A stretch of 64,000 bases of DNA. Origin: an uncultured delta proteobacterium. GTDB lineage: Bacteria > Desulfobacterota > Binatia > UBA9968. The translations under genes were made by a program, and so were the position numbers. This document shows positions 1 to 64,000 of the stretch, piece by piece. The stretch spans positions 96,001 through 160,000 of the forward strand of contig CAWDPO010000016.1 of NCBI GenBank assembly GCA_963804165.1, read 5' to 3'. The notes under the pieces were generated by a model. It saw only the letters and a list, made by a program, of their open reading frames with translations. It made no database searches and had not been told where the DNA came from. Numbering within the stretch: the first letter of the stretch is position 1; every line of letters starts with the position of its first letter.

Positions 1-1410
1 ACCGGCGGAGCGGCCGCAGGGGACGGAGACGGCAGGGAAGCCGATGAAGCTCCACGGGATACAGTTTCCTCGATAGAACCAAGAGAAAACGGTCGGCTTC
101 TGAAACGGCCGGCGCCAGAACCAACGAAGTCGGCAGCGCGAGAACGTCGACACGCGCAAAAAGCTCCAGCATGCGGCGGCGAAACTCTTCGCGGTGGCGC
201 TGGGCCATCAAGTAAGCGACAGCGGGAACATTCAGCGCCTCTTCCAGTTGGTCTCTGGTTTCGGCGGTATAGAGACTCGATTTTTCCTTAAGCCAGGGTT
301 GATGAAAGGTCGCCGCTTCGGCGCGGCTGACAATGAGCCCGGTCATATTGGTCATTTCCAAATCGTCCGCCGAAGGTTGCTCGACGGATTGAACGCTACA
401 GACCGCGCTCTTCAATCCCTCGATGACGCGCCATTCGCTTGGGAGACTTCGCGGTCGATGCCCTCGAATCCCGCGGACGGCACGCCGATGCGCAACTTCG
501 TCACGTCGCCGTCAACGTGGCGGCTGTATGATGGCGCCGGCCGCTCCACCGAATTCGGATCACGCGCATCTCTTCCGGCGATGACGTCCAGGAGCAACGC
601 TGCATCTTCAACCGTCGCGCCCATAGGCGCTACATGATCCATGGACCAGGAGAGCGTGATGACACCGTGGGTCGGTACGAGTCCAAAAGTAGGTTTGAAG
701 CCGACGACCCCGCTCAGCGCCGCCGGCACACGGATCGAAGCGCGCGTGTCGGTACCGAGCCCGCCCGGCGCCATGCCGGTGGCGACGGCGATGGCGGTGC
801 CACCGGTGGAGCCGCCCGGGATGCGGGTTTCATCCCAAGGGTTGCGGCTTTGCGGCGTGGTGACGCCCAAGGCGAACTCGTGGGTCTCGGTTTTTCCGAT
901 GACGATGGCGCCGGCCGCTTTGATTCTCTCCACGGCGCAGGCATCGTGCTCGGGAACAACAAGGTCACTCAAGACGCGCGAGCTGGCGGAGGTGGGGACT
1001 CCGGCGACGTGGATCACATCTTTTATGGAAAGCGGCACGCCGTGCAGTGGGCCACGCAACGCGCCACGCTTAACGTCGCGGTCGAGTTGGTCGGCTTCTC
1101 TTAGCGCTTGCTCCTCCAACACACAGACGAAGGCGCGGAGCTTCGGGTTCAACGCAGCGATGTGCTCAAGGCAGGAAGTCACCGGGGCGCGCGCCGAGAG
1201 CTTGCCTGTGCGGATTGCTCGTGCCATGCCACATACGGTGGCGACTGCAGTTTCATTTTCGGGCCGCTCTAACGTCGCGCCGTGGAAAAAATTCTCAACC
1301 GGCGGTGAAGCGATCGGGCGATAAGTGAACGCCGGACGGGTCTCCAGATCCAATATCGGATGGCTTTGCAACCAAGCGACGGCTTGGCGAAAAAGGTCTT
1401 TCGTTGTCAC
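1..1410 (-). CDS. Amidase signature family protein (GatA-like); frameshifted near ~430, runs off the window start
   Basis: Motifs GPLHGVPLSIKD, GKTETHEFA, PGGSTGG and GTDTRASIRVPA. Homology continues in another frame below 412 (AEAATFH...VDVLALPT...GFPAVSVPCG). Confidence 0.85.
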
Positions 1411-2030
1411 ATTGCATCGTGTTTGAGTTGAACGGCCTCGGTGCTAACTTTCCCACCGACGAGGTGACAAGTAACCACGTGCGCGGGCACAATTGCTTTT
1501 AGCTCGGGCATTTCGCTGGCGTGGCGCTCGCAACAAAGAAAGCCAAACATCCGGTTACGTCCGAGCCTTTTTTGCACCAAAGGCCATAAGCCCGCCATAG
1601 GTATCCAGCGACGATTGATCTGCCGCACACCCTTGCCGACGTTCGCGCACAGGAAAATCACTGCCAGCGATGAGTGAAGGCCGACACGTCGCCTTCATCG
1701 CGTATTTCTCGCCCTGGCAGCCCAGAGTTTTGTGGGATGATCGAGCGCAAGCTCCATGCCACCAGCAATAAACGCGAAATTTTGATCTTATCGGATCCGT
1801 CTTCCGCAGGATTTGCTTAAGTCATGGGCTTACGTGCGCGATTCTTAAGCACGGATCGATTTTTTCTATGCCGCGCGAGATTGCGCGCCTCACGGCTTGG
1901 GCTTGGTCGAGTCGTCGGCGCAAGCTTGCCGTGTATTTCCTGCGGCAAAACCAAGGCTGGGAATTTGCGGCGTTCTGCAACATGAAAAGCGCAGAATTAC
2001 AGAAGAGCTTTGTCAGAAGATCTGTTTCAT

Positions 2031-3218
2031 TTAACCGGCTAGCCGACCAATAAAAATTCGCAAACTCAAAACGTAGAGTAGAACTAGAGTAAACGCCATT
2101 AACGTCGGCACAAGGTAATTTACGGTTGGTAGGACCGCGAGCGCGACCAGACCGAGACCGATCGAGAGAGGCACCGTTTCTTTGCAGCGGGTTAGGAACA
2201 GCGCACATGGCAAGATCAGCAGAGTCAGATCGTGCGTAAATAGATGCGGTATTACGATCAGGAGCGCTAGTACGTTAATAATCCAGGTCACAGCGAAAGC
2301 ATCGGGCTTTTGTCGGGCTCGCAGGTTTGCCAAAACCATCGTTGCGATCACTAAAGCGTCGCCGACCCACCAAACGGGGGTTTGCCAATTTGCCGGCAGC
2401 CAGTAGATCGTCAGGGCGCGCAAATTATGCATGCCGCGCCATTGGTTCCACCAATCGTCATCGGCCGTGACCATGCGCTGGGCGAGCGAAAAGTATTGCT
2501 TTGAAGCTTCCAGGCCGATGAAAATAAATGCGCCGACGATCAAGGTCACACTCATCAGCGCGCCAACGAGCAGGCCCCGCCAGTGCCGACGAAGAAGAAG
2601 AACCAGATGCGGAATGGGCAAAAATTGCGGTTTGACACAAAGCAGCCCGGCCCAAAGCCCGGCTTTAAATTCACTCGATTGCTTCTGCGCGAGTACGTGA
2701 GAGGTCAGGAAGAAAAGAATGATGGCGGAAGTTTGGCCGTAAAATACGACGGCGTGCACGCCAAAATTACACAACGCGAAAAGAATCAGCCAGTGGGATT
2801 GATCGCGCGTTAGCGATAAATACCGAATCAATAGCCGCAGGCTGATAAACAGCAGCAAGACATTCAATGCGGTCATGAATAAAAAGGCGATGGGAAAAGG
2901 CATCCGAGCCAAAGGCGCAAACAACGCCGCCGTGATCGGTGGGTAAACGAACGGCAAGACTCGCTCGGTCGGCGCAATCCTTTGTTGATAGGCGAGCTGT
3001 TTGTCCAGATCGTAGAGCGACCGGCGGTCCTGGCGGATTAGTTCGCCTTCGGCATAAAACGTGACGAAGTCGGCGACGCAGTTCGGCTGGCTGCATTGAG
3101 GCACGTGATCGATCAATATCTTCAGCCAGTTTGCGCCGGAGATAAACGCAAGGCCTATTGCAATCCCGACGATGATCGCTTTGACTGGGTTTGTCCAAGC
3201 CGCGCTGGCAGAAGTCAT
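2031..3218 (-). CDS. Glycosyltransferase family 87 (DUF2029) polytopic membrane protein
   Basis: DFVTFY, PFVYPP, YGQ and VKPQ motifs; multiple TM segments; 395 aa. Confidence 0.8.
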   Translation of the reverse strand: MTSASAAWTNPVKAIIVGIAIGLAFISGANWLKILIDHVPQCSQPNCVADFVTFYAEGELIRQDRRSLYDLDKQLAYQQRIAPTERVLPFVYPPITAALFAPLARMPFPIAFLFMTALNVLLLFISLRLLIRYLSLTRDQSHWLILFALCNFGVHAVVFYGQTSAIILFFLTSHVLAQKQSSEFKAGLWAGLLCVKPQFLPIPHLVLLLRRHWRGLLVGALMSVTLIVGAFIFIGLEASKQYFSLAQRMVTADDDWWNQWRGMHNLRALTIYWLPANWQTPVWWVGDALVIATMVLANLRARQKPDAFAVTWIINVLALLIVIPHLFTHDLTLLILPCALFLTRCKETVPLSIGLGLVALAVLPTVNYLVPTLMAFTLVLLYVLSLRIFIGRLAG

Positions 3219-3280
3219 CAGGCTATCCGAGTGAAATTACAAGAGAGCAGATCGTATATGGCCGGAGATTTTCATTTTGT

Positions 3281-3778
3281 CTAACTTTTCACCAACGCAA
3301 GACCGAGCAGCACGACGATCGGGCCGAGGGCGGCATTGATTTTTAGCAGCAGAAACCAACGGCGCCAGTGGGAGAGAAGAGGTTCAGGCCAACCCTCCAA
3401 GCCCTCCGGCAGCTGGGCGGTCAAACGAGCGATGGCGGGGGCATATTTGAAGACTTGCAGACAATGGTGCAGGACCATCGCGCCGAAAAGAATTATTTTA
3501 ACGCTCAGTATGATGACGAACGCTCTACTGAACATTGATCCTGATGGCGGTATGCGCGCGACCAAATTGACGATTCCGGTCAGGAGCAGAAGTCCGATGG
3601 CGATCCACGCGATGTTTTCAAGACCGATGCGCGCCTGATTCATCGTCTTGATGGCGATTTGCGGCTCCAATTCGTGGACCGCAGGCCCGGAGACGACCAG
3701 AAAAAACACCATTCCGCCCAGCCACATCGCGATCGCGATGACGTGAACCATTGCGCTCAGCGCAGCCCATGCGGTCAT
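3281..3778 (-). CDS. CopD/DUF4149-like membrane protein, divergent from the oxidase operon
   Basis: HVIAIAMWLGG, LLLTGIVN and LSVKIILF...HH pattern; 4 TM segments; start ATG chosen at 3778. Confidence 0.65.
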   Translation of the reverse strand: MTAWAALSAMVHVIAIAMWLGGMVFFLVVSGPAVHELEPQIAIKTMNQARIGLENIAWIAIGLLLLTGIVNLVARIPPSGSMFSRAFVIILSVKIILFGAMVLHHCLQVFKYAPAIARLTAQLPEGLEGWPEPLLSHWRRWFLLLKINAALGPIVVLLGLALVKS

Positions 3779-3938
3779 GGACGAGGTTCCGCTACGATCT
3801 CCATGATTGGTTGCAATCTTCGCATAAATCCTCGTCAAATCAACGCCAATCGTGCTTGAAATGCCCCAGGGGCTGTGTTAGCTAGAAGAAAAGTTTTTAC
3901 CCCAATTCTCGAAAATCATAAGGATGGTTCACTAAAAA

Positions 3939-4604
3939 ATGATGCAGTGGTTGCCGGAAGATGTGTCTACGTTCGGCCAAGAGATCGATTCGTTATTCTA
4001 TCTCATCTACTACATCACGGCAGCCACTTTTATTCTCGTGACCGTCTTGATGGTCGTGTTCTTGATCAAGTATCGCGACCGGGGCGACAGACGCGCCACT
4101 TATAGCCACGGCAATACGACACTCGAGATCATCTGGACGATCATCCCCGCCGTCATCCTAATCGTCCTTGCGTTCATGAGCGCGTCGACCTGGGCGAAAG
4201 TGAAACGCCATGTGCCGGACACCGACTTCGAAGTCGGCGTGATGGCCAAACAATTTAACTGGGAAATAAGTTATCCCGGCGCCGATGGAAAACTCGGCAC
4301 CGACGACGACGTCAAGTTCGATAACGATCTCCACGTGCCGGTGCATAAACCGATTCGGTTAGTGCTTAGCGCAAAGGACGTGATCCATAGCTTCTTCATT
4401 CCCAATATGCGCTTCAAACAAGATGCAGTGCCAGGTCGGCAAATCATCGCGTGGTTTGAAGGCACCAAGCCCGGGAAATACGAGCTTCCGTGCGCCGAAC
4501 TTTGCGGCTTCGGCCATTCCGGCATGAAGGGCTGGCTCTATGTTCAGACGCCCGAAGAATATAAAAAATGGGCGGACGAAAACCTGGCTGCAAAACCGCA
4601 GTAA
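3939..4604 (+). CDS. coxB: Cytochrome c oxidase subunit II (CuA, no fused heme c)
   Basis: HGNTTLEIIWT, DVIHSF and the CuA motif CAELCGFGHSGM. Confidence 0.97.
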   Translation: MMQWLPEDVSTFGQEIDSLFYLIYYITAATFILVTVLMVVFLIKYRDRGDRRATYSHGNTTLEIIWTIIPAVILIVLAFMSASTWAKVKRHVPDTDFEVGVMAKQFNWEISYPGADGKLGTDDDVKFDNDLHVPVHKPIRLVLSAKDVIHSFFIPNMRFKQDAVPGRQIIAWFEGTKPGKYELPCAELCGFGHSGMKGWLYVQTPEEYKKWADENLAAKPQ

Positions 4605-4659
4605 GTACATCCAAAGCTTTGTTGATTGATCCGAAGCCACTGACGGAGGATTTTGACCG

Positions 4660-6420
4660 ATGAGCGAAATCGCGGCGGCGCACGCGTCGCATGAACATCA
4701 CCAAGAACTGGGTTTTATCCGAACGTATATCTTTTCACTTGACCATAAGATGATTGGCCGGCAGTTCTTGTTCATGGGCCTGCTCATGATTATCGTGGGC
4801 GGCTTGCTCGCGATGCTAGTGCGCTGGCAGTTGGCTTGGCCGGAATCACCGGTACCAGGGTTAAATTTTATCCCCGAGCCCTACATCTATCCTGGCGAGC
4901 ATGGTGGCGGCATTATTCCACCGCAAACCTATAACGCCCTCTTTACAATGCACGCGACGATCATGATTTTCTTTGTAGTCATGCCGATCATGGTCGGAAC
5001 CTTCGGCAATTTCCTGATTCCGCTGATGATCGGCACCCGGGATATGGCATTCCCAAAATTGAACATGCTCTCCTTCTGGGTCGGCGCCATCGCCACGGTG
5101 GTCATGCTCGCCAGCTTCTTCGTGCCCGGTGGGCCGGCGGCAGGGGGATGGACGAGTTACGCAACACTGTCCGCGAGATCGCAATACACAGGAGTCGAGT
5201 TGGGGCAAGATTTTTGGATTATTAGCCTGCTCATTCTCGGCGTCTCGTCGTTGATGGGCTCGATTAACTATATTACCACCATCATTAACATGCGCGCCCC
5301 CGGTATGACCTACTTCCGCATGCCTTTGACGGTCTGGTCGTTGTTTGTCACGGCGATTTTGCTGCTCCTCGCTTTGCCGGTACTGACTGCCGCTTTGGCC
5401 ATGCTGCTCTTTGATCGGGTGGCGGGCACCAGCTTTTTTCTGCCCGAAGGCGGCGGACAACCTTTGCTCTGGCAGCACATGTTTTGGTTTTTCGGCCATC
5501 CGGAAGTTTATATTTTGGTTCTTCCGGCCATGGGCGTCACGTCCGACATCCTTTCCACTTTCTCGCGCAAACCGATATTTGGTTATCATGCCATGGCATT
5601 TTCCATGATCGCCATCGCCTTTCTGTCGTGGATTGTTTGGGGCCATCATATGTTTATCAGCGGTATGAATCCACTGCTCGGCACGGCCTTCATGATGACG
5701 ACGATGGTCATTGCGGTGCCTTCGGCCATCAAAGTTTTCAATTGGCTCGGCACCTTGTGGGGCGGCACGATTCGCTTGACCTCGCCGATGCTCTTTGCCT
5801 TGGGATTCGTCTCGAATTTTTTGATCGGCGGCTTGAGTGGAGTTTTCATGGCATCGACGCCGGTCGATATATTCATCCATGACACGTATTACATTGTTGC
5901 TCATTTTCATTACGTCGTCGCCGGAATCGTATTCGCTTTGTTCGCGGCGGTTTATTACTGGTTTCCCAAGATGTTCGGGCGCACGATGAACGAACCCCTG
6001 GCTAAGATTCATTTCGTCTTAACCTATATATTCTTCAACGGCGCGTTTTTCCCCATGCACTTCCTCGGCGTCGGCGGGCACATGCGGCGAATTTACAATC
6101 CGATGCAGTACGAGTTTATACTGCCGATGCAACACTGGAACGTATTCATCACGATCAGCGCCTTGTTGCTCGGCGCTTCGCAATTTTTCTTCCTATTTAA
6201 TTTCGTCTGGAGTCTATTCGCCGGCAAGAAGGCGGATCGCAATCCCTGGCAGGCCAACACGCTGGAATGGTCTGCGCCGACGCCGCCGCCTCACGGCAAT
6301 TTCGAGGTGCAGCCGGTGGTTTACCGCGGCCCCTACGAGTACAGCTCGCCGGAAGTCAAAGAAGACTGGCTGCCGCAAGATAAAAATCTCGGTGCTACCG
6401 CGGCAGCGCGAGCGCACTAA
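4660..6420 (+). CDS. coxA: Cytochrome c oxidase subunit I, A1 type
   Basis: DHKMIG, HATIMIF, RDMAFP, WFFGHPEVY, WGHHMF and HDTYYIVAHFHY. Confidence 0.98.
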   Translation: MSEIAAAHASHEHHQELGFIRTYIFSLDHKMIGRQFLFMGLLMIIVGGLLAMLVRWQLAWPESPVPGLNFIPEPYIYPGEHGGGIIPPQTYNALFTMHATIMIFFVVMPIMVGTFGNFLIPLMIGTRDMAFPKLNMLSFWVGAIATVVMLASFFVPGGPAAGGWTSYATLSARSQYTGVELGQDFWIISLLILGVSSLMGSINYITTIINMRAPGMTYFRMPLTVWSLFVTAILLLLALPVLTAALAMLLFDRVAGTSFFLPEGGGQPLLWQHMFWFFGHPEVYILVLPAMGVTSDILSTFSRKPIFGYHAMAFSMIAIAFLSWIVWGHHMFISGMNPLLGTAFMMTTMVIAVPSAIKVFNWLGTLWGGTIRLTSPMLFALGFVSNFLIGGLSGVFMASTPVDIFIHDTYYIVAHFHYVVAGIVFALFAAVYYWFPKMFGRTMNEPLAKIHFVLTYIFFNGAFFPMHFLGVGGHMRRIYNPMQYEFILPMQHWNVFITISALLLGASQFFFLFNFVWSLFAGKKADRNPWQANTLEWSAPTPPPHGNFEVQPVVYRGPYEYSSPEVKEDWLPQDKNLGATAAARAH

Positions 6421-6435
6421 CGGAAAATCAGAAGT

Positions 6436-7404
6436 ATGAAAGCGGACGGTAGCAAGGTGGGGGAGCCCATTCTTACCCAGCCTTCAATTATTTCAGCTTG
6501 GCCGCACCGCATCGCCATCATCCTCGCTGGCGCGACGTTTCCCTTACTCTTCATCGGCGGCCTCGTGACCAGCAAGGGCGCGGGGCTCGCCGTGCCGGAC
6601 TGGCCGACGACCTTCGGTTACAATATGTTTCTCTACCCGTGGTCGAAAATGGTCGGCGACATTTTCTACGAGCATAGCCATCGCCTGGTTGCATCCTTTG
6701 TCGGTTTGCTGACCATCAACTTGGCGCTCGTTTTGTGGTTTAGCGAGCGGCGGGCGTGGCTGCGTTGGCTTGGTTTTGCCGCGTTGGGACTGGTCGTCAC
6801 ACAGGGAATCCTCGGCGGTTTGCGTGTGGTCCTGCTGCAGCAGGCATTGGCGATCATTCACGCCGCAATCGCACAGGCCTTCTTCGCGCTGACGGTTTGC
6901 CTGGTGATTTTCACATCGCCGGATTGGAACCGCTCGAGTGATACGGCGGCGCTCACCGATAACGGGCGGCTGCGGCGGTTGTGCGCCGTGACGACCGCGC
7001 TGATTTATTTGCAAATTATATTCGGGGCGGTGTTGCGCCATACCGGAGAGCGGGTTGACGCTCACTTGGCCTTTGCTGTGCTGGTTACGCTACACGTGAT
7101 CTTCATTTTGACGCGAGTGGCAAGACACCACGCGACTTCCGTCGCTTTGACGAGACCGGCGCTGGCGCTTTTTGCACTTTTGCTGGTCCAACTGGCCTTG
7201 GGCGGCATATCTTACTTGGCCAAATTCACAGTGATGGTGCGACTGCCAATTGACGCGATTGTTCTTTTGACAACGAGTCACCTTGCAGTGGGCGCGTTAA
7301 TGCTTGCAACCGCCGTGGTGCTCACTCTGCGATCGTATGGCGTGCCTGTATCATCGGGTGATGCCCCCGGAACAAAAATCTTGACGGAGCAATTTTCCGT
7401 ATGA
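6436..7404 (+). CDS. ctaA: Heme A synthase (COX15/CtaA family)
   Basis: GLAVPDWP, EHSHRL and QGILGG motifs; conserved His in TM helices; operon context. Confidence 0.9.
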   Translation: MKADGSKVGEPILTQPSIISAWPHRIAIILAGATFPLLFIGGLVTSKGAGLAVPDWPTTFGYNMFLYPWSKMVGDIFYEHSHRLVASFVGLLTINLALVLWFSERRAWLRWLGFAALGLVVTQGILGGLRVVLLQQALAIIHAAIAQAFFALTVCLVIFTSPDWNRSSDTAALTDNGRLRRLCAVTTALIYLQIIFGAVLRHTGERVDAHLAFAVLVTLHVIFILTRVARHHATSVALTRPALALFALLLVQLALGGISYLAKFTVMVRLPIDAIVLLTTSHLAVGALMLATAVVLTLRSYGVPVSSGDAPGTKILTEQFSV

Positions 7405-8306
7405 GCTCGACCTCCGAGACCGTAAATGTCGCGACCGTGAGCGTGAGCCGGCGGGCCGTCGACTTCTTCGAGCTGACCAAGCCGCGCATTGTTCTGATGG
7501 TACTCATCACGGCCTTTGTCGGTTATTACGCGGGATCGGAGCGCGTTCCCGACTATTTACGGCTGCTGCAAATGTTGATCGGTACAGCGCTCGCCGCCGC
7601 CGGCACGCTCACACTGAACCAGTTTATCGAGCGCGACCTCGACGCGATGATGGAGCGAACGCGCCGGCGGCCTTTGCCGGACGGTCGCGTGCAACCGCAG
7701 GACGCGCTCTGGTTCGGTATTGCCCTCGCGCTCCTGGGGCTCGGTTACTTAGCCGCCACTGTGAATGTATTAAGCGCTGCCGTGGCCGCGGCCATTACGA
7801 CGAGCTATTTGTGGATCTATACACCGATGAAGCGCGCGAGTTCGCTCTGCGTGCCGGTCGGCGCGATTCCCGGCGCCTTGCCGCCCGTCATCGGCTGGGT
7901 TGCCGCACGCGGGGAGCTGTCTGTCGACGCGTGGGTGCTGTTTGCAATCATGTTTCTCTGGCAAATCCCGCATACGCTGGCCATCGCTTATCTTTATCGT
8001 GAAGACTTCGCCAAGGCTGGAATTCAGTTTCTCCCGGTAATCGAGCCGGAGGGCGACAGCACCAAACGCCAGATTCTCATCCACTGTGGTGCGCTGTTAG
8101 TCGTTAGTCTTCTGCCGACACTGATCGGCCTCGCCGGACCGAGCTACTTCGTCACGGCTTTTCTGCTCGGCGCCGGCTTTCTCGCGAGCGGCATCAAGCT
8201 CGTCATCGCGCCCACGCGCGCGGGCGCACGCCGGCTCTTATTTGCATCGTTGATTTACCTTCCTGTGCTCTTGCTAGTGATGGCGTTGGATCGAGTGCCG
8301 ATATGA
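7401..8306 (+). CDS. ctaB: Protoheme IX farnesyltransferase (heme o synthase)
   Basis: LTKPRI, NQFIERDLDAMMERTRRRPLP, YTPMKR, GAIPGALPP and WQIPH. Confidence 0.97.
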   Translation: MSSTSETVNVATVSVSRRAVDFFELTKPRIVLMVLITAFVGYYAGSERVPDYLRLLQMLIGTALAAAGTLTLNQFIERDLDAMMERTRRRPLPDGRVQPQDALWFGIALALLGLGYLAATVNVLSAAVAAAITTSYLWIYTPMKRASSLCVPVGAIPGALPPVIGWVAARGELSVDAWVLFAIMFLWQIPHTLAIAYLYREDFAKAGIQFLPVIEPEGDSTKRQILIHCGALLVVSLLPTLIGLAGPSYFVTAFLLGAGFLASGIKLVIAPTRAGARRLLFASLIYLPVLLLVMALDRVPI

Positions 8307-8428
8307 GCGTCAGGATTATGGAACCGCCGGAAGGAATTGGCGCGCGCAACCGGCGTCTCGGCTTCGGCTTGGCCGTTTTGGCCGTGTCGTATATCATCGC
8401 GGTGATCGTTTTCATCATTTTTAAATGA
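8303..8428 (+). CDS. 41-aa single-TM microprotein (CoxF-like oxidase accessory protein)
   Basis: ATGA overlap with the ctaB stop. Sequence MSVRIMEPPEGIGARNRRLGFGLAVLAVSYIIAVIVFIIFK fills the operon gap. Absent from the ORF track. Confidence 0.7.
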   Translation: MSVRIMEPPEGIGARNRRLGFGLAVLAVSYIIAVIVFIIFK

Positions 8429-8444
8429 CACGACGGTTGAGTCC

Positions 8445-9110
8445 ATGGCTAAGAGTTCAACGGCGCGCAAACTAGACGACGCACTGCTCGTTGAAGCAGG
8501 CCGGCGGCCCGCGTTCGGTGGCGGCGAGCCACCGCCGCCGCCGATTCGCCCCAATATCCCGATCGCCAGCAACGCCTGGCTCGGAGTTCTAATGTTCTTG
8601 GGCGCCGAAGCGATGTTTTTTGCCGGCCTGATCGGCGCTTTTTTGGTTTTCCGCATCGCCAGCCCCGTCTGGCCGCCGCCCTTTCAGCCGCGCTTGCCGG
8701 TCGAGCTAACCGGAATCAATACGCTGATTCTTCTTGTCAGTGCCGTAACGATGAGACTCGGACTGAGAGCGAATCAACGCGGTGAGCGCGCACGTCTGGT
8801 GCGCTTGCTGTCGTGGACGGCGGTAGCGGGCACGATTTTTTTATTGATTCAGGGATTCGAGTGGTTTCGCCTGATTCAATTTGGCTTGACCGTGTCCAGC
8901 AGCGTCTATGGCGGTTTGTTTTACACGATCATCGGTTGTCACGGGTTGCATGTTTTCGGCGCGTTAATTTGGCTGGCCGTGGTCTGGCAAAAAGCAAGAA
9001 CGGGAAACTACACGCAGCAAAACTACGTCGGACTACAAACCTGCAGCATGTACTGGACTTTTGTCGTGGGATTGTGGCCGCTGCTATACGGACTGGTTTA
9101 TCTTTACTAA
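8445..9110 (+). CDS. coxC: Cytochrome c oxidase subunit III family, copy 1
   Basis: FLGAEAMFF, NTLILLVS, QGFEW, FYTIIGCHGLHV and YWTFV. Confidence 0.9.
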   Translation: MAKSSTARKLDDALLVEAGRRPAFGGGEPPPPPIRPNIPIASNAWLGVLMFLGAEAMFFAGLIGAFLVFRIASPVWPPPFQPRLPVELTGINTLILLVSAVTMRLGLRANQRGERARLVRLLSWTAVAGTIFLLIQGFEWFRLIQFGLTVSSSVYGGLFYTIIGCHGLHVFGALIWLAVVWQKARTGNYTQQNYVGLQTCSMYWTFVVGLWPLLYGLVYLY

Positions 9111-9164
9111 TTCGAATGATTGACACTCCGAAGTCGATACGTTACTTTGCGGTGGATAATTCGC

Positions 9165-9452
9165 ATGTTCAATAAAATTGTTTTTGTAATCATTGCGGCG
9201 ACAGCGACGTTGCTGGTTGGAGCGACCGCTTCTTGGGCATGCTCCGTGTGTTTTGGCGGAACCGGCGACTCGGTTACCGATGGCTTCAACGCCAGTGTGC
9301 TATTTCTCATGGCGACGCCGTATCTAGTCGTTGGATCGATTGTCGGTGGGCTAATTTTTGCCTACCGTCGGGCGCTCAAGAATCGCGAAAACGTGGAGAC
9401 CGCGGAACCGATCGTTCACCTAGATTGGCATCAGGAGGACGGCAGTAGATGA
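9165..9452 (+). CDS. Small exported membrane protein with CxxC directly after the signal peptide
   Basis: Signal peptide ...ASWA followed by CSVCFG; TM segment FLMATPYLVVG; overlaps the next gene start. Confidence 0.75.
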   Translation: MFNKIVFVIIAATATLLVGATASWACSVCFGGTGDSVTDGFNASVLFLMATPYLVVGSIVGGLIFAYRRALKNRENVETAEPIVHLDWHQEDGSR

Positions 9453-10057
9453 GTGAAGTTGCGGCAGCGCACGTGGAAGTAGAGCCCCAAGAATCGCCTC
9501 TGACTCCGGAGAATTGGGGCAAACTGGGAATGTGGCTGTTCCTCGCCGGCGACGCCATGTCCTTCGGCTGTTTGATCGTCGGCTACGGTCTCCTGCGTTA
9601 CGCGAGCTCCAAGTGGCCCGTGCCTGCGGAAGTGCTCGGCATCAATCTAACGGCGTTTATGACGTTTTTGTTGATCATCAGCAGCGTGTGGATGGTCCTG
9701 GCGCTGGCGGCCATTCAAGAAAACAACAAGGCCCGGTTCAATAAGTTTCTCGGGCTGACGATCCTGGGCGGCGCCATGTTTTTAGGGTGTCAGGCTTACG
9801 AGTGGAACCACCTGCTCGCTCATCGGTTACCCGAGCTCAACATCTCATTTTCCAACGATCTCTTCGCAACGACGTTTTTTGTTCTGACCGGTTTTCACGG
9901 CATGCACGTGACCGGTGGAGTGATTTACAACACTTGCGTGCTCGCGGCGGTCAACCGCGGCCGCTATCAAGCGAAGCATGTCGAGATCGCCGGGCTCTAC
10001 TGGCACTTCGTCGATTTGGTGTGGATATTGATCTTTACGTTTGTTTATCTACTGTAG
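9449..10057 (+). CDS. Cytochrome c oxidase subunit III family, copy 2
   Basis: GKLGMWLFLAGDAMSF, QAYEW, FFVLTGFHGMHV and GLYWHFVDLVW. Confidence 0.92.
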   Translation: MSEVAAAHVEVEPQESPLTPENWGKLGMWLFLAGDAMSFGCLIVGYGLLRYASSKWPVPAEVLGINLTAFMTFLLIISSVWMVLALAAIQENNKARFNKFLGLTILGGAMFLGCQAYEWNHLLAHRLPELNISFSNDLFATTFFVLTGFHGMHVTGGVIYNTCVLAAVNRGRYQAKHVEIAGLYWHFVDLVWILIFTFVYLL

Positions 10058-10076
10058 TCTGTTTCGGGAGAGCGAG

Positions 10077-10355
10077 ATGTCATCGACCACACACTCGAGC
10101 GCTCAGTACATCAAGATTTTCTATATTCTCCTGGCACTGACCGTCATCGAGGTCGCTATAGTTTATATGGGATTGCCCAAACTGCTGCTTGCCGCCTTGC
10201 TGGTTATTTTCGCGGTGTGGAAGGCGGCTTTGGTGGCGATGCATTTTATGCATCTCAAGTTCGAGAAGAAAACCTTGGCGGTGGTGGCCCTGGCGCCGTT
10301 TGTTCTCTGTGTCTTCTTGATCCTCATGCTGTTGCCGGATATTTTTCCCCATTGA
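10077..10355 (+). CDS. Cytochrome c oxidase subunit IV family
   Basis: LLALTVIEV and KAALVAMHFMHLKFE; RBS GGGAG upstream. Confidence 0.9.
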   Translation: MSSTTHSSAQYIKIFYILLALTVIEVAIVYMGLPKLLLAALLVIFAVWKAALVAMHFMHLKFEKKTLAVVALAPFVLCVFLILMLLPDIFPH

Positions 10356-10780
10356 TTGCCATCTCCGAGCTTCCGAGTTTGAATGCGGCGCTGAATAGTC
10401 TCAGCGCCGTTTTTCTTTTTGCCGGATTTCTCTTCATCAAGTCGGGCAACCAAAATGCCCATCGAAACTGCATGTTGACGGCATTCGCCTGCTCGATATT
10501 GTTTCTGACTTCCTATCTCGTCTATCACTATCACGTCGGCTCCGTGCCCTTTAAGGGTCAGGGTTGGATTCGCCCCGTCTATTTCACGATTCTCCTGACC
10601 CATACGATCCTCGCGGTCACCGTGGTGCCGCTGGCGCTCATCACGTTGCGCCGCGCCTGGCGGCAAAACTTCGTCGCGCACCGGCGCATCGCGCGCTGGA
10701 CGTTGCCGATCTGGCTGTACGTTTCCGTCACCGGCGTGATCGTCTATTGGATGCTTTATTGGTTGGTGCCGTCCCATTGA
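10352..10780 (+). CDS. DUF420 (CtaM-like) oxidase assembly membrane protein
   Basis: LPSLNAALN, HRNCM, FLTSYLVYH and HRRIARWTLPIWLYVSVTG; TTG start overlaps the subunit IV stop. Confidence 0.88.
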   Translation: MIAISELPSLNAALNSLSAVFLFAGFLFIKSGNQNAHRNCMLTAFACSILFLTSYLVYHYHVGSVPFKGQGWIRPVYFTILLTHTILAVTVVPLALITLRRAWRQNFVAHRRIARWTLPIWLYVSVTGVIVYWMLYWLVPSH

Positions 10781-10824
10781 CAGCGAAAAAGTCTTCGCGA
10801 TAGATCAGAAGACGTGGAGGGACG

Positions 10825-11625
10825 ATGAAATCCATTGGCATCGTAGGTTGTGGAGCGATCGGCAAGGCGCTGATTCAAGCGGCCGAAAGCGGCAAGCTTT
10901 CGGTGCGCATCGCCGGTATCACCAGCCGGACGGAAAAAAACGCGCGCGAATTTCTCGCAGCATTCAAAAATCCGCCGCCGTATTTGTCGTTGGTCGAACT
11001 GATCACGGGTGCCGATCTGATTGTCGAAGCTGCCGGTGGCGCTGTCGTCCCGGAACTGGCGAAGAAAGTCTTCGCGGCGGGCAAAGATTTGATGGTCATC
11101 AGCGTCGGCGCGCTGCTCGATCATCCCGACATCATGGCCGAATCACGGCGCACCGGCTGCCGCCTGCTTGTTCCTTCCGGAGCGATTGCCGGCCTGGATG
11201 GAATTAAATCTGCTTCCGTCGGTCAGATCACCCATGTGACGCACACAACGAGGAAGCCGCCGCTTGGCCTCGAAGGCGCGCCCTATCTGGTCGAACGCGG
11301 CATTTCGTTGAGCGGGTTGCAGGAGGAAAGAGAACTTTTCTCCGGTTCGGCGCGCGAGGCCTGCCGGGGTTTTCCGGCAAACGTGAATGTGACGGGAGCG
11401 GTCAGCTTGGCCGGCATTGGCCCGGATCAAACTCGCGTGCGAATATTTGCTGTGCCGGGGCTGACCCGCAATTGCCACGACATCGAAGTGGAAGGCGAGT
11501 TCGGCCGCCTGCATGTGCACATCGAGAACGTGCCCAGCGAAAACCCGAAGACCGGCAAGCTCACGGCATTGTCGATCATTCGCGCGGTTCAGGATGCCGT
11601 CGATACCGTGCGCATAGGAAATTAG
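10825..11625 (+). CDS. nadX: L-aspartate dehydrogenase
   Basis: GIVGCGAIG, VEAA, SVGAL, PSGAIAGLD, TRKPP, FPANVNV, HDIEVEGEFG and ENPKT. Confidence 0.9.
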   Translation: MKSIGIVGCGAIGKALIQAAESGKLSVRIAGITSRTEKNAREFLAAFKNPPPYLSLVELITGADLIVEAAGGAVVPELAKKVFAAGKDLMVISVGALLDHPDIMAESRRTGCRLLVPSGAIAGLDGIKSASVGQITHVTHTTRKPPLGLEGAPYLVERGISLSGLQEERELFSGSAREACRGFPANVNVTGAVSLAGIGPDQTRVRIFAVPGLTRNCHDIEVEGEFGRLHVHIENVPSENPKTGKLTALSIIRAVQDAVDTVRIGN

Positions 11626-11745
11626 AGGATCGAGGATGGAGAATTGAATATCGCGATTCGCTGTCCGTCATCTTCTAGCCTCGATTGGAATTGCGGAGAT
11701 CTCTCGCGCCAAGGCGCTAAACACGCCAAGTATAAAATCTAAGCT

Positions 11746-13341
11746 ATGAACAATAGCGACCTCATCGTTCGCGCGCTCGAGCGCGCGGGTGTGCGCTGGG
11801 TTTTCGGTGTGCCGAGTGGGCCGGTGCTCCCGCTGATCGAGGCGCTCAGGCAGAGTTCTATCGAGTTCGTTCTTACCGCCAGTGAAACATCGGCTGGCTT
11901 CATGGCTACGGCGGTGGGCTATCTTAGCGGAATCCCGGGCGTGTGCGTATCGACTGTTGGGCCCGGCGCAACCAATCTTACGACAGGCGTCGGCTGCGCC
12001 TGGTTAGACCGCGCGCCCGTGCTGGCGATCACTTGTAACGTCGCGACGCCGTGGCTCGGGCGGCGGATCCAAATGCGCGTCGACCATCATGCGCTGTTCA
12101 AACCTCTGACCAAAGCGACTTGGTCGTTTCAAGGCAATGCCGTCGATGAAACTGTCGCAAGAGCGATCGACCTTGCTTGCCAGGAGCCGCCCGGCCCAGT
12201 GCATCTCGATCTGCCTGAAGATGTCGCGCTGTCTGTCAAAACCGATTCGCCGACGCCATCGAGATCGGCAAGTCGTGTTGCGGACATGTCTGGCGAGATC
12301 GTGAAGACGTTGACCGAAAGGCTGGCGCATTCGCGCCGCCCGCTATTGGTCACCGGCTTGACCTTCACGCGCATTCGCGCGCCTCATGAAGTGCTCAAGT
12401 TTATCGAAAATCAATCGTTGCCGTTCGTGACCACGATGCACGCCAAGGGATTTCTTCCGGAAAATCATTCTCACTGGGCCGGTGTCATCGGCCGGGCGCG
12501 CCGCTCCGACGTGAAGCGGTTCACCGACCGAGCGGATCTGATCATCGCCGTGGGTTACGATCCGATCGAGATCAATTATGAGGACTGGGCTCGGAACATT
12601 CCCATCGTCCATATCAACACGGAAGCTGCCGAGCCGGGGGAAGATCTGAAATTTCTTTGGAACAAGCCCTGTGATCTCGATGCCGCGATTGAAGCGATCG
12701 GCGCAATCAAGGGTTGCGTCAACGACTGGTCGGCTCAGGAGTGGCAGGAACATCGCTCGTCGTTGGATAAGGCGTTGCGGCCGGGTGGCAGCGGATTCTC
12801 CGCACACCACGTCCTAGATGCCTTGCGTGCCAAACTGGCGGCGGACGGAATACTCGCTTACGACGTCGGCGCGCACACCCATCAAATCGCCTCTCAATGG
12901 CGCACTGATGTGCCGCGTACGCTGTTGGCGACCAATGGTTGGTCGTCGATGGGCTATGGCATGCCCGCGGCTTACGCGGCGAAGCTGGTTCATCCGGAGC
13001 GCGCGGTCGTCGCGATCGTCGGCGATGGCGGTTTTCAAATGACCGCGGGCGAACTGGCGCTGGCGCGGCGGCTGAATTTGGCGGTGCCGCTGATCGTGCT
13101 TAACGACGGCTGGCTCGGTCTCATGAAGGTAAAGCAGGAGCGAAAAAACTATGCTCTTTCCGGCGTTCGCCTCGGCGCACCAGCCGAATCGCCGGCGCAT
13201 TATTTCGGCGTCCCATGCCGGCCTGCGAAAAACCTCGGCCAATTCGGTGCCGCGCTCGACTGGGCGCTCACGATCAGCGGGCCGACTGTCATCGAAGCGT
13301 TCATCGACGCAGCCGCCTATTCCGCGACGGTCTTTGATTGA
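11746..13341 (+). CDS. Thiamine pyrophosphate-binding enzyme (acetolactate synthase large-subunit-like)
   Basis: VFGVPSG, SETSAGFMA, STVGPGATN, GPVHLDLPED, SMGYGMP and GDGGFQM...NDG. Confidence 0.88.
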   Translation: MNNSDLIVRALERAGVRWVFGVPSGPVLPLIEALRQSSIEFVLTASETSAGFMATAVGYLSGIPGVCVSTVGPGATNLTTGVGCAWLDRAPVLAITCNVATPWLGRRIQMRVDHHALFKPLTKATWSFQGNAVDETVARAIDLACQEPPGPVHLDLPEDVALSVKTDSPTPSRSASRVADMSGEIVKTLTERLAHSRRPLLVTGLTFTRIRAPHEVLKFIENQSLPFVTTMHAKGFLPENHSHWAGVIGRARRSDVKRFTDRADLIIAVGYDPIEINYEDWARNIPIVHINTEAAEPGEDLKFLWNKPCDLDAAIEAIGAIKGCVNDWSAQEWQEHRSSLDKALRPGGSGFSAHHVLDALRAKLAADGILAYDVGAHTHQIASQWRTDVPRTLLATNGWSSMGYGMPAAYAAKLVHPERAVVAIVGDGGFQMTAGELALARRLNLAVPLIVLNDGWLGLMKVKQERKNYALSGVRLGAPAESPAHYFGVPCRPAKNLGQFGAALDWALTISGPTVIEAFIDAAAYSATVFD

Positions 13342-13356
13342 GCAACGTGGCTTTCC

Positions 13357-14578
13357 ATGTCCGATTTCATCGCGCAGCGCGATCCCTTCCGCTGGACGAT
13401 TCTCGCGCTGATCAGCGCATCGCATATCGTCGGCGCGTCGGCGCAATACGGCATCAACACGCTCGCGCCATTTTATCAAGATGAGCTACAGCTATCGCGC
13501 GCGCAAGTCGGCCTTTTCTTCTCCTCCTTCTACCTGGCAATGACCGGCGCGTCTTTCGCCACCGGCTGGCTCGCCGATCGCTTTGGTGTGCGCAAGACGA
13601 CGCTGCAGGGACATTTGCTCGTGGGCCTATGCATTACTGCGGCGGCGCTGGCGCCGTCGTTCGCGACCGCCTGCGCATGTTTTTTCTTGGCCGGCTTGGG
13701 CTACAGCTTTCTCAACCCGGCGTCGACCATCGGAGTCATGGCCTGGTTCCGCCGCGACGAGCGCGCCACCGCGATGGGTATAAAACAAACGGGAGTTCCC
13801 GCGGGGGGCGTCGTGGCGGCGGTATTGGCGCCTTCGCTCGTGCTCGTGATCGGTTGGCGCGGCGCGTTGGCCGCGCTCGGGATCATCAATTTTTTCTTTG
13901 GTTTCTGTTTTCTCGTCGCTGTGGCGCGATCCGGCGGGCGACGGTGGCGATGCGGTGAAAGCTGCGGCGCCGGCTGCCAGCGGTCAAGATGCTTTGAACA
14001 TTTGGCGGCTGCTGCCGGTGAGCTGCGCCACCGCGCTCTATCTGGCTGGGCAGATAATCTTGATCACCTATGTTCCGCTTTTCTTGAAAGACGCCATGAG
14101 TATTTCGCCGTATTGGGCCAGCCAGGCGCTCGCCTTGACACAAGCGGGCGCAATGGCAGGGCGAGTCGGGTGGGGTGTCGCCAGTGATCGCCTATTCGGC
14201 GGCCGGCGCAAAATCGTCTTGATATTAATCGGTGTGATGTCGGTCCTGCTGATTACCGCGCTGAGCTTCATGGGGCGAGACTCGTCGACCTATTTGCTGC
14301 TACCGGTCCTCTTTCTCGCCGGCGTGTCGCTGGTCGGGTATCAGGGCGTCTCCTACGCGTTGATCGGCGAGATCTCCGGGAAATCGCGAACCGGCGCCGG
14401 CCTCGGCATGATGATTACGATCAATGCCGGCGCCGCGACTCTGTGCACGCCGGTTTTCGGATATATTGTTGATCGCACGGGCTCATACGTAGTGGCCTGG
14501 CAGATGCTCGCCGGCGTCTTGACGGTGGGGATTTTAGGGCTAGCTATCTTGCTCAAGGAGCCGAAGCAGGTTTCTTAG
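13357..14578 (+). CDS. MFS transporter; one frameshift at ~13900
   Basis: GWLADRFGVRK and GVASDRLFGGRRK motif A copies lie in two frames joined at a T-rich tract. Confidence 0.85.
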
Positions 14579-14658
14579 CTGTGTTGTAACGCATGAGGGG
14601 CGACGGTGCGCACCCAACGTGATCAGTTGGATACCATTGGGGAACGCAGGGTACGACA

Positions 14659-14955
14659 TTACCACCGCACAATGTCGTAGGTTTTCACCTCTGTTTTTGA
14701 CCCTTTTAGCAACGCGTGCAAATGTTGCTGTATCGCTTTATGCGCCAATCCCGCTCGATAACCATCAATGTCCGCCTGATTCGTCCAAGTGCTGAGCGAG
14801 ACAAATTCGCCGGCGTTATCGCGATTTCGTATGAGCTGTTCACTGATGCAGCCCGGTTGACTCATCATGTGCGGCGCGCATTCATTTATCCATAACCGTT
14901 CGGCTTCCGCGGCCATTTCCACAGGTACGTTGACCAAAACCATCCGCATGATCAT
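14659..14955 (-). CDS. Antibiotic biosynthesis monooxygenase (ABM) family protein
   Basis: 98 aa; QPGCISEQL...FVSLSTW...YRAGLAH pattern; RBS GGAGG upstream. Confidence 0.75.
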   Translation of the reverse strand: MIMRMVLVNVPVEMAAEAERLWINECAPHMMSQPGCISEQLIRNRDNAGEFVSLSTWTNQADIDGYRAGLAHKAIQQHLHALLKGSKTEVKTYDIVRW

Positions 14956-15396
14956 AGGGCACCTCCCACCGCTTATGGTTGGCGCCGGCTGTCAGATCTA
15001 GGCGTCCCTCCTGATCAGTTGTCTAGGCGAATTTCTTAGGGCAACTCCTTTGCTCGCGCACGCTTGTCTACATCCCGAACGCGCAAGATCGAGGCCAATT
15101 GCATATCAGTTCGGTGAGGCGGCCGATATCGAAGAGCCTCCTCACAAACTCAAAACGCGTCGTGACACAAACCTTAGGAAAATCTGGGCGACCCATTTTG
15201 CGCAGAATGAAGACGATGGCCATTGACCGTGTCACCACGGCACAGGGACTACGCGGCGGCCCGCTGGTTGGAGGAAATATACGTCCGGACTAAGGAGACT
15301 TCCTACAAGAGAAGAGGCACGCGCCGGGCGCGCTCGCGTAAGCGAAAAAATCGATAGCTGTGGACCTGCGCTCGGTCGCGGATCGTTGGCAGGTGT

Positions 15397-16336
15397 GCCG
15401 CGCTTTCGATCACCGAGCGTGAGCTGCTGCCGGCTTTGGAACGGCTGCGCGCCGCGCTCGTGCGCAAGGCGGAGGAATTCGACGGCGTGATCAAGATCGG
15501 CCGCACGCACCTGGCCGATGCGACGCCGATGCGTTTGGGTCAGAATTCGGCGGCTACGCGCGTCAAATCGAGTTGAGCATCGAGCGCGTCGGGGACTTGC
15601 GGCAAAGGCTTGCAAGAGCTACCCCTCGGTGGCACGGCCATCGGTACCGGCATCAACGCGCATCCGCAATTCGCCGCACGAGCGATTGCCAAAATTTCTC
15701 AATTACTCGGGTTGCCGTTTCGCGAAGCGCAGAAGCCCAGGGGGCCCGCGACGCTGCCGTGCACATGAGCGCTAGTCTGAAATCGCTGGTCGTCAGCTTG
15801 ATCAAGATCGCCAATGATCTGCGCTGGCTCGCCTCTGGGCCGCGCTGCGGCATCGGCGAGATTCATCTTCCCGACACGCAGCCGGTGTCTTCCATCATGC
15901 CCGGGAAAGTTAACCCGGTGCTGTGCGAGTCGGTGCTTCAGGTGGCGGCGCACGTTATCGGTTGTGATGCGACGATTACTTTCTGCGGCCAAGCCGGCAA
16001 TTTCGAATTGAATACTATGATGCCGGTGCTGGCCTTGCGCCTGATCGAAGCAATTCAATTCAGCGCCAACGTCGTCAACGCATTCACCGAAAAATGCGTT
16101 ATCGGGTCGTCGCCGATCGAGCACGTTGTGAAGCGATGGTCGAGCAGAGCTTGGCCATGGTGACGGCCCTTGCACCGGCGATCGGATACGAAAAGGCCGC
16201 CAAGATCGCGCAGAAAGCGATGGCAACCGGTCAAACCATCAGAGAATTGGCGCGAGGGGAGAAAGTGCTCGATGATCAAGAGCTAGAGAGGATTCTCGAT
16301 CCCTGGCGTATGACCAAACCGGGGATCCCGGATTAA
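15397..16336 (+). pseudogene. fumC: 5'-truncated, frameshifted class II fumarate hydratase
   Basis: [51 protein letters not shown] and IGYEKAAKIA. The N-terminal third is absent and there is an internal microdeletion. Confidence 0.85.
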
Positions 16337-16595
16337 GTTAGGCTCGCCGAACCCGAGCTTAAAATTTCAGGGAAGTTTCTCGACCGGCTTCAGAGCATGG
16401 AATTGATTACATCTCGTGCGCGATTGGGCCCACGGAGTTTTGCCCCTGAAGCGTACAGGGTATAGAAAACCGGGTTAAGCGCAATTACAGTCTCCCCGGG
16501 GATCTCATCCCACATTTTTGCTTCACACGCCGGTGCTGGCCTTTGGTGGGATTGGTAGCTGGCATCCTCAAACCGCAGAAGGGAAAATCCATACA

Positions 16596-16614
16596 TGTCC
16601 GGAAAAGTCCTACA
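16596..16614 (+). promoter_or_regulatory. Candidate enhancer (bEBP) site, GlrR-like TGTC...TACA
   Basis: TGTCCGGAAAAGTCCTACA, ~75 bp upstream of a -24/-12 element; one base longer than the GlrR TGTC-N10-GACA spacing. Confidence 0.35.
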
Positions 16615-16688
16615 AGACATTTCGGCTATATTTCACTGTCGACTTTGACTGCTTCGTAAAAACAATGGATTACGGTACCTTGCCCGCT

Positions 16689-16704
16689 TGGCACACGCCT
16701 TGAT
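16689..16704 (+). promoter_or_regulatory. Candidate sigma54 -24/-12 promoter
   Basis: TGGCAC-ACGCC-TTGAT (GG-N10-GA variant), upstream of 16895 and the bEBP gene. Confidence 0.45.
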
Positions 16705-16894
16705 TACACCTTAAGTATTATCGAAACTTCGTCATGCCCCGAGAGGGAAGTGGGCATGAAGAAGTATTTTACATTCACTTGCTGGCGAACGTAGCCTGCA
16801 GACGTTGTTAGTTGATCGGTCGTGCCCCGAGGCCGCCTTGGGTTAGTCGGTGTTGCACTGGATAATGAATCCTCACACGCTCTAAGGGGGTGCC

Positions 16895-17125
16895 ATGAAG
16901 AACCTAGCTACAATATTGGGAGTTGCGCTTATTATTCTTGGTGTCGTGGCGCTCGCTTACCGGGGTATCACCTATACGGAGCGCGAGAAAATCGTCGACA
17001 TAGGTCCCCTCCAAGCCACTGCAGATCGAGAAAAAACCATTCCGTTGCCGCCCGTCTTGGGAGGATTATCTCTCGTCGGCGGCATCGCACTAGTGATTGT
17101 CGGAACGCTCAAGTCTCGCTCTTGA
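16895..17125 (+). CDS. Small two-TM membrane protein (DUF3185-like)
   Basis: TM-GITYTEREKIVDIGPLQATADREKTIPLPP-TM; RBS AAGGGG. Confidence 0.8.
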   Translation: MKNLATILGVALIILGVVALAYRGITYTEREKIVDIGPLQATADREKTIPLPPVLGGLSLVGGIALVIVGTLKSRS

Positions 17126-17337
17126 GGCGCGGAGACGTCATTGAACGGATCTTGAGAGGTCCTCGATAACATTCGCGATGTTTTATCGTCAACTATGAAA
17201 AGGATCCGCGATCGTTCCTTAGCTACGCCAAGTGCCCAATTGTCGAACTGCGCGCGGTTTGGTTCTTCCGTCGAAGCTGCTTCAGCGCTGCTTGGACGCG
17301 GAGAGCCAGAAAGCAAAAAAAATCACGGAGAAATCGT

Positions 17338-18750
17338 ATGACGGCACCGAAAATTCTTGTTGTAGACGACGATAAAAACCTCCTCGAACTCGCGAAAACC
17401 AAATTAAATGCGGCCAATTATGGCGTCACCGTGGTTCTCGGTCATGAAGAGGCCATCGATGCCGCGAATGCTCAGAGCTTCGATTTAGCTATTGTCGACT
17501 GGCGCCTTGCCGATCTGGACGGCGTGACGTTGATGGAAAAGTTACATGCGGTCAATCCTGGAATGCCGGTCATTATTCTCACCGGCCACGCAAGCGTCGA
17601 GGGCGCGGTCGAGGCGATGAAAAGAGGCGCATCCACCTATCTCACAAAGCCCTTCGATCCCCGCGAGCTGATTCTGCAAATCGACAGAGCCCTGGAAAGC
17701 TGCAAACTGGCCACCGAGAACCAAAGGCTCAGGGGCTTATTAAAGGAAAAGTACGATTTCGCCAACATCGTGGCCAAGAGCGACAAGATGCAGCGTGTGC
17801 TGGAGGCGGTTTCGCGCATCGCCAAAACAGATTCGACGGTCTATATCCACGGAGAAAGCGGCACCGGTAAAGAAATGATCGCCAAGGCGATTCACCTCGC
17901 GAGCCCGCGGAAAGATAGACCCTTCGTGGCGATCAATTGTGCAGCCATCCCGGAAACGTTGCTGGAAAGCGAACTTTTCGGCCATGAAAAGGGTGCTTTT
18001 ACCGGCGCTGTCCGGAGCACTAAAGGACTATTTACCCAAGCCAACGAAGGCACGCTCTTCTTAGATGAGATCGGTGATATGCCTCTCTCGATCCAAGTGA
18101 AGCTGCTTCGGGCCCTGGAGGAGCGGCAGTTTTATCCGGTGGGCGGCGAAAAGCCGGTGCAAGTTGATGTCAGAGTCGTCGTTGCAACTAAAAAAGATTT
18201 GGTGGACGAAGTCAAAAAAGGATTATTCCGTGAAGATCTATTTTACCGGATCCACGTCATCCCCATTATCCTTCCTGCGCTGAAGGATCGGATCGAGGAT
18301 GTTCCTTATTTGGTCGATCATCTCTTGAAGAAGATCTGTCAACAAATGAAAAGAGACGTCAAGGGAGTTACACCCAAGGCCATGGAAAAACTGATGCAAC
18401 ACGACTGGCCGGGCAACGTGAGAGAGCTCGAAAATACTCTCGAATACGCCGTAACCATGACCCAGCGCGACGTCGTGACGGACGATCTCGTTCTGCAAAC
18501 AAAACTTGCCGTCAGCGCCGTCGCGGCGGAAGATCCGCTTCAATCTCAGCTCTTGCCAACGGACGGATCGTTCAAGACGTTGAAAGAAGCCAGGTCAGAG
18601 TTCGAGAAAGCCTATCTGGTTCGTCTCCTGCATACGTGCAACGGCAAAGCTACGCGAGCGGCGGAAATCGCCGGAAAGTATCGCGCCGATTTTTACGACC
18701 TGTTAAAAAAGCACGACATTAAGTTGGCTGAGTTTAAGCGATTCAATTAA
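17338..18750 (+). CDS. Sigma54-dependent response regulator (NtrC family, GlrR-like)
   Basis: REC domain (VVDDD, DWRL, TGH, KPF), [31 protein letters not shown] and C-terminal RADFYDLLKKH. Confidence 0.93.
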   Translation: MTAPKILVVDDDKNLLELAKTKLNAANYGVTVVLGHEEAIDAANAQSFDLAIVDWRLADLDGVTLMEKLHAVNPGMPVIILTGHASVEGAVEAMKRGASTYLTKPFDPRELILQIDRALESCKLATENQRLRGLLKEKYDFANIVAKSDKMQRVLEAVSRIAKTDSTVYIHGESGTGKEMIAKAIHLASPRKDRPFVAINCAAIPETLLESELFGHEKGAFTGAVRSTKGLFTQANEGTLFLDEIGDMPLSIQVKLLRALEERQFYPVGGEKPVQVDVRVVVATKKDLVDEVKKGLFREDLFYRIHVIPIILPALKDRIEDVPYLVDHLLKKICQQMKRDVKGVTPKAMEKLMQHDWPGNVRELENTLEYAVTMTQRDVVTDDLVLQTKLAVSAVAAEDPLQSQLLPTDGSFKTLKEARSEFEKAYLVRLLHTCNGKATRAAEIAGKYRADFYDLLKKHDIKLAEFKRFN

Positions 18751-18874
18751 TTTGCGGACAACTTGGCAGCGCACCAGTTTGCATCAGCGGTCAAAAAATT
18801 CCCGTCTTTTGTGCTCGACCTAAATTCACTTCGCTACCGCTAGACCATTGCCGAACGCCTCCTGTTTCTGTTCC

Positions 18875-19526
18875 TTATGCCGTTGGCTTGGTGTCGAGAT
18901 GTCCCAGCCGCTTAAGAGCTTCACGTGCCGGCGCAAACGTAGGGCCTCTCAAGAGCCATATAGTAATAGTGCAACGCTTCGCGTAGATATCGCAGGTCTC
19001 GGAAAGCTCCGCCAGCTGATAATAAGGTTCCGGCCGGGTGAGGTCGCGCATCATGGCGATTTTTAGATAAACTCGCGCTTCGGTGAATGCTTTCCGCTCG
19101 CGCGCCAGCTCGGCCAAGTGGAGAAGGTCATCGACGGTTCCGCTCATGCCGATTTTCTGTCGCTCAAGAATCTCTTGGCAGAGAAGCTGAATAGCCTTGG
19201 GATCGAATGGCTTCTCGATGAAGTCTACGGCTCCGAGCTTTATGGCCTCCACAGCTCTTTTGACGGTCCCATAGGCGGTCAGCATGACCACCGGCATCCT
19301 GGGTTTAAGACCTCGTAGATAGCGAAGTAATTCCAAGCCATCCATCTTCGCCATCTGGATATCCGCGAAGACGATATCGTAGAGACCTTCTTTAACGCGG
19401 ATAACAGCATCATCGCCGTTACTGACCGTATCTACCTTGACCTTCTGCCTCGAGCACCATACCGAGATTATTACGAATGTTGCGCTCGTCATCGACAACC
19501 AGTATGTGCACCTGCGATTGAGTCAT
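18875..19526 (-). CDS. Response regulator: REC plus TPR-like C-terminus; frameshifted
   Basis: MTQSQVHILVVDDERNIR from 19526 joins by frameshift to FADIQMAKMDG...LTAYG...EKPF; TPR-like EARVYLKIAMMRDLTRPEPYYQLAEL. Confidence 0.8.
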
Positions 19527-19659
19527 CGGATTGTTCCTCTCTTCGTTGCCGGACGAGATCGCGATTATTTATAAAAACCGCATAAAAGTGCCATGCCACG
19601 CATGTCGATCTGTCGACTGCAGTTCACGAAATTGCTGCGATTGCGGCGCACTTCTGCTA

Positions 19660-19730
19660 TTGCTCTTGCAACCGGCCGCCGCTCGCCGCTTGCAACTTGC
19701 AAATGTCGACCACTTGTCTTGCAAATGCAA
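19660..19730. promoter_or_regulatory. Three phased TTGCA-N2/3-TGCAA palindromes (candidate upstream activating sequences)
   Basis: TTGCTCTTGCAA at 19660, TTGCAACTTGCAA at 19690 and TTGCAAATGCAA at 19719; spacing 30 and 29 bp. Confidence 0.6.
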
Positions 19731-19781
19731 CCAGCGCTTTGCCTTTCCCGTAAACGAGTGATTTCACGACTTAAGTGAGGC

Positions 19782-19797
19782 TGGCACCGTGCTTGCG
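19782..19797 (+). promoter_or_regulatory. Sigma54 -24/-12 promoter of the kdp operon
   Basis: TGGCAC-CGTGC-TTGCG, exact GG-N10-GC, ~40 bp before the first ATG (RBS AGGAG). Confidence 0.8.
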
Positions 19798-19834
19798 CTA
19801 TCAGCGAGCAAGACTCGACTTTAGGAGCGATCCA

Positions 19835-19919
19835 ATGGCCGACGTTATATTTATCCTGATCACCGTTGTTTTTTTTCATAATTGCTTGGCTCTATGTCCG
19901 GGTCTTGGATCGGCTCTAA
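19835..19919 (+). CDS. 27-aa hydrophobic microprotein upstream of kdpF; one extra T in a T8 run
   Basis: Removing one T gives MADVIFILITVVFFIIAWLYVRVLDRL*. RBS AGGAG; the stop abuts the kdpF RBS. Confidence 0.65.
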
Positions 19920-19929
19920 GGAGGGAATT

Positions 19930-20019
19930 ATGGGGCTGGAATATATTCTCGGCATTATCGTGTCGTTGGCCGTGATGTTGTATTTGCTCTACGCGCTGCT
20001 TTGCCCGGAGAAGTTTTAA
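19930..20019 (+). CDS. kdpF: K+-transporting ATPase subunit F
   Basis: MGLEYILGIIVSLAVMLYLLYALLCPEKF with the YLxYALLxPEKF signature; RBS GGAGG. Confidence 0.92.
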   Translation: MGLEYILGIIVSLAVMLYLLYALLCPEKF

Positions 20020-20092
20020 CCTTAGAGCATCGTAGTTCGCAGCGATGCGAGCCAACGGAAAAATATTGCATATTGAGGAAGTCGGAGATGTC

Positions 20093-21818
20093 ATGACAGT
20101 CAATGGATGGATGCAGATTTTGTTTTTCCATGGTGATTATTTTCGCCATAACGAAGCCGCTCGGCAGTTACATGTTTCGTGTCTTCGAGGGCGACCGGCA
20201 GCCGTTGCCGCGCCTGTTCGGACCCCTCGAGAGGTTGATTTACAAGCTATGCGGCGTGGATCCGAAGGAGCAGCAAGACTGGAAACAGTACGCGCTGGCG
20301 ATGCTGATCTTCAGCGCCATCACGTTGTTCGTCACCTACGCCATCGAACGATTGCAACATATGTTGCCGCTGAATCCCGCAGAACTTTGGCCCTGTCGCC
20401 GGCTGACTTGGCATTCAATACCGCTTCGAGCTTTACCACCAATACCAACTGGCAGGCCTACGGCGGCGAGTCGACGATGAGCTATCTGACACAGATGGCG
20501 GGGCTTGCTTGGCACAATTTCATCTCGGTCGCCGTTGGCATAGGCGTCATGATGGCGCTCACGCGCGGGATCACGTACCGCTCGCAAACCGGGCGCTCCG
20601 AAGACGCTCGGCAATTTTTGGGTCGATCTGGTTCGGTCAGTTCTCCGTCTTGATTCCCTTTTCCATCTCTATGGCGCTGGTGCTGGTCTCGCAGGGAGAT
20701 CATGCAAAACTTTTCATCCTATGTCGAGCTGACAACTTTGGAAGGAGTGAAGCAGACTCTGGCGATGGGGCCGATCGCTTCGCAGGACGCGATCAAACAA
20801 CTCGGCACCAACGGCGGTGGGTTTTTCAACGTCAACAGCTCTCATCCATTCGAGGGCGGTACCCCGCTGGCAAATTTGATCGAGATGGTGCTCATTCTCT
20901 CGATCCCGGCGGCGCAGACCTACATGTACGGGCTCATGGCGCGGGACACCAAGCAGGGCTGGACTCTCTTCGGAGCCATGGCGATTTTGTTTTTCATGGG
21001 CGTGACGACAGCTTATTACTTCGAGGCAAAGCCCAATCCGGTGATGCAAGGTCTGGCCGTGGATCAAACGGCCGGCAACATGGAGGGAAAGGAAGTTCGC
21101 TATCGGCGTGGCCAACTCCGTGACTTGGGCGACGGCAACCACCGACGCGTCAAACGGCTCGGTCAACTCCATGCACGATAGTTTCAATCCTATCGCTGGC
21201 CTGGTGCCCTTGTTGAACATTCAGCTCGGCGAATTAATTTTCGGCGGCGTCGGCGCCGGGCTTTACGCTATGCTGGTTTTTGTTCTTGTTTCGGTGTTTA
21301 TCGCCGGCTTGATGGTTGGGCGCACGCCTGAATATCTCGGCAAAAAAATCGAATCGCGCGAGGTCAAGCTCGCCATGCTTTACGTGCTGATCTTTCCGCT
21401 GATAATTCTTTATTTCTCCGGCTGGTCGGCAGTGGCGCCCTACGGCCTCTCTTCGCTCAACAACAATGGCCCACACGGATTGACCGAGATCTTGTACGCC
21501 TACAGTAGCGCTGCCGGTAACAACGGCTCGGCCTTTGCCGGACTCAACGCCAACACTCCCTGGTACAACGTGACACAGGGTCTCTCGATGCTCATGGGCC
21601 GCTATTTAATGATTGTTCCAGCTCTGGCCATTGCCGGCTGTATGGTTGGTAAAAAGGCTGTGCCCGAAAGCTTGGGCACTTTCCCGACAAACGGGACGCT
21701 TTTTGTGGTGCTGTTGGTGGGTGTGGTTCTTATTGTTGGGGCGTTAACTTTCTTCCCCGCACTAGCGCTCGGGCCTATTGTCGAACACTTTGTCGCCCTG
21801 GCAGGAAAGGTTTATTAA
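20093..21818 (+). CDS. kdpA: K+-transporting ATPase subunit A; multiple frameshifts
   Basis: [61 protein letters not shown] and NNGSAF, spread over successive frames. Confidence 0.93.
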
Positions 21819-21819
21819 C

Positions 21820-23877
21820 ATGGCAGACAGTCGCTTAATGGAACGATCTTTGTTCGATCCTGAAATCATGCGGCCGGCGATTTGGGAGAGCTTTCGCAAG
21901 CTCGTTCCGCAGCACGTGATCAAAAATCCCGTCATGTTCGTAGTCGAGATCGGTAGCGTGATTACGACGCTGATCTGGTTGCGCGACATGATTGCGCCCG
22001 TGCCAGGGTCTCAGCCGCTGTGGTGTACTTTCAATGTCAGTTTCTGGCTCTGGTTTACCGTGGTTTTTGCGAATTTTTCCGAGGCAGTCGCGGAAGGACG
22101 TGGTAAGGCCCAGGCGGCAACCTTGCGCAAGATGCGGCAGGAAACCACCGCTCGGCGCTTGGTCAACGGCAACCGTGAAGAAAAAGTGCCCGCGTCGGCC
22201 CTCCGCAAAGGCGATACCGTTGTCGTCGAAGCAGGGGAAGTGATTCCCGGCGACGGTGACGTGATTCAAGGCATCGCTTCGGTCGATGAGTCCGCGATCA
22301 CCGGCGAGTCGGCCCCCGTCATTCGTGAAAGCGGTGGCGATCGTTCGGCGGTAACCGGTGGCACGAAAGTGTTGTCTGACCGCATCGTCGTGCGCATCAC
22401 AGCGAGCCCTGGCGAGTCCTTTCTCGATCGCATGATCATTCTGGTCGAGGGAGCGGAACGGCAGAAGACGCCTAACGAGATCGCGCTGAATATTCTACTC
22501 GCTGGTCTTACTCTGGTTTTTCTCTTTGCGTGCGTCACTCTCGTGCCCATGGCGCTCTACTCCGGCATGACCAATGTTTCCGTAACCGTGATTGTCGCTT
22601 TGCTGGTGTGTTTGATTCCGACGACCATCGGCGGCTTGCTCTCCGCCATCGGCATTGCCGGTATCGATCGCTTGCTGCGCAAGAACGTGCTCGCGATGAG
22701 CGGGCGCGCGGTCGAAGCCGCCGGCGACGTCGATACTTTGCTTTTGGACAAGACCGGCACGATCACGCTCGGCAATCGCATGGCTACCGAATTCATTACG
22801 GTCGACGGTGTTAGTGCCGAGACTCTGGCGGACGCCGCGCAGCTTTCCAGCCTCGCCGACGAGACGCCGGAAGGCCGATCCATCGTCGTTCTCGCCAAGG
22901 AAAAATATGGACTGCGCGGGCGCGAAGTGACCGAGATCGGCGCGAAATTTATTCCGTTTAGCGCTGAAACCCGCATGAGCGGCTGTGATCTCGACGGGCG
23001 CAAGATCCGCAAAGGCGCGGTCGATGCGATCGTCGCCTACGTGCAGGAACTCGGCGGGACGGTGGGCTCGCAGGTCGAGGGCATTACCCACGGAATCTCC
23101 GATACCGGCGGCACGCCGCTGGTAGTTGCCGAGGGCAACAAGGTCCTCGGTGTGATTCATCTCAAAGATGTCGTCAAAGGCGGCATCAGCGAGCGCTTTC
23201 AGCGCTTCCGCGCCATGGGTATCCGCACGGTGATGATTACCGGCGACAATCCGCGCACCGCCGCGGCGATCGCGCGCGAAGCCGGCGTGGACGATTTCCT
23301 TGCTCAAGCAACGCCGGAAGCAAAAATGCGGCTCATCAAAGAAGAGCAGGCCAAAGGAAAACTGGTCGCGATGACCGGCGACGGCACCAACGATGCGCCG
23401 GCATTGGCGCAGGCTGATGTTGGCGTGGCGATGAACACCGGGACCCAGGCGGCCAAAGAAGCCGGCAACATGGTCGATCTCGACTCCAATCCGACCAAGC
23501 TGTTGGAAGTCGTCGAGATCGGTAAGCAGATGCTCATGACGCGCGGCGTACTCACGACGTTTTCTATCGCCAACGACGTCGCTAAGTATTTCGCGATAAT
23601 TCCGGCTATGTTCATGGGTGTTTATCCGGAGATCACGCCGCTCAACATCATGCATCTGGCATCGCCGCAGAGCGCAATTCTCTCAGCGGTTATATTTAAC
23701 GCTCTTATTATCATTTTACTTATTCCCCTCGCGCTACGGGGTGTCCAGTACCGCCCCATCGGCGCTGGACCGTTGCTGGCACGCTCTTTGTTGATTTATG
23801 GCGTCGGCGGAGTCATCGCGCCTTTTATTGGTATCAAACTGATCGATTTGGTTTTGGAAGCCGTCGGCCTTGTGTAG
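21820..23877 (+). CDS. kdpB: K+-transporting ATPase subunit B
   Basis: [46 protein letters not shown] and DVAKYFAI. Confidence 0.98.
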
Positions 23878-23886
23878 GAGAAACCT

Positions 23887-24579
23887 ATGAAAACCTTCAT
23901 TATTGCTTTGCGCGCTACGATCGTCACTCTGGTTGTAACCGGCCTTCTCTATCCATTCGTGATGACCGGAGTCGCGCAAGTGCTTTTCCCCTGGCGCGCC
24001 AACGGGAGTTTGGTAACAGACGAGAAAGGCCAAGTCGTAGGCTCGGAGTTGATCGCTCAGGGATTCTCGAATCCCGCTTACTTTCAGCCCCGGCCGTCGG
24101 CGGCAGGCGAGAAAGGCTATGACGCAACTTCCTCTTCGGGCTCCAACCTGGGTCCGACATCGAAGAAATTGCAGGACCGTATCAACGACGATATCAAACG
24201 ACTGAAGGAAGAAAATCCGGAAGCGTCCGGCCCCATCCCAGCTGAACTTGTTACTGCGTCTGCCAGTGGATTGGACCCACATCTCTCCCCTGAAGCAATG
24301 ATATGGCAGGCGCCGCGAGTGGCGAAAACACGCGGCGTGACGGCGGAACGCGTAAAAGCCGTCGTCGATTCAAATGTCGAAGGCAGAACCTTCGGCATCC
24401 TGGGTGAACCGAGAGTTAACGTGCTGATGGTCAATCTCGCGCTTGACCGCCAGTTCGGCAAAGCGACTCCGCTCCCGCCGGCTCCCGAAAAGAAGGAAAC
24501 GAAGGAAGAGGCCAAAAAGGAAGAGGCGACTCCGGCCCAACCGACCGTTCAGGCCGCGCCGCCGCCTTCAGCAAAATAG
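23887..24579 (+). CDS. kdpC: K+-transporting ATPase subunit C with Pro/Glu/Lys-rich tail
   Basis: ANGSL, YFQPRPSA, SSGSNLGP, VTASASGLDPH and GEPRVNV. Confidence 0.96.
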   Translation: MKTFIIALRATIVTLVVTGLLYPFVMTGVAQVLFPWRANGSLVTDEKGQVVGSELIAQGFSNPAYFQPRPSAAGEKGYDATSSSGSNLGPTSKKLQDRINDDIKRLKEENPEASGPIPAELVTASASGLDPHLSPEAMIWQAPRVAKTRGVTAERVKAVVDSNVEGRTFGILGEPRVNVLMVNLALDRQFGKATPLPPAPEKKETKEEAKKEEATPAQPTVQAAPPPSAK

Positions 24580-24631
24580 CAGTTGATGGATGGCGATTCC
24601 CGAACACAAGGAAGGCAAGAAGGCTCGACCG

Positions 24632-25079
24632 GTGAAGAAAATTGAAGCGGTCATCCATCCTTTCAAGCTGGATGAAATCAAAGAAAATTCTGACGAGGTC
24701 GAAAATCCCGCGCATCACCGTCTTCGAGGTCAAAGGTGCAGGCACGCAACAGGGAAAGTCGAAAGTCTATCGCGGGGCTCCGTACATCGAAGATTCCGCC
24801 GAAATCAAAATCGAGATGGTGGTGGATGATGATGAAGCCGAGCACATCGCTGAAATGATTTTCGATACGCTTCGCACCGGAGACTTGTGTGACGGCGAGG
24901 TGACCATTGTACCAGTGGAACATTGTGTCCGCTTGCGGGCCGGTCAACGAGGGCATGGCCTGCCCAGCTGGGCGCGTGATCCTGTTTCGTCATGTCTAAT
25001 TCGGGATGGCGCCCGTCTGAAGTCCTACTTCAGGTCTCTAAGAAGAAAATTTCACGAAGCAGCTCGAGAGCATACTTAG
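24632..25079 (+). CDS. Divergent PII (GlnB/GlnK-like) protein with C-terminal extension; one frameshift at ~24685
   Basis: VKKIEAVIHPFKLDEIKE joins TVFEVKGAGTQQG..YRGAPY..KIEMVVDD..RTGDLCDGEV..VRLRAGQRG. Confidence 0.8.
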
Positions 25080-25142
25080 TTCCTTTCAAGTCGGTGTCGG
25101 CAGCAGCAGGAATTTTCGTTTGCTAATTGGCAAGGAGAGGTC

Positions 25143-26360
25143 ATGAAACAAGCATTCCTAACCGCAGTCCTTATTCTTGGGCTCTTTTTATTTGTCGGAC
25201 GGTCGGCTCACGCCGCCGAGGAAGAGAAGCCGCTTGCGCCGGGCTGGCTGAGTCTGGATTGTTGTATTGGTCCGCTGGACAACGCTATAGGCTCGGGAAA
25301 AGACTCGCTTCAGAAAGCCCTGGGGCTCAACTTCGGCGGTTATTTGGATACCAGCTACACCTGGAGTTCGAATCATCCCCGTAGTCCGAACGACATTAGC
25401 CAACGGTATTTTGATAAAGACCACAACGAAATCGTCTTTAACAACTTTCATTTATTTGTCGAAAAGCCGGAAAAGGACTGGGGCGTCGGCTTCCGCATCT
25501 CGGGCGACTTCGGGCGATCGGGCGAGCTACTGCGAGAGGCGACGCTTTGGGGCAAAGCTTTGCATAGAGAACCTTCGGCAGAATTGCGCGAAGCCTATCT
25601 GACTACGACCATTCCTGTGGGCGAAGGTATCGGTTTGAAAGGCGGTCTGTTTGTCACGACGTTGGGAACCGAGATCCTGCCGAATCCGGGCGCGTATAAC
25701 GACAATATTTCACGCTCGTATCTGTTCAACTGGGGAGTCCCATTGCGCCATTTGGGCGTCTTGGCCAACTATCAAGTCGTCAAGATGCTCAATATCAATC
25801 TCGGCGTGGTGACGGGTTGGGATGATCCTCATGATAACAATCATCAGCCCTCGTTCATGGGCGGCTTCACCCTAACCCCGACCGATACTGTAACGTTGGC
25901 GACCAACATGATTTACGGCGCGGAACAACGCAATGGTGCCCCAAAGCGTTTTACGATCTCCAATGTTCTAACGCTCAAACCGATTGATCCTCTGGCGTTG
26001 TATATCGAATACACCTACGGCCACGAAGACAGGGTTACGCCGAGCGGGCGTGATGGGGTCTGGCAGGGCCTCGCCGGTATCGCGTCTTACAACTGGACGG
26101 AGCGCTTCAATACGGCTCTGAGAGGCGAGGTCTTTAATGATCAGGACGGCGTCCGGCTTGGTGGTGAACCTTTCGGCACCCACAAGAATGCGACACTGGG
26201 AGAAGTCACGCTGACGGGTTCATACAAATTTACCAAGATGCTGCTGGGTCGCGCTGAAGTACGCCAGGATTGGGCCGATCGGAGCATGTTCAAACGCGGC
26301 AGCTCCAATGCCGACTCCAACCAGACGACCTTGGCGATGCAGTTGATCTATACTTTCTAG
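25143..26360 (+). CDS. Outer membrane beta-barrel / putative porin (DUF1597/BBP2-like)
   Basis: Signal peptide AHA; GGYLDTSY, ELREAYL, GLFVTTLGTE and NDNISRSYLF; C-terminal YTF. Confidence 0.85.
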   Translation: MKQAFLTAVLILGLFLFVGRSAHAAEEEKPLAPGWLSLDCCIGPLDNAIGSGKDSLQKALGLNFGGYLDTSYTWSSNHPRSPNDISQRYFDKDHNEIVFNNFHLFVEKPEKDWGVGFRISGDFGRSGELLREATLWGKALHREPSAELREAYLTTTIPVGEGIGLKGGLFVTTLGTEILPNPGAYNDNISRSYLFNWGVPLRHLGVLANYQVVKMLNINLGVVTGWDDPHDNNHQPSFMGGFTLTPTDTVTLATNMIYGAEQRNGAPKRFTISNVLTLKPIDPLALYIEYTYGHEDRVTPSGRDGVWQGLAGIASYNWTERFNTALRGEVFNDQDGVRLGGEPFGTHKNATLGEVTLTGSYKFTKMLLGRAEVRQDWADRSMFKRGSSNADSNQTTLAMQLIYTF

Positions 26361-26375
26361 CTAAGGGATTGATGA

Positions 26376-26462
26376 GGTGCCCTGGCCGATGGGAAGTTCT
26401 CCGGCCGACGTGGCGAAGATGTGATTCGCACTCGGACCGGCGAGAAAAATGCGGAAGCGCTC
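26376..26462 (+). pseudogene. C-terminal relic of a second PII gene
   Basis: Translates as GALADGKFSGRRGEDVIRTRTGEKNAEAL, matching the PII C-terminus (GxIGDGKIF...EDVIRIRTGE..EAL). No start codon or N-terminal half. Confidence 0.6.
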
Positions 26463-26712
26463 TGGGACTATGACCTGAGCGCACCAGTTTACCATCGATA
26501 GGGATGCGGACGTGTGCTCATAGCCGAAGTCATTTCACAACGTAAACCTAAGCGATGCGTTGCTAGACAAAGAGGGGCTTGGGCTCCGTAGGCACGCCTA
26601 GCGCGCCGCATCGCTGGCAAATTTCAGCGCGGCGATCTATCCTTTTCGCTAACGTCGCGGTTAGCGCTTTTTTTGGACCTGCCGCTCTATTTTTCGGGGT
26701 CTCCAAGCATCC

Positions 26713-26943
26713 ATGGATCGACTCACGGTTTTCGGCTTGTTCGCGGTGACGTCAATGCTGATATGCTATGCTTTCGAGCACCATAGCCATTGGCTTGTCT
26801 TCGGGTTCGCCGTGTCTTGCGCCCTGGCATCCATCTATGGATTTCTCCAGGGCGCATGGCCCTTTGGCGTCGTAGAGGGGATCTGGTGTATGGTCGCGCT
26901 GCGCCGCTGGCGCAAACGACAACCCGGGGTGTCCGTGTCGTAA
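26713..26943 (+). CDS. Small conserved-looking membrane protein (76 aa)
   Basis: Hydrophobic segments and YGFLQGAWPFGVVEGIW; directly upstream of the KdpD-domain gene. Confidence 0.75.
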   Translation: MDRLTVFGLFAVTSMLICYAFEHHSHWLVFGFAVSCALASIYGFLQGAWPFGVVEGIWCMVALRRWRKRQPGVSVS

Positions 26944-26966
26944 ACAATGTAAATCCAATCAAAGTT

Positions 26967-28151
26967 ATGCCGCCAGAAGGACAAGAAACATCGACAGGTT
27001 CCGCGCGCAAGCGCCCGGAAGATTTCCTCGAGCTGGTAGAGCGTGCCAAGCGTGGCCGCCTCAAGGTCTACATCGGCGCAGCAGCCGGCGTCGGCAAGAC
27101 CTTTCAGATGCTCGAGGAAGCTCACCTGCTCAAAAAGCGCGGCGTCGACGTGGTGTTGGCGTTCATCGAGCCGCACGACCGGCTCGATACCGCGGCGCTG
27201 ATCGAAGGGCTCGAGGTGGTGCCGCGCCGGCGCGTCGATTATCGCGGTGTGGTTGTCGAGGAGATGGATCTCGACGCGGTTCTCAAGCGCCATCCCCAGG
27301 TTGCCATCGTCGATGAGCTGGCGCATACCAACGCGCCGTTTTGCAAAAACAAGAAGCGCTATCAGGACGTTTTGGAACTGCTCGAAGCCGGCATCAATGT
27401 GATTTGCGCTTTCAACGTGCAGCATCTCGAAAGCCTAAACGACATGGTCAAACAGGCGACCGGCGTGGTCGTTCGCGAGACCGTACCGGATTCGATCCTG
27501 AAGCGTGCCGATCAGGTTGTCGACATCGATCTGGCGGTCGAAGATCTCATCGATCGCCTTAAAGCGGGCAAGATTTATGCGCCCGATAAGGTTGGGTGGG
27601 CGCTTGAGAATTTTTTCCTCCCAGAAAAACTTGCGGTGTTGCGTGAAATTGCCCTGCGGGAGGTGGCGGAAAGCGTCGACCGCACGGTGGCGGCCAAGGC
27701 CGGCAACGCTGACGCCGGTCGCAGGTCGGCGGCGAGCGAACGCGTAATGGTTTGTCTACCCACCCGGCCGCCGCCCCACGGTGCCATGCTACTTAGACAG
27801 GGCTCGCGCTTGGCGGGCCGTTTAAACACCGACTGGTTTGTTGTGCATGTCGAGACCAAAAGCGAAGCGGGTCACCGCATCGACGCGACGCTGCAGCGGC
27901 ACCTTCTGGACGATGAACAAAGAGCGCGAGATTTGGGGGCAGAAGTCGTCCGCCTGCGCTCGGAAAAACCAGTCGACGCGCTGCTCGAATTTGGCCGTCA
28001 TCATGGCGTTCGCCATATCGTTGTTGGGCGATCGCACAAACCCTGGTGGCGTCGTATGTTAGGTCAATCGCCGGTTTTCAAACTGGTCACCGAAGCGGCT
28101 GGATTCGATCTCCACATCGTGTCGTTGGAAGATCGGGGGGCAAGTGAATGA
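26967..28151 (+). CDS. kdpD: Stand-alone KdpD N-terminal domain plus USP domain (no TM, GAF or His-kinase part)
   Basis: RGRLKVYIGAAAGVGKT (Walker A), IVDELAHTN, KRYQDV, NVQHLESLND, RETVPD and LREIALR; USP region ERVMVC...HIVVGRS. Confidence 0.9.
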   Translation: MPPEGQETSTGSARKRPEDFLELVERAKRGRLKVYIGAAAGVGKTFQMLEEAHLLKKRGVDVVLAFIEPHDRLDTAALIEGLEVVPRRRVDYRGVVVEEMDLDAVLKRHPQVAIVDELAHTNAPFCKNKKRYQDVLELLEAGINVICAFNVQHLESLNDMVKQATGVVVRETVPDSILKRADQVVDIDLAVEDLIDRLKAGKIYAPDKVGWALENFFLPEKLAVLREIALREVAESVDRTVAAKAGNADAGRRSAASERVMVCLPTRPPPHGAMLLRQGSRLAGRLNTDWFVVHVETKSEAGHRIDATLQRHLLDDEQRARDLGAEVVRLRSEKPVDALLEFGRHHGVRHIVVGRSHKPWWRRMLGQSPVFKLVTEAAGFDLHIVSLEDRGASE

Positions 28152-29986
28152 ATCTCTATAGAAAATTATTGCTGGCCCAAGCGCCGATCGCCATCGCCCT
28201 AGCGATCGTCGGCATCTTTTCGGCAATTGTGGTGTCCTACCTCGGCTCTCATTCGCAAACCATTTTGAAAGACAATTATCGGAGCGTGCTGGCAGCGCAG
28301 CGGATGAAAGAAACGAGCGAGCGCATGGACAGCGGTGCGCTGTTTATTGTTGCGGGCGAGCGTCAAAAAGGGCTTGAGCAGGCGGAAAAAAATCGCCCGA
28401 TCTTCGAAGCCGAGCTGAAAGTGCAGGAGGGAGATGTCGCGGAGTCGGGCGAGAAGGAGTTTACCGAGGGATTGCGCGCGGCGTGGACCGATTATCAGGC
28501 TAAATTCGCCAAGCTTGAAAAAAGCACCAGCGCGGAAGAAGCGAAGCAACTCTATTTTGCCGAGCTGGAATCGGCCTTTAATAAAGTGAAATCGGCCGCC
28601 GACGAAATCCTGGCGATCAATCAAGACACCATGGTGCGTAAAAGCGACGACGTGCGGCGCACGGCAGAGCGCATGAATGCGATCACCATGACGGTGGCAC
28701 TGACGGCACTAGCGCTAGGTCTCTTCGTCTCGACGTTTCTTACCCGGCGGCTGCTCCAGCCGGTCTCGGCGCTCAGCGAGGCGACGCGCAAAATCGGCGA
28801 GGGCAATTTCGACACGCGCGCCCACGTGCGCGGCAACGACGAGCTGGCGCAGTTGGCACGGGACTTTAATGCGATGGCCGCGCGCTTGGCGGAATACCGC
28901 AAAAGCTCGCTCGGCGACTTGCTCCAGGCGCATTTGAGCATGCAGGCGGCGATCGACAGCCTGCCCGACCCGGTCGCGATTTTTAATATTGACGGCAATC
29001 TCCAGAACGTCAACCATGCGGCGGAAACGCTCATCGGACTGAGAACCGACGGTGGCGTGAAAGAGCCGTTCAAAACTGTCGATGCGGCGACGCGAGCCAT
29101 TCTCGAGCGCATGCGTAGCCACGTGCTCTCGGGCAAAGGCGCGTTTAACCCGAGAGGGTTCGAAGACGCGGTCCAGCTCCCGACTCTGTTGGGCGACCGG
29201 TATTTCCTGCCGCGTGCCACGCCGGTCTATGAAGCGCGCGGCGTGATCATCGGCGCCACTGTGATCTTGCAGGACGTCACCCGGTTGCGCCGCTTCGAAG
29301 AATTGAAAAACGACGTCGTGGCAACCGTCGCGCACGAGTTCCGCACTCCGCTCACGTCTTTGCGCATGGCGGTGCACCTGTGCGCCGAACAGGTCGCCGG
29401 TCCGCTCACGGAAAAGCAAGCCGAACTGATGCACGCGGCGCGCGAAGATTGCGACCGGTTGCAGGCCATGGTCGACGATCTTTTGGATTTGTCGCGAATC
29501 GAATCCGGTCGGGTGGAGATCTATCCGCTACCGACGCCAATCGGAGTGCTCGCCGACACCGTCGTCGAACAATTCAAAACTGAAGCCGAGGCCAAAGGCG
29601 TGCGCCTGAGCACGGAGATCGCAATTCCGGAAGTCAAAGTACTGGCGGATCACGAGCGCGTGGGCCATGTATTTGCCAATCTTGTCGGCAACGCGTTACG
29701 CCACACCCAGCGGGATGGCTCGGTAATCCTGGGTGCGAGCGTCAGTAACGGCGCGGTGCGTTTCACGGTGACGGACACGGGCAAAGGAATTCCAAGGGAA
29801 TACCAGGAGCGAATTTTTGAAAAGTTTTTCCAAGTCCCTGAGAGTGGACCGAAGGGAACCGGTCTGGGTCTTTATATCGCCAAGGAGATCGTGCGCGGTC
29901 ATGGTGGCGACATCGGTGTCGAAAGCGAAGTAGGAAAAGGGAGCATGTTTTGGTTCACGCTGCCGACCAAAGCAAAGACTGTCTAG
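28148..29986 (+). CDS. Sensor histidine kinase (periplasmic four-helix bundle, HAMP, PAS, HisKA, HATPase; KinB-like architecture)
   Basis: DNYRSV, DELAQLARDFN, VAHEFRTPLT, NLVGNA, DTGKGI and GTGLGL; ATGA overlap with the kdpD-domain gene. Confidence 0.93.
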   Translation: MNLYRKLLLAQAPIAIALAIVGIFSAIVVSYLGSHSQTILKDNYRSVLAAQRMKETSERMDSGALFIVAGERQKGLEQAEKNRPIFEAELKVQEGDVAESGEKEFTEGLRAAWTDYQAKFAKLEKSTSAEEAKQLYFAELESAFNKVKSAADEILAINQDTMVRKSDDVRRTAERMNAITMTVALTALALGLFVSTFLTRRLLQPVSALSEATRKIGEGNFDTRAHVRGNDELAQLARDFNAMAARLAEYRKSSLGDLLQAHLSMQAAIDSLPDPVAIFNIDGNLQNVNHAAETLIGLRTDGGVKEPFKTVDAATRAILERMRSHVLSGKGAFNPRGFEDAVQLPTLLGDRYFLPRATPVYEARGVIIGATVILQDVTRLRRFEELKNDVVATVAHEFRTPLTSLRMAVHLCAEQVAGPLTEKQAELMHAAREDCDRLQAMVDDLLDLSRIESGRVEIYPLPTPIGVLADTVVEQFKTEAEAKGVRLSTEIAIPEVKVLADHERVGHVFANLVGNALRHTQRDGSVILGASVSNGAVRFTVTDTGKGIPREYQERIFEKFFQVPESGPKGTGLGLYIAKEIVRGHGGDIGVESEVGKGSMFWFTLPTKAKTV

Positions 29987-30055
29987 AACTGGGCCACAAG
30001 ACCGCGGCGATCACAAACAACAAATAAAAGAAATTTCGCGAGACAAAGATAGAAA

Positions 30056-30083
30056 CTCTCGTTACCGCCAGAGTAACCGAGAG
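30056..30083. terminator. Hairpin between convergent genes
   Basis: CTCTCGTTAC...GTAACCGAGAG stem; no clear U-tract. Confidence 0.3.
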
Positions 30084-30129
30084 CTTAAATAGAGTTGTGT
30101 ACGTAGGTGAGACAGATTGGAATGTCCCA

Positions 30130-31968
30130 TTAGTTGCAGATGATCAGATGGCAGTCCCTGGGAAGCCGCTTCATAAGCCCCTTCAGGACGTGGCCGCGGA
30201 GCATGTGATCGAAGGCCGAGCGCTTCGAGGAGCCGATGAGTACGGCATCGACATCGAGTACCTCGGCGGCGTTGGCAATAGCCTCCGCCGCGTTGTGCGA
30301 GACTGTCCAGATCGGAATCATCTCGATCGGTTTTCCACGGACCGCTTGCAGTGCTGCCTTGAGGGTCTCGACTCCTTGTTCATTCGGCCGATGAGGGGTC
30401 GTTCCGGCGAACAGTCCGGGCCATTCCTCGACGTAAATACAGTACAGGGCCGACTCGCCTTTGCCTTTTGCCCGCATGATCCCTTCCTGGATCAGGTGCG
30501 GATTCTCATCACGGAGGGCCAGCAGAGTGGAAGAGGAATAGAACGGCTTGACCTCCACCGCTTCTGCAAGCGTCATGAGCCCCTTCAGCTCATCTTCGAC
30601 AAGATCTTCCGACGCGCGATACGCCCGTGTTTGCAGCCTCTCTATGAACGGAATCTGGGTGAGCCCCTCGATGAACCATCCTCGGCGCACGCCGACCGCC
30701 ACGAGCATCCCGATAAGTGTGACAGTTCCTCCGAAAAGCGTGGCGAGCTCCTTTTCCACGAGGTTGATCCCCCAGGCAACCATCAGCATCAAAGTTGTCA
30801 GCACGCCGACCCAGAAACCAAAATCGCGACGTCCCAACCTCCAACGAATCGCATCCAAGCTCGATGATGAGAAGACAAACGCGCCCAACAGCCCAAAGGC
30901 GTACATATCGCCAAGAAGAATCATGTGGCCGCGGGTGAGCAGAATCAGCAGCACCGGAACCAAGGTTGCGATCAGAACTGCGATATGGGGTGTGTTAAAT
31001 GCGCGGTTACGCAATTCCAGAATTTTCGGTAGAAAGCCTTGGCTCGTGAGCGCCAGAAAAACATGATACGAACCGATGATTGCCGTATTCGATGCGAACA
31101 AGAGAAGGCTCGAAGCGGTTGCCACCACCGCCAGCTTGACGCCGAACCCGCCGACGATAAGGCCCAATTCGGAGATGAAGCGCTCACTTTGCGTTGCCTT
31201 GATCTGATCCGACAAAAGTCCCACCGATAATGCGGTCAGGACCGGTGACGTAATGATCATCGTGATTATGACAGCGGCCATGGCGCGGCGTGTCGTTCGG
31301 CGCAGCGGGTAGCGCATGGCCGGGCTCAGTTGGCTGATACTCTCCAGTCCTGAAAACGCGAGCCAGGCAGCGGAGAATCCAACGAGGAGTTCGTAGGAGG
31401 AAACTTCTTCACGTACACTGAGATGATTCAGGACCGTTTGCCATTGTTCGGCATTCATGATCACGACAGCGATGCCGATCACGACGAGATTGATGAAAAA
31501 CGCTGACAATGCCATCACAAGCGACACTGTAGCGCTTTCCCTAATTCCGATGATGTTGAGCGCGGCAAGGGTTCCCACGCCTACGCAGGCTAGAAGAACG
31601 ATATGAGGGTCGAGAACGGGAAAGGCGCTGCTCAGATATTGAAATCCGGAAACCGAGGAGATCGCCGTGGTAAGGAAATAATCGACGGTAATCAGCATGC
31701 CGCCCAAACAGCCCCACATGGGGCCGAAAGCTTTGGTTGTGATAGTGACGACACCGCCGCCTTCGGGGTTGCGCCACGAGATTTCGATATACTTCAGCGC
31801 GAGAAGGATGAAACCGCCCGTGGTGAGCAGGACAAAAAACGGAGCCGCGTCTTTGACGTGGCCATACAAGATACCCGGCACATAGTAAACGGACGTGCCG
31901 ATATCGCAGAAAACGACGGCCCACGCGAGAAACCAAGTAAGTTGTCTTGTATCGCGAGTCGGACGCAT
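30130..31968 (-). CDS. APC-superfamily permease (KUP/KimA-like) fused to a C-terminal USP domain
   Basis: DIGTSVYY resembles KUP GDIGTSPLY; PEGGG, DYFLT and GLESIS; ~12 TM segments; USP tail VDAVLIGS...LRGHV. Confidence 0.8.
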   Translation of the reverse strand: MRPTRDTRQLTWFLAWAVVFCDIGTSVYYVPGILYGHVKDAAPFFVLLTTGGFILLALKYIEISWRNPEGGGVVTITTKAFGPMWGCLGGMLITVDYFLTTAISSVSGFQYLSSAFPVLDPHIVLLACVGVGTLAALNIIGIRESATVSLVMALSAFFINLVVIGIAVVIMNAEQWQTVLNHLSVREEVSSYELLVGFSAAWLAFSGLESISQLSPAMRYPLRRTTRRAMAAVIITMIITSPVLTALSVGLLSDQIKATQSERFISELGLIVGGFGVKLAVVATASSLLLFASNTAIIGSYHVFLALTSQGFLPKILELRNRAFNTPHIAVLIATLVPVLLILLTRGHMILLGDMYAFGLLGAFVFSSSSLDAIRWRLGRRDFGFWVGVLTTLMLMVAWGINLVEKELATLFGGTVTLIGMLVAVGVRRGWFIEGLTQIPFIERLQTRAYRASEDLVEDELKGLMTLAEAVEVKPFYSSSTLLALRDENPHLIQEGIMRAKGKGESALYCIYVEEWPGLFAGTTPHRPNEQGVETLKAALQAVRGKPIEMIPIWTVSHNAAEAIANAAEVLDVDAVLIGSSKRSAFDHMLRGHVLKGLMKRLPRDCHLIICN

Positions 31969-32117
31969 AGGTTTCTTCTTACGAAAGTTCAAAGCTACCA
32001 CAAATTAACTGGGTTCAATAATGAAACAACCGAGGATTCGGTTCCAGTTTTAACACTTTTATTTTTCAGGGTAATTTTTTAATTCCGGGGCGACTACAGA
32101 ACTGTTAGATTGAAGTA

Positions 32118-32573
32118 ATGCGACAAGTCCATTCCGTACCCGAACCGGTTGCCGCACATACGGTTCGGCGCATTGCGCATCCAATCAATTTTTCTAATGT
32201 GTCTGAAAGCGGGCTTAGCTGGGCGATTCACTTGGCAGAGGAACATCAGGCCGAATTCCTACTGTTGCACGTTGTCCCACCACCGACGCCCATTTTCGAG
32301 CTTGAATCGCCGATGAAATCCGAAGCAGAACATGCATTATCCGTTCTGCTGGCAAAACTCGAGGCAACAGGCCTCAAGGCACGAGGCTTCCTGCTAACCG
32401 GGAAAAGTTCTACGGAGAGTCAAATTGTTCGCGCCGCCAGACTGGAACGCGTTGATCTTATCATTATGGGAACCCGCGGCCGTCCCGGCATCTCCAGGCT
32501 ACTCGTAGGGAGCTTGGCATCCAGAGTAATCGATCGCGCCCACTGCCCAGTACTAGTTGTCCCGAGCCGATGA
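32118..32573 (+). CDS. Universal stress protein
   Basis: IAHPINFS, LLHV, DLIIMGTRG, LVGSLASRV and CPVLVVP. Confidence 0.92.
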   Translation: MRQVHSVPEPVAAHTVRRIAHPINFSNVSESGLSWAIHLAEEHQAEFLLLHVVPPPTPIFELESPMKSEAEHALSVLLAKLEATGLKARGFLLTGKSSTESQIVRAARLERVDLIIMGTRGRPGISRLLVGSLASRVIDRAHCPVLVVPSR

Positions 32574-32708
32574 CCGAGAGAGCAAGGGGCGACACCATGC
32601 AGGCAATGTAAAGTGAGGGCAGCACGTTTCGGGAAGCAGCGCGTCGAGGGCCAAGCGGTCGATTTTTAGTAATCACGAATCCTTCCGTTGACTTGTCGTT
32701 TCCAAGGT

Positions 32709-34100
32709 CTAGCCCTCGTATTTTTTTCGCTTGCGCCAAAGCGTCGATGCGTCGATCCCAAGCACGGCAGCGGCTTCGTCCAAAGTCGCTGTGCGCGCGA
32801 GCACGCGGGTGATATGCTCGCGCTCGATGGCGTCCAAGGAAAAATCACCGCCCATTTGCGCCGCGTCCGCGCTGCGATGGCGCGCGGAAATATGCGGCGG
32901 GAACGCTTCTGGTTCGATGATTTGAGCCGGCCAAAGTATCACTGCTCTTTCGATGGTGTTTCTGAGCTCGCGCACGTTACCGGGCCACGAGTAAGTGGTC
33001 AAAACTTCGGCGGCGGCGTTCGATAGCTCGGGCGTTTGGCGCCGCGCCGATTTTGCGAAAAAGATCAAAAACCGGCGCGCCAAGCGCAGAATATCCTCGG
33101 GCCGCTCGCGCAGGGGCGGCAACTCCAAATCGATCACATTCAAACGATAGAGCAGATCTTCGCGGAACAAGCCCTGGCGCACGTGCTCGGCTAAATCGCG
33201 ATTGGTGGCCGCCACGGTTCGCACGTCGGCTCGTCGCGTTTTGTTCTCGCCGAGCCGTTCGAATTCCTTTTCCTCGATGAAGCGGAGCAGCTTGGCTTGC
33301 AACGATGGCGAGATGTCGCCGATCTCATCGAGAAAAAGCGTGCCGCCCTCGGCCGCTTCGACGCGGCCCGCTTGATCGCGCACGGCGCCGGTAAAAGCTC
33401 CTTTGGCGTGGCCGAACAGCTCGCTGGTGAGCAATTCCTCGGATAGAGTCGGGCAATTGACGACGACGAAGGGATGACGGCTGCGCGGGCTCAATGAATG
33501 AATCCAGCGCGCCAGTACGCTCTTGCCCGTGCCGCTTTCACCGCGCAGCAGGACCGGCGCGTCCGAGCTCGCTGCTTTTCGCGCAACTTCAAAAACCGCG
33601 CGCAGCTTCGGTGAATCGGATTCCAAATCGCTGTCCGGCGCCGCTTCACGCAGCCGGCCCTCCAAATCGATGACCTGTCGTTTGAGGTCGCGTTGCTTGA
33701 TGCATTGATCGACAACATGGCGAATCTGCGCCGGCGTAAACGGCTTGGCCAGATAATCGGCCGCGCCGCGTTTGATCGCGTCCACCGCGCTGTCGATCGT
33801 GGCGTACGCCGTGATCACCACCACCAACAGATTAGGACAATCGGCGATCAGTTTGGGGATGAGATCGAGACCGCTGGTGTCGCCGAGACGGACGTCGAGA
33901 AACGCCAAATCGTAGGCCTGTTGGGTGAGAGCATCGAGCGCGCTTTCTCCAGATGACACCGCGGCCACGTGACAGCCGGCTTGCTCGAGACAAAGCGACA
34001 ACGTGGCGCGAATGTTTTTTTCATCGTCGATGACAAGCACCGGAGTCTTGAATCCGCAGTCGGTTTTGGGGAGACCACGATGACCGCCTTGTTGGAGCAC
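32709..34100 (-). CDS. Sigma54-dependent response regulator (AlgB-like)
   Basis: [48 protein letters not shown] and [18 protein letters not shown]. Confidence 0.93.
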
Positions 34101-34384
34101 TATGCTATCCGCGGGTTATCGTTGCAAGCACCACGGAAAATCGCGGGGCGAGTTGTGACATCGACACAGTATTTTCGATGGCCACAGCAGTCAGGCGTAA
34201 AGGATTCCTATGCCGCGCGGCTTGCCAAATGGCGGCCGCTTGTGTTCTGCGCAACCTTTTAAATATGCCGCACGTCCTAGCCGCGCACGAAATGCGTCGC
34301 CCAGAAGTGCCGGTGATTGGATGAGTGCGAAAGCTGGCGGTAGATCAAAAATGGCAATCGGACAACCCGTCGGCGTAATGCCGG

Positions 34385-36820
34385 CTAATCGGGAACACCG
34401 GACACTTTCACGACGAGGATGAGGCCGAGATCTTCAAAGCACGTCACCCAGCGGCGCGCTGTTTCGTCACCGAGTCGTTGTGACTCGCGTTGTTTTGGAT
34501 ACTCCCGTTTCAATAGTTGGTAAAAAATGTTTTGAACTTTCCAAAGATTGGCCTTGAACGGAAGATGCTGGAGCAGATTCGCCGCGTCAAGAAATTGCTG
34601 GAGCATGGCTAACGAGGGTTGCGCCGCAAGCGTCGTCGCCGCGCTTTCCAATGACCGACGATAGGCAAATTCTATAGGTGCCATATCAAGAGACACTCCT
34701 TCTTCCTTGGCGGACTCAAAAAGGCGGGTCACGAGTTCGCGATCGATACTCGGCTGTTGCAAGGCGCCGCGCAAATTATTGCTCAGCACGAACTCCGCGG
34801 CAGCGGAAAACCCTTTGGGCAGGGGTATGGCGAGGTCGGTCAAAAATCGCATGAGCGGCGCGCTGTGCTCATAGATGCGTCGATACAGAGATTCAGCTTC
34901 CGTTAGATTGGCAGCGAGGATGGTGTTGACGAGGCTTCTTTGCTGGTCGTGAAAAAGCGACCGCAAGGAGTAGTTCGATTCGCCAAAGCGGCGTTCCATG
35001 GCGCGTATAACGCCGGTGAGATCGGCGCGTCGAAACGGTTCCACGGTGCTCTCAACGATACTCCGATACGTTTCATCGTCCCGGTATTCCACGACGCCGC
35101 CGTTAATGTTGTGATCGCCCAGATGGAGCACGCCGAAGTTCAGTTTCTGCGACTCCAGCGTGATCTTGGAGCGAGTTGGACGCGGCCGATGCCGAGCTTC
35201 GCTCGTCCCGAGGTGAAAACCTGATGGTCTTCGAGCTGCGCGTCATAGCAGTAAATCGTCGCTGGGTTTGAATAGTCCTCGAACAACGTGCTCACCGCGT
35301 AATGGGCGCCGACGTTTTCCCAATCGACTTTGGCCGGCCGGACCATCGCTCATAGATTTGCGAGCCGTTTCCCTGCTCCGGCAGATTGCTCTTTGCCGCG
35401 GCCAGCCGGCGCACGAACTGGTCTTCGAGTGCGTGGCCGAAGACGTTCTCCGCCAATTGAACGACGCGTCCCGCGAACTGAAGAATTTGCACGGTCTCGA
35501 TGCCGGACAGATCGTCGAAAAACCAGCCGCAGCTCGTGTACATGAGCATGGCGTTGCGCTGCATTTCGAGGAGCTTGAGCACCGTCGAAGTTTCCGTCGC
35601 GTTCAACGGTCCGCACGGCGTGGCAGGCGATAAAGCTGTGAATGTTTGCCGTCGATCGGTCGTTAACGACGTCGATGTAGGCATCGCGCGCGCACCAAGG
35701 ATCCTTAAGCAGCTTGCCAGCTCTGCTCTCCCATTGGCGGACGATGGCGTCGCGCAGCCAATCCAGCGCATTGCGCAACGGTGTGCGCCACTCCTGGTTC
35801 CAGCCGGGCTGGGCGCCGGAGTTGCAGCCGCAGTTGCTCCACCAGCGATCGATCCCGTGGGCACAACTCCAGGAGCTTTTCTCGACGATCTCAACTTCAT
35901 CGGCGGGCGGATTTTTTGCCAAAAACTCGCCATAGTTGGTCAAACACGCCAGCTGCCTAACCTCGATCTGATCCAACACGTAGGCGAGAGCCATGTCACC
36001 GAAGCGGTGGTGATGGCCGTAGCTTTCGCCGTCGGTGGCGACGTGCACGAGCTCCGCCCCATCGCGCTCATTGGAAAAAGCCCCTGTCAATCGGTCGATA
36101 AAGCGCTCGCCATTGCTCAGCAGCCCCTCAAAAGCCACGCCGCGGGCAATCGGGCCGTCATAGAAAAATAGCACGATGGATTTTCCCGACGGCAGAGTCT
36201 GCTGGTAGGCGCGGGTGGTGTCAATGGGATGACCGTTGAGCTCGGTCCATTCAGACTCGCCGATCCGCCGCACGCGCGCAGCTTGGTGGGGTGCGAGAAT
36301 TGTAAAGCGCAGGCCAAATTGAGCGAGCAGTTCGAGGGTTTCCAGATCGACAGCAGTCTCCGGCAGCCAAAGCCCTTCCGGGGCGCGCTTGAATCTTTTT
36401 TCAAAGTCGCGGATGCCCCAGAAAATTTGCGTGGCGCGATCGCGGCTGTTCGGCCAGAGGCATGATCATGTGATTGTAGACTTGCGCGATGGCGGAGCCA
36501 TGGCCAGAAAAGTTTTCTCGGCTTTCCTGATCCGCCGTCAAAATCACGGCGTAAACCTCCGGTGCCTTGACTTCCAGCCACGACAGCAGGGTTGGGCCGA
36601 AGTTAAAGCTGATCTTCGAATAGTTGTTGACGAGTTTTACGATGCGATTTTGGTCATCCAAAATGCGCGAAACGGAATTCGGCGCGTAACACTCCGCGGT
36701 GATCCGCTCGTTCCAATCGTGATAGGGCGACGCCGAATCCTGCAGCTCTATGGCTTCCAGCCAGGGGTTTTCCCTCGGCGGCTGGTAAAAGTGGCCATGA
36801 ATGCATATACAGCGTTCCAT
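34385..36820 (-). CDS. GH57-family glycoside hydrolase with DUF3536; several frameshifts
   Basis: IHGHFYQPPRENPW, SFNFGPTLL, YNHMIMPL, ATDGESYGHH, SWSCAHG and MYTSCGWFFDD. Confidence 0.88.
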
Positions 36821-36881
36821 TTAAGCGATGAGTCGAGCGCAGCGGAAGATGGCTAAATTTTGCCGCTCGGCGTTGAAAATC

Positions 36882-38146
36882 TCATCCGGTGGCTACGGGT
36901 TGGTCATCACCCAAGTGGTTTTGCGTGGTCCGCGCGGCAAGCACGACGATGCCGCTCTGCGATACCGTGTAATGCTCGCGATCGCTCGCGAGATCGTAGC
37001 CGATCTGCGGTTCCCGAGGGAATGACGTTGGCTTTATCGATGATCGCGTGGCGAATCTTGCAACCACGGCCGATTTCCACCCAGTCCATGATCACGGAGT
37101 CTTCAATCTGGCTGTAACTGTGAATCCTGACGTTTCTGCCGACCACGCAGTTGTGCACGTAACTGCCGCTGATGATGGTTCCCTCGGCGACGATCGAATT
37201 GACCGCCATGCCCTGGCGGTCTTTCCAATCGAAGACGAATTTTGCCGGCGGGTCGGCATAGCCGACCGTGCGCAGCGGCCAGCTGCGGTTATACAAATTA
37301 AAAGACGGATCGATCGAGCAGAGATCCATGCTCGCTTCGTAGTACGCGTCGATGGTGCCCAGATCGCGCCAATAGCTCGGCTCTTCTCCTTTCGACGGAA
37401 TCGGCACGCGGTTCTTGCGAAAATCATAGGCGTAAGACTCTGCCGCTTTTGACCAAATCCGGTAGGATATCCCGGCCGAAATCATGGTTGCTCGCGGGCT
37501 TCTCGGCATCGGCATTGAGCGAATCGATCAAGACTTCATTGTTGAAAAGGTAGTTGCCCATCGATACGAGCGCATAATTCGGCTCTCCCGGGAATAGACT
37601 TGGGATTTTTCGGCTTCTCGTCAAAGCCGATGATGCGCCAATCGGCGTCGACTTTGATAACGCCGAACTGCGAGGCCTCTTCGATCTTGACCGGGAGCGC
37701 GGCGACGGTGACGTCGGCTGATTTCTTTTGATGCTCGTCGATCATCTGTCGGACATTCATGCGATAGATGTGGTCGGCGCCGAAAACCGCGACCAATTTG
37801 GGATTGTGCCGTTCGAGCAAATACAAATTCTGATACACGAGTCCGCGGTGCCCTGATACCAATCATCTCCCGAACGCATTTGCGCTGGCACCGGAATGAC
37901 AAAATGTTCACCGAGAAAATCCGTCGTGCGCCAGCCGCGGTCCAAGTGTTCCAGCAGCGACTGCGCTTTGAACTGAGTCACGACATAGATCGACAAGATG
38001 CCGGAGTTCACGAAATTCGACAACACGAAATCGATAATACGGTAGCGGGCGCCGAAAGGCACCGCGGGTTTGGCCCGGTGCTGTGTCAACGGATAAAGAC
38101 GCTCGCCCCGTCCGCCTGCCATGATGACACCCAGCACGTACATCAT
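36882..38146 (-). CDS. glgC: Glucose-1-phosphate adenylyltransferase; frameshifted
   Basis: [49 protein letters not shown] and YWRDLGTID. Confidence 0.92.
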
Positions 38147-38173
38147 AAGCCTCTTATTTTGTTTCCCCCTTGA

Positions 38174-39615
38174 TTAACAAGCTGTCGGTACAAGTCTGCG
38201 TACTGTTTTGCCGGAGCGATCCCAGGAAAAATCCATCGCCATGGCGCGGCGCTGCAGCGCCGTCCAGGCTTTCTTATCGTGAAACGCCGTTAAGCATCGA
38301 TCGATGAGCGTCGAGCAAAGCTTGCGCGTTCGTAGGGTTCGAAAACAAAGCCGGTGCCGGTTTCGCGCGCTGCCATCGTAGGGCTGCACCGTGTCTTTCA
38401 AGCCGCCGACGGCGCGCACGATCGGAATCGTACCATACTTGAGACTAAACATTTGATTGAGACCGCAGGGCTCATAGAGAGAAGGCATCAGAAAAATATC
38501 GGCGCCCGCCTCGATCCGGTGGGCGAGCGGTTCGTCAAAACCGATACGCACCGCCACCCGGTCGGGGTAACGCGACTCGCGCGGCGCGAAAAAACTCTTC
38601 GTATCGCGGCTCGCCGCTGCCGAGCAAGACGATCTGAACAGTCGCGCTGCATCAGCGCGTCGAAAATGCTCTCCACCAAATCGAAACCCTTTTGCGGCGT
38701 GAGGCGCGAGATCATGCGCGATGATCGGCGTGTCGGCTTATCTGGAAGTCCAAGATGTGCTCGAAGAGCTCTTTTGCAGGCATCCTTTTGCGACAGGCTG
38801 TTTTCGCCGTAGTGGTGGCGAGATAAGGATCCGTCCAGGGATTCCATTGCTGTAGTCGACGCCGTTCAAAATGCCGACGAGATCGGCGGCCCGCTGGCGC
38901 ACGACACCCTCGAGGCCAAAGCCTTGCTCGGCGCTCATGATTTCCTGGGCGTAGGACGGGCTCACCGTGGTGACCTTGTCGGCGAGGATGAGCGCGCCCT
39001 TGAGAAAATTGATATTGCCGTAGAATTCCAAATAAGCCGGGCGTAAAAAATGCGGCGTCGAGATTCAACAGCGGCCAGTCGGCTTGCCGAAGATTCCTTG
39101 AAAGCCGAGATTGTGAATTGTAAAGACGGTCTTGGCCGCGGCTACTTCGGCGTAGCGTGCCGGCTGCACTTTGAGAAGGATGATCGCCAACGCAGCTTGC
39201 CAATCGTGGCAATGAACGATCTCCACGGGCCATGGCGAAGGAGCTCCAACGCGGCATGGCTAAAAAAAACTAAACCGTTCGGCATTGTCCGGATAGTCTC
39301 CCGCCGGTGGGCCCGTAGAGAAATTCCCGATCGAAGTAGTGATCGGCTCGGATCAGATAAACCGCGGTACCTTTGCCAAGCGAAGTTTACCAGCGCCGTT
39401 GTTTCCTGGCGGCGCTCGGAACTCGGCACTGAGAGTTTAAAGGCCGTTTCGCGCAACGGCAAAATTGCCTTGCAGCACCGAGCGATAAGCCGGCGTGATC
39501 ACGCAGACTTCGTGGCCGAGGCGTTCCACACCGACGGAGAGAGTGCCGAGGACGTCGGCCAAGCCGCCGGTCTTGGCGAAGGGCTGACCTCGGAGGCGAT
39601 CATGGCGATCTTCAT
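38174..39615 (-). CDS. glgA: Glycogen synthase; heavily frameshifted
   Basis: [42 protein letters not shown] and [11 protein letters not shown]. Confidence 0.9.
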
Positions 39616-39669
39616 CGGGTGTCGTTCGCGTGAAGTTCAATTCTTCGAACGCCGCGTCAAGCGTTCAGC

Positions 39670-41574
39670 TTAACTGCTAAAAAAAAGCACTGCCAACGGC
39701 GGCAGCGTAAGTACGAGCGAGCAGGGCCGGCCGTGGTGCGCTTCCGCCGCGGCTTCCACGCCGCCATGATTTCCGATACCGCTGCCGCCATACTCTTTGG
39801 CGTCGCTGTTGAGCACCTCTCGCCAAAAGCCGCCGCGCGGAGCGCCGACGCGGTAACCTTGGCGCGGCACGGGCGTGAAGTTGCATACGACAAGACCAAA
39901 GTCGGACGTCGATTTCCCTTTTCTGATCAAGCTGACAACGCTGCCGTCGGCGTCGCCGCAGTCGATCCATTCAAAGCCCGCCGGATCGCAATCGAACTCG
40001 TAAAGGGCGGGCTCGCTGCGATAGAAGCGATTGAGATCCTCGAGCCATTTGTGCACGCCCGCATGGGACGAGTATTGCAACAAATCCCACTCAAGGCTCC
40101 CGTCGTGGGACCATTCGCGCCGCTGGCCCAGCTCTCCGCCCATGAACAGCAATTTTTTGGCCGGTTGGGCATACATATAGCCGACATGGCGCGCAGATTG
40201 GCGAACTTCTGCCAATCGTCGCCGGACATTTTATCCAAGCAGAGATCCCTTGCCGTAAACCACCTCGTCGTGGGAAAGGGGCAAAACAAAGTTTTCATGA
40301 AACGCGTAGAGCATGCGAAAAGTCAGCTTGTCCTGGTGGAAGCGCCGGTGTATCGGCTCCTTCTGCATGTAGTCGAGCGTGTCATGCATCCAGCCCATGT
40401 CCCACTTCAGGCCGAAACCGAGGCCGCCGACGTAGCTTGGCCGCGACACCATCGGCCAAGCAGTGGACTCCTCGGCGATGGTTTGCACGTCTGGATGGTA
40501 GCGGTAAACCGCTTCATTCAGCCGGCGCAAAAATTCAATCGCTTCGATATTTTCCCGGCCGCCGTATTTGTTGGGAATCCATTCGCCGTCGTTGCGCGCG
40601 TAGTCAAGGTAGATCATCGATGCCACCGCGTCGACGCGCAAGCCGTCGACATGATAGCGATCGAGCCAATAGAGGGCGTTGCTGATCAAAAAACTTTGCA
40701 CTTCCTTGCGGCCATAATTGAAAATATAGCTCGTCCATTCGGGGTGGTAGCCCTGGCGCGGATCGGCGTGCTCGTAGAGATGTGTGCCGTCGAAGAATCC
40801 CAGACCGTGCTCGTCGTTGGGAAAATGCGAGGGCACCCAATCCAGGATGACGCCGATGCCGCGTTGATGCAGGTAGTCGATCAAGTACATCAAATCCTGC
40901 GGCGTGCCGAAGTTTCCCGACGGCGCAAAGTAACCGGTGATCTGATAACCCCAGGAGCCGAAGAACGGATGGTCCATCACCGGCAATAGCTCGACGTGAG
41001 TGTAACCCAAGCATTGCAAGTAGTCGGCGAGCTGGGGCGCGAGCTCGCGGTAGGATAACGAACGGTTGCCTTCCTGCTCGACGCGACGCCACGAGCCCAG
41101 ATGCATTTCGTAGATCGCCATCGGCTTGTCGAGGCGATTGACCTGATGGCGGTTGGCCATCCATTCGCCATCACCCCACACGTAGTCGAGGTCCCAGACG
41201 ATGGAAGCGGTCTTCGGCGGGATTTCATTGAAGATCGAAAACGGGTCGGCCTTATCGACTCGATACGCCTGAAAGCGCGAGGCGATATGGTATTTGTATA
41301 AAGTGCCCTTGCGGATATCGGGAAAAAACCCCTCCCAGATTCCCGAATTGCCTTTCGGCTGTAAACGATAGCCGGTCTTGTCCCAACCATTGAAATCGCC
41401 CATGACAAAAACCTGTTCGGCGTCGGGCGCCCAGACGGCAAAGCAGGTGCCGGCAGCGTCGCCGGAGTTGACGAGGTGGCCGCCGAGTTTTTCGTAGAGG
41501 TGAAAATGGCTGCCCTCATTGAAGAGGTAGATATCGTCGTCGGTGAGCAAGGTGTTCGGCGCAGGATGTGGCAT
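39670..41574 (-). CDS. glgB: 1,4-alpha-glucan branching enzyme; frameshifted near 40200
   Basis: [49 protein letters not shown] and KKLLFMG. Confidence 0.95.
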
Positions 41575-41583
41575 CGAAATATT

Positions 41584-43695
41584 TTACCCCATCCCGCCAC
41601 GGATGTCGCTAATGGTCTTCAAAATGTCCCCGATAGACTTCATCTCACGGATGTCTCGATGAGAATAGCGCGCTTTGCGCTGCCAATTGGGCCGCTCCTG
41701 CCAAGTGCCGGGAACATTTTGCGGCGCCGTCTCAAGCCAGAGATCTTCCAGGTTGATCAGTAGGAATTCTGCTTCGCCGGGGCGAGAAAGGACAACCAGC
41801 CCGTGAGCACTGCGGCCGGATCGGTGGAATTATCGCGCAGCAACCCGCGCGATCGCAGAAAGGTCACGAGCGTGTCTCGCTGTGCCGCGCGATACTGCTG
41901 CTCATGTTGAGCTTGAATTTCTTCCAGCAAACCCAGCGCGACTCGATCATGGATATCGGCGTCCGTTCCAAAAGCCCATGAACGTCGCGGTGTCATGCGT
42001 GTTGAGGCTCGCCACAGTATTGGCCGGAGCCTGATCGAGCGCCTGCTCAGCGTTCGTATTCACGCCGAAGATGGCCGACGTGCATGCCGAGAATCTTGTG
42101 GCGCGCCATCGCTTCATTGACATAGAACGGCACTGTGCCGAGGTTTTCGCCGACGATTTGCGCCTGATGGCGATGTGACTCCAGGCTCAATATCGCCCAG
42201 TATTCGTGGGCGCGGGATATGAACGTACAAACCCTCCGTGGCGCTGAAACCGTCCGGCACCCAGAAAGCGCGGTGCAAACCCATGACGTGATCGATACGC
42301 AGCATGCCGGCCAAAGCCATATGATGACGCACGCAATGGATGTAGTAGCGGTATCCTTGGCTGCCGAAGCGCTTCGGGATTAACCGGCGGAAAGCCCCAG
42401 TTCTGTCCCTTGACAAACAGTCCATCGGGCGGCGCGCCGCCGTTGGCATTCAGCGCGAATAACTCGCGCTCGCGCCAGACATCGTAACCATCGCGATTCA
42501 CGCCGAGCGGAAAGTCAAGATAAAGCATTGCGTCGTTCTCTTTCGCCTCGTCGCGCAAGCAGCGCTTTTGTTCATCGCACTGCCACTGGACGTAAAGATG
42601 GTACTGATAAGCACTCTCGTCATAGTCATCGGCAATGAGTGTACCGGCGCTGGCGGTGGGCGGCCAATGGAACCAAACTTTTCGTTCGCGCTCGACTTTG
42701 GCGCGAAAGGCGGCGTAGTCCCGCGCCAGGGGATGAGTCGTTACATACTTCTTAAAGCTGGTGCGGCGTTTGAGAAGTTTTCAGCTGAAGAAATTTCAAG
42801 AGCTCTTCGATCACTCGGCGCTTGAGCGCCATGCACTTTCGATAGTCCACCAACGATTGGGCGCGTGCGTCGTCTAAGTCGCGTTGAAACTCGGCGGAAT
42901 TAAATATTGCTTGCGCCGCCGGACACTCGGCGAACTCCGGGAATCTTCGTCACGTCGAGATAAAACTCATTCCAAAAAAGCCGGCTCACCGGGGCATAGG
43001 GACTCGGATTGAACGGTTCCTCCAGGAAACTTGAGAGTAGTCGGCAAGGTGGCGACGGCTTGTCCCCTTAGCTCGCCGATGAAGCCGGCAAATGTCGCGA
43101 GATCGGTAAAATCGCCAGCGCCCCAGTTGCGTGCCGAGCGGAGCGCGTAGAGCGGACAAAAAACGCCCCAGCGCTTGTCATCGGTCTGCGGCGGCGCGTA
43201 CGCTTCGAGCGGCGCCGATATCAGCATAGACTGCAAATGCAGGCTACCCACTCGCAGATGAAGCCGGTGATAACCGAGCGGAATCGGTGTTTGCCAACGA
43301 AGAAACCGAACGACATAGCCCGCGCCTTCCACTTCTTTGAAGACGGGCGCAATCGCGCGAACGTCTTCGCAGCGGCCTTCAAGGCGCTCGCCATTCTCTA
43401 AAATAATCTCCGCGGCGACAGCCTCTTGAGCCAACCGGCTTGGCAGGCGCAACTTAATTTTCAGAGGCTGATTTTGCCAAGCGACGGTGACCGGCTCGAT
43501 GCCGCGTTGCCACTGGGACTGGCGGCGTTCGCGTAGGGAGTTGGGAAGATCCTCGAGGGACCGCACCGGCGCGCCGAGTGAGTTGAGCACACTGAGAACC
43601 GAGTCGGTCGGCGCGGTGCGCAATTGGCCGAAGCCGTCGCGATATCTGGTCTGGATATTATAGAGTCGAGCGACAGTTTGGAGGGGATTGGCCAT
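41584..43695 (-). CDS. malQ: 4-alpha-glucanotransferase (GH77); frameshifted
   Basis: LYALRSARNWGAGDFTDL, SPYAP, LYLDFPLG, GAPPD, GQNWGFPP, RIDHVMGLHR and ENLGTV. Confidence 0.9.
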
Positions 43696-43801
43696 GGGGA
43701 TTGTCCATCTGGGTCATAGTTTAACAAAACGCTACGCCGATTGCGCCGCTCTTGTGAAAAAATGCCGCCGCGCCGCTATAAATGCGCGCGGCCCGTGTAC
43801 G

Positions 43802-43818
43802 AATTTTACGTAAAAATT
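43802..43818. promoter_or_regulatory. AT-rich palindrome upstream of malQ (candidate operator)
   Basis: AATTTTACGTAAAAATT, ~110 bp before the malQ start. Confidence 0.3.
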
Positions 43819-43846
43819 ATTCGGCGGAGCGCGCCGGAGGGCCGCT

Positions 43847-44878
43847 TCAGACGAGGCGCACCCAGGGTTTTTGCAGCGAGGTGGCGTACCCGACTTCGGT
43901 CGCCTGCGCGACACCCGCGTTATGGAGATCCTCGATCAGTTTGGCGGCGTGCCGTTTGGCAACGGCGATGAGCAGGCCGCCGGAAGTTTGCGGATCGAGG
44001 GCGACTTCGACGAGCCCTTCGCGAATCGATTTGTCAATCGTCATCTTATCGTTCAAGTATTCTCTGTTTCGCTTGCAGCCGCCGGTGATGTAGCCCTTTT
44101 CCGCCAAGCTTGCGGCGCGGTGTAAAAGCGGCATCTTCGCCGATTCGATCACCAAAGTGACGCCGCTGCCGCTGGCCATCCCGAGGGCGTGGCCGAGAAT
44201 GCCAAAGCCGGTGACATCGGAGCAGGCGTGAACCGGGTGTTTGCGCGCGACGAGCGACGCCGCGGCATTCAGCGTGGTCATCGACTCCACCGCCTCGGTT
44301 ACGCTCTCTTCCGAAGCTTTGCCTTTTTTTAGCGCGGTGGTGATGATGCCGGTGCCGAGGGGTTTGGTGAGGATCAGCGCGTCGCCTTCCTGGACGCCGA
44401 CGTTGCGAAAGATCTTGTCGGGATGGATGACGCCAGTGACCGCCATGCCGTATTTGATTTCTTCATCGATGATGCTGTGACCGCCGATGATCACCGCGCC
44501 GCTTTCCTTTACCTTGTCGGCGCCGCCCTTGAGGATCTCGCCGAGGATCTCGATATCCATCTTGCCTTTGGGGAAGCAGACGATATTCATGCAGGTCTTG
44601 GGATCGCCGCCCATGGCGTAGACGTCGCTCAGCGAGTTCGCCGCCGAGATCTGGCCAAAGATGTAGGGGTCATCGACGATCGGCGTAAAAAAATCCACCG
44701 TGTTGACGATCGCGAGGTCGGGGCGCAGTCGATACACCCCGGCGTCGTCGCCGGTTTCGGTGCCGACGAGCATGTCGGAATTCTTGAACTTGGGCAGCTC
44801 GTGCAAAACTTGCGCGAGGTCGGCGGGGCCGAGCTTTGCTGCTCAGCCCGCGGCTTTGACCTCTTGCGTCAGCCGCAC
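43847..44878 (-). CDS. selD: Selenide, water dikinase (selenophosphate synthetase), selenocysteine-containing
   Basis: VRLTQEVKAAG-TGA-AAKLGPADLAQVL is in frame with DDAGVY, TVDFFTP, ANSLSDVYAMGG, GGHS, DVTGFG and DPQTSGGL. TGA at 44845-44843. Start is GTG 44878, or ATG ~44903 with an indel. Confidence 0.93.
44798..44818 (-). promoter_or_regulatory. Candidate bacterial SECIS hairpin in selD mRNA
   Basis: CUCG-C-GCAA-GUU-UUGC-A-CGAG, starting ~25 nt after the UGA, with G in the apical loop. Confidence 0.65.
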
Positions 44879-44938
44879 AGCTTTTCTCTTTTCTAAGGAT
44901 CATGATGCGATTACTTTAGTGCGAATCAATGGTTAAAT

Positions 44939-46876
44939 TCAACGCGGCGAGAGCGGCTTTTCACTCGTCGGCGCAGATTTCAATCGGCGGATGTCGCCGA
45001 TGCGAATCGTCAGTCCGTCACGATCGAAGTATTCCAGGAGCGGGATCGTGTACTTGCGGCTGGAGCCGATCAGATCGCGGAAGGATGCCGCGGTCATTTC
45101 GCCTTTCTCAGTTAAATATTCTTTTAATCTTTGCCGCAAGCGTTTCGATGCTGCTCGCCAGAAAATACATGTCGGTGGTGACGCGGACGATCGAGCCGTC
45201 TCGTTCCAGCAGGCGGATCACTTCATTCAAACGCGGGCGCGGCACGCCGGCCTGTTTTTCGATCTCTTTCAGATCCGGAGGCGCCAGCGGCTGTTCGCCG
45301 AGGAGTTTTTTGATTTTGTCCATCAGCGTCTTTTCTTGGCCGCCGAGCTGGACGCGGTGACTGGCAAGGCGCAGCAGGTTGTCTTCCTTGGCGATCAGCT
45401 TTTCTTCGATCATGGTGTCGACGACGAGGCGGAAAATCTTCGGGGACAATTCATAAACCAGCTTGCCGCGCAATTCTTCCATGTCCATCCCGGGCAGGAG
45501 CGGATGACCGGCGTGAAAGTCCTTTAACGATTGGACGATTTGTTCATTGATGCGCCGCCATTTTTGTTCGGTGGTGTAAACTTTTTCGCCTTCGGCGCTC
45601 AAGACGCGCAGCGGTTTCATCGTGTCGATGGCATCGCGCATCGGTTTCTTCCCTGATGTTGAGAAATTGATGAATCGCGTCGATCGGCGCCGCGAACGAT
45701 TCGCTGCCGTCGATAAAGGCTTGCAGTGAGCGTCGCGATGTCGCCGCGGTGCAGCGCTTCCAACCGGTTACTCAGCTCGCGATCGCCCCGTTTGTGGCGT
45801 TTCGCCCAGGGATTGATCACCCGCCCGCCCGCCAAAGTTCGCCGCGCAGTCTCGTCGCGCACGATGAAATGGTCGCCGCGCAAGACCAGCAGCGGCTCGT
45901 TGAGCATGACTTGGCAATAGGCCGATTGTTTGGGCTCGATTTTTTCCGCATTGCCGAGGACGACAATTTTGCCGAGCCGTTCGGCGGTGCCGAGATGAAT
46001 GCGCACTCGCTGATGATTTTTGATGCCCTTGGCCGCCGCCGGCCGGACTTCCAGAAATGCATCGAAGCGGTCCGAAGTCAGCGCCAGCTTCTCGTGGCAG
46101 ATCACCTGACCGCGCTCGATCGAGGCGCGCTCGGGACCGGTGAGATTGATCGCCACCCGCTGTCCCCATACCGCCGCGTCGACGGATTTGCCGTGAACCT
46201 GCAGGCTGCGCACGCGAAAAAGATGATCGCCCGGCAGGCAGCGCACTTGCTCGCCGACTTTGACTTCGCCGCTGAGCGCCGTGCCGGTAACGACGACGCC
46301 ATGTCCTTGCAGGACGAAGGCGCGGTCGACGGGCAGGCGGAAGTAACCGTTCGGCGCGGTTTTGGCGTGGCTTTTTAGAATTTCGGCGATGCGTTCTTTG
46401 AGCTCTGGAATTCCTTGGCCGGTCACCGAAGAAACGGCTATCTTCGGGGAATTTTCCAGCGTCGTGCCGAGAGTTAAAATATCGATCTCTTCCTCGATGT
46501 CGGCGATCCGCGCAGCGGAAACAAGATCCGCTTTGGTGATCACAAAAAGCGCAAGCTTGATGCCGAGCAGATGAACGATGTCCAAATGCTCTTCGGTCTG
46601 CGGCATAACGCCATCATCGGCGGCGACGGTAAACAGCACGAGATCGATGCCGTGAGCGCCGGCGAGCATGTTCTTGATAAAACGCTCGTGGCCCGGCACA
46701 TCGACGATGCCCGCCGAAGTGCCGTCGGGCAAATCGAGATGGGCAAAGCCGAGATCGATGGAGATGCCGCGCTCTTTTTCTTCTTTGAGCCGGTCGGTGT
46801 CCGTGCCGGTGAGCGCCTTGATCAGGCTGGTTTTACCGTGATCGATATGGCCGGCGGTGCCGATGATGTAGGGCAT
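44939..46876 (-). CDS. selB: Selenocysteine-specific elongation factor; frameshifted
   Basis: [32 protein letters not shown] and LPVDRAF; C-terminal WH4 [20 protein letters not shown]. Confidence 0.95.
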
Positions 46877-46986
46877 TTGTCGGTTCAAAGTTTAGTCAAT
46901 TTTCAGGTTTCAGAATCCTTTAGAACCTTGAACGTGAACCATACGTCTCATGCTGCGAAATTTGTCCTGCGAGATCTCGGCCCGAT

Positions 46987-48363
46987 TTAAATTCGGGACC
47001 AGCTCGTCGGGTCGAAGATTGTTCTCAGGTCGAGAAGAAAGCGGTCGTCTTTGATTCTACCGATGATCGGCGGATCGGCAGCGCGGAATTTTTGCGCGAT
47101 GGCGTTGGCGCTGAGTTTTGGATGCGCGACGCTGACGACGACCGTCGGTAGCTCTTCGGTCGGCAGAGCGCCGCTGCCGATCTGCGCCGTTGAGTCTTCG
47201 AGTTGGATCTGGAATTCGGCGCCGAGCGCCGCCTGGAGCTTCGGCAGCAACTGTTCGCCGGTCGCGCGAATTTCTTCGACAGATCGGGTAAAGGCTCGCA
47301 GCGTGGGAATTTCTTCGACGATGTTCGGCGACTGGCGGTAGCGGCGCAAGGTTGCTTCCAGCGCGGCCAATGTCAGCTTGCCGCAGCGCAGCGCGCGCTG
47401 CAGATGATTCTTGTTCATCCTGCCGATCAAATCTTTTTTGCCGACGATCAGGCCCGCTTGCGGGCCGCCGAGGATCTTATCGCCGCTAAACGTCACGATG
47501 CTCGCGCCGGCTTGAATTCTTTCCGCGACGATCGGTTCCTTCGGCAGGCCGTACCGGCTTAAATCGATAAAAGCGCCGCTGCCGAGATCTTCCATCACCG
47601 GCAGGTTGTGCTTTTTGCCGATGGCGACGAGCTCTTCCAACGTCACTTCGGCGGTGAAGCCGACCACTTTATAATTGCTCGTGTGGACCTTAAGCAGCAA
47701 CGCGGTTTTTTCATTGATGGCATTCTCATAATCCACCGGGTGGGTGCGATTGGTTGCCCCGACTTCACGCAGCACGGCGCCGCTTTTTGCCATGATCTCA
47801 GGAATGCGAAAAGCGCCGCCGATCTCGATCAGCTCGCCGCGAGAAACGATCACTTCTTTGCCTTCGGCCAACGTGTTCAAACCGAGCAATACCGCGGCGG
47901 CATTATTATTGACCACCGTCGCGCCTTGGGCGCCGGTAAGATCCGTCAATAGCTTTTCGAGCGTCTCCTCGCGCTTGCCGCGTTTGCCGGCGGCGAGATC
48001 GTATTCCAGATTGATCGGATGATCGGCGACCTCGAGCATGGCGTCGATTGCCGCGCGCGGTAGCAGGGCGCGTCCTAAATTTGTGTGCAGTAGGGTGCCG
48101 GTGGCGTTGACGACTCGAATATGTCCCGGTTGGCCGTCGATCAAAATCGCGCTTTCGATCCGTTCGATGATCGCATCGTCATTCAGGTCGACTACGCCGC
48201 CGCCGCGCCTGATCTCAGTGCGCAGACGTTCGAGGGCGGCGCGGCTTTGCTCCGTGACATATTCCCGATTGTAACGCGCCAGCAATGCTTCGCAGCGCGG
48301 ATGCTTGAGCAGACGATCGATGGATGGAAGTTCGCGCAAAAGAGTGGCGGTCTGATCGGCCAT
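46987..48363 (-). CDS. selA: L-seryl-tRNA(Sec) selenium transferase
   Basis: LRELPSID, VVNATGTLLHTNLGRA, VVNNNAAA, SRGELIEIGG, EDLGSG and FSGDKILGGPQAG. Confidence 0.97.
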   Translation of the reverse strand: MADQTATLLRELPSIDRLLKHPRCEALLARYNREYVTEQSRAALERLRTEIRRGGGVVDLNDDAIIERIESAILIDGQPGHIRVVNATGTLLHTNLGRALLPRAAIDAMLEVADHPINLEYDLAAGKRGKREETLEKLLTDLTGAQGATVVNNNAAAVLLGLNTLAEGKEVIVSRGELIEIGGAFRIPEIMAKSGAVLREVGATNRTHPVDYENAINEKTALLLKVHTSNYKVVGFTAEVTLEELVAIGKKHNLPVMEDLGSGAFIDLSRYGLPKEPIVAERIQAGASIVTFSGDKILGGPQAGLIVGKKDLIGRMNKNHLQRALRCGKLTLAALEATLRRYRQSPNIVEEIPTLRAFTRSVEEIRATGEQLLPKLQAALGAEFQIQLEDSTAQIGSGALPTEELPTVVVSVAHPKLSANAIAQKFRAADPPIIGRIKDDRFLLDLRTIFDPTSWSRI

Positions 48364-48516
48364 GGGAAAAATCAGATTTACACAGGGAGGAAACAAATTC
48401 AACATGACTTTTGCGTGGAGAATCGGTGCGCCGTTTGTCGTTTGCGCATGTTTGACAAGCGCCATCGGCTTCCATAGAGTTCTGCGCGAGACAGGCGCTC
48501 GCGCAACCGAACCGAG

Positions 48517-48882
48517 ATGGATCATCCCGCCGAAACAAAAACTGTTTCTCAACGCAAAGATCCTCGCACAACGGTCATCGAATTATTGCGCAGCCGCAAC
48601 AAACAAGCGCGCTTCATGACCGAATTGCGGGCTTCGCTGGCGCGTTACGGGATCGGCACGGAAGAAGGCGATCGCGCTTTAGCGGCGCTGGAGTCCGAAC
48701 GAGTCGTGATGATCCGCGAGCATTTTTGCGCCGATCCGCATCTGACCGGCGTCGATCTGCGCGTCGTCGCGCTGGTGGAGAGCGTCGATGGAGCCGATCC
48801 GCAGATGAGCGCGATTCGCCTGATCGACGAAGCCTGGAACAAGTGGCTGAGCGAGTATCTCGCCAACCACCGGTGCGGCTAG
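48517..48882 (+). CDS. Hypothetical protein with HFCADPH and C-terminal HRCG, divergent from selA
   Basis: 121-aa ORF with GC-rich third codon positions, filling the gap between selA and the hydantoinase operon. Confidence 0.7.
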   Translation: MDHPAETKTVSQRKDPRTTVIELLRSRNKQARFMTELRASLARYGIGTEEGDRALAALESERVVMIREHFCADPHLTGVDLRVVALVESVDGADPQMSAIRLIDEAWNKWLSEYLANHRCG

Positions 48883-48901
48883 CGCGGCGTGTGCGCCGCG
48901 C

Positions 48902-49030
48902 GTTCAAATAGTTCAAAGCGTTCAAGACGTTCAAATCGTCTGTAGAATTCAAGTCGTTTACTGCGCCATTCAAGAACAGGTTTTGTGATCTAACGGCTTG
49001 AACGTTTTGAACGACTGGAACGGTTTGAAC
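48902..49030. repeat. 9-bp-period GTTCAA tandem repeats followed by inverted TTGAAC copies
   Basis: GTTCAA at 48902, 48911, 48920 and 48929; TTGAAC-like at 48998, 49007, 49016 and 49025. Confidence 0.8.
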
Positions 49031-49071
49031 TCAGAGGCGGTGGAGGGTGGATAACAAAGGGGGGTAAAGAA

Positions 49072-51129
49072 TTGCGCGTAGCAGTTGACATCGGCGGCAC
49101 ATTTACCGACGTGGTCGTGTTTGACGAAGCGATGAGTTCGCTGGCGTTGGCGAAGGCGCTATCGACGCCGGCGGAGTTGGCGCGTGGAGTGTTGGAAGGT
49201 TTGACCAAGGCTGCCGTTCGCTTCGCCGACGTGTCGACCTTGATTCACGGTTCCACGGTGGTGGTCAATGCGATCATCGAGCGCAATGGCGCCAAGACCG
49301 CGCTGGTGACGACCAAAGGTTTCCGCGACGTCTACGAGATCGGCCGAATCAATCGCCCCGAGTCGTTCAACCCGCGTTTTCGCAAGCATCGCCCGCTGGT
49401 GCCGCGCGAGGATATTTTTGAAGTTACCGAGCGCCGGCTCGCCGACGGCTCGGTGCGCACGCCGTTCGACGAACAGGAAGCACGCGAGGTCGCGCGCATG
49501 ATCAAGGAAGAAGGATTCGAAGCCGTGGCGGTGCTGTTTCTTCATTCTTACCGCGCGCCCGAGCATGAGATCCGCATGTGCGAGATCCTGCGCGAAACCG
49601 ATGCAAATTTATTTTTAAGCGCGTCCCATGAGCTGTCGCGCGAGTATCGTGAATACGAGCGCACGTCGACCGTTGCGGCCAACGCCTACGTCGGGCCCAA
49701 AGTAAGCCAATACTTGGGTGATCTCGAACGACGGCTGCGCGATAACAAATTCCGCGGCAATCTTATGATCATGCAGTCCAACGGCGGCCTGTCCGATGTC
49801 GACATGGCGCGGCGCCAGTGTATTCAAATGATGGAGTCGGGACCGGCCGGCGGCGTGGTCGGCACCATGGCGCTTTGTGAATTGCTCGACCTCGACGCCG
49901 CGATCGCTTTCGACATGGGCGGGACTACGGCAAAAGCGTGCGTGATCCGGCGCGGTGAACCGAGCCTTTCGCCGGATTATTTCATCGGTGGCTACAACGA
50001 AGGGCTCGCGGTGCGTATTCCTGTTCTCGACATCGTCGAAGTCGGCACCGGCGGCGGCAGCATCGCGTGGCTCGACGAAGGCGGTGGGTTGCACGTCGGT
50101 CCGCGCAGCGCCGGCGCGGAACCCGGGCCCGCGAGTTACGGTCGCGGCGGCAGCGAACCGACGGTCACAGACGCGAACGTCATCCTCGGCCGACTCTCGC
50201 CCGAGCGCTTTCTCGGCGGCGAAATGCGCTTGGATCGAAGCGCCGCGGAAAAAGCGCTACGCGAACGGGTTGCGCAAACGCTCAACGTAAATCTCGAACG
50301 CGCCGCCGCGGGCATGCTGCAAGTCGCCACCTCGGCGATGGCTAACGCGGTGCGTCACGTGACCCTCGAGCGCGGCCTCGACCCGCGCGATTTTACGCTG
50401 GTCGCTTACGGCGGCGGCGGGCCGCTGCATGCCGCATCGGTGGCGAAGGAATTGTCGATCGGGAAAATCATTATCCCGAGCGCGCCGGGACATTTTTCCG
50501 CGGTCGGCATGCTGATGGCCGATCTGCGCCGCGACTACGTGCAGACGCTCTTCGAACGCATGGACGATCTGGAGATGGTCCAACTGGAAGATCAGTTCAA
50601 GAAACTCGAAGACGAAGGGCGGGCGGCGCTCGAGGCGTCGGGCATTTCGACGGACCGGATCGTCTTCGAGCGCGCCGCCGACATGCGCTATGTCGGTCAG
50701 GAACACGCGGTGGCGGTGCGCATGCCGGCCGAGGTCGGCGATGAAACCGCGCGCGCCGAGATCAAGCGGCTTTTTGACGAGGCGCATGAGCTGCGCTACA
50801 GCCACAGCGCGCCGGAAGAATCCGCCGACATCGTGAGCTTGCGCGTCTCCGCGATCGGGCGGCTCGGCAAACCGCAGTTTGGCCAAGTCGCTGCCGGTGA
50901 AGAAACGCCGCCGGCAAATGCCCGGCGCGGAACCCGCATGGTTATCTTCGAAGGTACTGGGGCTGTCGAGGCGCCGGTCTACGATCGAACCCAGCTGCTG
51001 CATAGCAATGTGATCTCCGGTCCGGCGATCATCGAAGAGGCGGCGTCAACGACAGTGGTCGAGCCCGGCGACACGGTGACGGTGAATGCGTACGGGCATC
51101 TGATTATGCAGCTCGGAAGCGCGCAGTAA
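49072..51129 (+). CDS. Hydantoinase/5-oxoprolinase subunit A family (ATP-binding)
   Basis: VDIGGTFTD, IHGSTV, REYERTST, ESGPAGG, FDMGGTT, GTGGGS, SAGAEPGPA and RYVGQEH. Confidence 0.95.
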   Translation: MRVAVDIGGTFTDVVVFDEAMSSLALAKALSTPAELARGVLEGLTKAAVRFADVSTLIHGSTVVVNAIIERNGAKTALVTTKGFRDVYEIGRINRPESFNPRFRKHRPLVPREDIFEVTERRLADGSVRTPFDEQEAREVARMIKEEGFEAVAVLFLHSYRAPEHEIRMCEILRETDANLFLSASHELSREYREYERTSTVAANAYVGPKVSQYLGDLERRLRDNKFRGNLMIMQSNGGLSDVDMARRQCIQMMESGPAGGVVGTMALCELLDLDAAIAFDMGGTTAKACVIRRGEPSLSPDYFIGGYNEGLAVRIPVLDIVEVGTGGGSIAWLDEGGGLHVGPRSAGAEPGPASYGRGGSEPTVTDANVILGRLSPERFLGGEMRLDRSAAEKALRERVAQTLNVNLERAAAGMLQVATSAMANAVRHVTLERGLDPRDFTLVAYGGGGPLHAASVAKELSIGKIIIPSAPGHFSAVGMLMADLRRDYVQTLFERMDDLEMVQLEDQFKKLEDEGRAALEASGISTDRIVFERAADMRYVGQEHAVAVRMPAEVGDETARAEIKRLFDEAHELRYSHSAPEESADIVSLRVSAIGRLGKPQFGQVAAGEETPPANARRGTRMVIFEGTGAVEAPVYDRTQLLHSNVISGPAIIEEAASTTVVEPGDTVTVNAYGHLIMQLGSAQ

Positions 51130-51138
51130 GCGCGCGCC

Positions 51139-51180
51139 GTTCAAGCCGTTCAAAAGGTTCAAATCGTTCAAGCCGTGTAA
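51139..51180 (+). repeat. 9-bp-period GTTCAA tandem repeat
   Basis: GTTCAA at 51139, 51148, 51157 and 51166. Confidence 0.75.
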
Positions 51181-51190
51181 AACCGAAGAT

Positions 51191-52987
51191 ATGAATACTG
51201 CACAATCGGCGAATAAACCCCGCGTTGACGCTTTTACTGCCGAGGTGATTCGGAGCGCGTTGGTGGCAATCACGGGGGAGATGAAGACCAACCTGATGCG
51301 CACGGCGTATCACACGATCATCTACGAAGCCGAAGATTTTACCGTCGGACTGTTCGACGCGGACGGTAACACGATCTCCATCGGCCTCGGCCTGCCGATG
51401 TTTATCCGCGGCTTGTCCGATGCGATCAAGGCGAAGATCGCGCACTGGGGCAAAGAAAACATCGAGCCGGGCGACATTCTCTTGACCAATGACAGTTACA
51501 CCATGGGCAGCCACTTGAATCATCTGATTTTTACGCTGCCGATTTTTAACGATGGTGAGCTGGTGGCATTTTCTTCGGCGATGGCGCATTGGCAGGACGT
51601 CGGCGGGCAGCTCGGCGGCGTGACCCGCGATATCTTTTCCGAAGGATTGCAGTTGCCGTTCGTGAAAAGCTTCCGTGCCGGAATAGAAAATCCCGAGATC
51701 ACAGCGATCATCAAAGCTAACGTGCGCGTGCCGGAGCGGGCGATGGGCGATATGCGCGCGCAGCTGGCCTCCATCCGCACCGGCGAGCGGCGGGTGATGC
51801 ATTTATTAAAGCGCTACGGCAATGCGGCATTCAGAGAGAGCATCCGGCTGGTTTACGAGCAGAGTGAAAAAGTCGCGCGGGCGGCGGTGGAGAAGATTCC
51901 CGACGGTGTTTACGAGGCCGAGTCGTTCATGGACGACGACGGCGTGAATCTGCTCAAACATATTCCAATTAAGGTCCGGGTCGAAGTCAGCGGCGATAAA
52001 ATGACGATCGATCTGAGTGACGTCAGCCCGCAGGTGGCGGGATTTTACAACTCCGGCATTACTGCTGGGCGCTCAGCCGCCGAAGTTGTTTTCAAGTGTG
52101 TCACCGCGCCGCTACTATTGCCGATCAACGACGGCTCGTTTCGGCCGCTCAAGATCATTCTGCCGCCGGGGCGCGTGGTGAGCGCAGTGAAGCCGGCGCC
52201 GGTGCGTGTCTGGATGACCGTGCCGATGACCGTGTGCGACACGATTTTTCGCGCGCTGGCGCCGGCCTGTCCGGAGCGTACCATCGCCGGACATTATGCC
52301 GACCTCTGCACGGTCAACCCGCACGGCTTCGATGCGTCGACCGGCCGGTTTTTCTGGTCGCATATCGGTCACCCCGGCGGCGGTTGGGGAGCCAAGCACG
52401 ACGAAGACGGCATGAGCGCGACGGTTTGTTTGAATGACGGCGACACGCACAACTCGCCTGTCGAAGCGACCGAGGCCAAGAGTCCGATCATCGTCGAGCG
52501 CCGCACTTTGCGCCAAGACTCCGGAGGTCCGGGCAAGTTCCGCGGCGGCCTCGGCGTGGCAAACGAGGTGCGCATGCGAAGGACGGCGACAATTCACGCT
52601 CATGTGGAGCGAACCATCTGCGCGCCGTGGGGGCTGCACGGCGGCAAAGACGCGCTGGCGAATCGGATTTCGATTCAGCGCGCGAATGGCGAAGTGGAAA
52701 AATTTCCGACGGGTAAAATCAAACCGACAGAGATCGATGCGGGGGATTCCTTCTTGATCGAGACGGCAGGGGGCGGTGGCTTCTGGAACTCTTTCGAGCG
52801 CGACCCAGAACGCGTGCTCTCCGACGTGCGCGCAGGGTACGTATCGTTGGAGGCCGCGCGGCGGGATTACGGCGTCGTGATTCAGCAGCGCGGACGACGG
52901 TTTGATGTCGACACGGCAGCGACGGCGGAATTGCGGAGGCAAATGACTAGCAGCGCTGGCGACGGCGAATATCTCACGAAGAACTAG
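51191..52987 (+). CDS. Hydantoinase/oxoprolinase subunit B family, copy 1
   Basis: EMKTNLMRTAY..IYEAEDF, PGDILLTND, HWQDVGG, GGGWG, DSGGPGKFRGG and GGGGF. Confidence 0.95.
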   Translation: MNTAQSANKPRVDAFTAEVIRSALVAITGEMKTNLMRTAYHTIIYEAEDFTVGLFDADGNTISIGLGLPMFIRGLSDAIKAKIAHWGKENIEPGDILLTNDSYTMGSHLNHLIFTLPIFNDGELVAFSSAMAHWQDVGGQLGGVTRDIFSEGLQLPFVKSFRAGIENPEITAIIKANVRVPERAMGDMRAQLASIRTGERRVMHLLKRYGNAAFRESIRLVYEQSEKVARAAVEKIPDGVYEAESFMDDDGVNLLKHIPIKVRVEVSGDKMTIDLSDVSPQVAGFYNSGITAGRSAAEVVFKCVTAPLLLPINDGSFRPLKIILPPGRVVSAVKPAPVRVWMTVPMTVCDTIFRALAPACPERTIAGHYADLCTVNPHGFDASTGRFFWSHIGHPGGGWGAKHDEDGMSATVCLNDGDTHNSPVEATEAKSPIIVERRTLRQDSGGPGKFRGGLGVANEVRMRRTATIHAHVERTICAPWGLHGGKDALANRISIQRANGEVEKFPTGKIKPTEIDAGDSFLIETAGGGGFWNSFERDPERVLSDVRAGYVSLEAARRDYGVVIQQRGRRFDVDTAATAELRRQMTSSAGDGEYLTKN

Positions 52988-53008
52988 CCGTTTCGCCGCG
53001 GTGTTTTT

Positions 53009-53064
53009 GTAGGGGCGACCCTATGTGGTCGCCCGAGCGGGTAGGCACGTAGGTCTGCCCCTAT
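53009..53064. repeat. GTAG-family REP doublet (REPIN-like)
   Basis: GTAGGGGCGACCCTATGTGGTCGCCC plus the inverted partner GGGTAGGCACGTAGGTCTGCCCCTAT. Confidence 0.75.
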
Positions 53065-53103
53065 ATGATTCGTGAAATTCGGATTTATGTCTGCGGTTAA
53101 TTC

Positions 53104-54890
53104 ATGACAGCAATCAGTACCAACGAAATTGGATCCCGCGTTGATGCCTTCACCGCCGAAGTGATTCGCAGCACGGTGGTGGCGATCACCGATGAGATGA
53201 AGACCAATCTCATGCGCACCGCGTACAACATGATCATTTACGAGGCGGAGGATTTCACCGTCGGCCTGTTCGACGCCGACGGCAACACGATTTCCATCGG
53301 CCTCGGCTTGCCGATGTTTATCCGTGGGCTGTCGGACTCGATCAAGGCGAAGCTCGATCACTGGGGTAAAGAAAATATTTACCCCGGCGACATTCTTCTC
53401 ACCAACGATCCGCAGGTGATGGGCAGTCACTGAATCACATGATTTTTACTTTGCCGGTTTTTCACGACGGCGAACTGGTAGCGTTCTCATCTTCCATGGG
53501 TCACTGGCAGGACGTGGGCGGCGTGCTCGGCGCGGTGACGCGGGACATTTTCTCGGAAGGCTTGCAGATGCCGTTCGTGAAGATATTCAAAGCCGGTAAG
53601 CAGGACGCGGAGCTGACGGCGATCATTCGCAGTAACTGCCGGCTGCCGGAATTCGCCATGGGCGATTTCCGCGCGCAGATCGCCGCGATCCGCACCGGCG
53701 AGCGCCGCTTAACGCAATTGCTCCGGCGCTACGGCGCCGAGACGTTCAAAGAGTCCGTGCGGCTGATATTCGATCAGAGCGAGAAGTTGGCGCGCGCCGC
53801 GGTAGAAAAAATTCCCGACGGCGTTTACGAAGCCGAATCGTTCATGGACGACGACGGCGTCAACCTGGGCAAGCATGTGCCGATCAAAGTTCGCGTCGAA
53901 GTGCGGGGCGACGAGATGACCGTCGACTTGAGCGGCGTGAGTCCGCAAGTGGCGGGGCCGTATAATTCGGGCTCGACGGCTGGCCGTTCGGCTTCTGAAG
54001 TTGCTTTCAAGTTTCTCACAACGCCGTTACTGCTGCCGATCAACCACGGATCTTTCCGGCCGCTCAAAGTCGTATTGCCGCCGGGGCGGATTGTAAGCGC
54101 CACCAAACCGGCGCCGGTGCGCACCTGGATGACTGTGCCGATGACGGTTGCGGATACGATCTTCAAAGCGCTCGCGCCGGCTTGTCCCGACAACGTGATG
54201 GCGGGGCAACACGCAGACCTTGCCGCGCCGCGCACTTTCGGTCTCGATCCCAAAACGGGTCGCGCCTTTCATTTCCCGGCGACACTTTCGGGCGGCGGTT
54301 GGGGAGCGCTGCACGATAGCGACGGACAGAACGCGACGTTTTGCATCAATGACGGCGACACGCATAACACGCCCGTGGAAGCGGGCGAAGGGAAAGGGCC
54401 GATATTCATCTCATATCGAAAACTGCGCCAGGACTCCGGCGGCCCGGGTAAGTTTCGCGGCGGTCTCGGCGTGGCGCAGGAGGTGCGGATGCTTTCGCCC
54501 GGCAGCGTTTTGTCCGCGATGGAGCGAACGCTTTGCCCGCCCTGGGGGTTGCACGGCGGTAAAGACGCGCTGGCCAATCGTTTCAGCATTGTCCGCAAGG
54601 ACGGTTCCGTGCAAAAACTACCGACGGGAAAAACCGCGGGTCACGTTTCGCTGGAAGCTGGTGATGGATTCTTAGTGGAAGTGGGCGGCGGCGGCGGATT
54701 TTGGAATCCCTTGGAGCGCGATCCCGAGCGCGTACTCGCCGACGTGCGCTCCGGCTATGTTTCGCTCGAAGCGGCGCGGCGCGATTATGGCGTGGTGATT
54801 CGGCAAAATGGACGCAAGTTCGAAATCGACGTTGAAGCGACTCGGGAGTTGAGGCGAGCATGTAACCAAGCAGCGCGTCATTCCTCCTGA
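53104..54890 (+). CDS. Hydantoinase/oxoprolinase subunit B family, copy 2; 1-nt deletion at ~53431
   Basis: Near-identical N-terminus to copy 1. CAC-TGA-ATC corresponds to the paralog's CAC-TTG-AAT, so this is a frameshift. Confidence 0.92.
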
Positions 54891-54920
54891 AGGTTGTGGC
54901 GCGGTGAGAAAATTCCTCTA

Positions 54921-55007
54921 GATGTCATGCTGAGCATGAGCGAAGCATCTCGCCTTTTAGTCAAGCACGAAGACGAGATCCTTCGCCTATCGGCTCAGGA
55001 TGACATC
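54921..55007. repeat. Palindromic intergenic repeat (GTCATxCTGAG...AGATCCTTCG...CTCAGGATGAC type)
   Basis: GATGTCATGCTGAGC...GCTCAGGATGACATC terminal inverted repeat with internal CGAAGCATCTCG/CGAGATCCTTCG. Confidence 0.8.
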
Positions 55008-55113
55008 AGGATGCAATCGCTGTCGGGGCGAGGAAATCTTTTGATCAGCGTCGGTAGTATCACCGCGGCCGCCAACGGGCGATTGTCGAATTCAATAAGC
55101 GGGAGGCGGATCG

Positions 55114-56112
55114 ATGTTGAAGAAAAATAAACGGCTGACGTTCTGCTCGGTTGCAATTTTTGGGGCAGCATTTCTTCTGTATGTTTCTACATCTCCCGGA
55201 TTCGGCCAAGAAGCTAAAACCAAGATCCGTATATCTTACCCCAACATCTCCATCTGTTGCCTGGCCTTGTTCGCCGCGCAGCAGTGGAAGATCTTCGAGC
55301 AGAACGGCCTCGATGTTGAAAGCATTCAAATGCGCTCGCAAGCGGCAAATTCGGCTTTGGCCAGCGGCGATATACACTATGTCGCGGGAGTCGGTCCGAA
55401 CTCAGTTGCGGCAACGCTCCGGGGATTGCCTTCCAAAGCCGTCTGGTTCGCCTCAGAGTCGCTGATCTACACGGTTCTCGCTCGGCCCGAGTTCAAGTCG
55501 CTAAAAGAATTGCGCGGCAAGCGGCTCGGTCTTACCGGGCTCGGTGGCACGTCGGATGTGGCGCTGCGCATTGCGCTGGAGGCGGTCGGAGAAAATCCGA
55601 AAGACTTCATCATTATCGCTCTGGGCGCGCCGCAGCTGATGAGCGGTTTGGAGAACGGCACCATCGAAGCCGCGCAGCTCAATTCGCCGTTGAATTATCA
55701 TGCCAAGAAAAAAGGGTTTCGTCCGCTACTCGAAATCGGCGATTACGTTCAGATGCCGCTCGGCGGACTCACGGCTTCGACCGCTTCGATCCAGAACCGT
55801 ACGAGCGAGCTCAAGCGCGTGATCCGTTCTTTGCAAAGCGCCAAGCGAACGCTGCTTCAGTCGAAAGAGAAGGCGATCGATTTGATCATGCGCACGATTA
55901 AAGTCGACCGCGAAGTGGCGGAAGAAATGTTCGCGGATAATCGCCGCAGCGCCGCCGGCAACGGCGTGCCGAGCCGCGAGGGCATGGAGCAGATCGTCAA
56001 GTCGTTGCAGATGCTCGGCCAGTTCGCGGGCAAAAAAATCGCCTTCGAGGAAATCACCGATACGCGTATGGCGAGAGAAGTCGCAAAGGAACTGGGTTAC
56101 AAAGTGGATTAG
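55114..56112 (+). CDS. ABC substrate-binding protein, SsuA/THI5(NMT1)-like
   Basis: Signal peptide; IFEQNGLDVE, ALASGDI, LKELRGKRLG and LENGTIEAA. Confidence 0.85.
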   Translation: MLKKNKRLTFCSVAIFGAAFLLYVSTSPGFGQEAKTKIRISYPNISICCLALFAAQQWKIFEQNGLDVESIQMRSQAANSALASGDIHYVAGVGPNSVAATLRGLPSKAVWFASESLIYTVLARPEFKSLKELRGKRLGLTGLGGTSDVALRIALEAVGENPKDFIIIALGAPQLMSGLENGTIEAAQLNSPLNYHAKKKGFRPLLEIGDYVQMPLGGLTASTASIQNRTSELKRVIRSLQSAKRTLLQSKEKAIDLIMRTIKVDREVAEEMFADNRRSAAGNGVPSREGMEQIVKSLQMLGQFAGKKIAFEEITDTRMAREVAKELGYKVD

Positions 56113-56152
56113 AATCCAGAGGTTTCAGGTGTCGGGTGTCGGGTTTTGGTCT

Positions 56153-57131
56153 GTGAGCACGACTGTACGAACTAGACTTATTCTACTGTGCGGATTGATC
56201 TGTGCGCTATGCGACAGCGGCACTTCATTTGCTCAAGACAAAGTCAGAATCTCTTATCGTGGGTCCCTCCCTCAGTAATTTACCCCTGCTCGCCGCCAAA
56301 GAACTAGGAATATTTTCTCGCAACAGATTGGATGTCGAAATCCTGCTGCTGACGTCACAGCTCTCGGCCGTGGCGTTGGGCGCCGGCGAGCTTGAATACG
56401 TCGCCGGCGTCGGCCCCGGATCAGTCGGCGGGACTCTCGCGGGCATCCCTTCCCGCGCCGTATGGGTCGTCTCCAATCGCATTCTGCACTCGGTCGTGGC
56501 GCAACCGGAATTGAAGACTCTGCAAGACCTGCGCGGAAAGAAGATCGGCGTCACCGGATTGGGCGGGACGACGCATACCTCGTTGACGATGGCGATCGAA
56601 AAGTTCGGTGGCAATCCACGGGAATATATCGTCGTGTCGCTCGGGCCGCAGCAATATTTGCGGGCTCTGGAGTCGAAAGCCGTCGACGCTGCAACAGTCG
56701 ATCCGCCGTTGCTGTTTCTTGTGCTGAAAAAAGGCTTCAGCCGTATCCTCGATCTGGGCTCGGTCGTCGAGATGCCGGTGGGCGGATTGACCACATTGGT
56801 CAAGACATTGAACGCGAAGCCCGAACAAGTGGTTAGAATCATCAAGTCACTGCAAGAGGCGAAAGACTTGCTGCTGAGCTCCAAAGAACGCGCCGTCGAC
56901 TTCACAATGAAAGTCATGAAGATGGACCGGGAAATCGCGCTCAGGAGCTTTGAGCTCATGGCCGGTGCGTGGGTCGGAACCGGCGTGCCGACGCGCGCGG
57001 GCATGGAAAATATTATTCGCGGGGTTCAGTCGCAGGGTCGCTTCGCTGACAAAAAAGCGGCGTTCGAAGACGTCGCCGATAGCAGATTTGCAATTCAGGC
57101 AGCGCGGGAATTGGGTCACAAAGCTGGATAG
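56153..57131 (+). CDS. ABC substrate-binding protein, SsuA/THI5-like paralog; frameshift at ~56258
   Basis: Signal peptide ...SFAQDKVRISY joins GPSLSNLPLLAAKELGIF; shares YVAGVGP, GLGGT and MPxGGLT with 55114. Confidence 0.85.
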
Positions 57132-57165
57132 CGTAGTGTTACGAAGAAGCGCTAAATGATGCAAA

Positions 57166-57263
57166 CGTCATTCCGGCCAACCCGGGATCACAGTCCGGGG
57201 TAGCGCGAGCCGAAATCCAGAAATTTCAAACAAGTCTAGATACCCGATTTCGCGGGCATAACG
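57166..57263. repeat. GTCATTCCGGC...AATCCAG...GATACCCG..TTCGCGGGCATxAC palindromic element
   Basis: Degenerate terminal inverted repeats CGTCAT/ATAACG and an internal CCCGG-CCGGG hairpin. Confidence 0.6.
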
Positions 57264-57348
57264 ACGAAGAACCGAAAGAATTCTGAACCAACTCATTTAT
57301 GAAATCGTGATTTGGATGTTTATTCGGCATGTCGATAAAAGGTGCGCC

Positions 57349-58188
57349 ATGAAGCAGCTGACAACTAACATCCTCATTGAAACCGGGTTGAAGGGCGCCA
57401 ATCACGGGGTCGTTACGACTTCGGATGGGCTGGTAGTGATCGATACGCCGCACAAGCCGAGCGACGCTATACGGTTAAGGGGAGAAATCGAGCGGCTCGG
57501 TCGGCTCCGCTATATCATCAACACCGAGCCGCACGGCGATCATTGGACCGGCAATGCTTTCTTCGACGTACCGGTGGTCGCTCACGAAGGCGTGCGCTCG
57601 CGCATCCTTGGCACGGACTTGGCCGCGCATGTTGCTCGGGTGGCGTCGTTCGGACCGGAAGAACCAAAACTATTGGAAAACTATAAAGCCAACGCGCCGG
57701 TGATCACGTTTCAAAGCGAGATGACCTTGCACGTGGGTAATCACACGTTCCGCATGGTGCACATGCCCGGTCACACGCCTTACCAAGCAGCGGTGATCGT
57801 CGAAGAGGAGGGCGTCGTCTTCACCAGCGACAATATTTTCTGCAAGGTGCAGACCTGGCTCCAAGAAGCCAATCCGGATCATTGGCTGCAAAGCGCTAGA
57901 ATCGCTGCGCGCGCTGCGCGAGGAAACGTTCGTCCCCGGCCACGGGCCGGTATGCGATAAGCGCTACTGGACGAGCAAGGCTCGTTCATCAGCGAGTGGG
58001 TGGAGTACGTGCGCGGCGGGATTGGGCGCGGCATGAACAAAGAGGAGTGCGTGGCCAAGCTCACGGCATTCACGGATCGATATCCCATGGACGTCGGCCA
58101 GGACGGCATGTCCCCTCGCGTGATGCAGATGAACATCGCCAATCTCTTCGATTACCTGACCGGCGCCGGCATCCACAAACAACCTTAG
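57349..58188 (+). CDS. Metallo-beta-lactamase-fold hydrolase (cyclase-like); frameshifted near ~57895
   Basis: VVIDTP, INTEPHGDHWTGN, PGHT, FTSDN and VPGHG (second frame). Confidence 0.85.
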
Positions 58189-58199
58189 ACTAGGCTAGA

Positions 58200-58394
58200 C
58201 TAGTGTCTTGTCACAGAAGTTTCCCGCATCAATATGTCCGAAAATCTCCCCTTCCCCTCTTTGGCAAAGAGGGGTGATAGCTAGCGAGAAATCCCCCTTT
58301 GAACCAGGAGGTACAAAGGGGGATTTTGAGTTCGACTTCAGGCTGATGCCAATCGTATTGGACTTATTTAAACGAACTTTAGACGCCACACTAG
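58200..58394. mobile_element. Candidate MITE with CTAGTGT...ACACTAG ends, enclosing CCCCTCTTT/AAAGAGGGG and CCCCCTTT/AAAGGGGG hairpins
   Basis: Short terminal inverted repeats that include CTAG, plus two internal palindromes. A degenerate related palindrome lies at ~58479-58583. Confidence 0.45.
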
Positions 58395-58602
58395 GGATCT
58401 TCGCCTCCCGGACTGTTCTGAGTTCCAATATTCGGTCTATTGTGAGAAGGTAGCTCAGACGTTTTCACACGCTCGCCGAAATCCCCCTCGATCCTCATTT
58501 TCCCAAGGGGCACAGCAAGACCATTCAGCGATTTTGGTAGCATGGTATCACCCGTCTTCGAAAGAAGAGGGGCAGGCGAGAATGCGGCGCGGTGAATCAA
58601 TC

Positions 58603-58621
58603 TTGATACACCCCGTATCAA
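58603..58621. promoter_or_regulatory. Perfect palindrome TTGATAC-N5-GTATCAA (candidate bEBP site)
   Basis: Located ~105 bp upstream of the sigma54 element at 58726. Confidence 0.55.
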
Positions 58622-58725
58622 AACGGCTACACATGCCTCATGCTTTGGTTCCGGCGCTCGACCGGTGACGGCGAAAATTGCTCGTGAATTCCAATCTCTA
58701 GGTTGAGCTGCGGAGAAAAGGACTG

Positions 58726-58741
58726 TGGCACTGTTCCTGCT
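58726..58741 (+). promoter_or_regulatory. Sigma54 -24/-12 promoter at the head of the SBP array
   Basis: TGGCAC-TGTTC-CTGCT (GG-N10-GC), 45 bp upstream of the ATG at 58786 (RBS GGAGG). Confidence 0.7.
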
Positions 58742-58785
58742 CCTCAATCGACGCGGCTCAGTGCAGGTTTTCAATCGGAGGAAAC

Positions 58786-59772
58786 ATGTTTAAAGAATTC
58801 GCCGCAGTCGTCGTTATCACGGGGATTTTGACTGCGGTGAATCTCGCTCAGGCGCAGCAGCCAACGAAAATCCCCCGGATAGGATACCTAGATGGCTGTC
58901 TCCCTTTCCGTTAACTCGGCCCGCATCGAGGCATTCCGGCAGGGTCTGCGCGAGCTTGGGTACGTGGAGGGGAAAAACATTGTCATTGAGTGGCGATCTG
59001 CAGAGGGAAAACTCGATCGCCTCCCCGCGCTCGCGGCCGAGCTAGTGCGTCTCAAGGTAGACGTCATCGTCACGGGTGGTCCGACAGCAACCCGTGCCGC
59101 CAAGGAAGCAACTGTCTACGATTCCCATTGTCATGGCGCAGGATACCGATCCTGTTGGCAACGGGTTCGTCGCCAGCCTTGCGCGACCTGGCGGGAACAT
59201 CACTGGATTGTCCACCCTTGCCCCGGAGCTAAGCGGAAAACAACTGGAGCTTCTGAAGGAGATCGTTCCTAAGCTCTCCCGCGTGGCCGTCTTCGGGACT
59301 TCGACCATCCCGGGCAACGCGCAATCGTTAAGAGAGATGGAACTCGCCGCAGGGGCGTTCAAGGTGCAGCTTCAATACCTAGACGTACTAGATCCCAAGG
59401 ATATTGAGACCGCATTCCGAGCCGCAAGCAAGGGGCGTGCTGACGCAGTCCTCGTGCTGGCGGGCCCCGTCTTCGATTCTCAGTCGAACACAGATTGTCG
59501 AACTCGCGGTAAAGAGCCGGCTCCCGGCGATATACAGCAGGTCAGAATATGTGGAAGACGGGGGCTTATGACCTACGGCGTGAGCTTGACCGACTTGTAC
59601 CGGCGCGCCGCTACGTATGTGGACAAGATTCTGAAAGGCGCTAAGCCCGCCGATCTTCCGGTGGAGCAGCCGACAGAAGTTCGAGTTCATCATCAATCTG
59701 AAAGCGGCGAAGCAGATCGGCCTGACGATTCCGCCGAATGTGCTGGCGCGGGCGGACAAAGTGATCAAGTGA
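58786..59772 (+). CDS. ABC_sub_bind (PF04392-type) substrate-binding protein, copy 1; frameshifted
   Basis: [60 protein letters not shown] and ADKVIK*. Confidence 0.88.
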
Positions 59773-59847
59773 CATGAGGATGCAGAGATGTCAGAGTATC
59801 GGAGTGATGGAAACGGATCAACGCATGAATGCAAAGCATTGCATCGA

Positions 59848-60863
59848 ATGAAAAAATCCTTTGCTTTCCGCGTCGATACTCAGCATCCAATGCAAACTGG
59901 CTGGCCATTGCTCTGTTGCGCTTTGCGTGTTCCTGCCGAGGCGCAGCAGCCAGGGAAAATCTTCCGCATAGGTTTCCTGGATCCAAGCACTGCTTCCGGT
60001 AGCGCGGTCCTCGTGGAGGCGTTCCGGCAAGAGCTGAGCAAGCTTGGCTGGATCGAGGGAAAGAATATCACCATCGAGTACCGGTTTGCCGAGCAAAAGC
60101 ATGAGCGCCTGCCTGAGCTTGCGGCGGAGTTGGTTCGTCTAAAGGTTGATCTGATTGTGGTCGCAGGGACGCCACGGCGTTGGCGGCCAAGAAAGCAACT
60201 ACTACCATCCCCATCGTGATGGCGAACGTTGGGGACCCAGTAGGCTGCAGGTTTGGTTGCCAGTCTGGCGCGGCCGGGAGGCAATGTCACCGGGCTCTCG
60301 AGTTTAGGACCGAGCTAAATACCAAAAGGCTAGAGATACTCAAGGACGCGGTCCCCAAGCTCGCCCGAGTTGGACTTCTGCGGCCGCCGGGAGCCAGCAT
60401 AGGACAAGACCTCCAACTGAAAGAGCTCAGGCCTGCGGCTCTGGCATTGAAGCTAAAATTGGAGGAGATCGAGACTCAACTCGACGCCAAAGGTTTAGAG
60501 AGCGCCTTTCAAACCGCAAAGCAGAAGCAGGTCGACGCGATTATGACGACCGCCACTCGCCCCTTTTTCGCCGAAAGAAAGCGGATCGTCGAGCTTGCCG
60601 GCAAATACCGGTTGCCGGCTATTTACTCCCAGAAGGAGTATGTCGATGAGGGCGGTCTCATGTCCTATGGGGCGGACTACGATGACCTCTATCGGCGCGC
60701 GGCTGTTTACGTGGACAAGATCTTGAAAGGTGCCAAACCGGCTGATTTGCCGGTGCAGCAGGCAACGAAGTTTGAATTCATCATCAACCTCAAGGCGGCA
60801 AAACAGATCGGTCTGACAATTCCAGTCCGCGTGCTCGAGCGGGCGAATCAAGTGATCAAGTGA
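59848..60863 (+). CDS. ABC_sub_bind substrate-binding protein, copy 2; frameshifted
   Basis: [45 protein letters not shown] and ANQVIK*. Confidence 0.88.
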
Positions 60864-60911
60864 TTCGTTAGAGTTTCGATTGCCGATTTTCGATTAGGGA
60901 TCAAGCTGAGA

Positions 60912-61938
60912 TTGCCAAGGACACGATCGGTACTGAAATCGAAATCGAAAATCCAAAATCGAAAATGGTTGGCTCTTGCGCTATCGTTCTATGTCGTCTT
61001 GCGCGCTGTCGCCGAGGCGCAGCAGCCAACGAAAGTCCCGCGGATAGGATACCTAACTGCTGTCTCACCTTCCACTGGCTCGGACCGCATCGAGGCATTT
61101 CGGCAAGGTCTGCGTGAGCTTGGATACGTCGAGGGGAAAAACATTGTCATTGAGTATCGATATGCGGAGGGAAAACTCGATCGCCTCCCCGCGCTTGCGG
61201 CCGAGCTAGTCCGTCTCAAGGTAGATGTGATCGTCACCTCCGGTCCACTACCGACTCGTGCCACCAAGGAAGCAACCACGACGATTCCCATCGTCATGGC
61301 GCAGGATGCCGATCCTGTTGGCAACGGGTTCGTCGCCAGCCTTGCGCGACCTGGGGGAAACATTACAGGATTGTCAGCTCATGCGCCCGGAGCTGAGCGG
61401 AAAACGACTGGAGCTTTTGAAAGAGACCATTCCTAAGCTCTCCCGCGTGGCCGTCTTCGGGACTTCGACCCAGCCGGGCAACGCACAATAGTTAAAAGAA
61501 ACGGAACTCGCGGCAGGGGCGTTCAGAGTGAAGCTTCAATACCTAGACATACTGGTTCCAAAGGATATTGAGAGCGCATTCCGAGCCGCAGGCAAGGGGC
61601 GTGCTGACGCAGTCCTTATGATGGTCCAAGCAGCGTCGCCGGTTCTCACCGAAAACGAGATTGTAGAACTTGCGGTAAAGAGTCGACTCCGGCGACATAT
61701 CACGCAGAGCCAGTATGTGGAAGCCGGCGGGCTTATGAGTTACGGCGTGAGCATCACCGACTTGAACCGCCGCGCCGCTACATATGTGGACAAGATTCTC
61801 AAAGGCGCCAAAGCCCGCCGACTTCCCGTCGAGCAGCCGACGAAGTTCGAGTTCATCATCAATCTCAAGGCGGCGAAGCAGATCGGACTAACGATTCCGC
61901 CGAATGTGCTGGCGAGAGCGGATAGAGTGATCAGATGA
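60912..61938 (+). CDS. ABC_sub_bind substrate-binding protein, copy 3; frameshifts plus in-frame TAG at 61489
   Basis: [15 protein letters not shown] ... ADRVIR*; closely similar to copy 1. Confidence 0.85.
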
Positions 61939-62069
61939 ACGACCAATAACAGTGCAGCGGCGAGTCAAAATTAAAATTGTGGGCATTTTCGATCAGATGT
62001 TCGTACGGCGCGAGATGATCGAGTTGATCCGAGCATGCGTGAGTCAGCTTCGTTTCCTAAGGACAGACG

Positions 62070-63104
62070 ATGCTGAAGAAAATGGTCCGACGTTCAATGC
62101 TCAAAAGATCGAAAAATAGATTCGCCATTGTTACTCTTTTCGTCATGCTCTCGTGCACTCTTGCTGGGTTCCGGCCGAGGCGCAGCAGCCGAAGAAAGTC
62201 CCTCGGATAGGGTATCTATCGCCGTTCTGACCCAGCTACGTGAGTCCACCGTAGCCGAGGCAATTCGGCTGGCTCTGCGCGAGCTTGGCTACATAGAAGG
62301 ACAGAACATCGCCATCGAGTACCGATATGCGGAGGGAAAGTCGATCGGTTCCCTGAGCTTGCGGCCGAGTTGGTGCGTCTCAAGGTTGATATCATCGTGG
62401 TACAGGAGGGGAACGATCCGGGCGGCCAAGAATGCGACCAAGACGATTCCCATCGTTATGACGGGCACTGGACTCGATCCTGTCGAGGCAGGCCTAATTG
62501 AAAGCCTTGCCCGTCCCGGCGGCAACGTCACCGGCATTACAAACCTTAGCAGGGAACTAGGCGGTAAGCGGCTGGAGCTGCTCAAAGAAGCCGTTCCCAA
62601 AATTGCCCGTGTCGCGGTTCTCTACGATCCGGCCAATCCGCCCAGTGTAATCGAGGTGAAAGAGGTTCTCCCAGTCGCGGCGCGTGCGCTGGGGTTGACT
62701 GTTCGGTCTTGGGAGGTACGAGCTGCGGACGATTTCGATAGGGTATTCGCTGCGATGAATAAGGAGCGCCCGGATGGACTCTACGTGCTCGGGGGCGCGC
62801 TAATGAATGCTAACCGAAAACGGATCGCGGGCTTTGCGTTAAAGAGCCGGTTACCGTCGATGTATCACCGACAGAGAAGCTGTAGAGGCCGGCGGGCTCA
62901 TGTACTACGGGGCGGACCTCGCGGACAGCTACCGGCGCGTCGCATATTACGTGGACAAGAATCCTGAAGGGAGCCAAGCCTGCCGATCTTCCCGTGGAGC
63001 AGCCGACGAAGTTCGAACTCGTCATCAATTTGAAGACAGCGAAGCAGATCGGCCTGACGATTCCGCCGAACGTGCTGGCGCGGGCGGACAAGGTCATCAA
63101 ATGA
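62070..63104 (+). CDS. ABC_sub_bind substrate-binding protein, copy 4; frameshifted
   Basis: [36 protein letters not shown] and ADKVIK*. Confidence 0.85.
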
Positions 63105-63151
63105 CATTTTGGATTTGTCGATTTTAGATTTTGGATTGAGGCAGAAAAGCA

Positions 63152-64000
63152 ATGACAAAGAATTTCGGATGCGATCTCCGAATTCTTGTTCCGACAATCG
63201 AAATCTAAAACCTGTGCTGAGCAACGTCGAAGTATCCAAAATCGAAAATGGCTGGGGCTTTCGCTCTCGTTGTCACGTTCGTTTTGGGGCTGCGGCTCAG
63301 GCGCAGCAGCCAGGAAAAATCTTCCGCATAGGTTTCCTGGATACAAGCACTGCTTCTGGTAGCGCGGTCCTCTTGGAGGCGTTCCGGCAAGAGCTGGCAA
63401 GCTTGGATGGATTGAGGGAAAGAATATCACCATCGAGTACCGGTTTGCCGAGCAAAAGCTGAGCGCCTGCCCGAGCTTGCGGCGGACTTGGTTCGTCTTA
63501 AGGTTGATCTGATTGTGGTCACAGGACGCCACGCGTTAGCGGCGAAGAAAGCAACCACTACCATCCCCATCGTGATGGCGAACGCTGGGGACCCCGTGGG
63601 TGCAGGTCTGGTTGCCAGTCTGGCGCGGCCGGGAGGCAATGTCACCGGGCTTCTCGAGTTTAGCGCCCGAAGTAAACACGAAAAGGCTAGAGATACTCAA
63701 GGACGCGGTCCCCAAACTCGCCCGAGTTGGACTTCTGCGGCCGGCGGGAGGATCAGGAGACGTCCAACTGAAAGAGCTCAGGCCTGCGGCTCTGGCGCTA
63801 AAGCTAAAATTGGAGGAGATCGAGACTCAACCCGACCCCAAAGGTTTAGAGAGCGCCTTTCAAACCGCAAAGCAGAAGCAGGTCGGCGCGATTATGACGA
63901 CCGCCGGTCCCGCTTTTTCGCCGAAAGAAAGCGGATCGTCGAGCTTGCCGGCAAATACCGATTGCCTGCTATTTACTTACAGAAGGAGTTTGTCGATGAG
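63152..64000 (+). CDS. ABC_sub_bind substrate-binding protein, copy 5; frameshifted, runs off the window end
   Basis: AQAQQPGKIFRIGFL; DNA nearly identical to copy 2 over long stretches. Confidence 0.85.
63211..63234 (+). repeat. 24-bp REP-like insert CCTGTGCTGAGC...GTCGAAGTA inside the leader of SBP copy 5
   Basis: Interrupts the TCTAAAA|TCCAAAA heptamer run, which is contiguous in copy 3 (60941-60966). Confidence 0.6.

Follow-up and report, generated by a model that had tools for sequence, protein, structure and literature searches.

The closest described counterpart of the locus reported here is the kdp operon DVU3339.1-DVU3334 of Desulfovibrio vulgaris Hildenborough (Rajeev et al. 2011, PMC3333781; Kazakov et al. 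2015, PMC4641369). As these papers describe it, DVU3336 is a K+ sensor plus Usp protein, DVU3335 is a kinase, and DVU3334, a sigma-54 regulator, binds the kdp operon to which it belongs; the architecture is linked to low K+. An experimentally derived DVU3334 site, CGTTACATTTTGTAACG, is given at -149 (PMC3333781, Table S7). The Escherichia coli system pairs the same pump with a single-chain membrane KdpD and the OmpR-type regulator KdpE, both of which are missing from the present locus. A KdpD N-domain with Walker A/B motifs plus Usp and a TGES serine in KdpB are common to both, whereas the E. coli KdpD has four TM helices and a GAF domain where the kinase described here has a 4HB/HAMP/PAS input, and the promoter described here is of the sigma-54 type.

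Short and split forms of KdpD occur in Deinococcus, Anabaena and Alicyclobacillus (Silberberg et al. 2024, PMC11018627). In that account, as in the present locus, the pump genes are followed by a gene for a KdpD/Usp-only chain, and transcription is served by a two-component system of its own, but the commonest split partner is a TM/GAF/DHpCA kinase that works with KdpE, whereas here a HAMP/PAS kinase occurs together with a sigma-54 activator. The TM/GAF/DHpCA form is seen in the acidobacterial locus L018, Trans_reg_C regulator included. The same source sets out the roles of the Walker A/B motifs and presents KdpD-N as an atypical serine kinase that acts on KdpB and switches the pump off (PMC11018627). 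This later knowledge of KdpD-N changes the likely role of the "soluble sensor".

Gene content of the kdp locus in Candidatus Binatia

We analysed 64 kb of DNA (the window) from an uncultured soil bacterium of Candidatus Binatia, in which a kdp gene cluster occupies positions 18875-34100. Every gene that a sequence-only reading had listed for this cluster was recovered from ORFs and from Pfam and NCBIfam searches. The features are as follows.

17338-18750: second REC-AAA+ activator with a GAFTGA motif, adjoining the island, 1 kb from the promoter
18875-19526, minus strand: REC-TPR, a single-domain response regulator (Response_reg, E=1.1e-24) with a helical TPR-like C-terminus
19690-19702 and 19719-19730, plus strand: two inverted repeats, candidate upstream activating sites
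19782-19796, plus strand: sigma-54 -24/-12 core, a perfect match to TGGCAC-N5-TTGC
19835-19919, plus strand: transmembrane micro-ORF of 27 codons, directly upstream of kdpF
19930-20019, plus strand: kdpF (TIGR02115, 31.5 bits, above the cut-off of 26.85)
20093-21818, plus strand: kdpA, with five frame changes (frames 2>0>2>1>2>0)
21778-23877, plus strand: kdpB, intact (TIGR01497, 1067 bits)
23887-24579, plus strand: kdpC (Pfam KdpC, E=3.1e-72; NF001454, 239 bits, above cut-off)
24632-25079, plus strand: PII-A, PII family (Pfam P-II, E=1.8e-14 for the window fragment), with a C-terminal extension of ~37 aa
25143-26360, plus strand: BBP2 (OmpL-like) outer-membrane porin (PF07642, E=2e-66, profile 2-339 of 339)
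26376-26462, plus strand: PII relic, the last 29 codons of a canonical glnK-like PII
26647-26675, plus strand: terminator-like hairpin with a T7 tail, between the porin/PII relic and the next gene
26713-26943, plus strand: membrane protein of 76 aa (ORF)
26967-28151, plus strand: soluble KdpD-N/USP, 394 aa (Pfam KdpD, E=2.4e-90, plus Usp)
28148-29986, plus strand: membrane histidine kinase, TM/4-helix-bundle/TM/HAMP/PAS/HisKA/HATPase (Pfam)
30130-32001, minus strand: permease-USP, an APC permease with a KimA-like K+/H+ symporter domain and a C-terminal USP (Usp at residues 503-619)
32118-32573, plus strand: stand-alone universal stress protein, USP (Pfam Usp, E=1.9e-26)
32709-34100, minus strand: NtrC-family sigma-54 activator, REC-AAA+-HTH_8 (Pfam Response_reg, Sigma54_activat, HTH_8)

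The 76-aa membrane protein has no family match in the Pfam and NCBIfam searches, and its orthologues lie directly 5' of KdpD-N in five related loci (L004, L008, L011, L013 and L016). The hairpin that precedes its gene was found by a consensus scan in which terminator-like sites of the region did not in total exceed those of shuffles; it suggests that in this genome transcription of KdpD-N/USP and the kinase may be independent of that of kdpFABC.

Four elements that characterise the D. vulgaris operon were found in the window: the promoter, a soluble KdpD-N/USP, a PAS kinase and a REC-AAA+(GAFTGA)-HTH regulator. The operon as published likewise has kdpFABC, a kinase-less K+-sensor/Usp protein, a separate PAS ("sensory box") kinase, a GAFTGA sigma-54 regulator and a regulator palindrome upstream of kdpF, whose half-sites are alike in form, reading TTACA..TGTAA there and, as a candidate, TTGCA..TGCAA here. 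The core of the present locus (kdpFABC, KdpD-N/USP, PAS kinase and sigma-54 activator) is therefore not new. It differs in that its regulator lies on the opposite strand, with permease-USP and USP inserted between it and the kinase, in the genes between kdpC and KdpD-N (PII, porin, PII relic and small membrane protein), in the added REC-TPR receiver, and in belonging to another phylum (Binatia).

Promoter, activator and split KdpD

The sigma-54 core TGGCACcgtgcTTGC is the sole match without mismatches in the 64 kb; allowing up to one mismatch gives 10 matches, against 5.4 expected. The same element stands at the same distance from kdpA, with a differing spacer sequence, in eight of nine Binatia loci, and the same pattern is absent from 10 of 11 non-Binatia loci. 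Further upstream, both inverted repeats, TTGCAacTTGCAA and TTGCAaaTGCAA, form conserved columns in alignment A1 of Binatia upstream regions. TTGCA-N3-TGCAA with at most one mismatch occurs in all nine Binatia upstream regions and in none of the 11 others, and five loci carry it as two copies at a fixed spacing of 31 bp; the spacer of the second repeat in the window is 2 nt, not 3 nt. Within the 64-kb window, these repeats occur upstream of kdp only. One locus (L011) has the repeats without a recognisable -24/-12 element. The conservation of promoter and repeats in relatives bears out the earlier proposal that control of kdp runs through sigma-54 and a response regulator of the NtrC type instead of a KdpE of the OmpR type; as a sequence-based prediction, this wiring is well supported.

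The likely regulator of this promoter is the 32709-34100 activator, in whose translation a GAFTGA motif can be read. Orthologues with 73-96% identity lie on the opposite strand after the kinase in all 12 assessable Binatia loci, and are also found in L015 and L017. Its best 25 of 116 NCBIfam matches, all below their cut-offs, are led by AtoC, NtrC and PEP-CTERM regulators and include no AlgB model. The likeness to DVU3334 is one of architecture and type of binding site alone. The kinase gene is directly 3' of KdpD-N in all 14 assessable Binatia loci, with a start that in the window overlaps the KdpD-N/USP stop by 4 nt, and kdpABC lies upstream of KdpD-N wherever this could be assessed in Binatia (10/10). 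A second receiver beside the kinase had also been suggested, and a REC-TPR gene occurs in 10 of 13 assessable Binatia loci, as a rule located between kinase and activator. The TPR part of this protein is weakly supported, by sub-threshold TPR_1/TPR_2 matches in four of four orthologues (best 1.5e-5).

The KdpD-N/USP chain contains only the Pfam KdpD and Usp domains, without TM or kinase domains. Among NCBIfam models it scores best against NF038185, "KdpD-like non-kinase potassium sensor", with 379 bits, below the cut-off of 550. Neither Walker A (G37..G43-K44-T45) nor Walker B (D116-E117) varies among the 29 sequences compared. The motif set of the KdpD-type serine kinase is complete at this locus, with Walker A G-x5-GKT, Walker B D-E and, read in translation, the TGES motif with its regulatory serine in KdpB; judged by these motifs, KdpD-N/USP is likely an atypical serine kinase that acts on KdpB. 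Neither a Trans_reg_C (KdpE-type) regulator (Pfam) nor a full-length single-chain KdpD (Pfam, ORFs) was detected in the 64-kb window. Two further claims of the sequence-only reading thus stand, namely that sensing is split between the soluble protein and a separate kinase and that the island has no kdpE.

We consider it probable that this is a kdp locus of a Candidatus Binatia type that shares the core design of DVU3339.1-DVU3334 and operates by the following steps, in which activation, phosphotransfer and the response to K+ are what we infer from sequence. The sigma-54 promoter would drive the micro-ORF, kdpF, kdpA, kdpB, kdpC and, in all likelihood, the PII and porin genes that follow. When K+ is scarce, the membrane kinase, with its periplasmic four-helix bundle, HAMP and PAS domains, would phosphorylate the 32709-34100 regulator, which would bind the two TTGCA-N3-TGCAA repeats ~60-90 bp upstream of the -24 element and open the sigma-54 complex via its AAA+ domain. 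KdpD-N/USP, predicted to be translationally coupled to the kinase, would most likely phosphorylate the TGES serine of KdpB, which would stop the pump when K+ returns, and may also modulate the kinase. REC-TPR may act as a second receiver, a phosphate sink or an adaptor. PII, the BBP2 porin, the 76-aa membrane protein, permease-USP and USP would be clade-variable additions with a K+/NH4+ theme.

Frame breaks and the micro-ORF ahead of kdpF

Many genes of the window are broken by frame errors, and the sequence can therefore not be annotated at face value. In kdpA, four Pfam KdpA pieces (profile 4-89, 92-154, 189-319 and 317-548) lie in different frames; the indels are evident relative to L007 and L013, and the frame changes were also seen by tblastn. 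PII-A has one break near 24684, in an A4 run, and REC-TPR has one near 19439, where tblastn places residues 1-29 and 31-214 of the L001 orthologue in different frames. The micro-ORF is interrupted by one extra T in a T8 run (19869-19876), a position that is a gap in all other rows of alignment A1.

If the breaks were real, kdpA would be dead, and the locus could be read as a decaying one, with kdpA, the micro-ORF, PII and REC-TPR as pseudogenes and no pump produced in this organism. The breaks are indeed present in the given sequence, and the PII relic shows real gene loss at the locus. However, unrelated and housekeeping genes throughout the window are broken too (fumC, an MFS gene, GH57/DUF3536, NTP_transferase, glycogen genes, hydantoinase B and ABC_sub_bind), and several of the breaks that can be placed sit in base runs, among them the T8 and A4 runs and T5CC at ~20128. 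The kdpA pieces contain no in-frame stops and are 72-97% identical to relatives at the protein level, at ~86-88% DNA identity, while five independent real frameshifts would have left more decay. Similar split genes are found in the related assemblies L012, L013 and L014. Decay is on this evidence distinctly unlikely, and the many frame breaks of the window are probably assembly errors.

An intact ORF of 27-28 aa lies 9-10 nt before kdpF in all 18 bacterial loci with upstream DNA, which were drawn from Binatia, Myxococcota and Acidobacteria. The micro-ORF is conserved in length, position and sequence across these 18 loci, and it has no NCBIfam match. ORFs of this length fall below the size range of standard gene callers.

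Accessory genes and the extent of the system

Intact PII-A from L001 matches Pfam P-II at E=7.1e-20 and solved PII proteins at E=3.7e-27, and PII-A scores below the cut-offs of the NCBIfam PII equivalogs. The T-loop retains YRG, tyrosine included, and carries substitutions, and the ~37-aa C-terminal extension is shared by the window and L001. The relic was identified by tblastn with L001 PII-B, to whose C-terminus it is identical at 13 of 29 residues (E=0.001 over the window; the next chance matches have E of at least 1); PII-B is intact in L001, L003, L004 and L013. Compared with GlnK-AmtB pairs and GlnB-type PII proteins, L001 has a canonical glnK-amtB pair in the same place, whereas in the window PII-A lies directly behind kdpC, not beside amtB, and the canonical PII is reduced to its relic.

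The permease-USP had been labelled KUP/KimA-like, and its best solved match is Bacillus subtilis KimA (6s3k, E=6.5e-22; AdiC, 3e-6). The two share a LeuT-fold permease domain, and KimA residues D36, Y43, D117, T121, S125, E233 and Y377 are conserved, with T230 replaced by S, which upholds the KimA part of that label. KimA D36, Y43, T121 and Y377 have been assigned to K+ binding and gating and E233 to proton coupling (PMC6994465); in the window protein, D36, Y43, T121, Y377 and E233 align with D33, Y40, T111, Y367 and E220. Overall similarity to KimA is nevertheless low, as that E-value indicates, and the alignment to 6s3k stops at query residue 400; the C-terminal part is a Usp domain that does not align with the KimA C-terminal domain. 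A ydaO-type riboswitch was searched for and not found. As regards possible c-di-AMP control of the Usp domain of KdpD-N/USP, the 64-kb window contains no diadenylate cyclase.

The broadest reading on offer, that of the sequence-only analysis, treats all thirteen modules as one new, expanded and jointly regulated potassium-homeostasis system, in which two routes of uptake, a channel in the outer membrane and a metabolite sensor of the PII type would be combined with a split sensor that feeds two receivers. The genes are contiguous and have a common theme, and similar components recur in relatives: the kdp clusters of L001, L004 and L013 contain PII genes, BBP2-type porins adjoin kdp in Binatia (L004, L013 and L016) and Acidobacteria (L018, L023, L026 and L027), KimA-family permeases lie near kdp in L002 and L016, and REC-TPR is frequent, as noted above. 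Examination of neighbourhoods in relatives, however, showed that the extras do not travel as a block. Among the 10 Binatia loci with a visible interval from kdpC to KdpD-N, PII-A is present in two and the porin in one, and the L002 and L016 permeases share only 23-25% identity with that of the window and are positioned elsewhere. No relative has a permease-USP orthologue between kinase and activator, and the 15 Binatia loci yielded neither an orthologue nor the same gene order. In L001, L008 and L009, GH57/DUF3536 follows the activator as it does in the window, which suggests that permease-USP and USP were inserted at an older junction of kinase and activator. Given also that the repeat of the activator and the exact sigma-54 core stand only upstream of kdp in the window, and that the core is already that of the D. 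vulgaris operon, we regard a single new and integrated system as unlikely.

Less probable still is that a different activator, either the 17338-18750 protein or a nitrogen regulator, serves the promoter and that the operon answers mainly to nitrogen or energy status instead of K+. The 17338-18750 regulator is close to the promoter and has the domains and motif for such a role, but no full-length counterpart of it was found in the 36 loci, whereas the 32709-34100 regulator is always present and accompanies KdpD-N and the kinase even in loci that lack PII. Units of glnK and amtB are classic sigma-54/NtrC targets, and L001 has both PII and amtB inside the cluster; against this, neither regulator reaches the cut-off of the NtrC model (NCBIfam), and the D. 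vulgaris precedent, as published, ties the architecture to low K+. The reading we retain is that of a D. vulgaris-type core with clade-variable additions.

The PII genes and the micro-ORF may nonetheless bear on the pump. Through PII, the pump or its kinases might be coupled to nitrogen and energy status, and this coupling might curb the leak of NH4+ by way of Kdp. A link between PtsN and KdpD is known, and PII in a kdp operon would be its PII counterpart. The product of the micro-ORF might serve as one more small subunit of KdpFABC or might act in assembly of the pump. That the micro-ORF ahead of kdpF and the PII genes in the kdp operon are undescribed parts of Kdp biology is a tentative idea, and on balance a doubtful one; the analysis does draw attention to the micro-ORF itself, which is widely conserved and unannotated. 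For the core, sigma-54/NtrC-type control of Kdp with a split KdpD, experimentally shown before in D. vulgaris only, would extend to Candidatus Binatia and some Myxococcota, and the conserved promoter and activator site make this directly testable. The locus would also offer a natural example of a KdpD serine-kinase module on a different chain from the transcriptional kinase, and it may thus help to tell the two activities apart.

Gene content and frame breaks

Gene content was established from an ORF listing together with Pfam and NCBIfam searches, and all of the elements that the sequence-only reading had listed between 18875 and 34100 were recovered.

Features of the kdp island
18875–19526, minus strand: receiver (REC) protein with a helical, TPR-like C-terminus (REC-TPR)
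19782–19796: sigma-54 core TGGCACcgtgcTTGC
19835–19919: small hydrophobic ORF (micro-ORF)
19930–20019: kdpF
20093–21818: kdpA
to 23877: kdpB, TGES motif present
23887–24579: kdpC
24632–25079: PII-family gene (PII-A)
25143–26360: BBP2 porin
26376–26462: PII relic of 29 codons, matching the C-terminal end of the canonical PII in the closest relative, L001, at 13/29 positions (E = 0.001, whole-window search)
26713–26943: membrane protein, 76 aa
26967–28151: soluble KdpD N-terminal domain plus Usp on its own chain (KdpD-N/USP)
28148–29986: kinase with four-helix bundle, HAMP, PAS, HisKA and HATPase
30130–32001, minus strand: APC permease fused to a Usp domain (permease-USP)
32118–32573: Usp protein
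32709–34100, minus strand: REC-AAA+-HTH_8 activator with GAFTGA

The 76-aa membrane protein has no NCBIfam or Pfam match. Pfam scans, extended to the rest of the window, also upheld the claim that kdpE is missing, as no OmpR-type regulator was found, and neither a full-length KdpD nor a diadenylate cyclase, the latter relevant to possible c-di-AMP control of the Usp domains, was detected by Pfam in the 64 kb. Rfam searches of the whole window at the gathering threshold returned no match of any kind, hence no riboswitch, whether ydaO/c-di-AMP or another, and ARAGORN identified no tRNA genes in the window, including tRNA-Sec. The window also carries a selenocysteine gene set at 43850–48582 (an AIR-synthase-related, selD-like gene, selB in two frames, and selA) and a cytochrome c oxidase cluster at 3936–10777 (COX2, COX1, CtaA, a UbiA-type CtaB, two COX3-like genes, COX4_pro, and DUF420) with a CopD-like gene upstream.

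While its gene list stands, the sequence-only reading overlooked frame breaks throughout the window. The reading order of kdpA is frames 2, 0, 2, 1, 2, 0, as shown by four Pfam KdpA pieces in differing frames, by tblastn, and by indels relative to the related loci L007 and L013; the exact indel positions are ambiguous in DNA alignments (86–88% identity), and the frame order alone is given. The micro-ORF is disrupted by one surplus T in a T8 run, at which all nine other rows of an alignment of the DNA upstream of kdp (alignment A1) have a gap. The PII gene breaks in a run of A at ~24684; in the REC-TPR gene the break is at ~19439. Outside the island, fumC, an MFS transporter, GH57/DUF3536, an NTP-transferase, hydantoinase B, and ABC substrate-binding proteins are also split, as are the glycogen genes (glycogen synthase, branching enzyme, and MalQ); frame-split genes unrelated to kdp lie at 15423–16333, 13342–14575, 34388–43713, 53101–54887, and 58892–64000. 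The broken pieces contain no in-frame stops and have 72–97% protein identity and about 86–88% DNA identity to relatives, and comparable splits occur in the related assemblies L012, L013, and L014. The splits in genes unrelated to kdp suggest that the assembly carries indel errors throughout, and the frame breaks are probably assembly errors.

Conserved regulatory genes and the sigma-54 promoter

A single scan of genome contigs (one genome per species) with KdpD-N/USP yielded 36 loci (L001–L036), onto all of which the window proteins were placed by tblastn. Fifteen loci (L001–L014 and L016) are 84–95% identical and are mostly labelled Candidatus Binatia, "uncultured delta proteobacterium", or Deltaproteobacteria, with L009 labelled Chloroflexota; L003, L004, and L013 belong to a single MAG. 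L015 and L017 are Myxococcota (63–64% identity), and the remaining loci are Acidobacteriota (44–52%) and Methanothrix-type archaea (43–45%).

Among the Binatia loci of sufficient length, KdpD-N/USP is preceded by kdpABC in 10/10 assessable loci and directly followed by the kinase in 14/14, with the same 4-nt overlap in most. An orthologue of the 32709–34100 activator (73–96% identity) lies on the opposite strand past the kinase in all 12 assessable loci; the L011 copy is 5 kb distant, beyond TonB-receptor and CopC/CopD genes. Of 13 assessable loci, 10 have REC-TPR, usually in the order kinase, REC-TPR, activator; it is found upstream of kdpF in the window and L001 only.

A second NtrC-family activator at 17338–18750, whose top NCBIfam match (GlrR) falls below the cut-off, lacks a full-length counterpart in all 36 loci by tblastn; ~1 kb without a Pfam domain precedes it (region 16336–18750), with a one-mismatch sigma-54-like site at 16689–16703. 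In the Polyangia MAG of L015, adjacent co-directional genes (7893–12252) encode the activator, KdpD-N/USP, and kinase, and the 20 kb covered contain no kdpABC, which indicates that these three regulatory genes need not accompany the pump genes.

Sigma-54 patterns demanding A/T after TTGC gave no matches; a relaxed pattern gave a single exact TGGCAC-N5-TTGC core in the window. The form TGGCA[CT]-N5-[CT]TGC lies 250–354 nt ahead of kdpA in eight of the nine Binatia loci with upstream DNA (the exception is L011), with a spacer sequence that varies among loci; of 11 non-Binatia loci, L022 alone has a match. Alignment A1 contains two conserved inverted repeats, TTGCA-N3-TGCAA, a motif present with at most one mismatch in 9/9 Binatia upstream regions versus 0/11 others; the paired repeats are exactly 31 bp apart in five loci. 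The window copies are at 19690–19702 and 19719–19730 (the second with a 2-nt spacer), and there are none elsewhere in the window. Neither further repeats nor sigma-54 cores were found near the permease-USP, USP, porin, or KdpD-N genes, including the 32001–32118 intergenic region. The core and its upstream repeats form the layout expected of a sigma-54 promoter with candidate upstream activator sites. The proposed sigma-54 wiring of kdp is well supported by comparative evidence from the conserved core, the repeats, and activator synteny. At 26647–26675, a terminator-like hairpin followed by a T7 tail may separate a kdpFABC-PII-porin unit from a small membrane protein-KdpD-N-kinase unit.

Sigma-54 control of kdp has a precedent in Desulfovibrio, as had been claimed, in the statements of two papers. 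Rajeev et al. 2011 (PMC3333781) list, in Tables S5 and S7, the D. vulgaris operon and a site at -149, CGTTACATTTTGTAACG, that resembles the window repeats in form; they describe the D. vulgaris kinase as divided over two ORFs, with K+ sensor and UspA domains in DVU3336 and kinase domains in DVU3335. In a table row of Kazakov et al. 2015 (PMC4641369), DVU3334 appears as a potassium-uptake regulator with GAFTGA. Since this operon is already published, the core of the island has already been described, and the system is a further instance of the D. vulgaris-type kdp regulon.

Acidobacterial L018 (333–4680), like L019, L022, L023, L026, and L036, has a kinase and a receiver-domain regulator upstream of kdp and a short KdpD-N/USP downstream. 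In L018, the one locus whose regulators were assigned by Pfam, these are a DUF4118-HisKA-HATPase kinase and an OmpR-type regulator, a KdpE-type split system in contrast to the sigma-54 type of the window.

Variable neighbours of the pump genes

The sequence-only reading had treated the full combination of modules as one expanded system. Neighbourhood comparison over the 36 loci argues against this, revealing neighbours that vary between clades and show no sign of common control. PII-A is carried by L001, L004, and L013, canonical (glnK-like) PII by L001, L003, L004, and L013, the 76-aa protein by L004, L008, L011, L013, and L016, and the porin, among Binatia, by L004, L013, and L016. BBP2 porins also accompany kdp in acidobacterial L018, L023, L026, and L027, upstream of it in the first three. 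By tblastn, no relative has this permease-USP, or any USP, between kinase and activator. As GH57/DUF3536 lies behind the activator in L001, L008, and L009, as in the window, the permease-USP and USP genes look like an insertion.

The KUP/KimA-like assignment of the permease held, with KimA (6s3k) the best solved relative (E = 6.5e-22 versus 3e-6 for AdiC). In the alignment, the permease keeps KimA residues D36, Y43, D117, T121, S125, E233, and Y377, with S in place of T230; the KimA paper (PMC6994465) assigns these residues to K+ binding, gating, and proton coupling. The C-terminus of the window permease is a Usp domain, whereas KimA has its own different domain. L002 and L016 likewise have KimA-family permeases close to kdp (E = 6.8e-56 and 3.9e-60 to 6s3k), at other positions and only 23–25% identical to the window permease.

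PII-A is a fairly ordinary PII (the intact L001 copy has E = 3.7e-27 against solved PII proteins) with T-loop substitutions and a C-terminal extension of ~37 aa common to the window and L001. In L001 (7247–9735), PII-A is followed by a canonical, glnK-like PII gene and an amtB with a broken frame, between kdpC and KdpD-N/USP, which places an ammonium uptake unit inside the kdp cluster; of the glnK/amtB stretch the window retains only the relic. In a literature search for PII with kdpFABC, none of the 12 papers listed out of 332 was relevant by title, which is no proof of absence.

The micro-ORF and KdpD-N/USP

A hydrophobic ORF of 27–28 codons, with its stop 9–10 nt before kdpF, is present in all 18 bacterial loci with upstream DNA (nine Binatia, L017, and eight Acidobacteriota; for example MADVIFILITALFFIISWLYVRGCDRL in L002, L018 4694–4780, and L019 5127–5213) and absent from both archaeal loci. 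It matches no NCBIfam model or Pfam family. Protein-level conservation across three phyla argues that the micro-ORF is translated. Kofleriaceae and Acidobacteriota loci (within L017–L036) carry the 27–28-aa micro-ORF despite KdpE-type rather than sigma-54-type regulation, which ties it to the pump rather than to the regulatory system. In a literature search, "upstream of kdpF" had no occurrences in the 12 papers listed, again no proof of absence.

In four archaeal, Methanothrix-type loci (L029, L031, L032, and L033), proteins of 656–661 aa that start with the KdpD-N/USP module are located directly behind kdpABC. A complex prediction for the cytoplasmic part of the window kinase (residues 200–612, 15-row alignment) with KdpD-N/USP (29-row alignment) scored 0.01, "no answer", which is evidence neither way.

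Silberberg et al. 2024 (PMC11018627) show that the KdpD N-terminal domain is an atypical serine kinase, which uses its Walker A (G-x5-GKT) and Walker B (D-E) motifs to phosphorylate KdpB S162. They also show that KdpD commonly occurs in short KdpD/Usp or split forms, and that where a species has a separate two-component system, the chain with the serine kinase remains downstream of the pump genes. Walker A and Walker B are invariant among 29 aligned KdpD-N/USP proteins. Together with the TGES motif in KdpB and the published serine-kinase role, this makes KdpD-N/USP more likely a serine kinase that would turn the pump off post-translationally than a mere sensor half.
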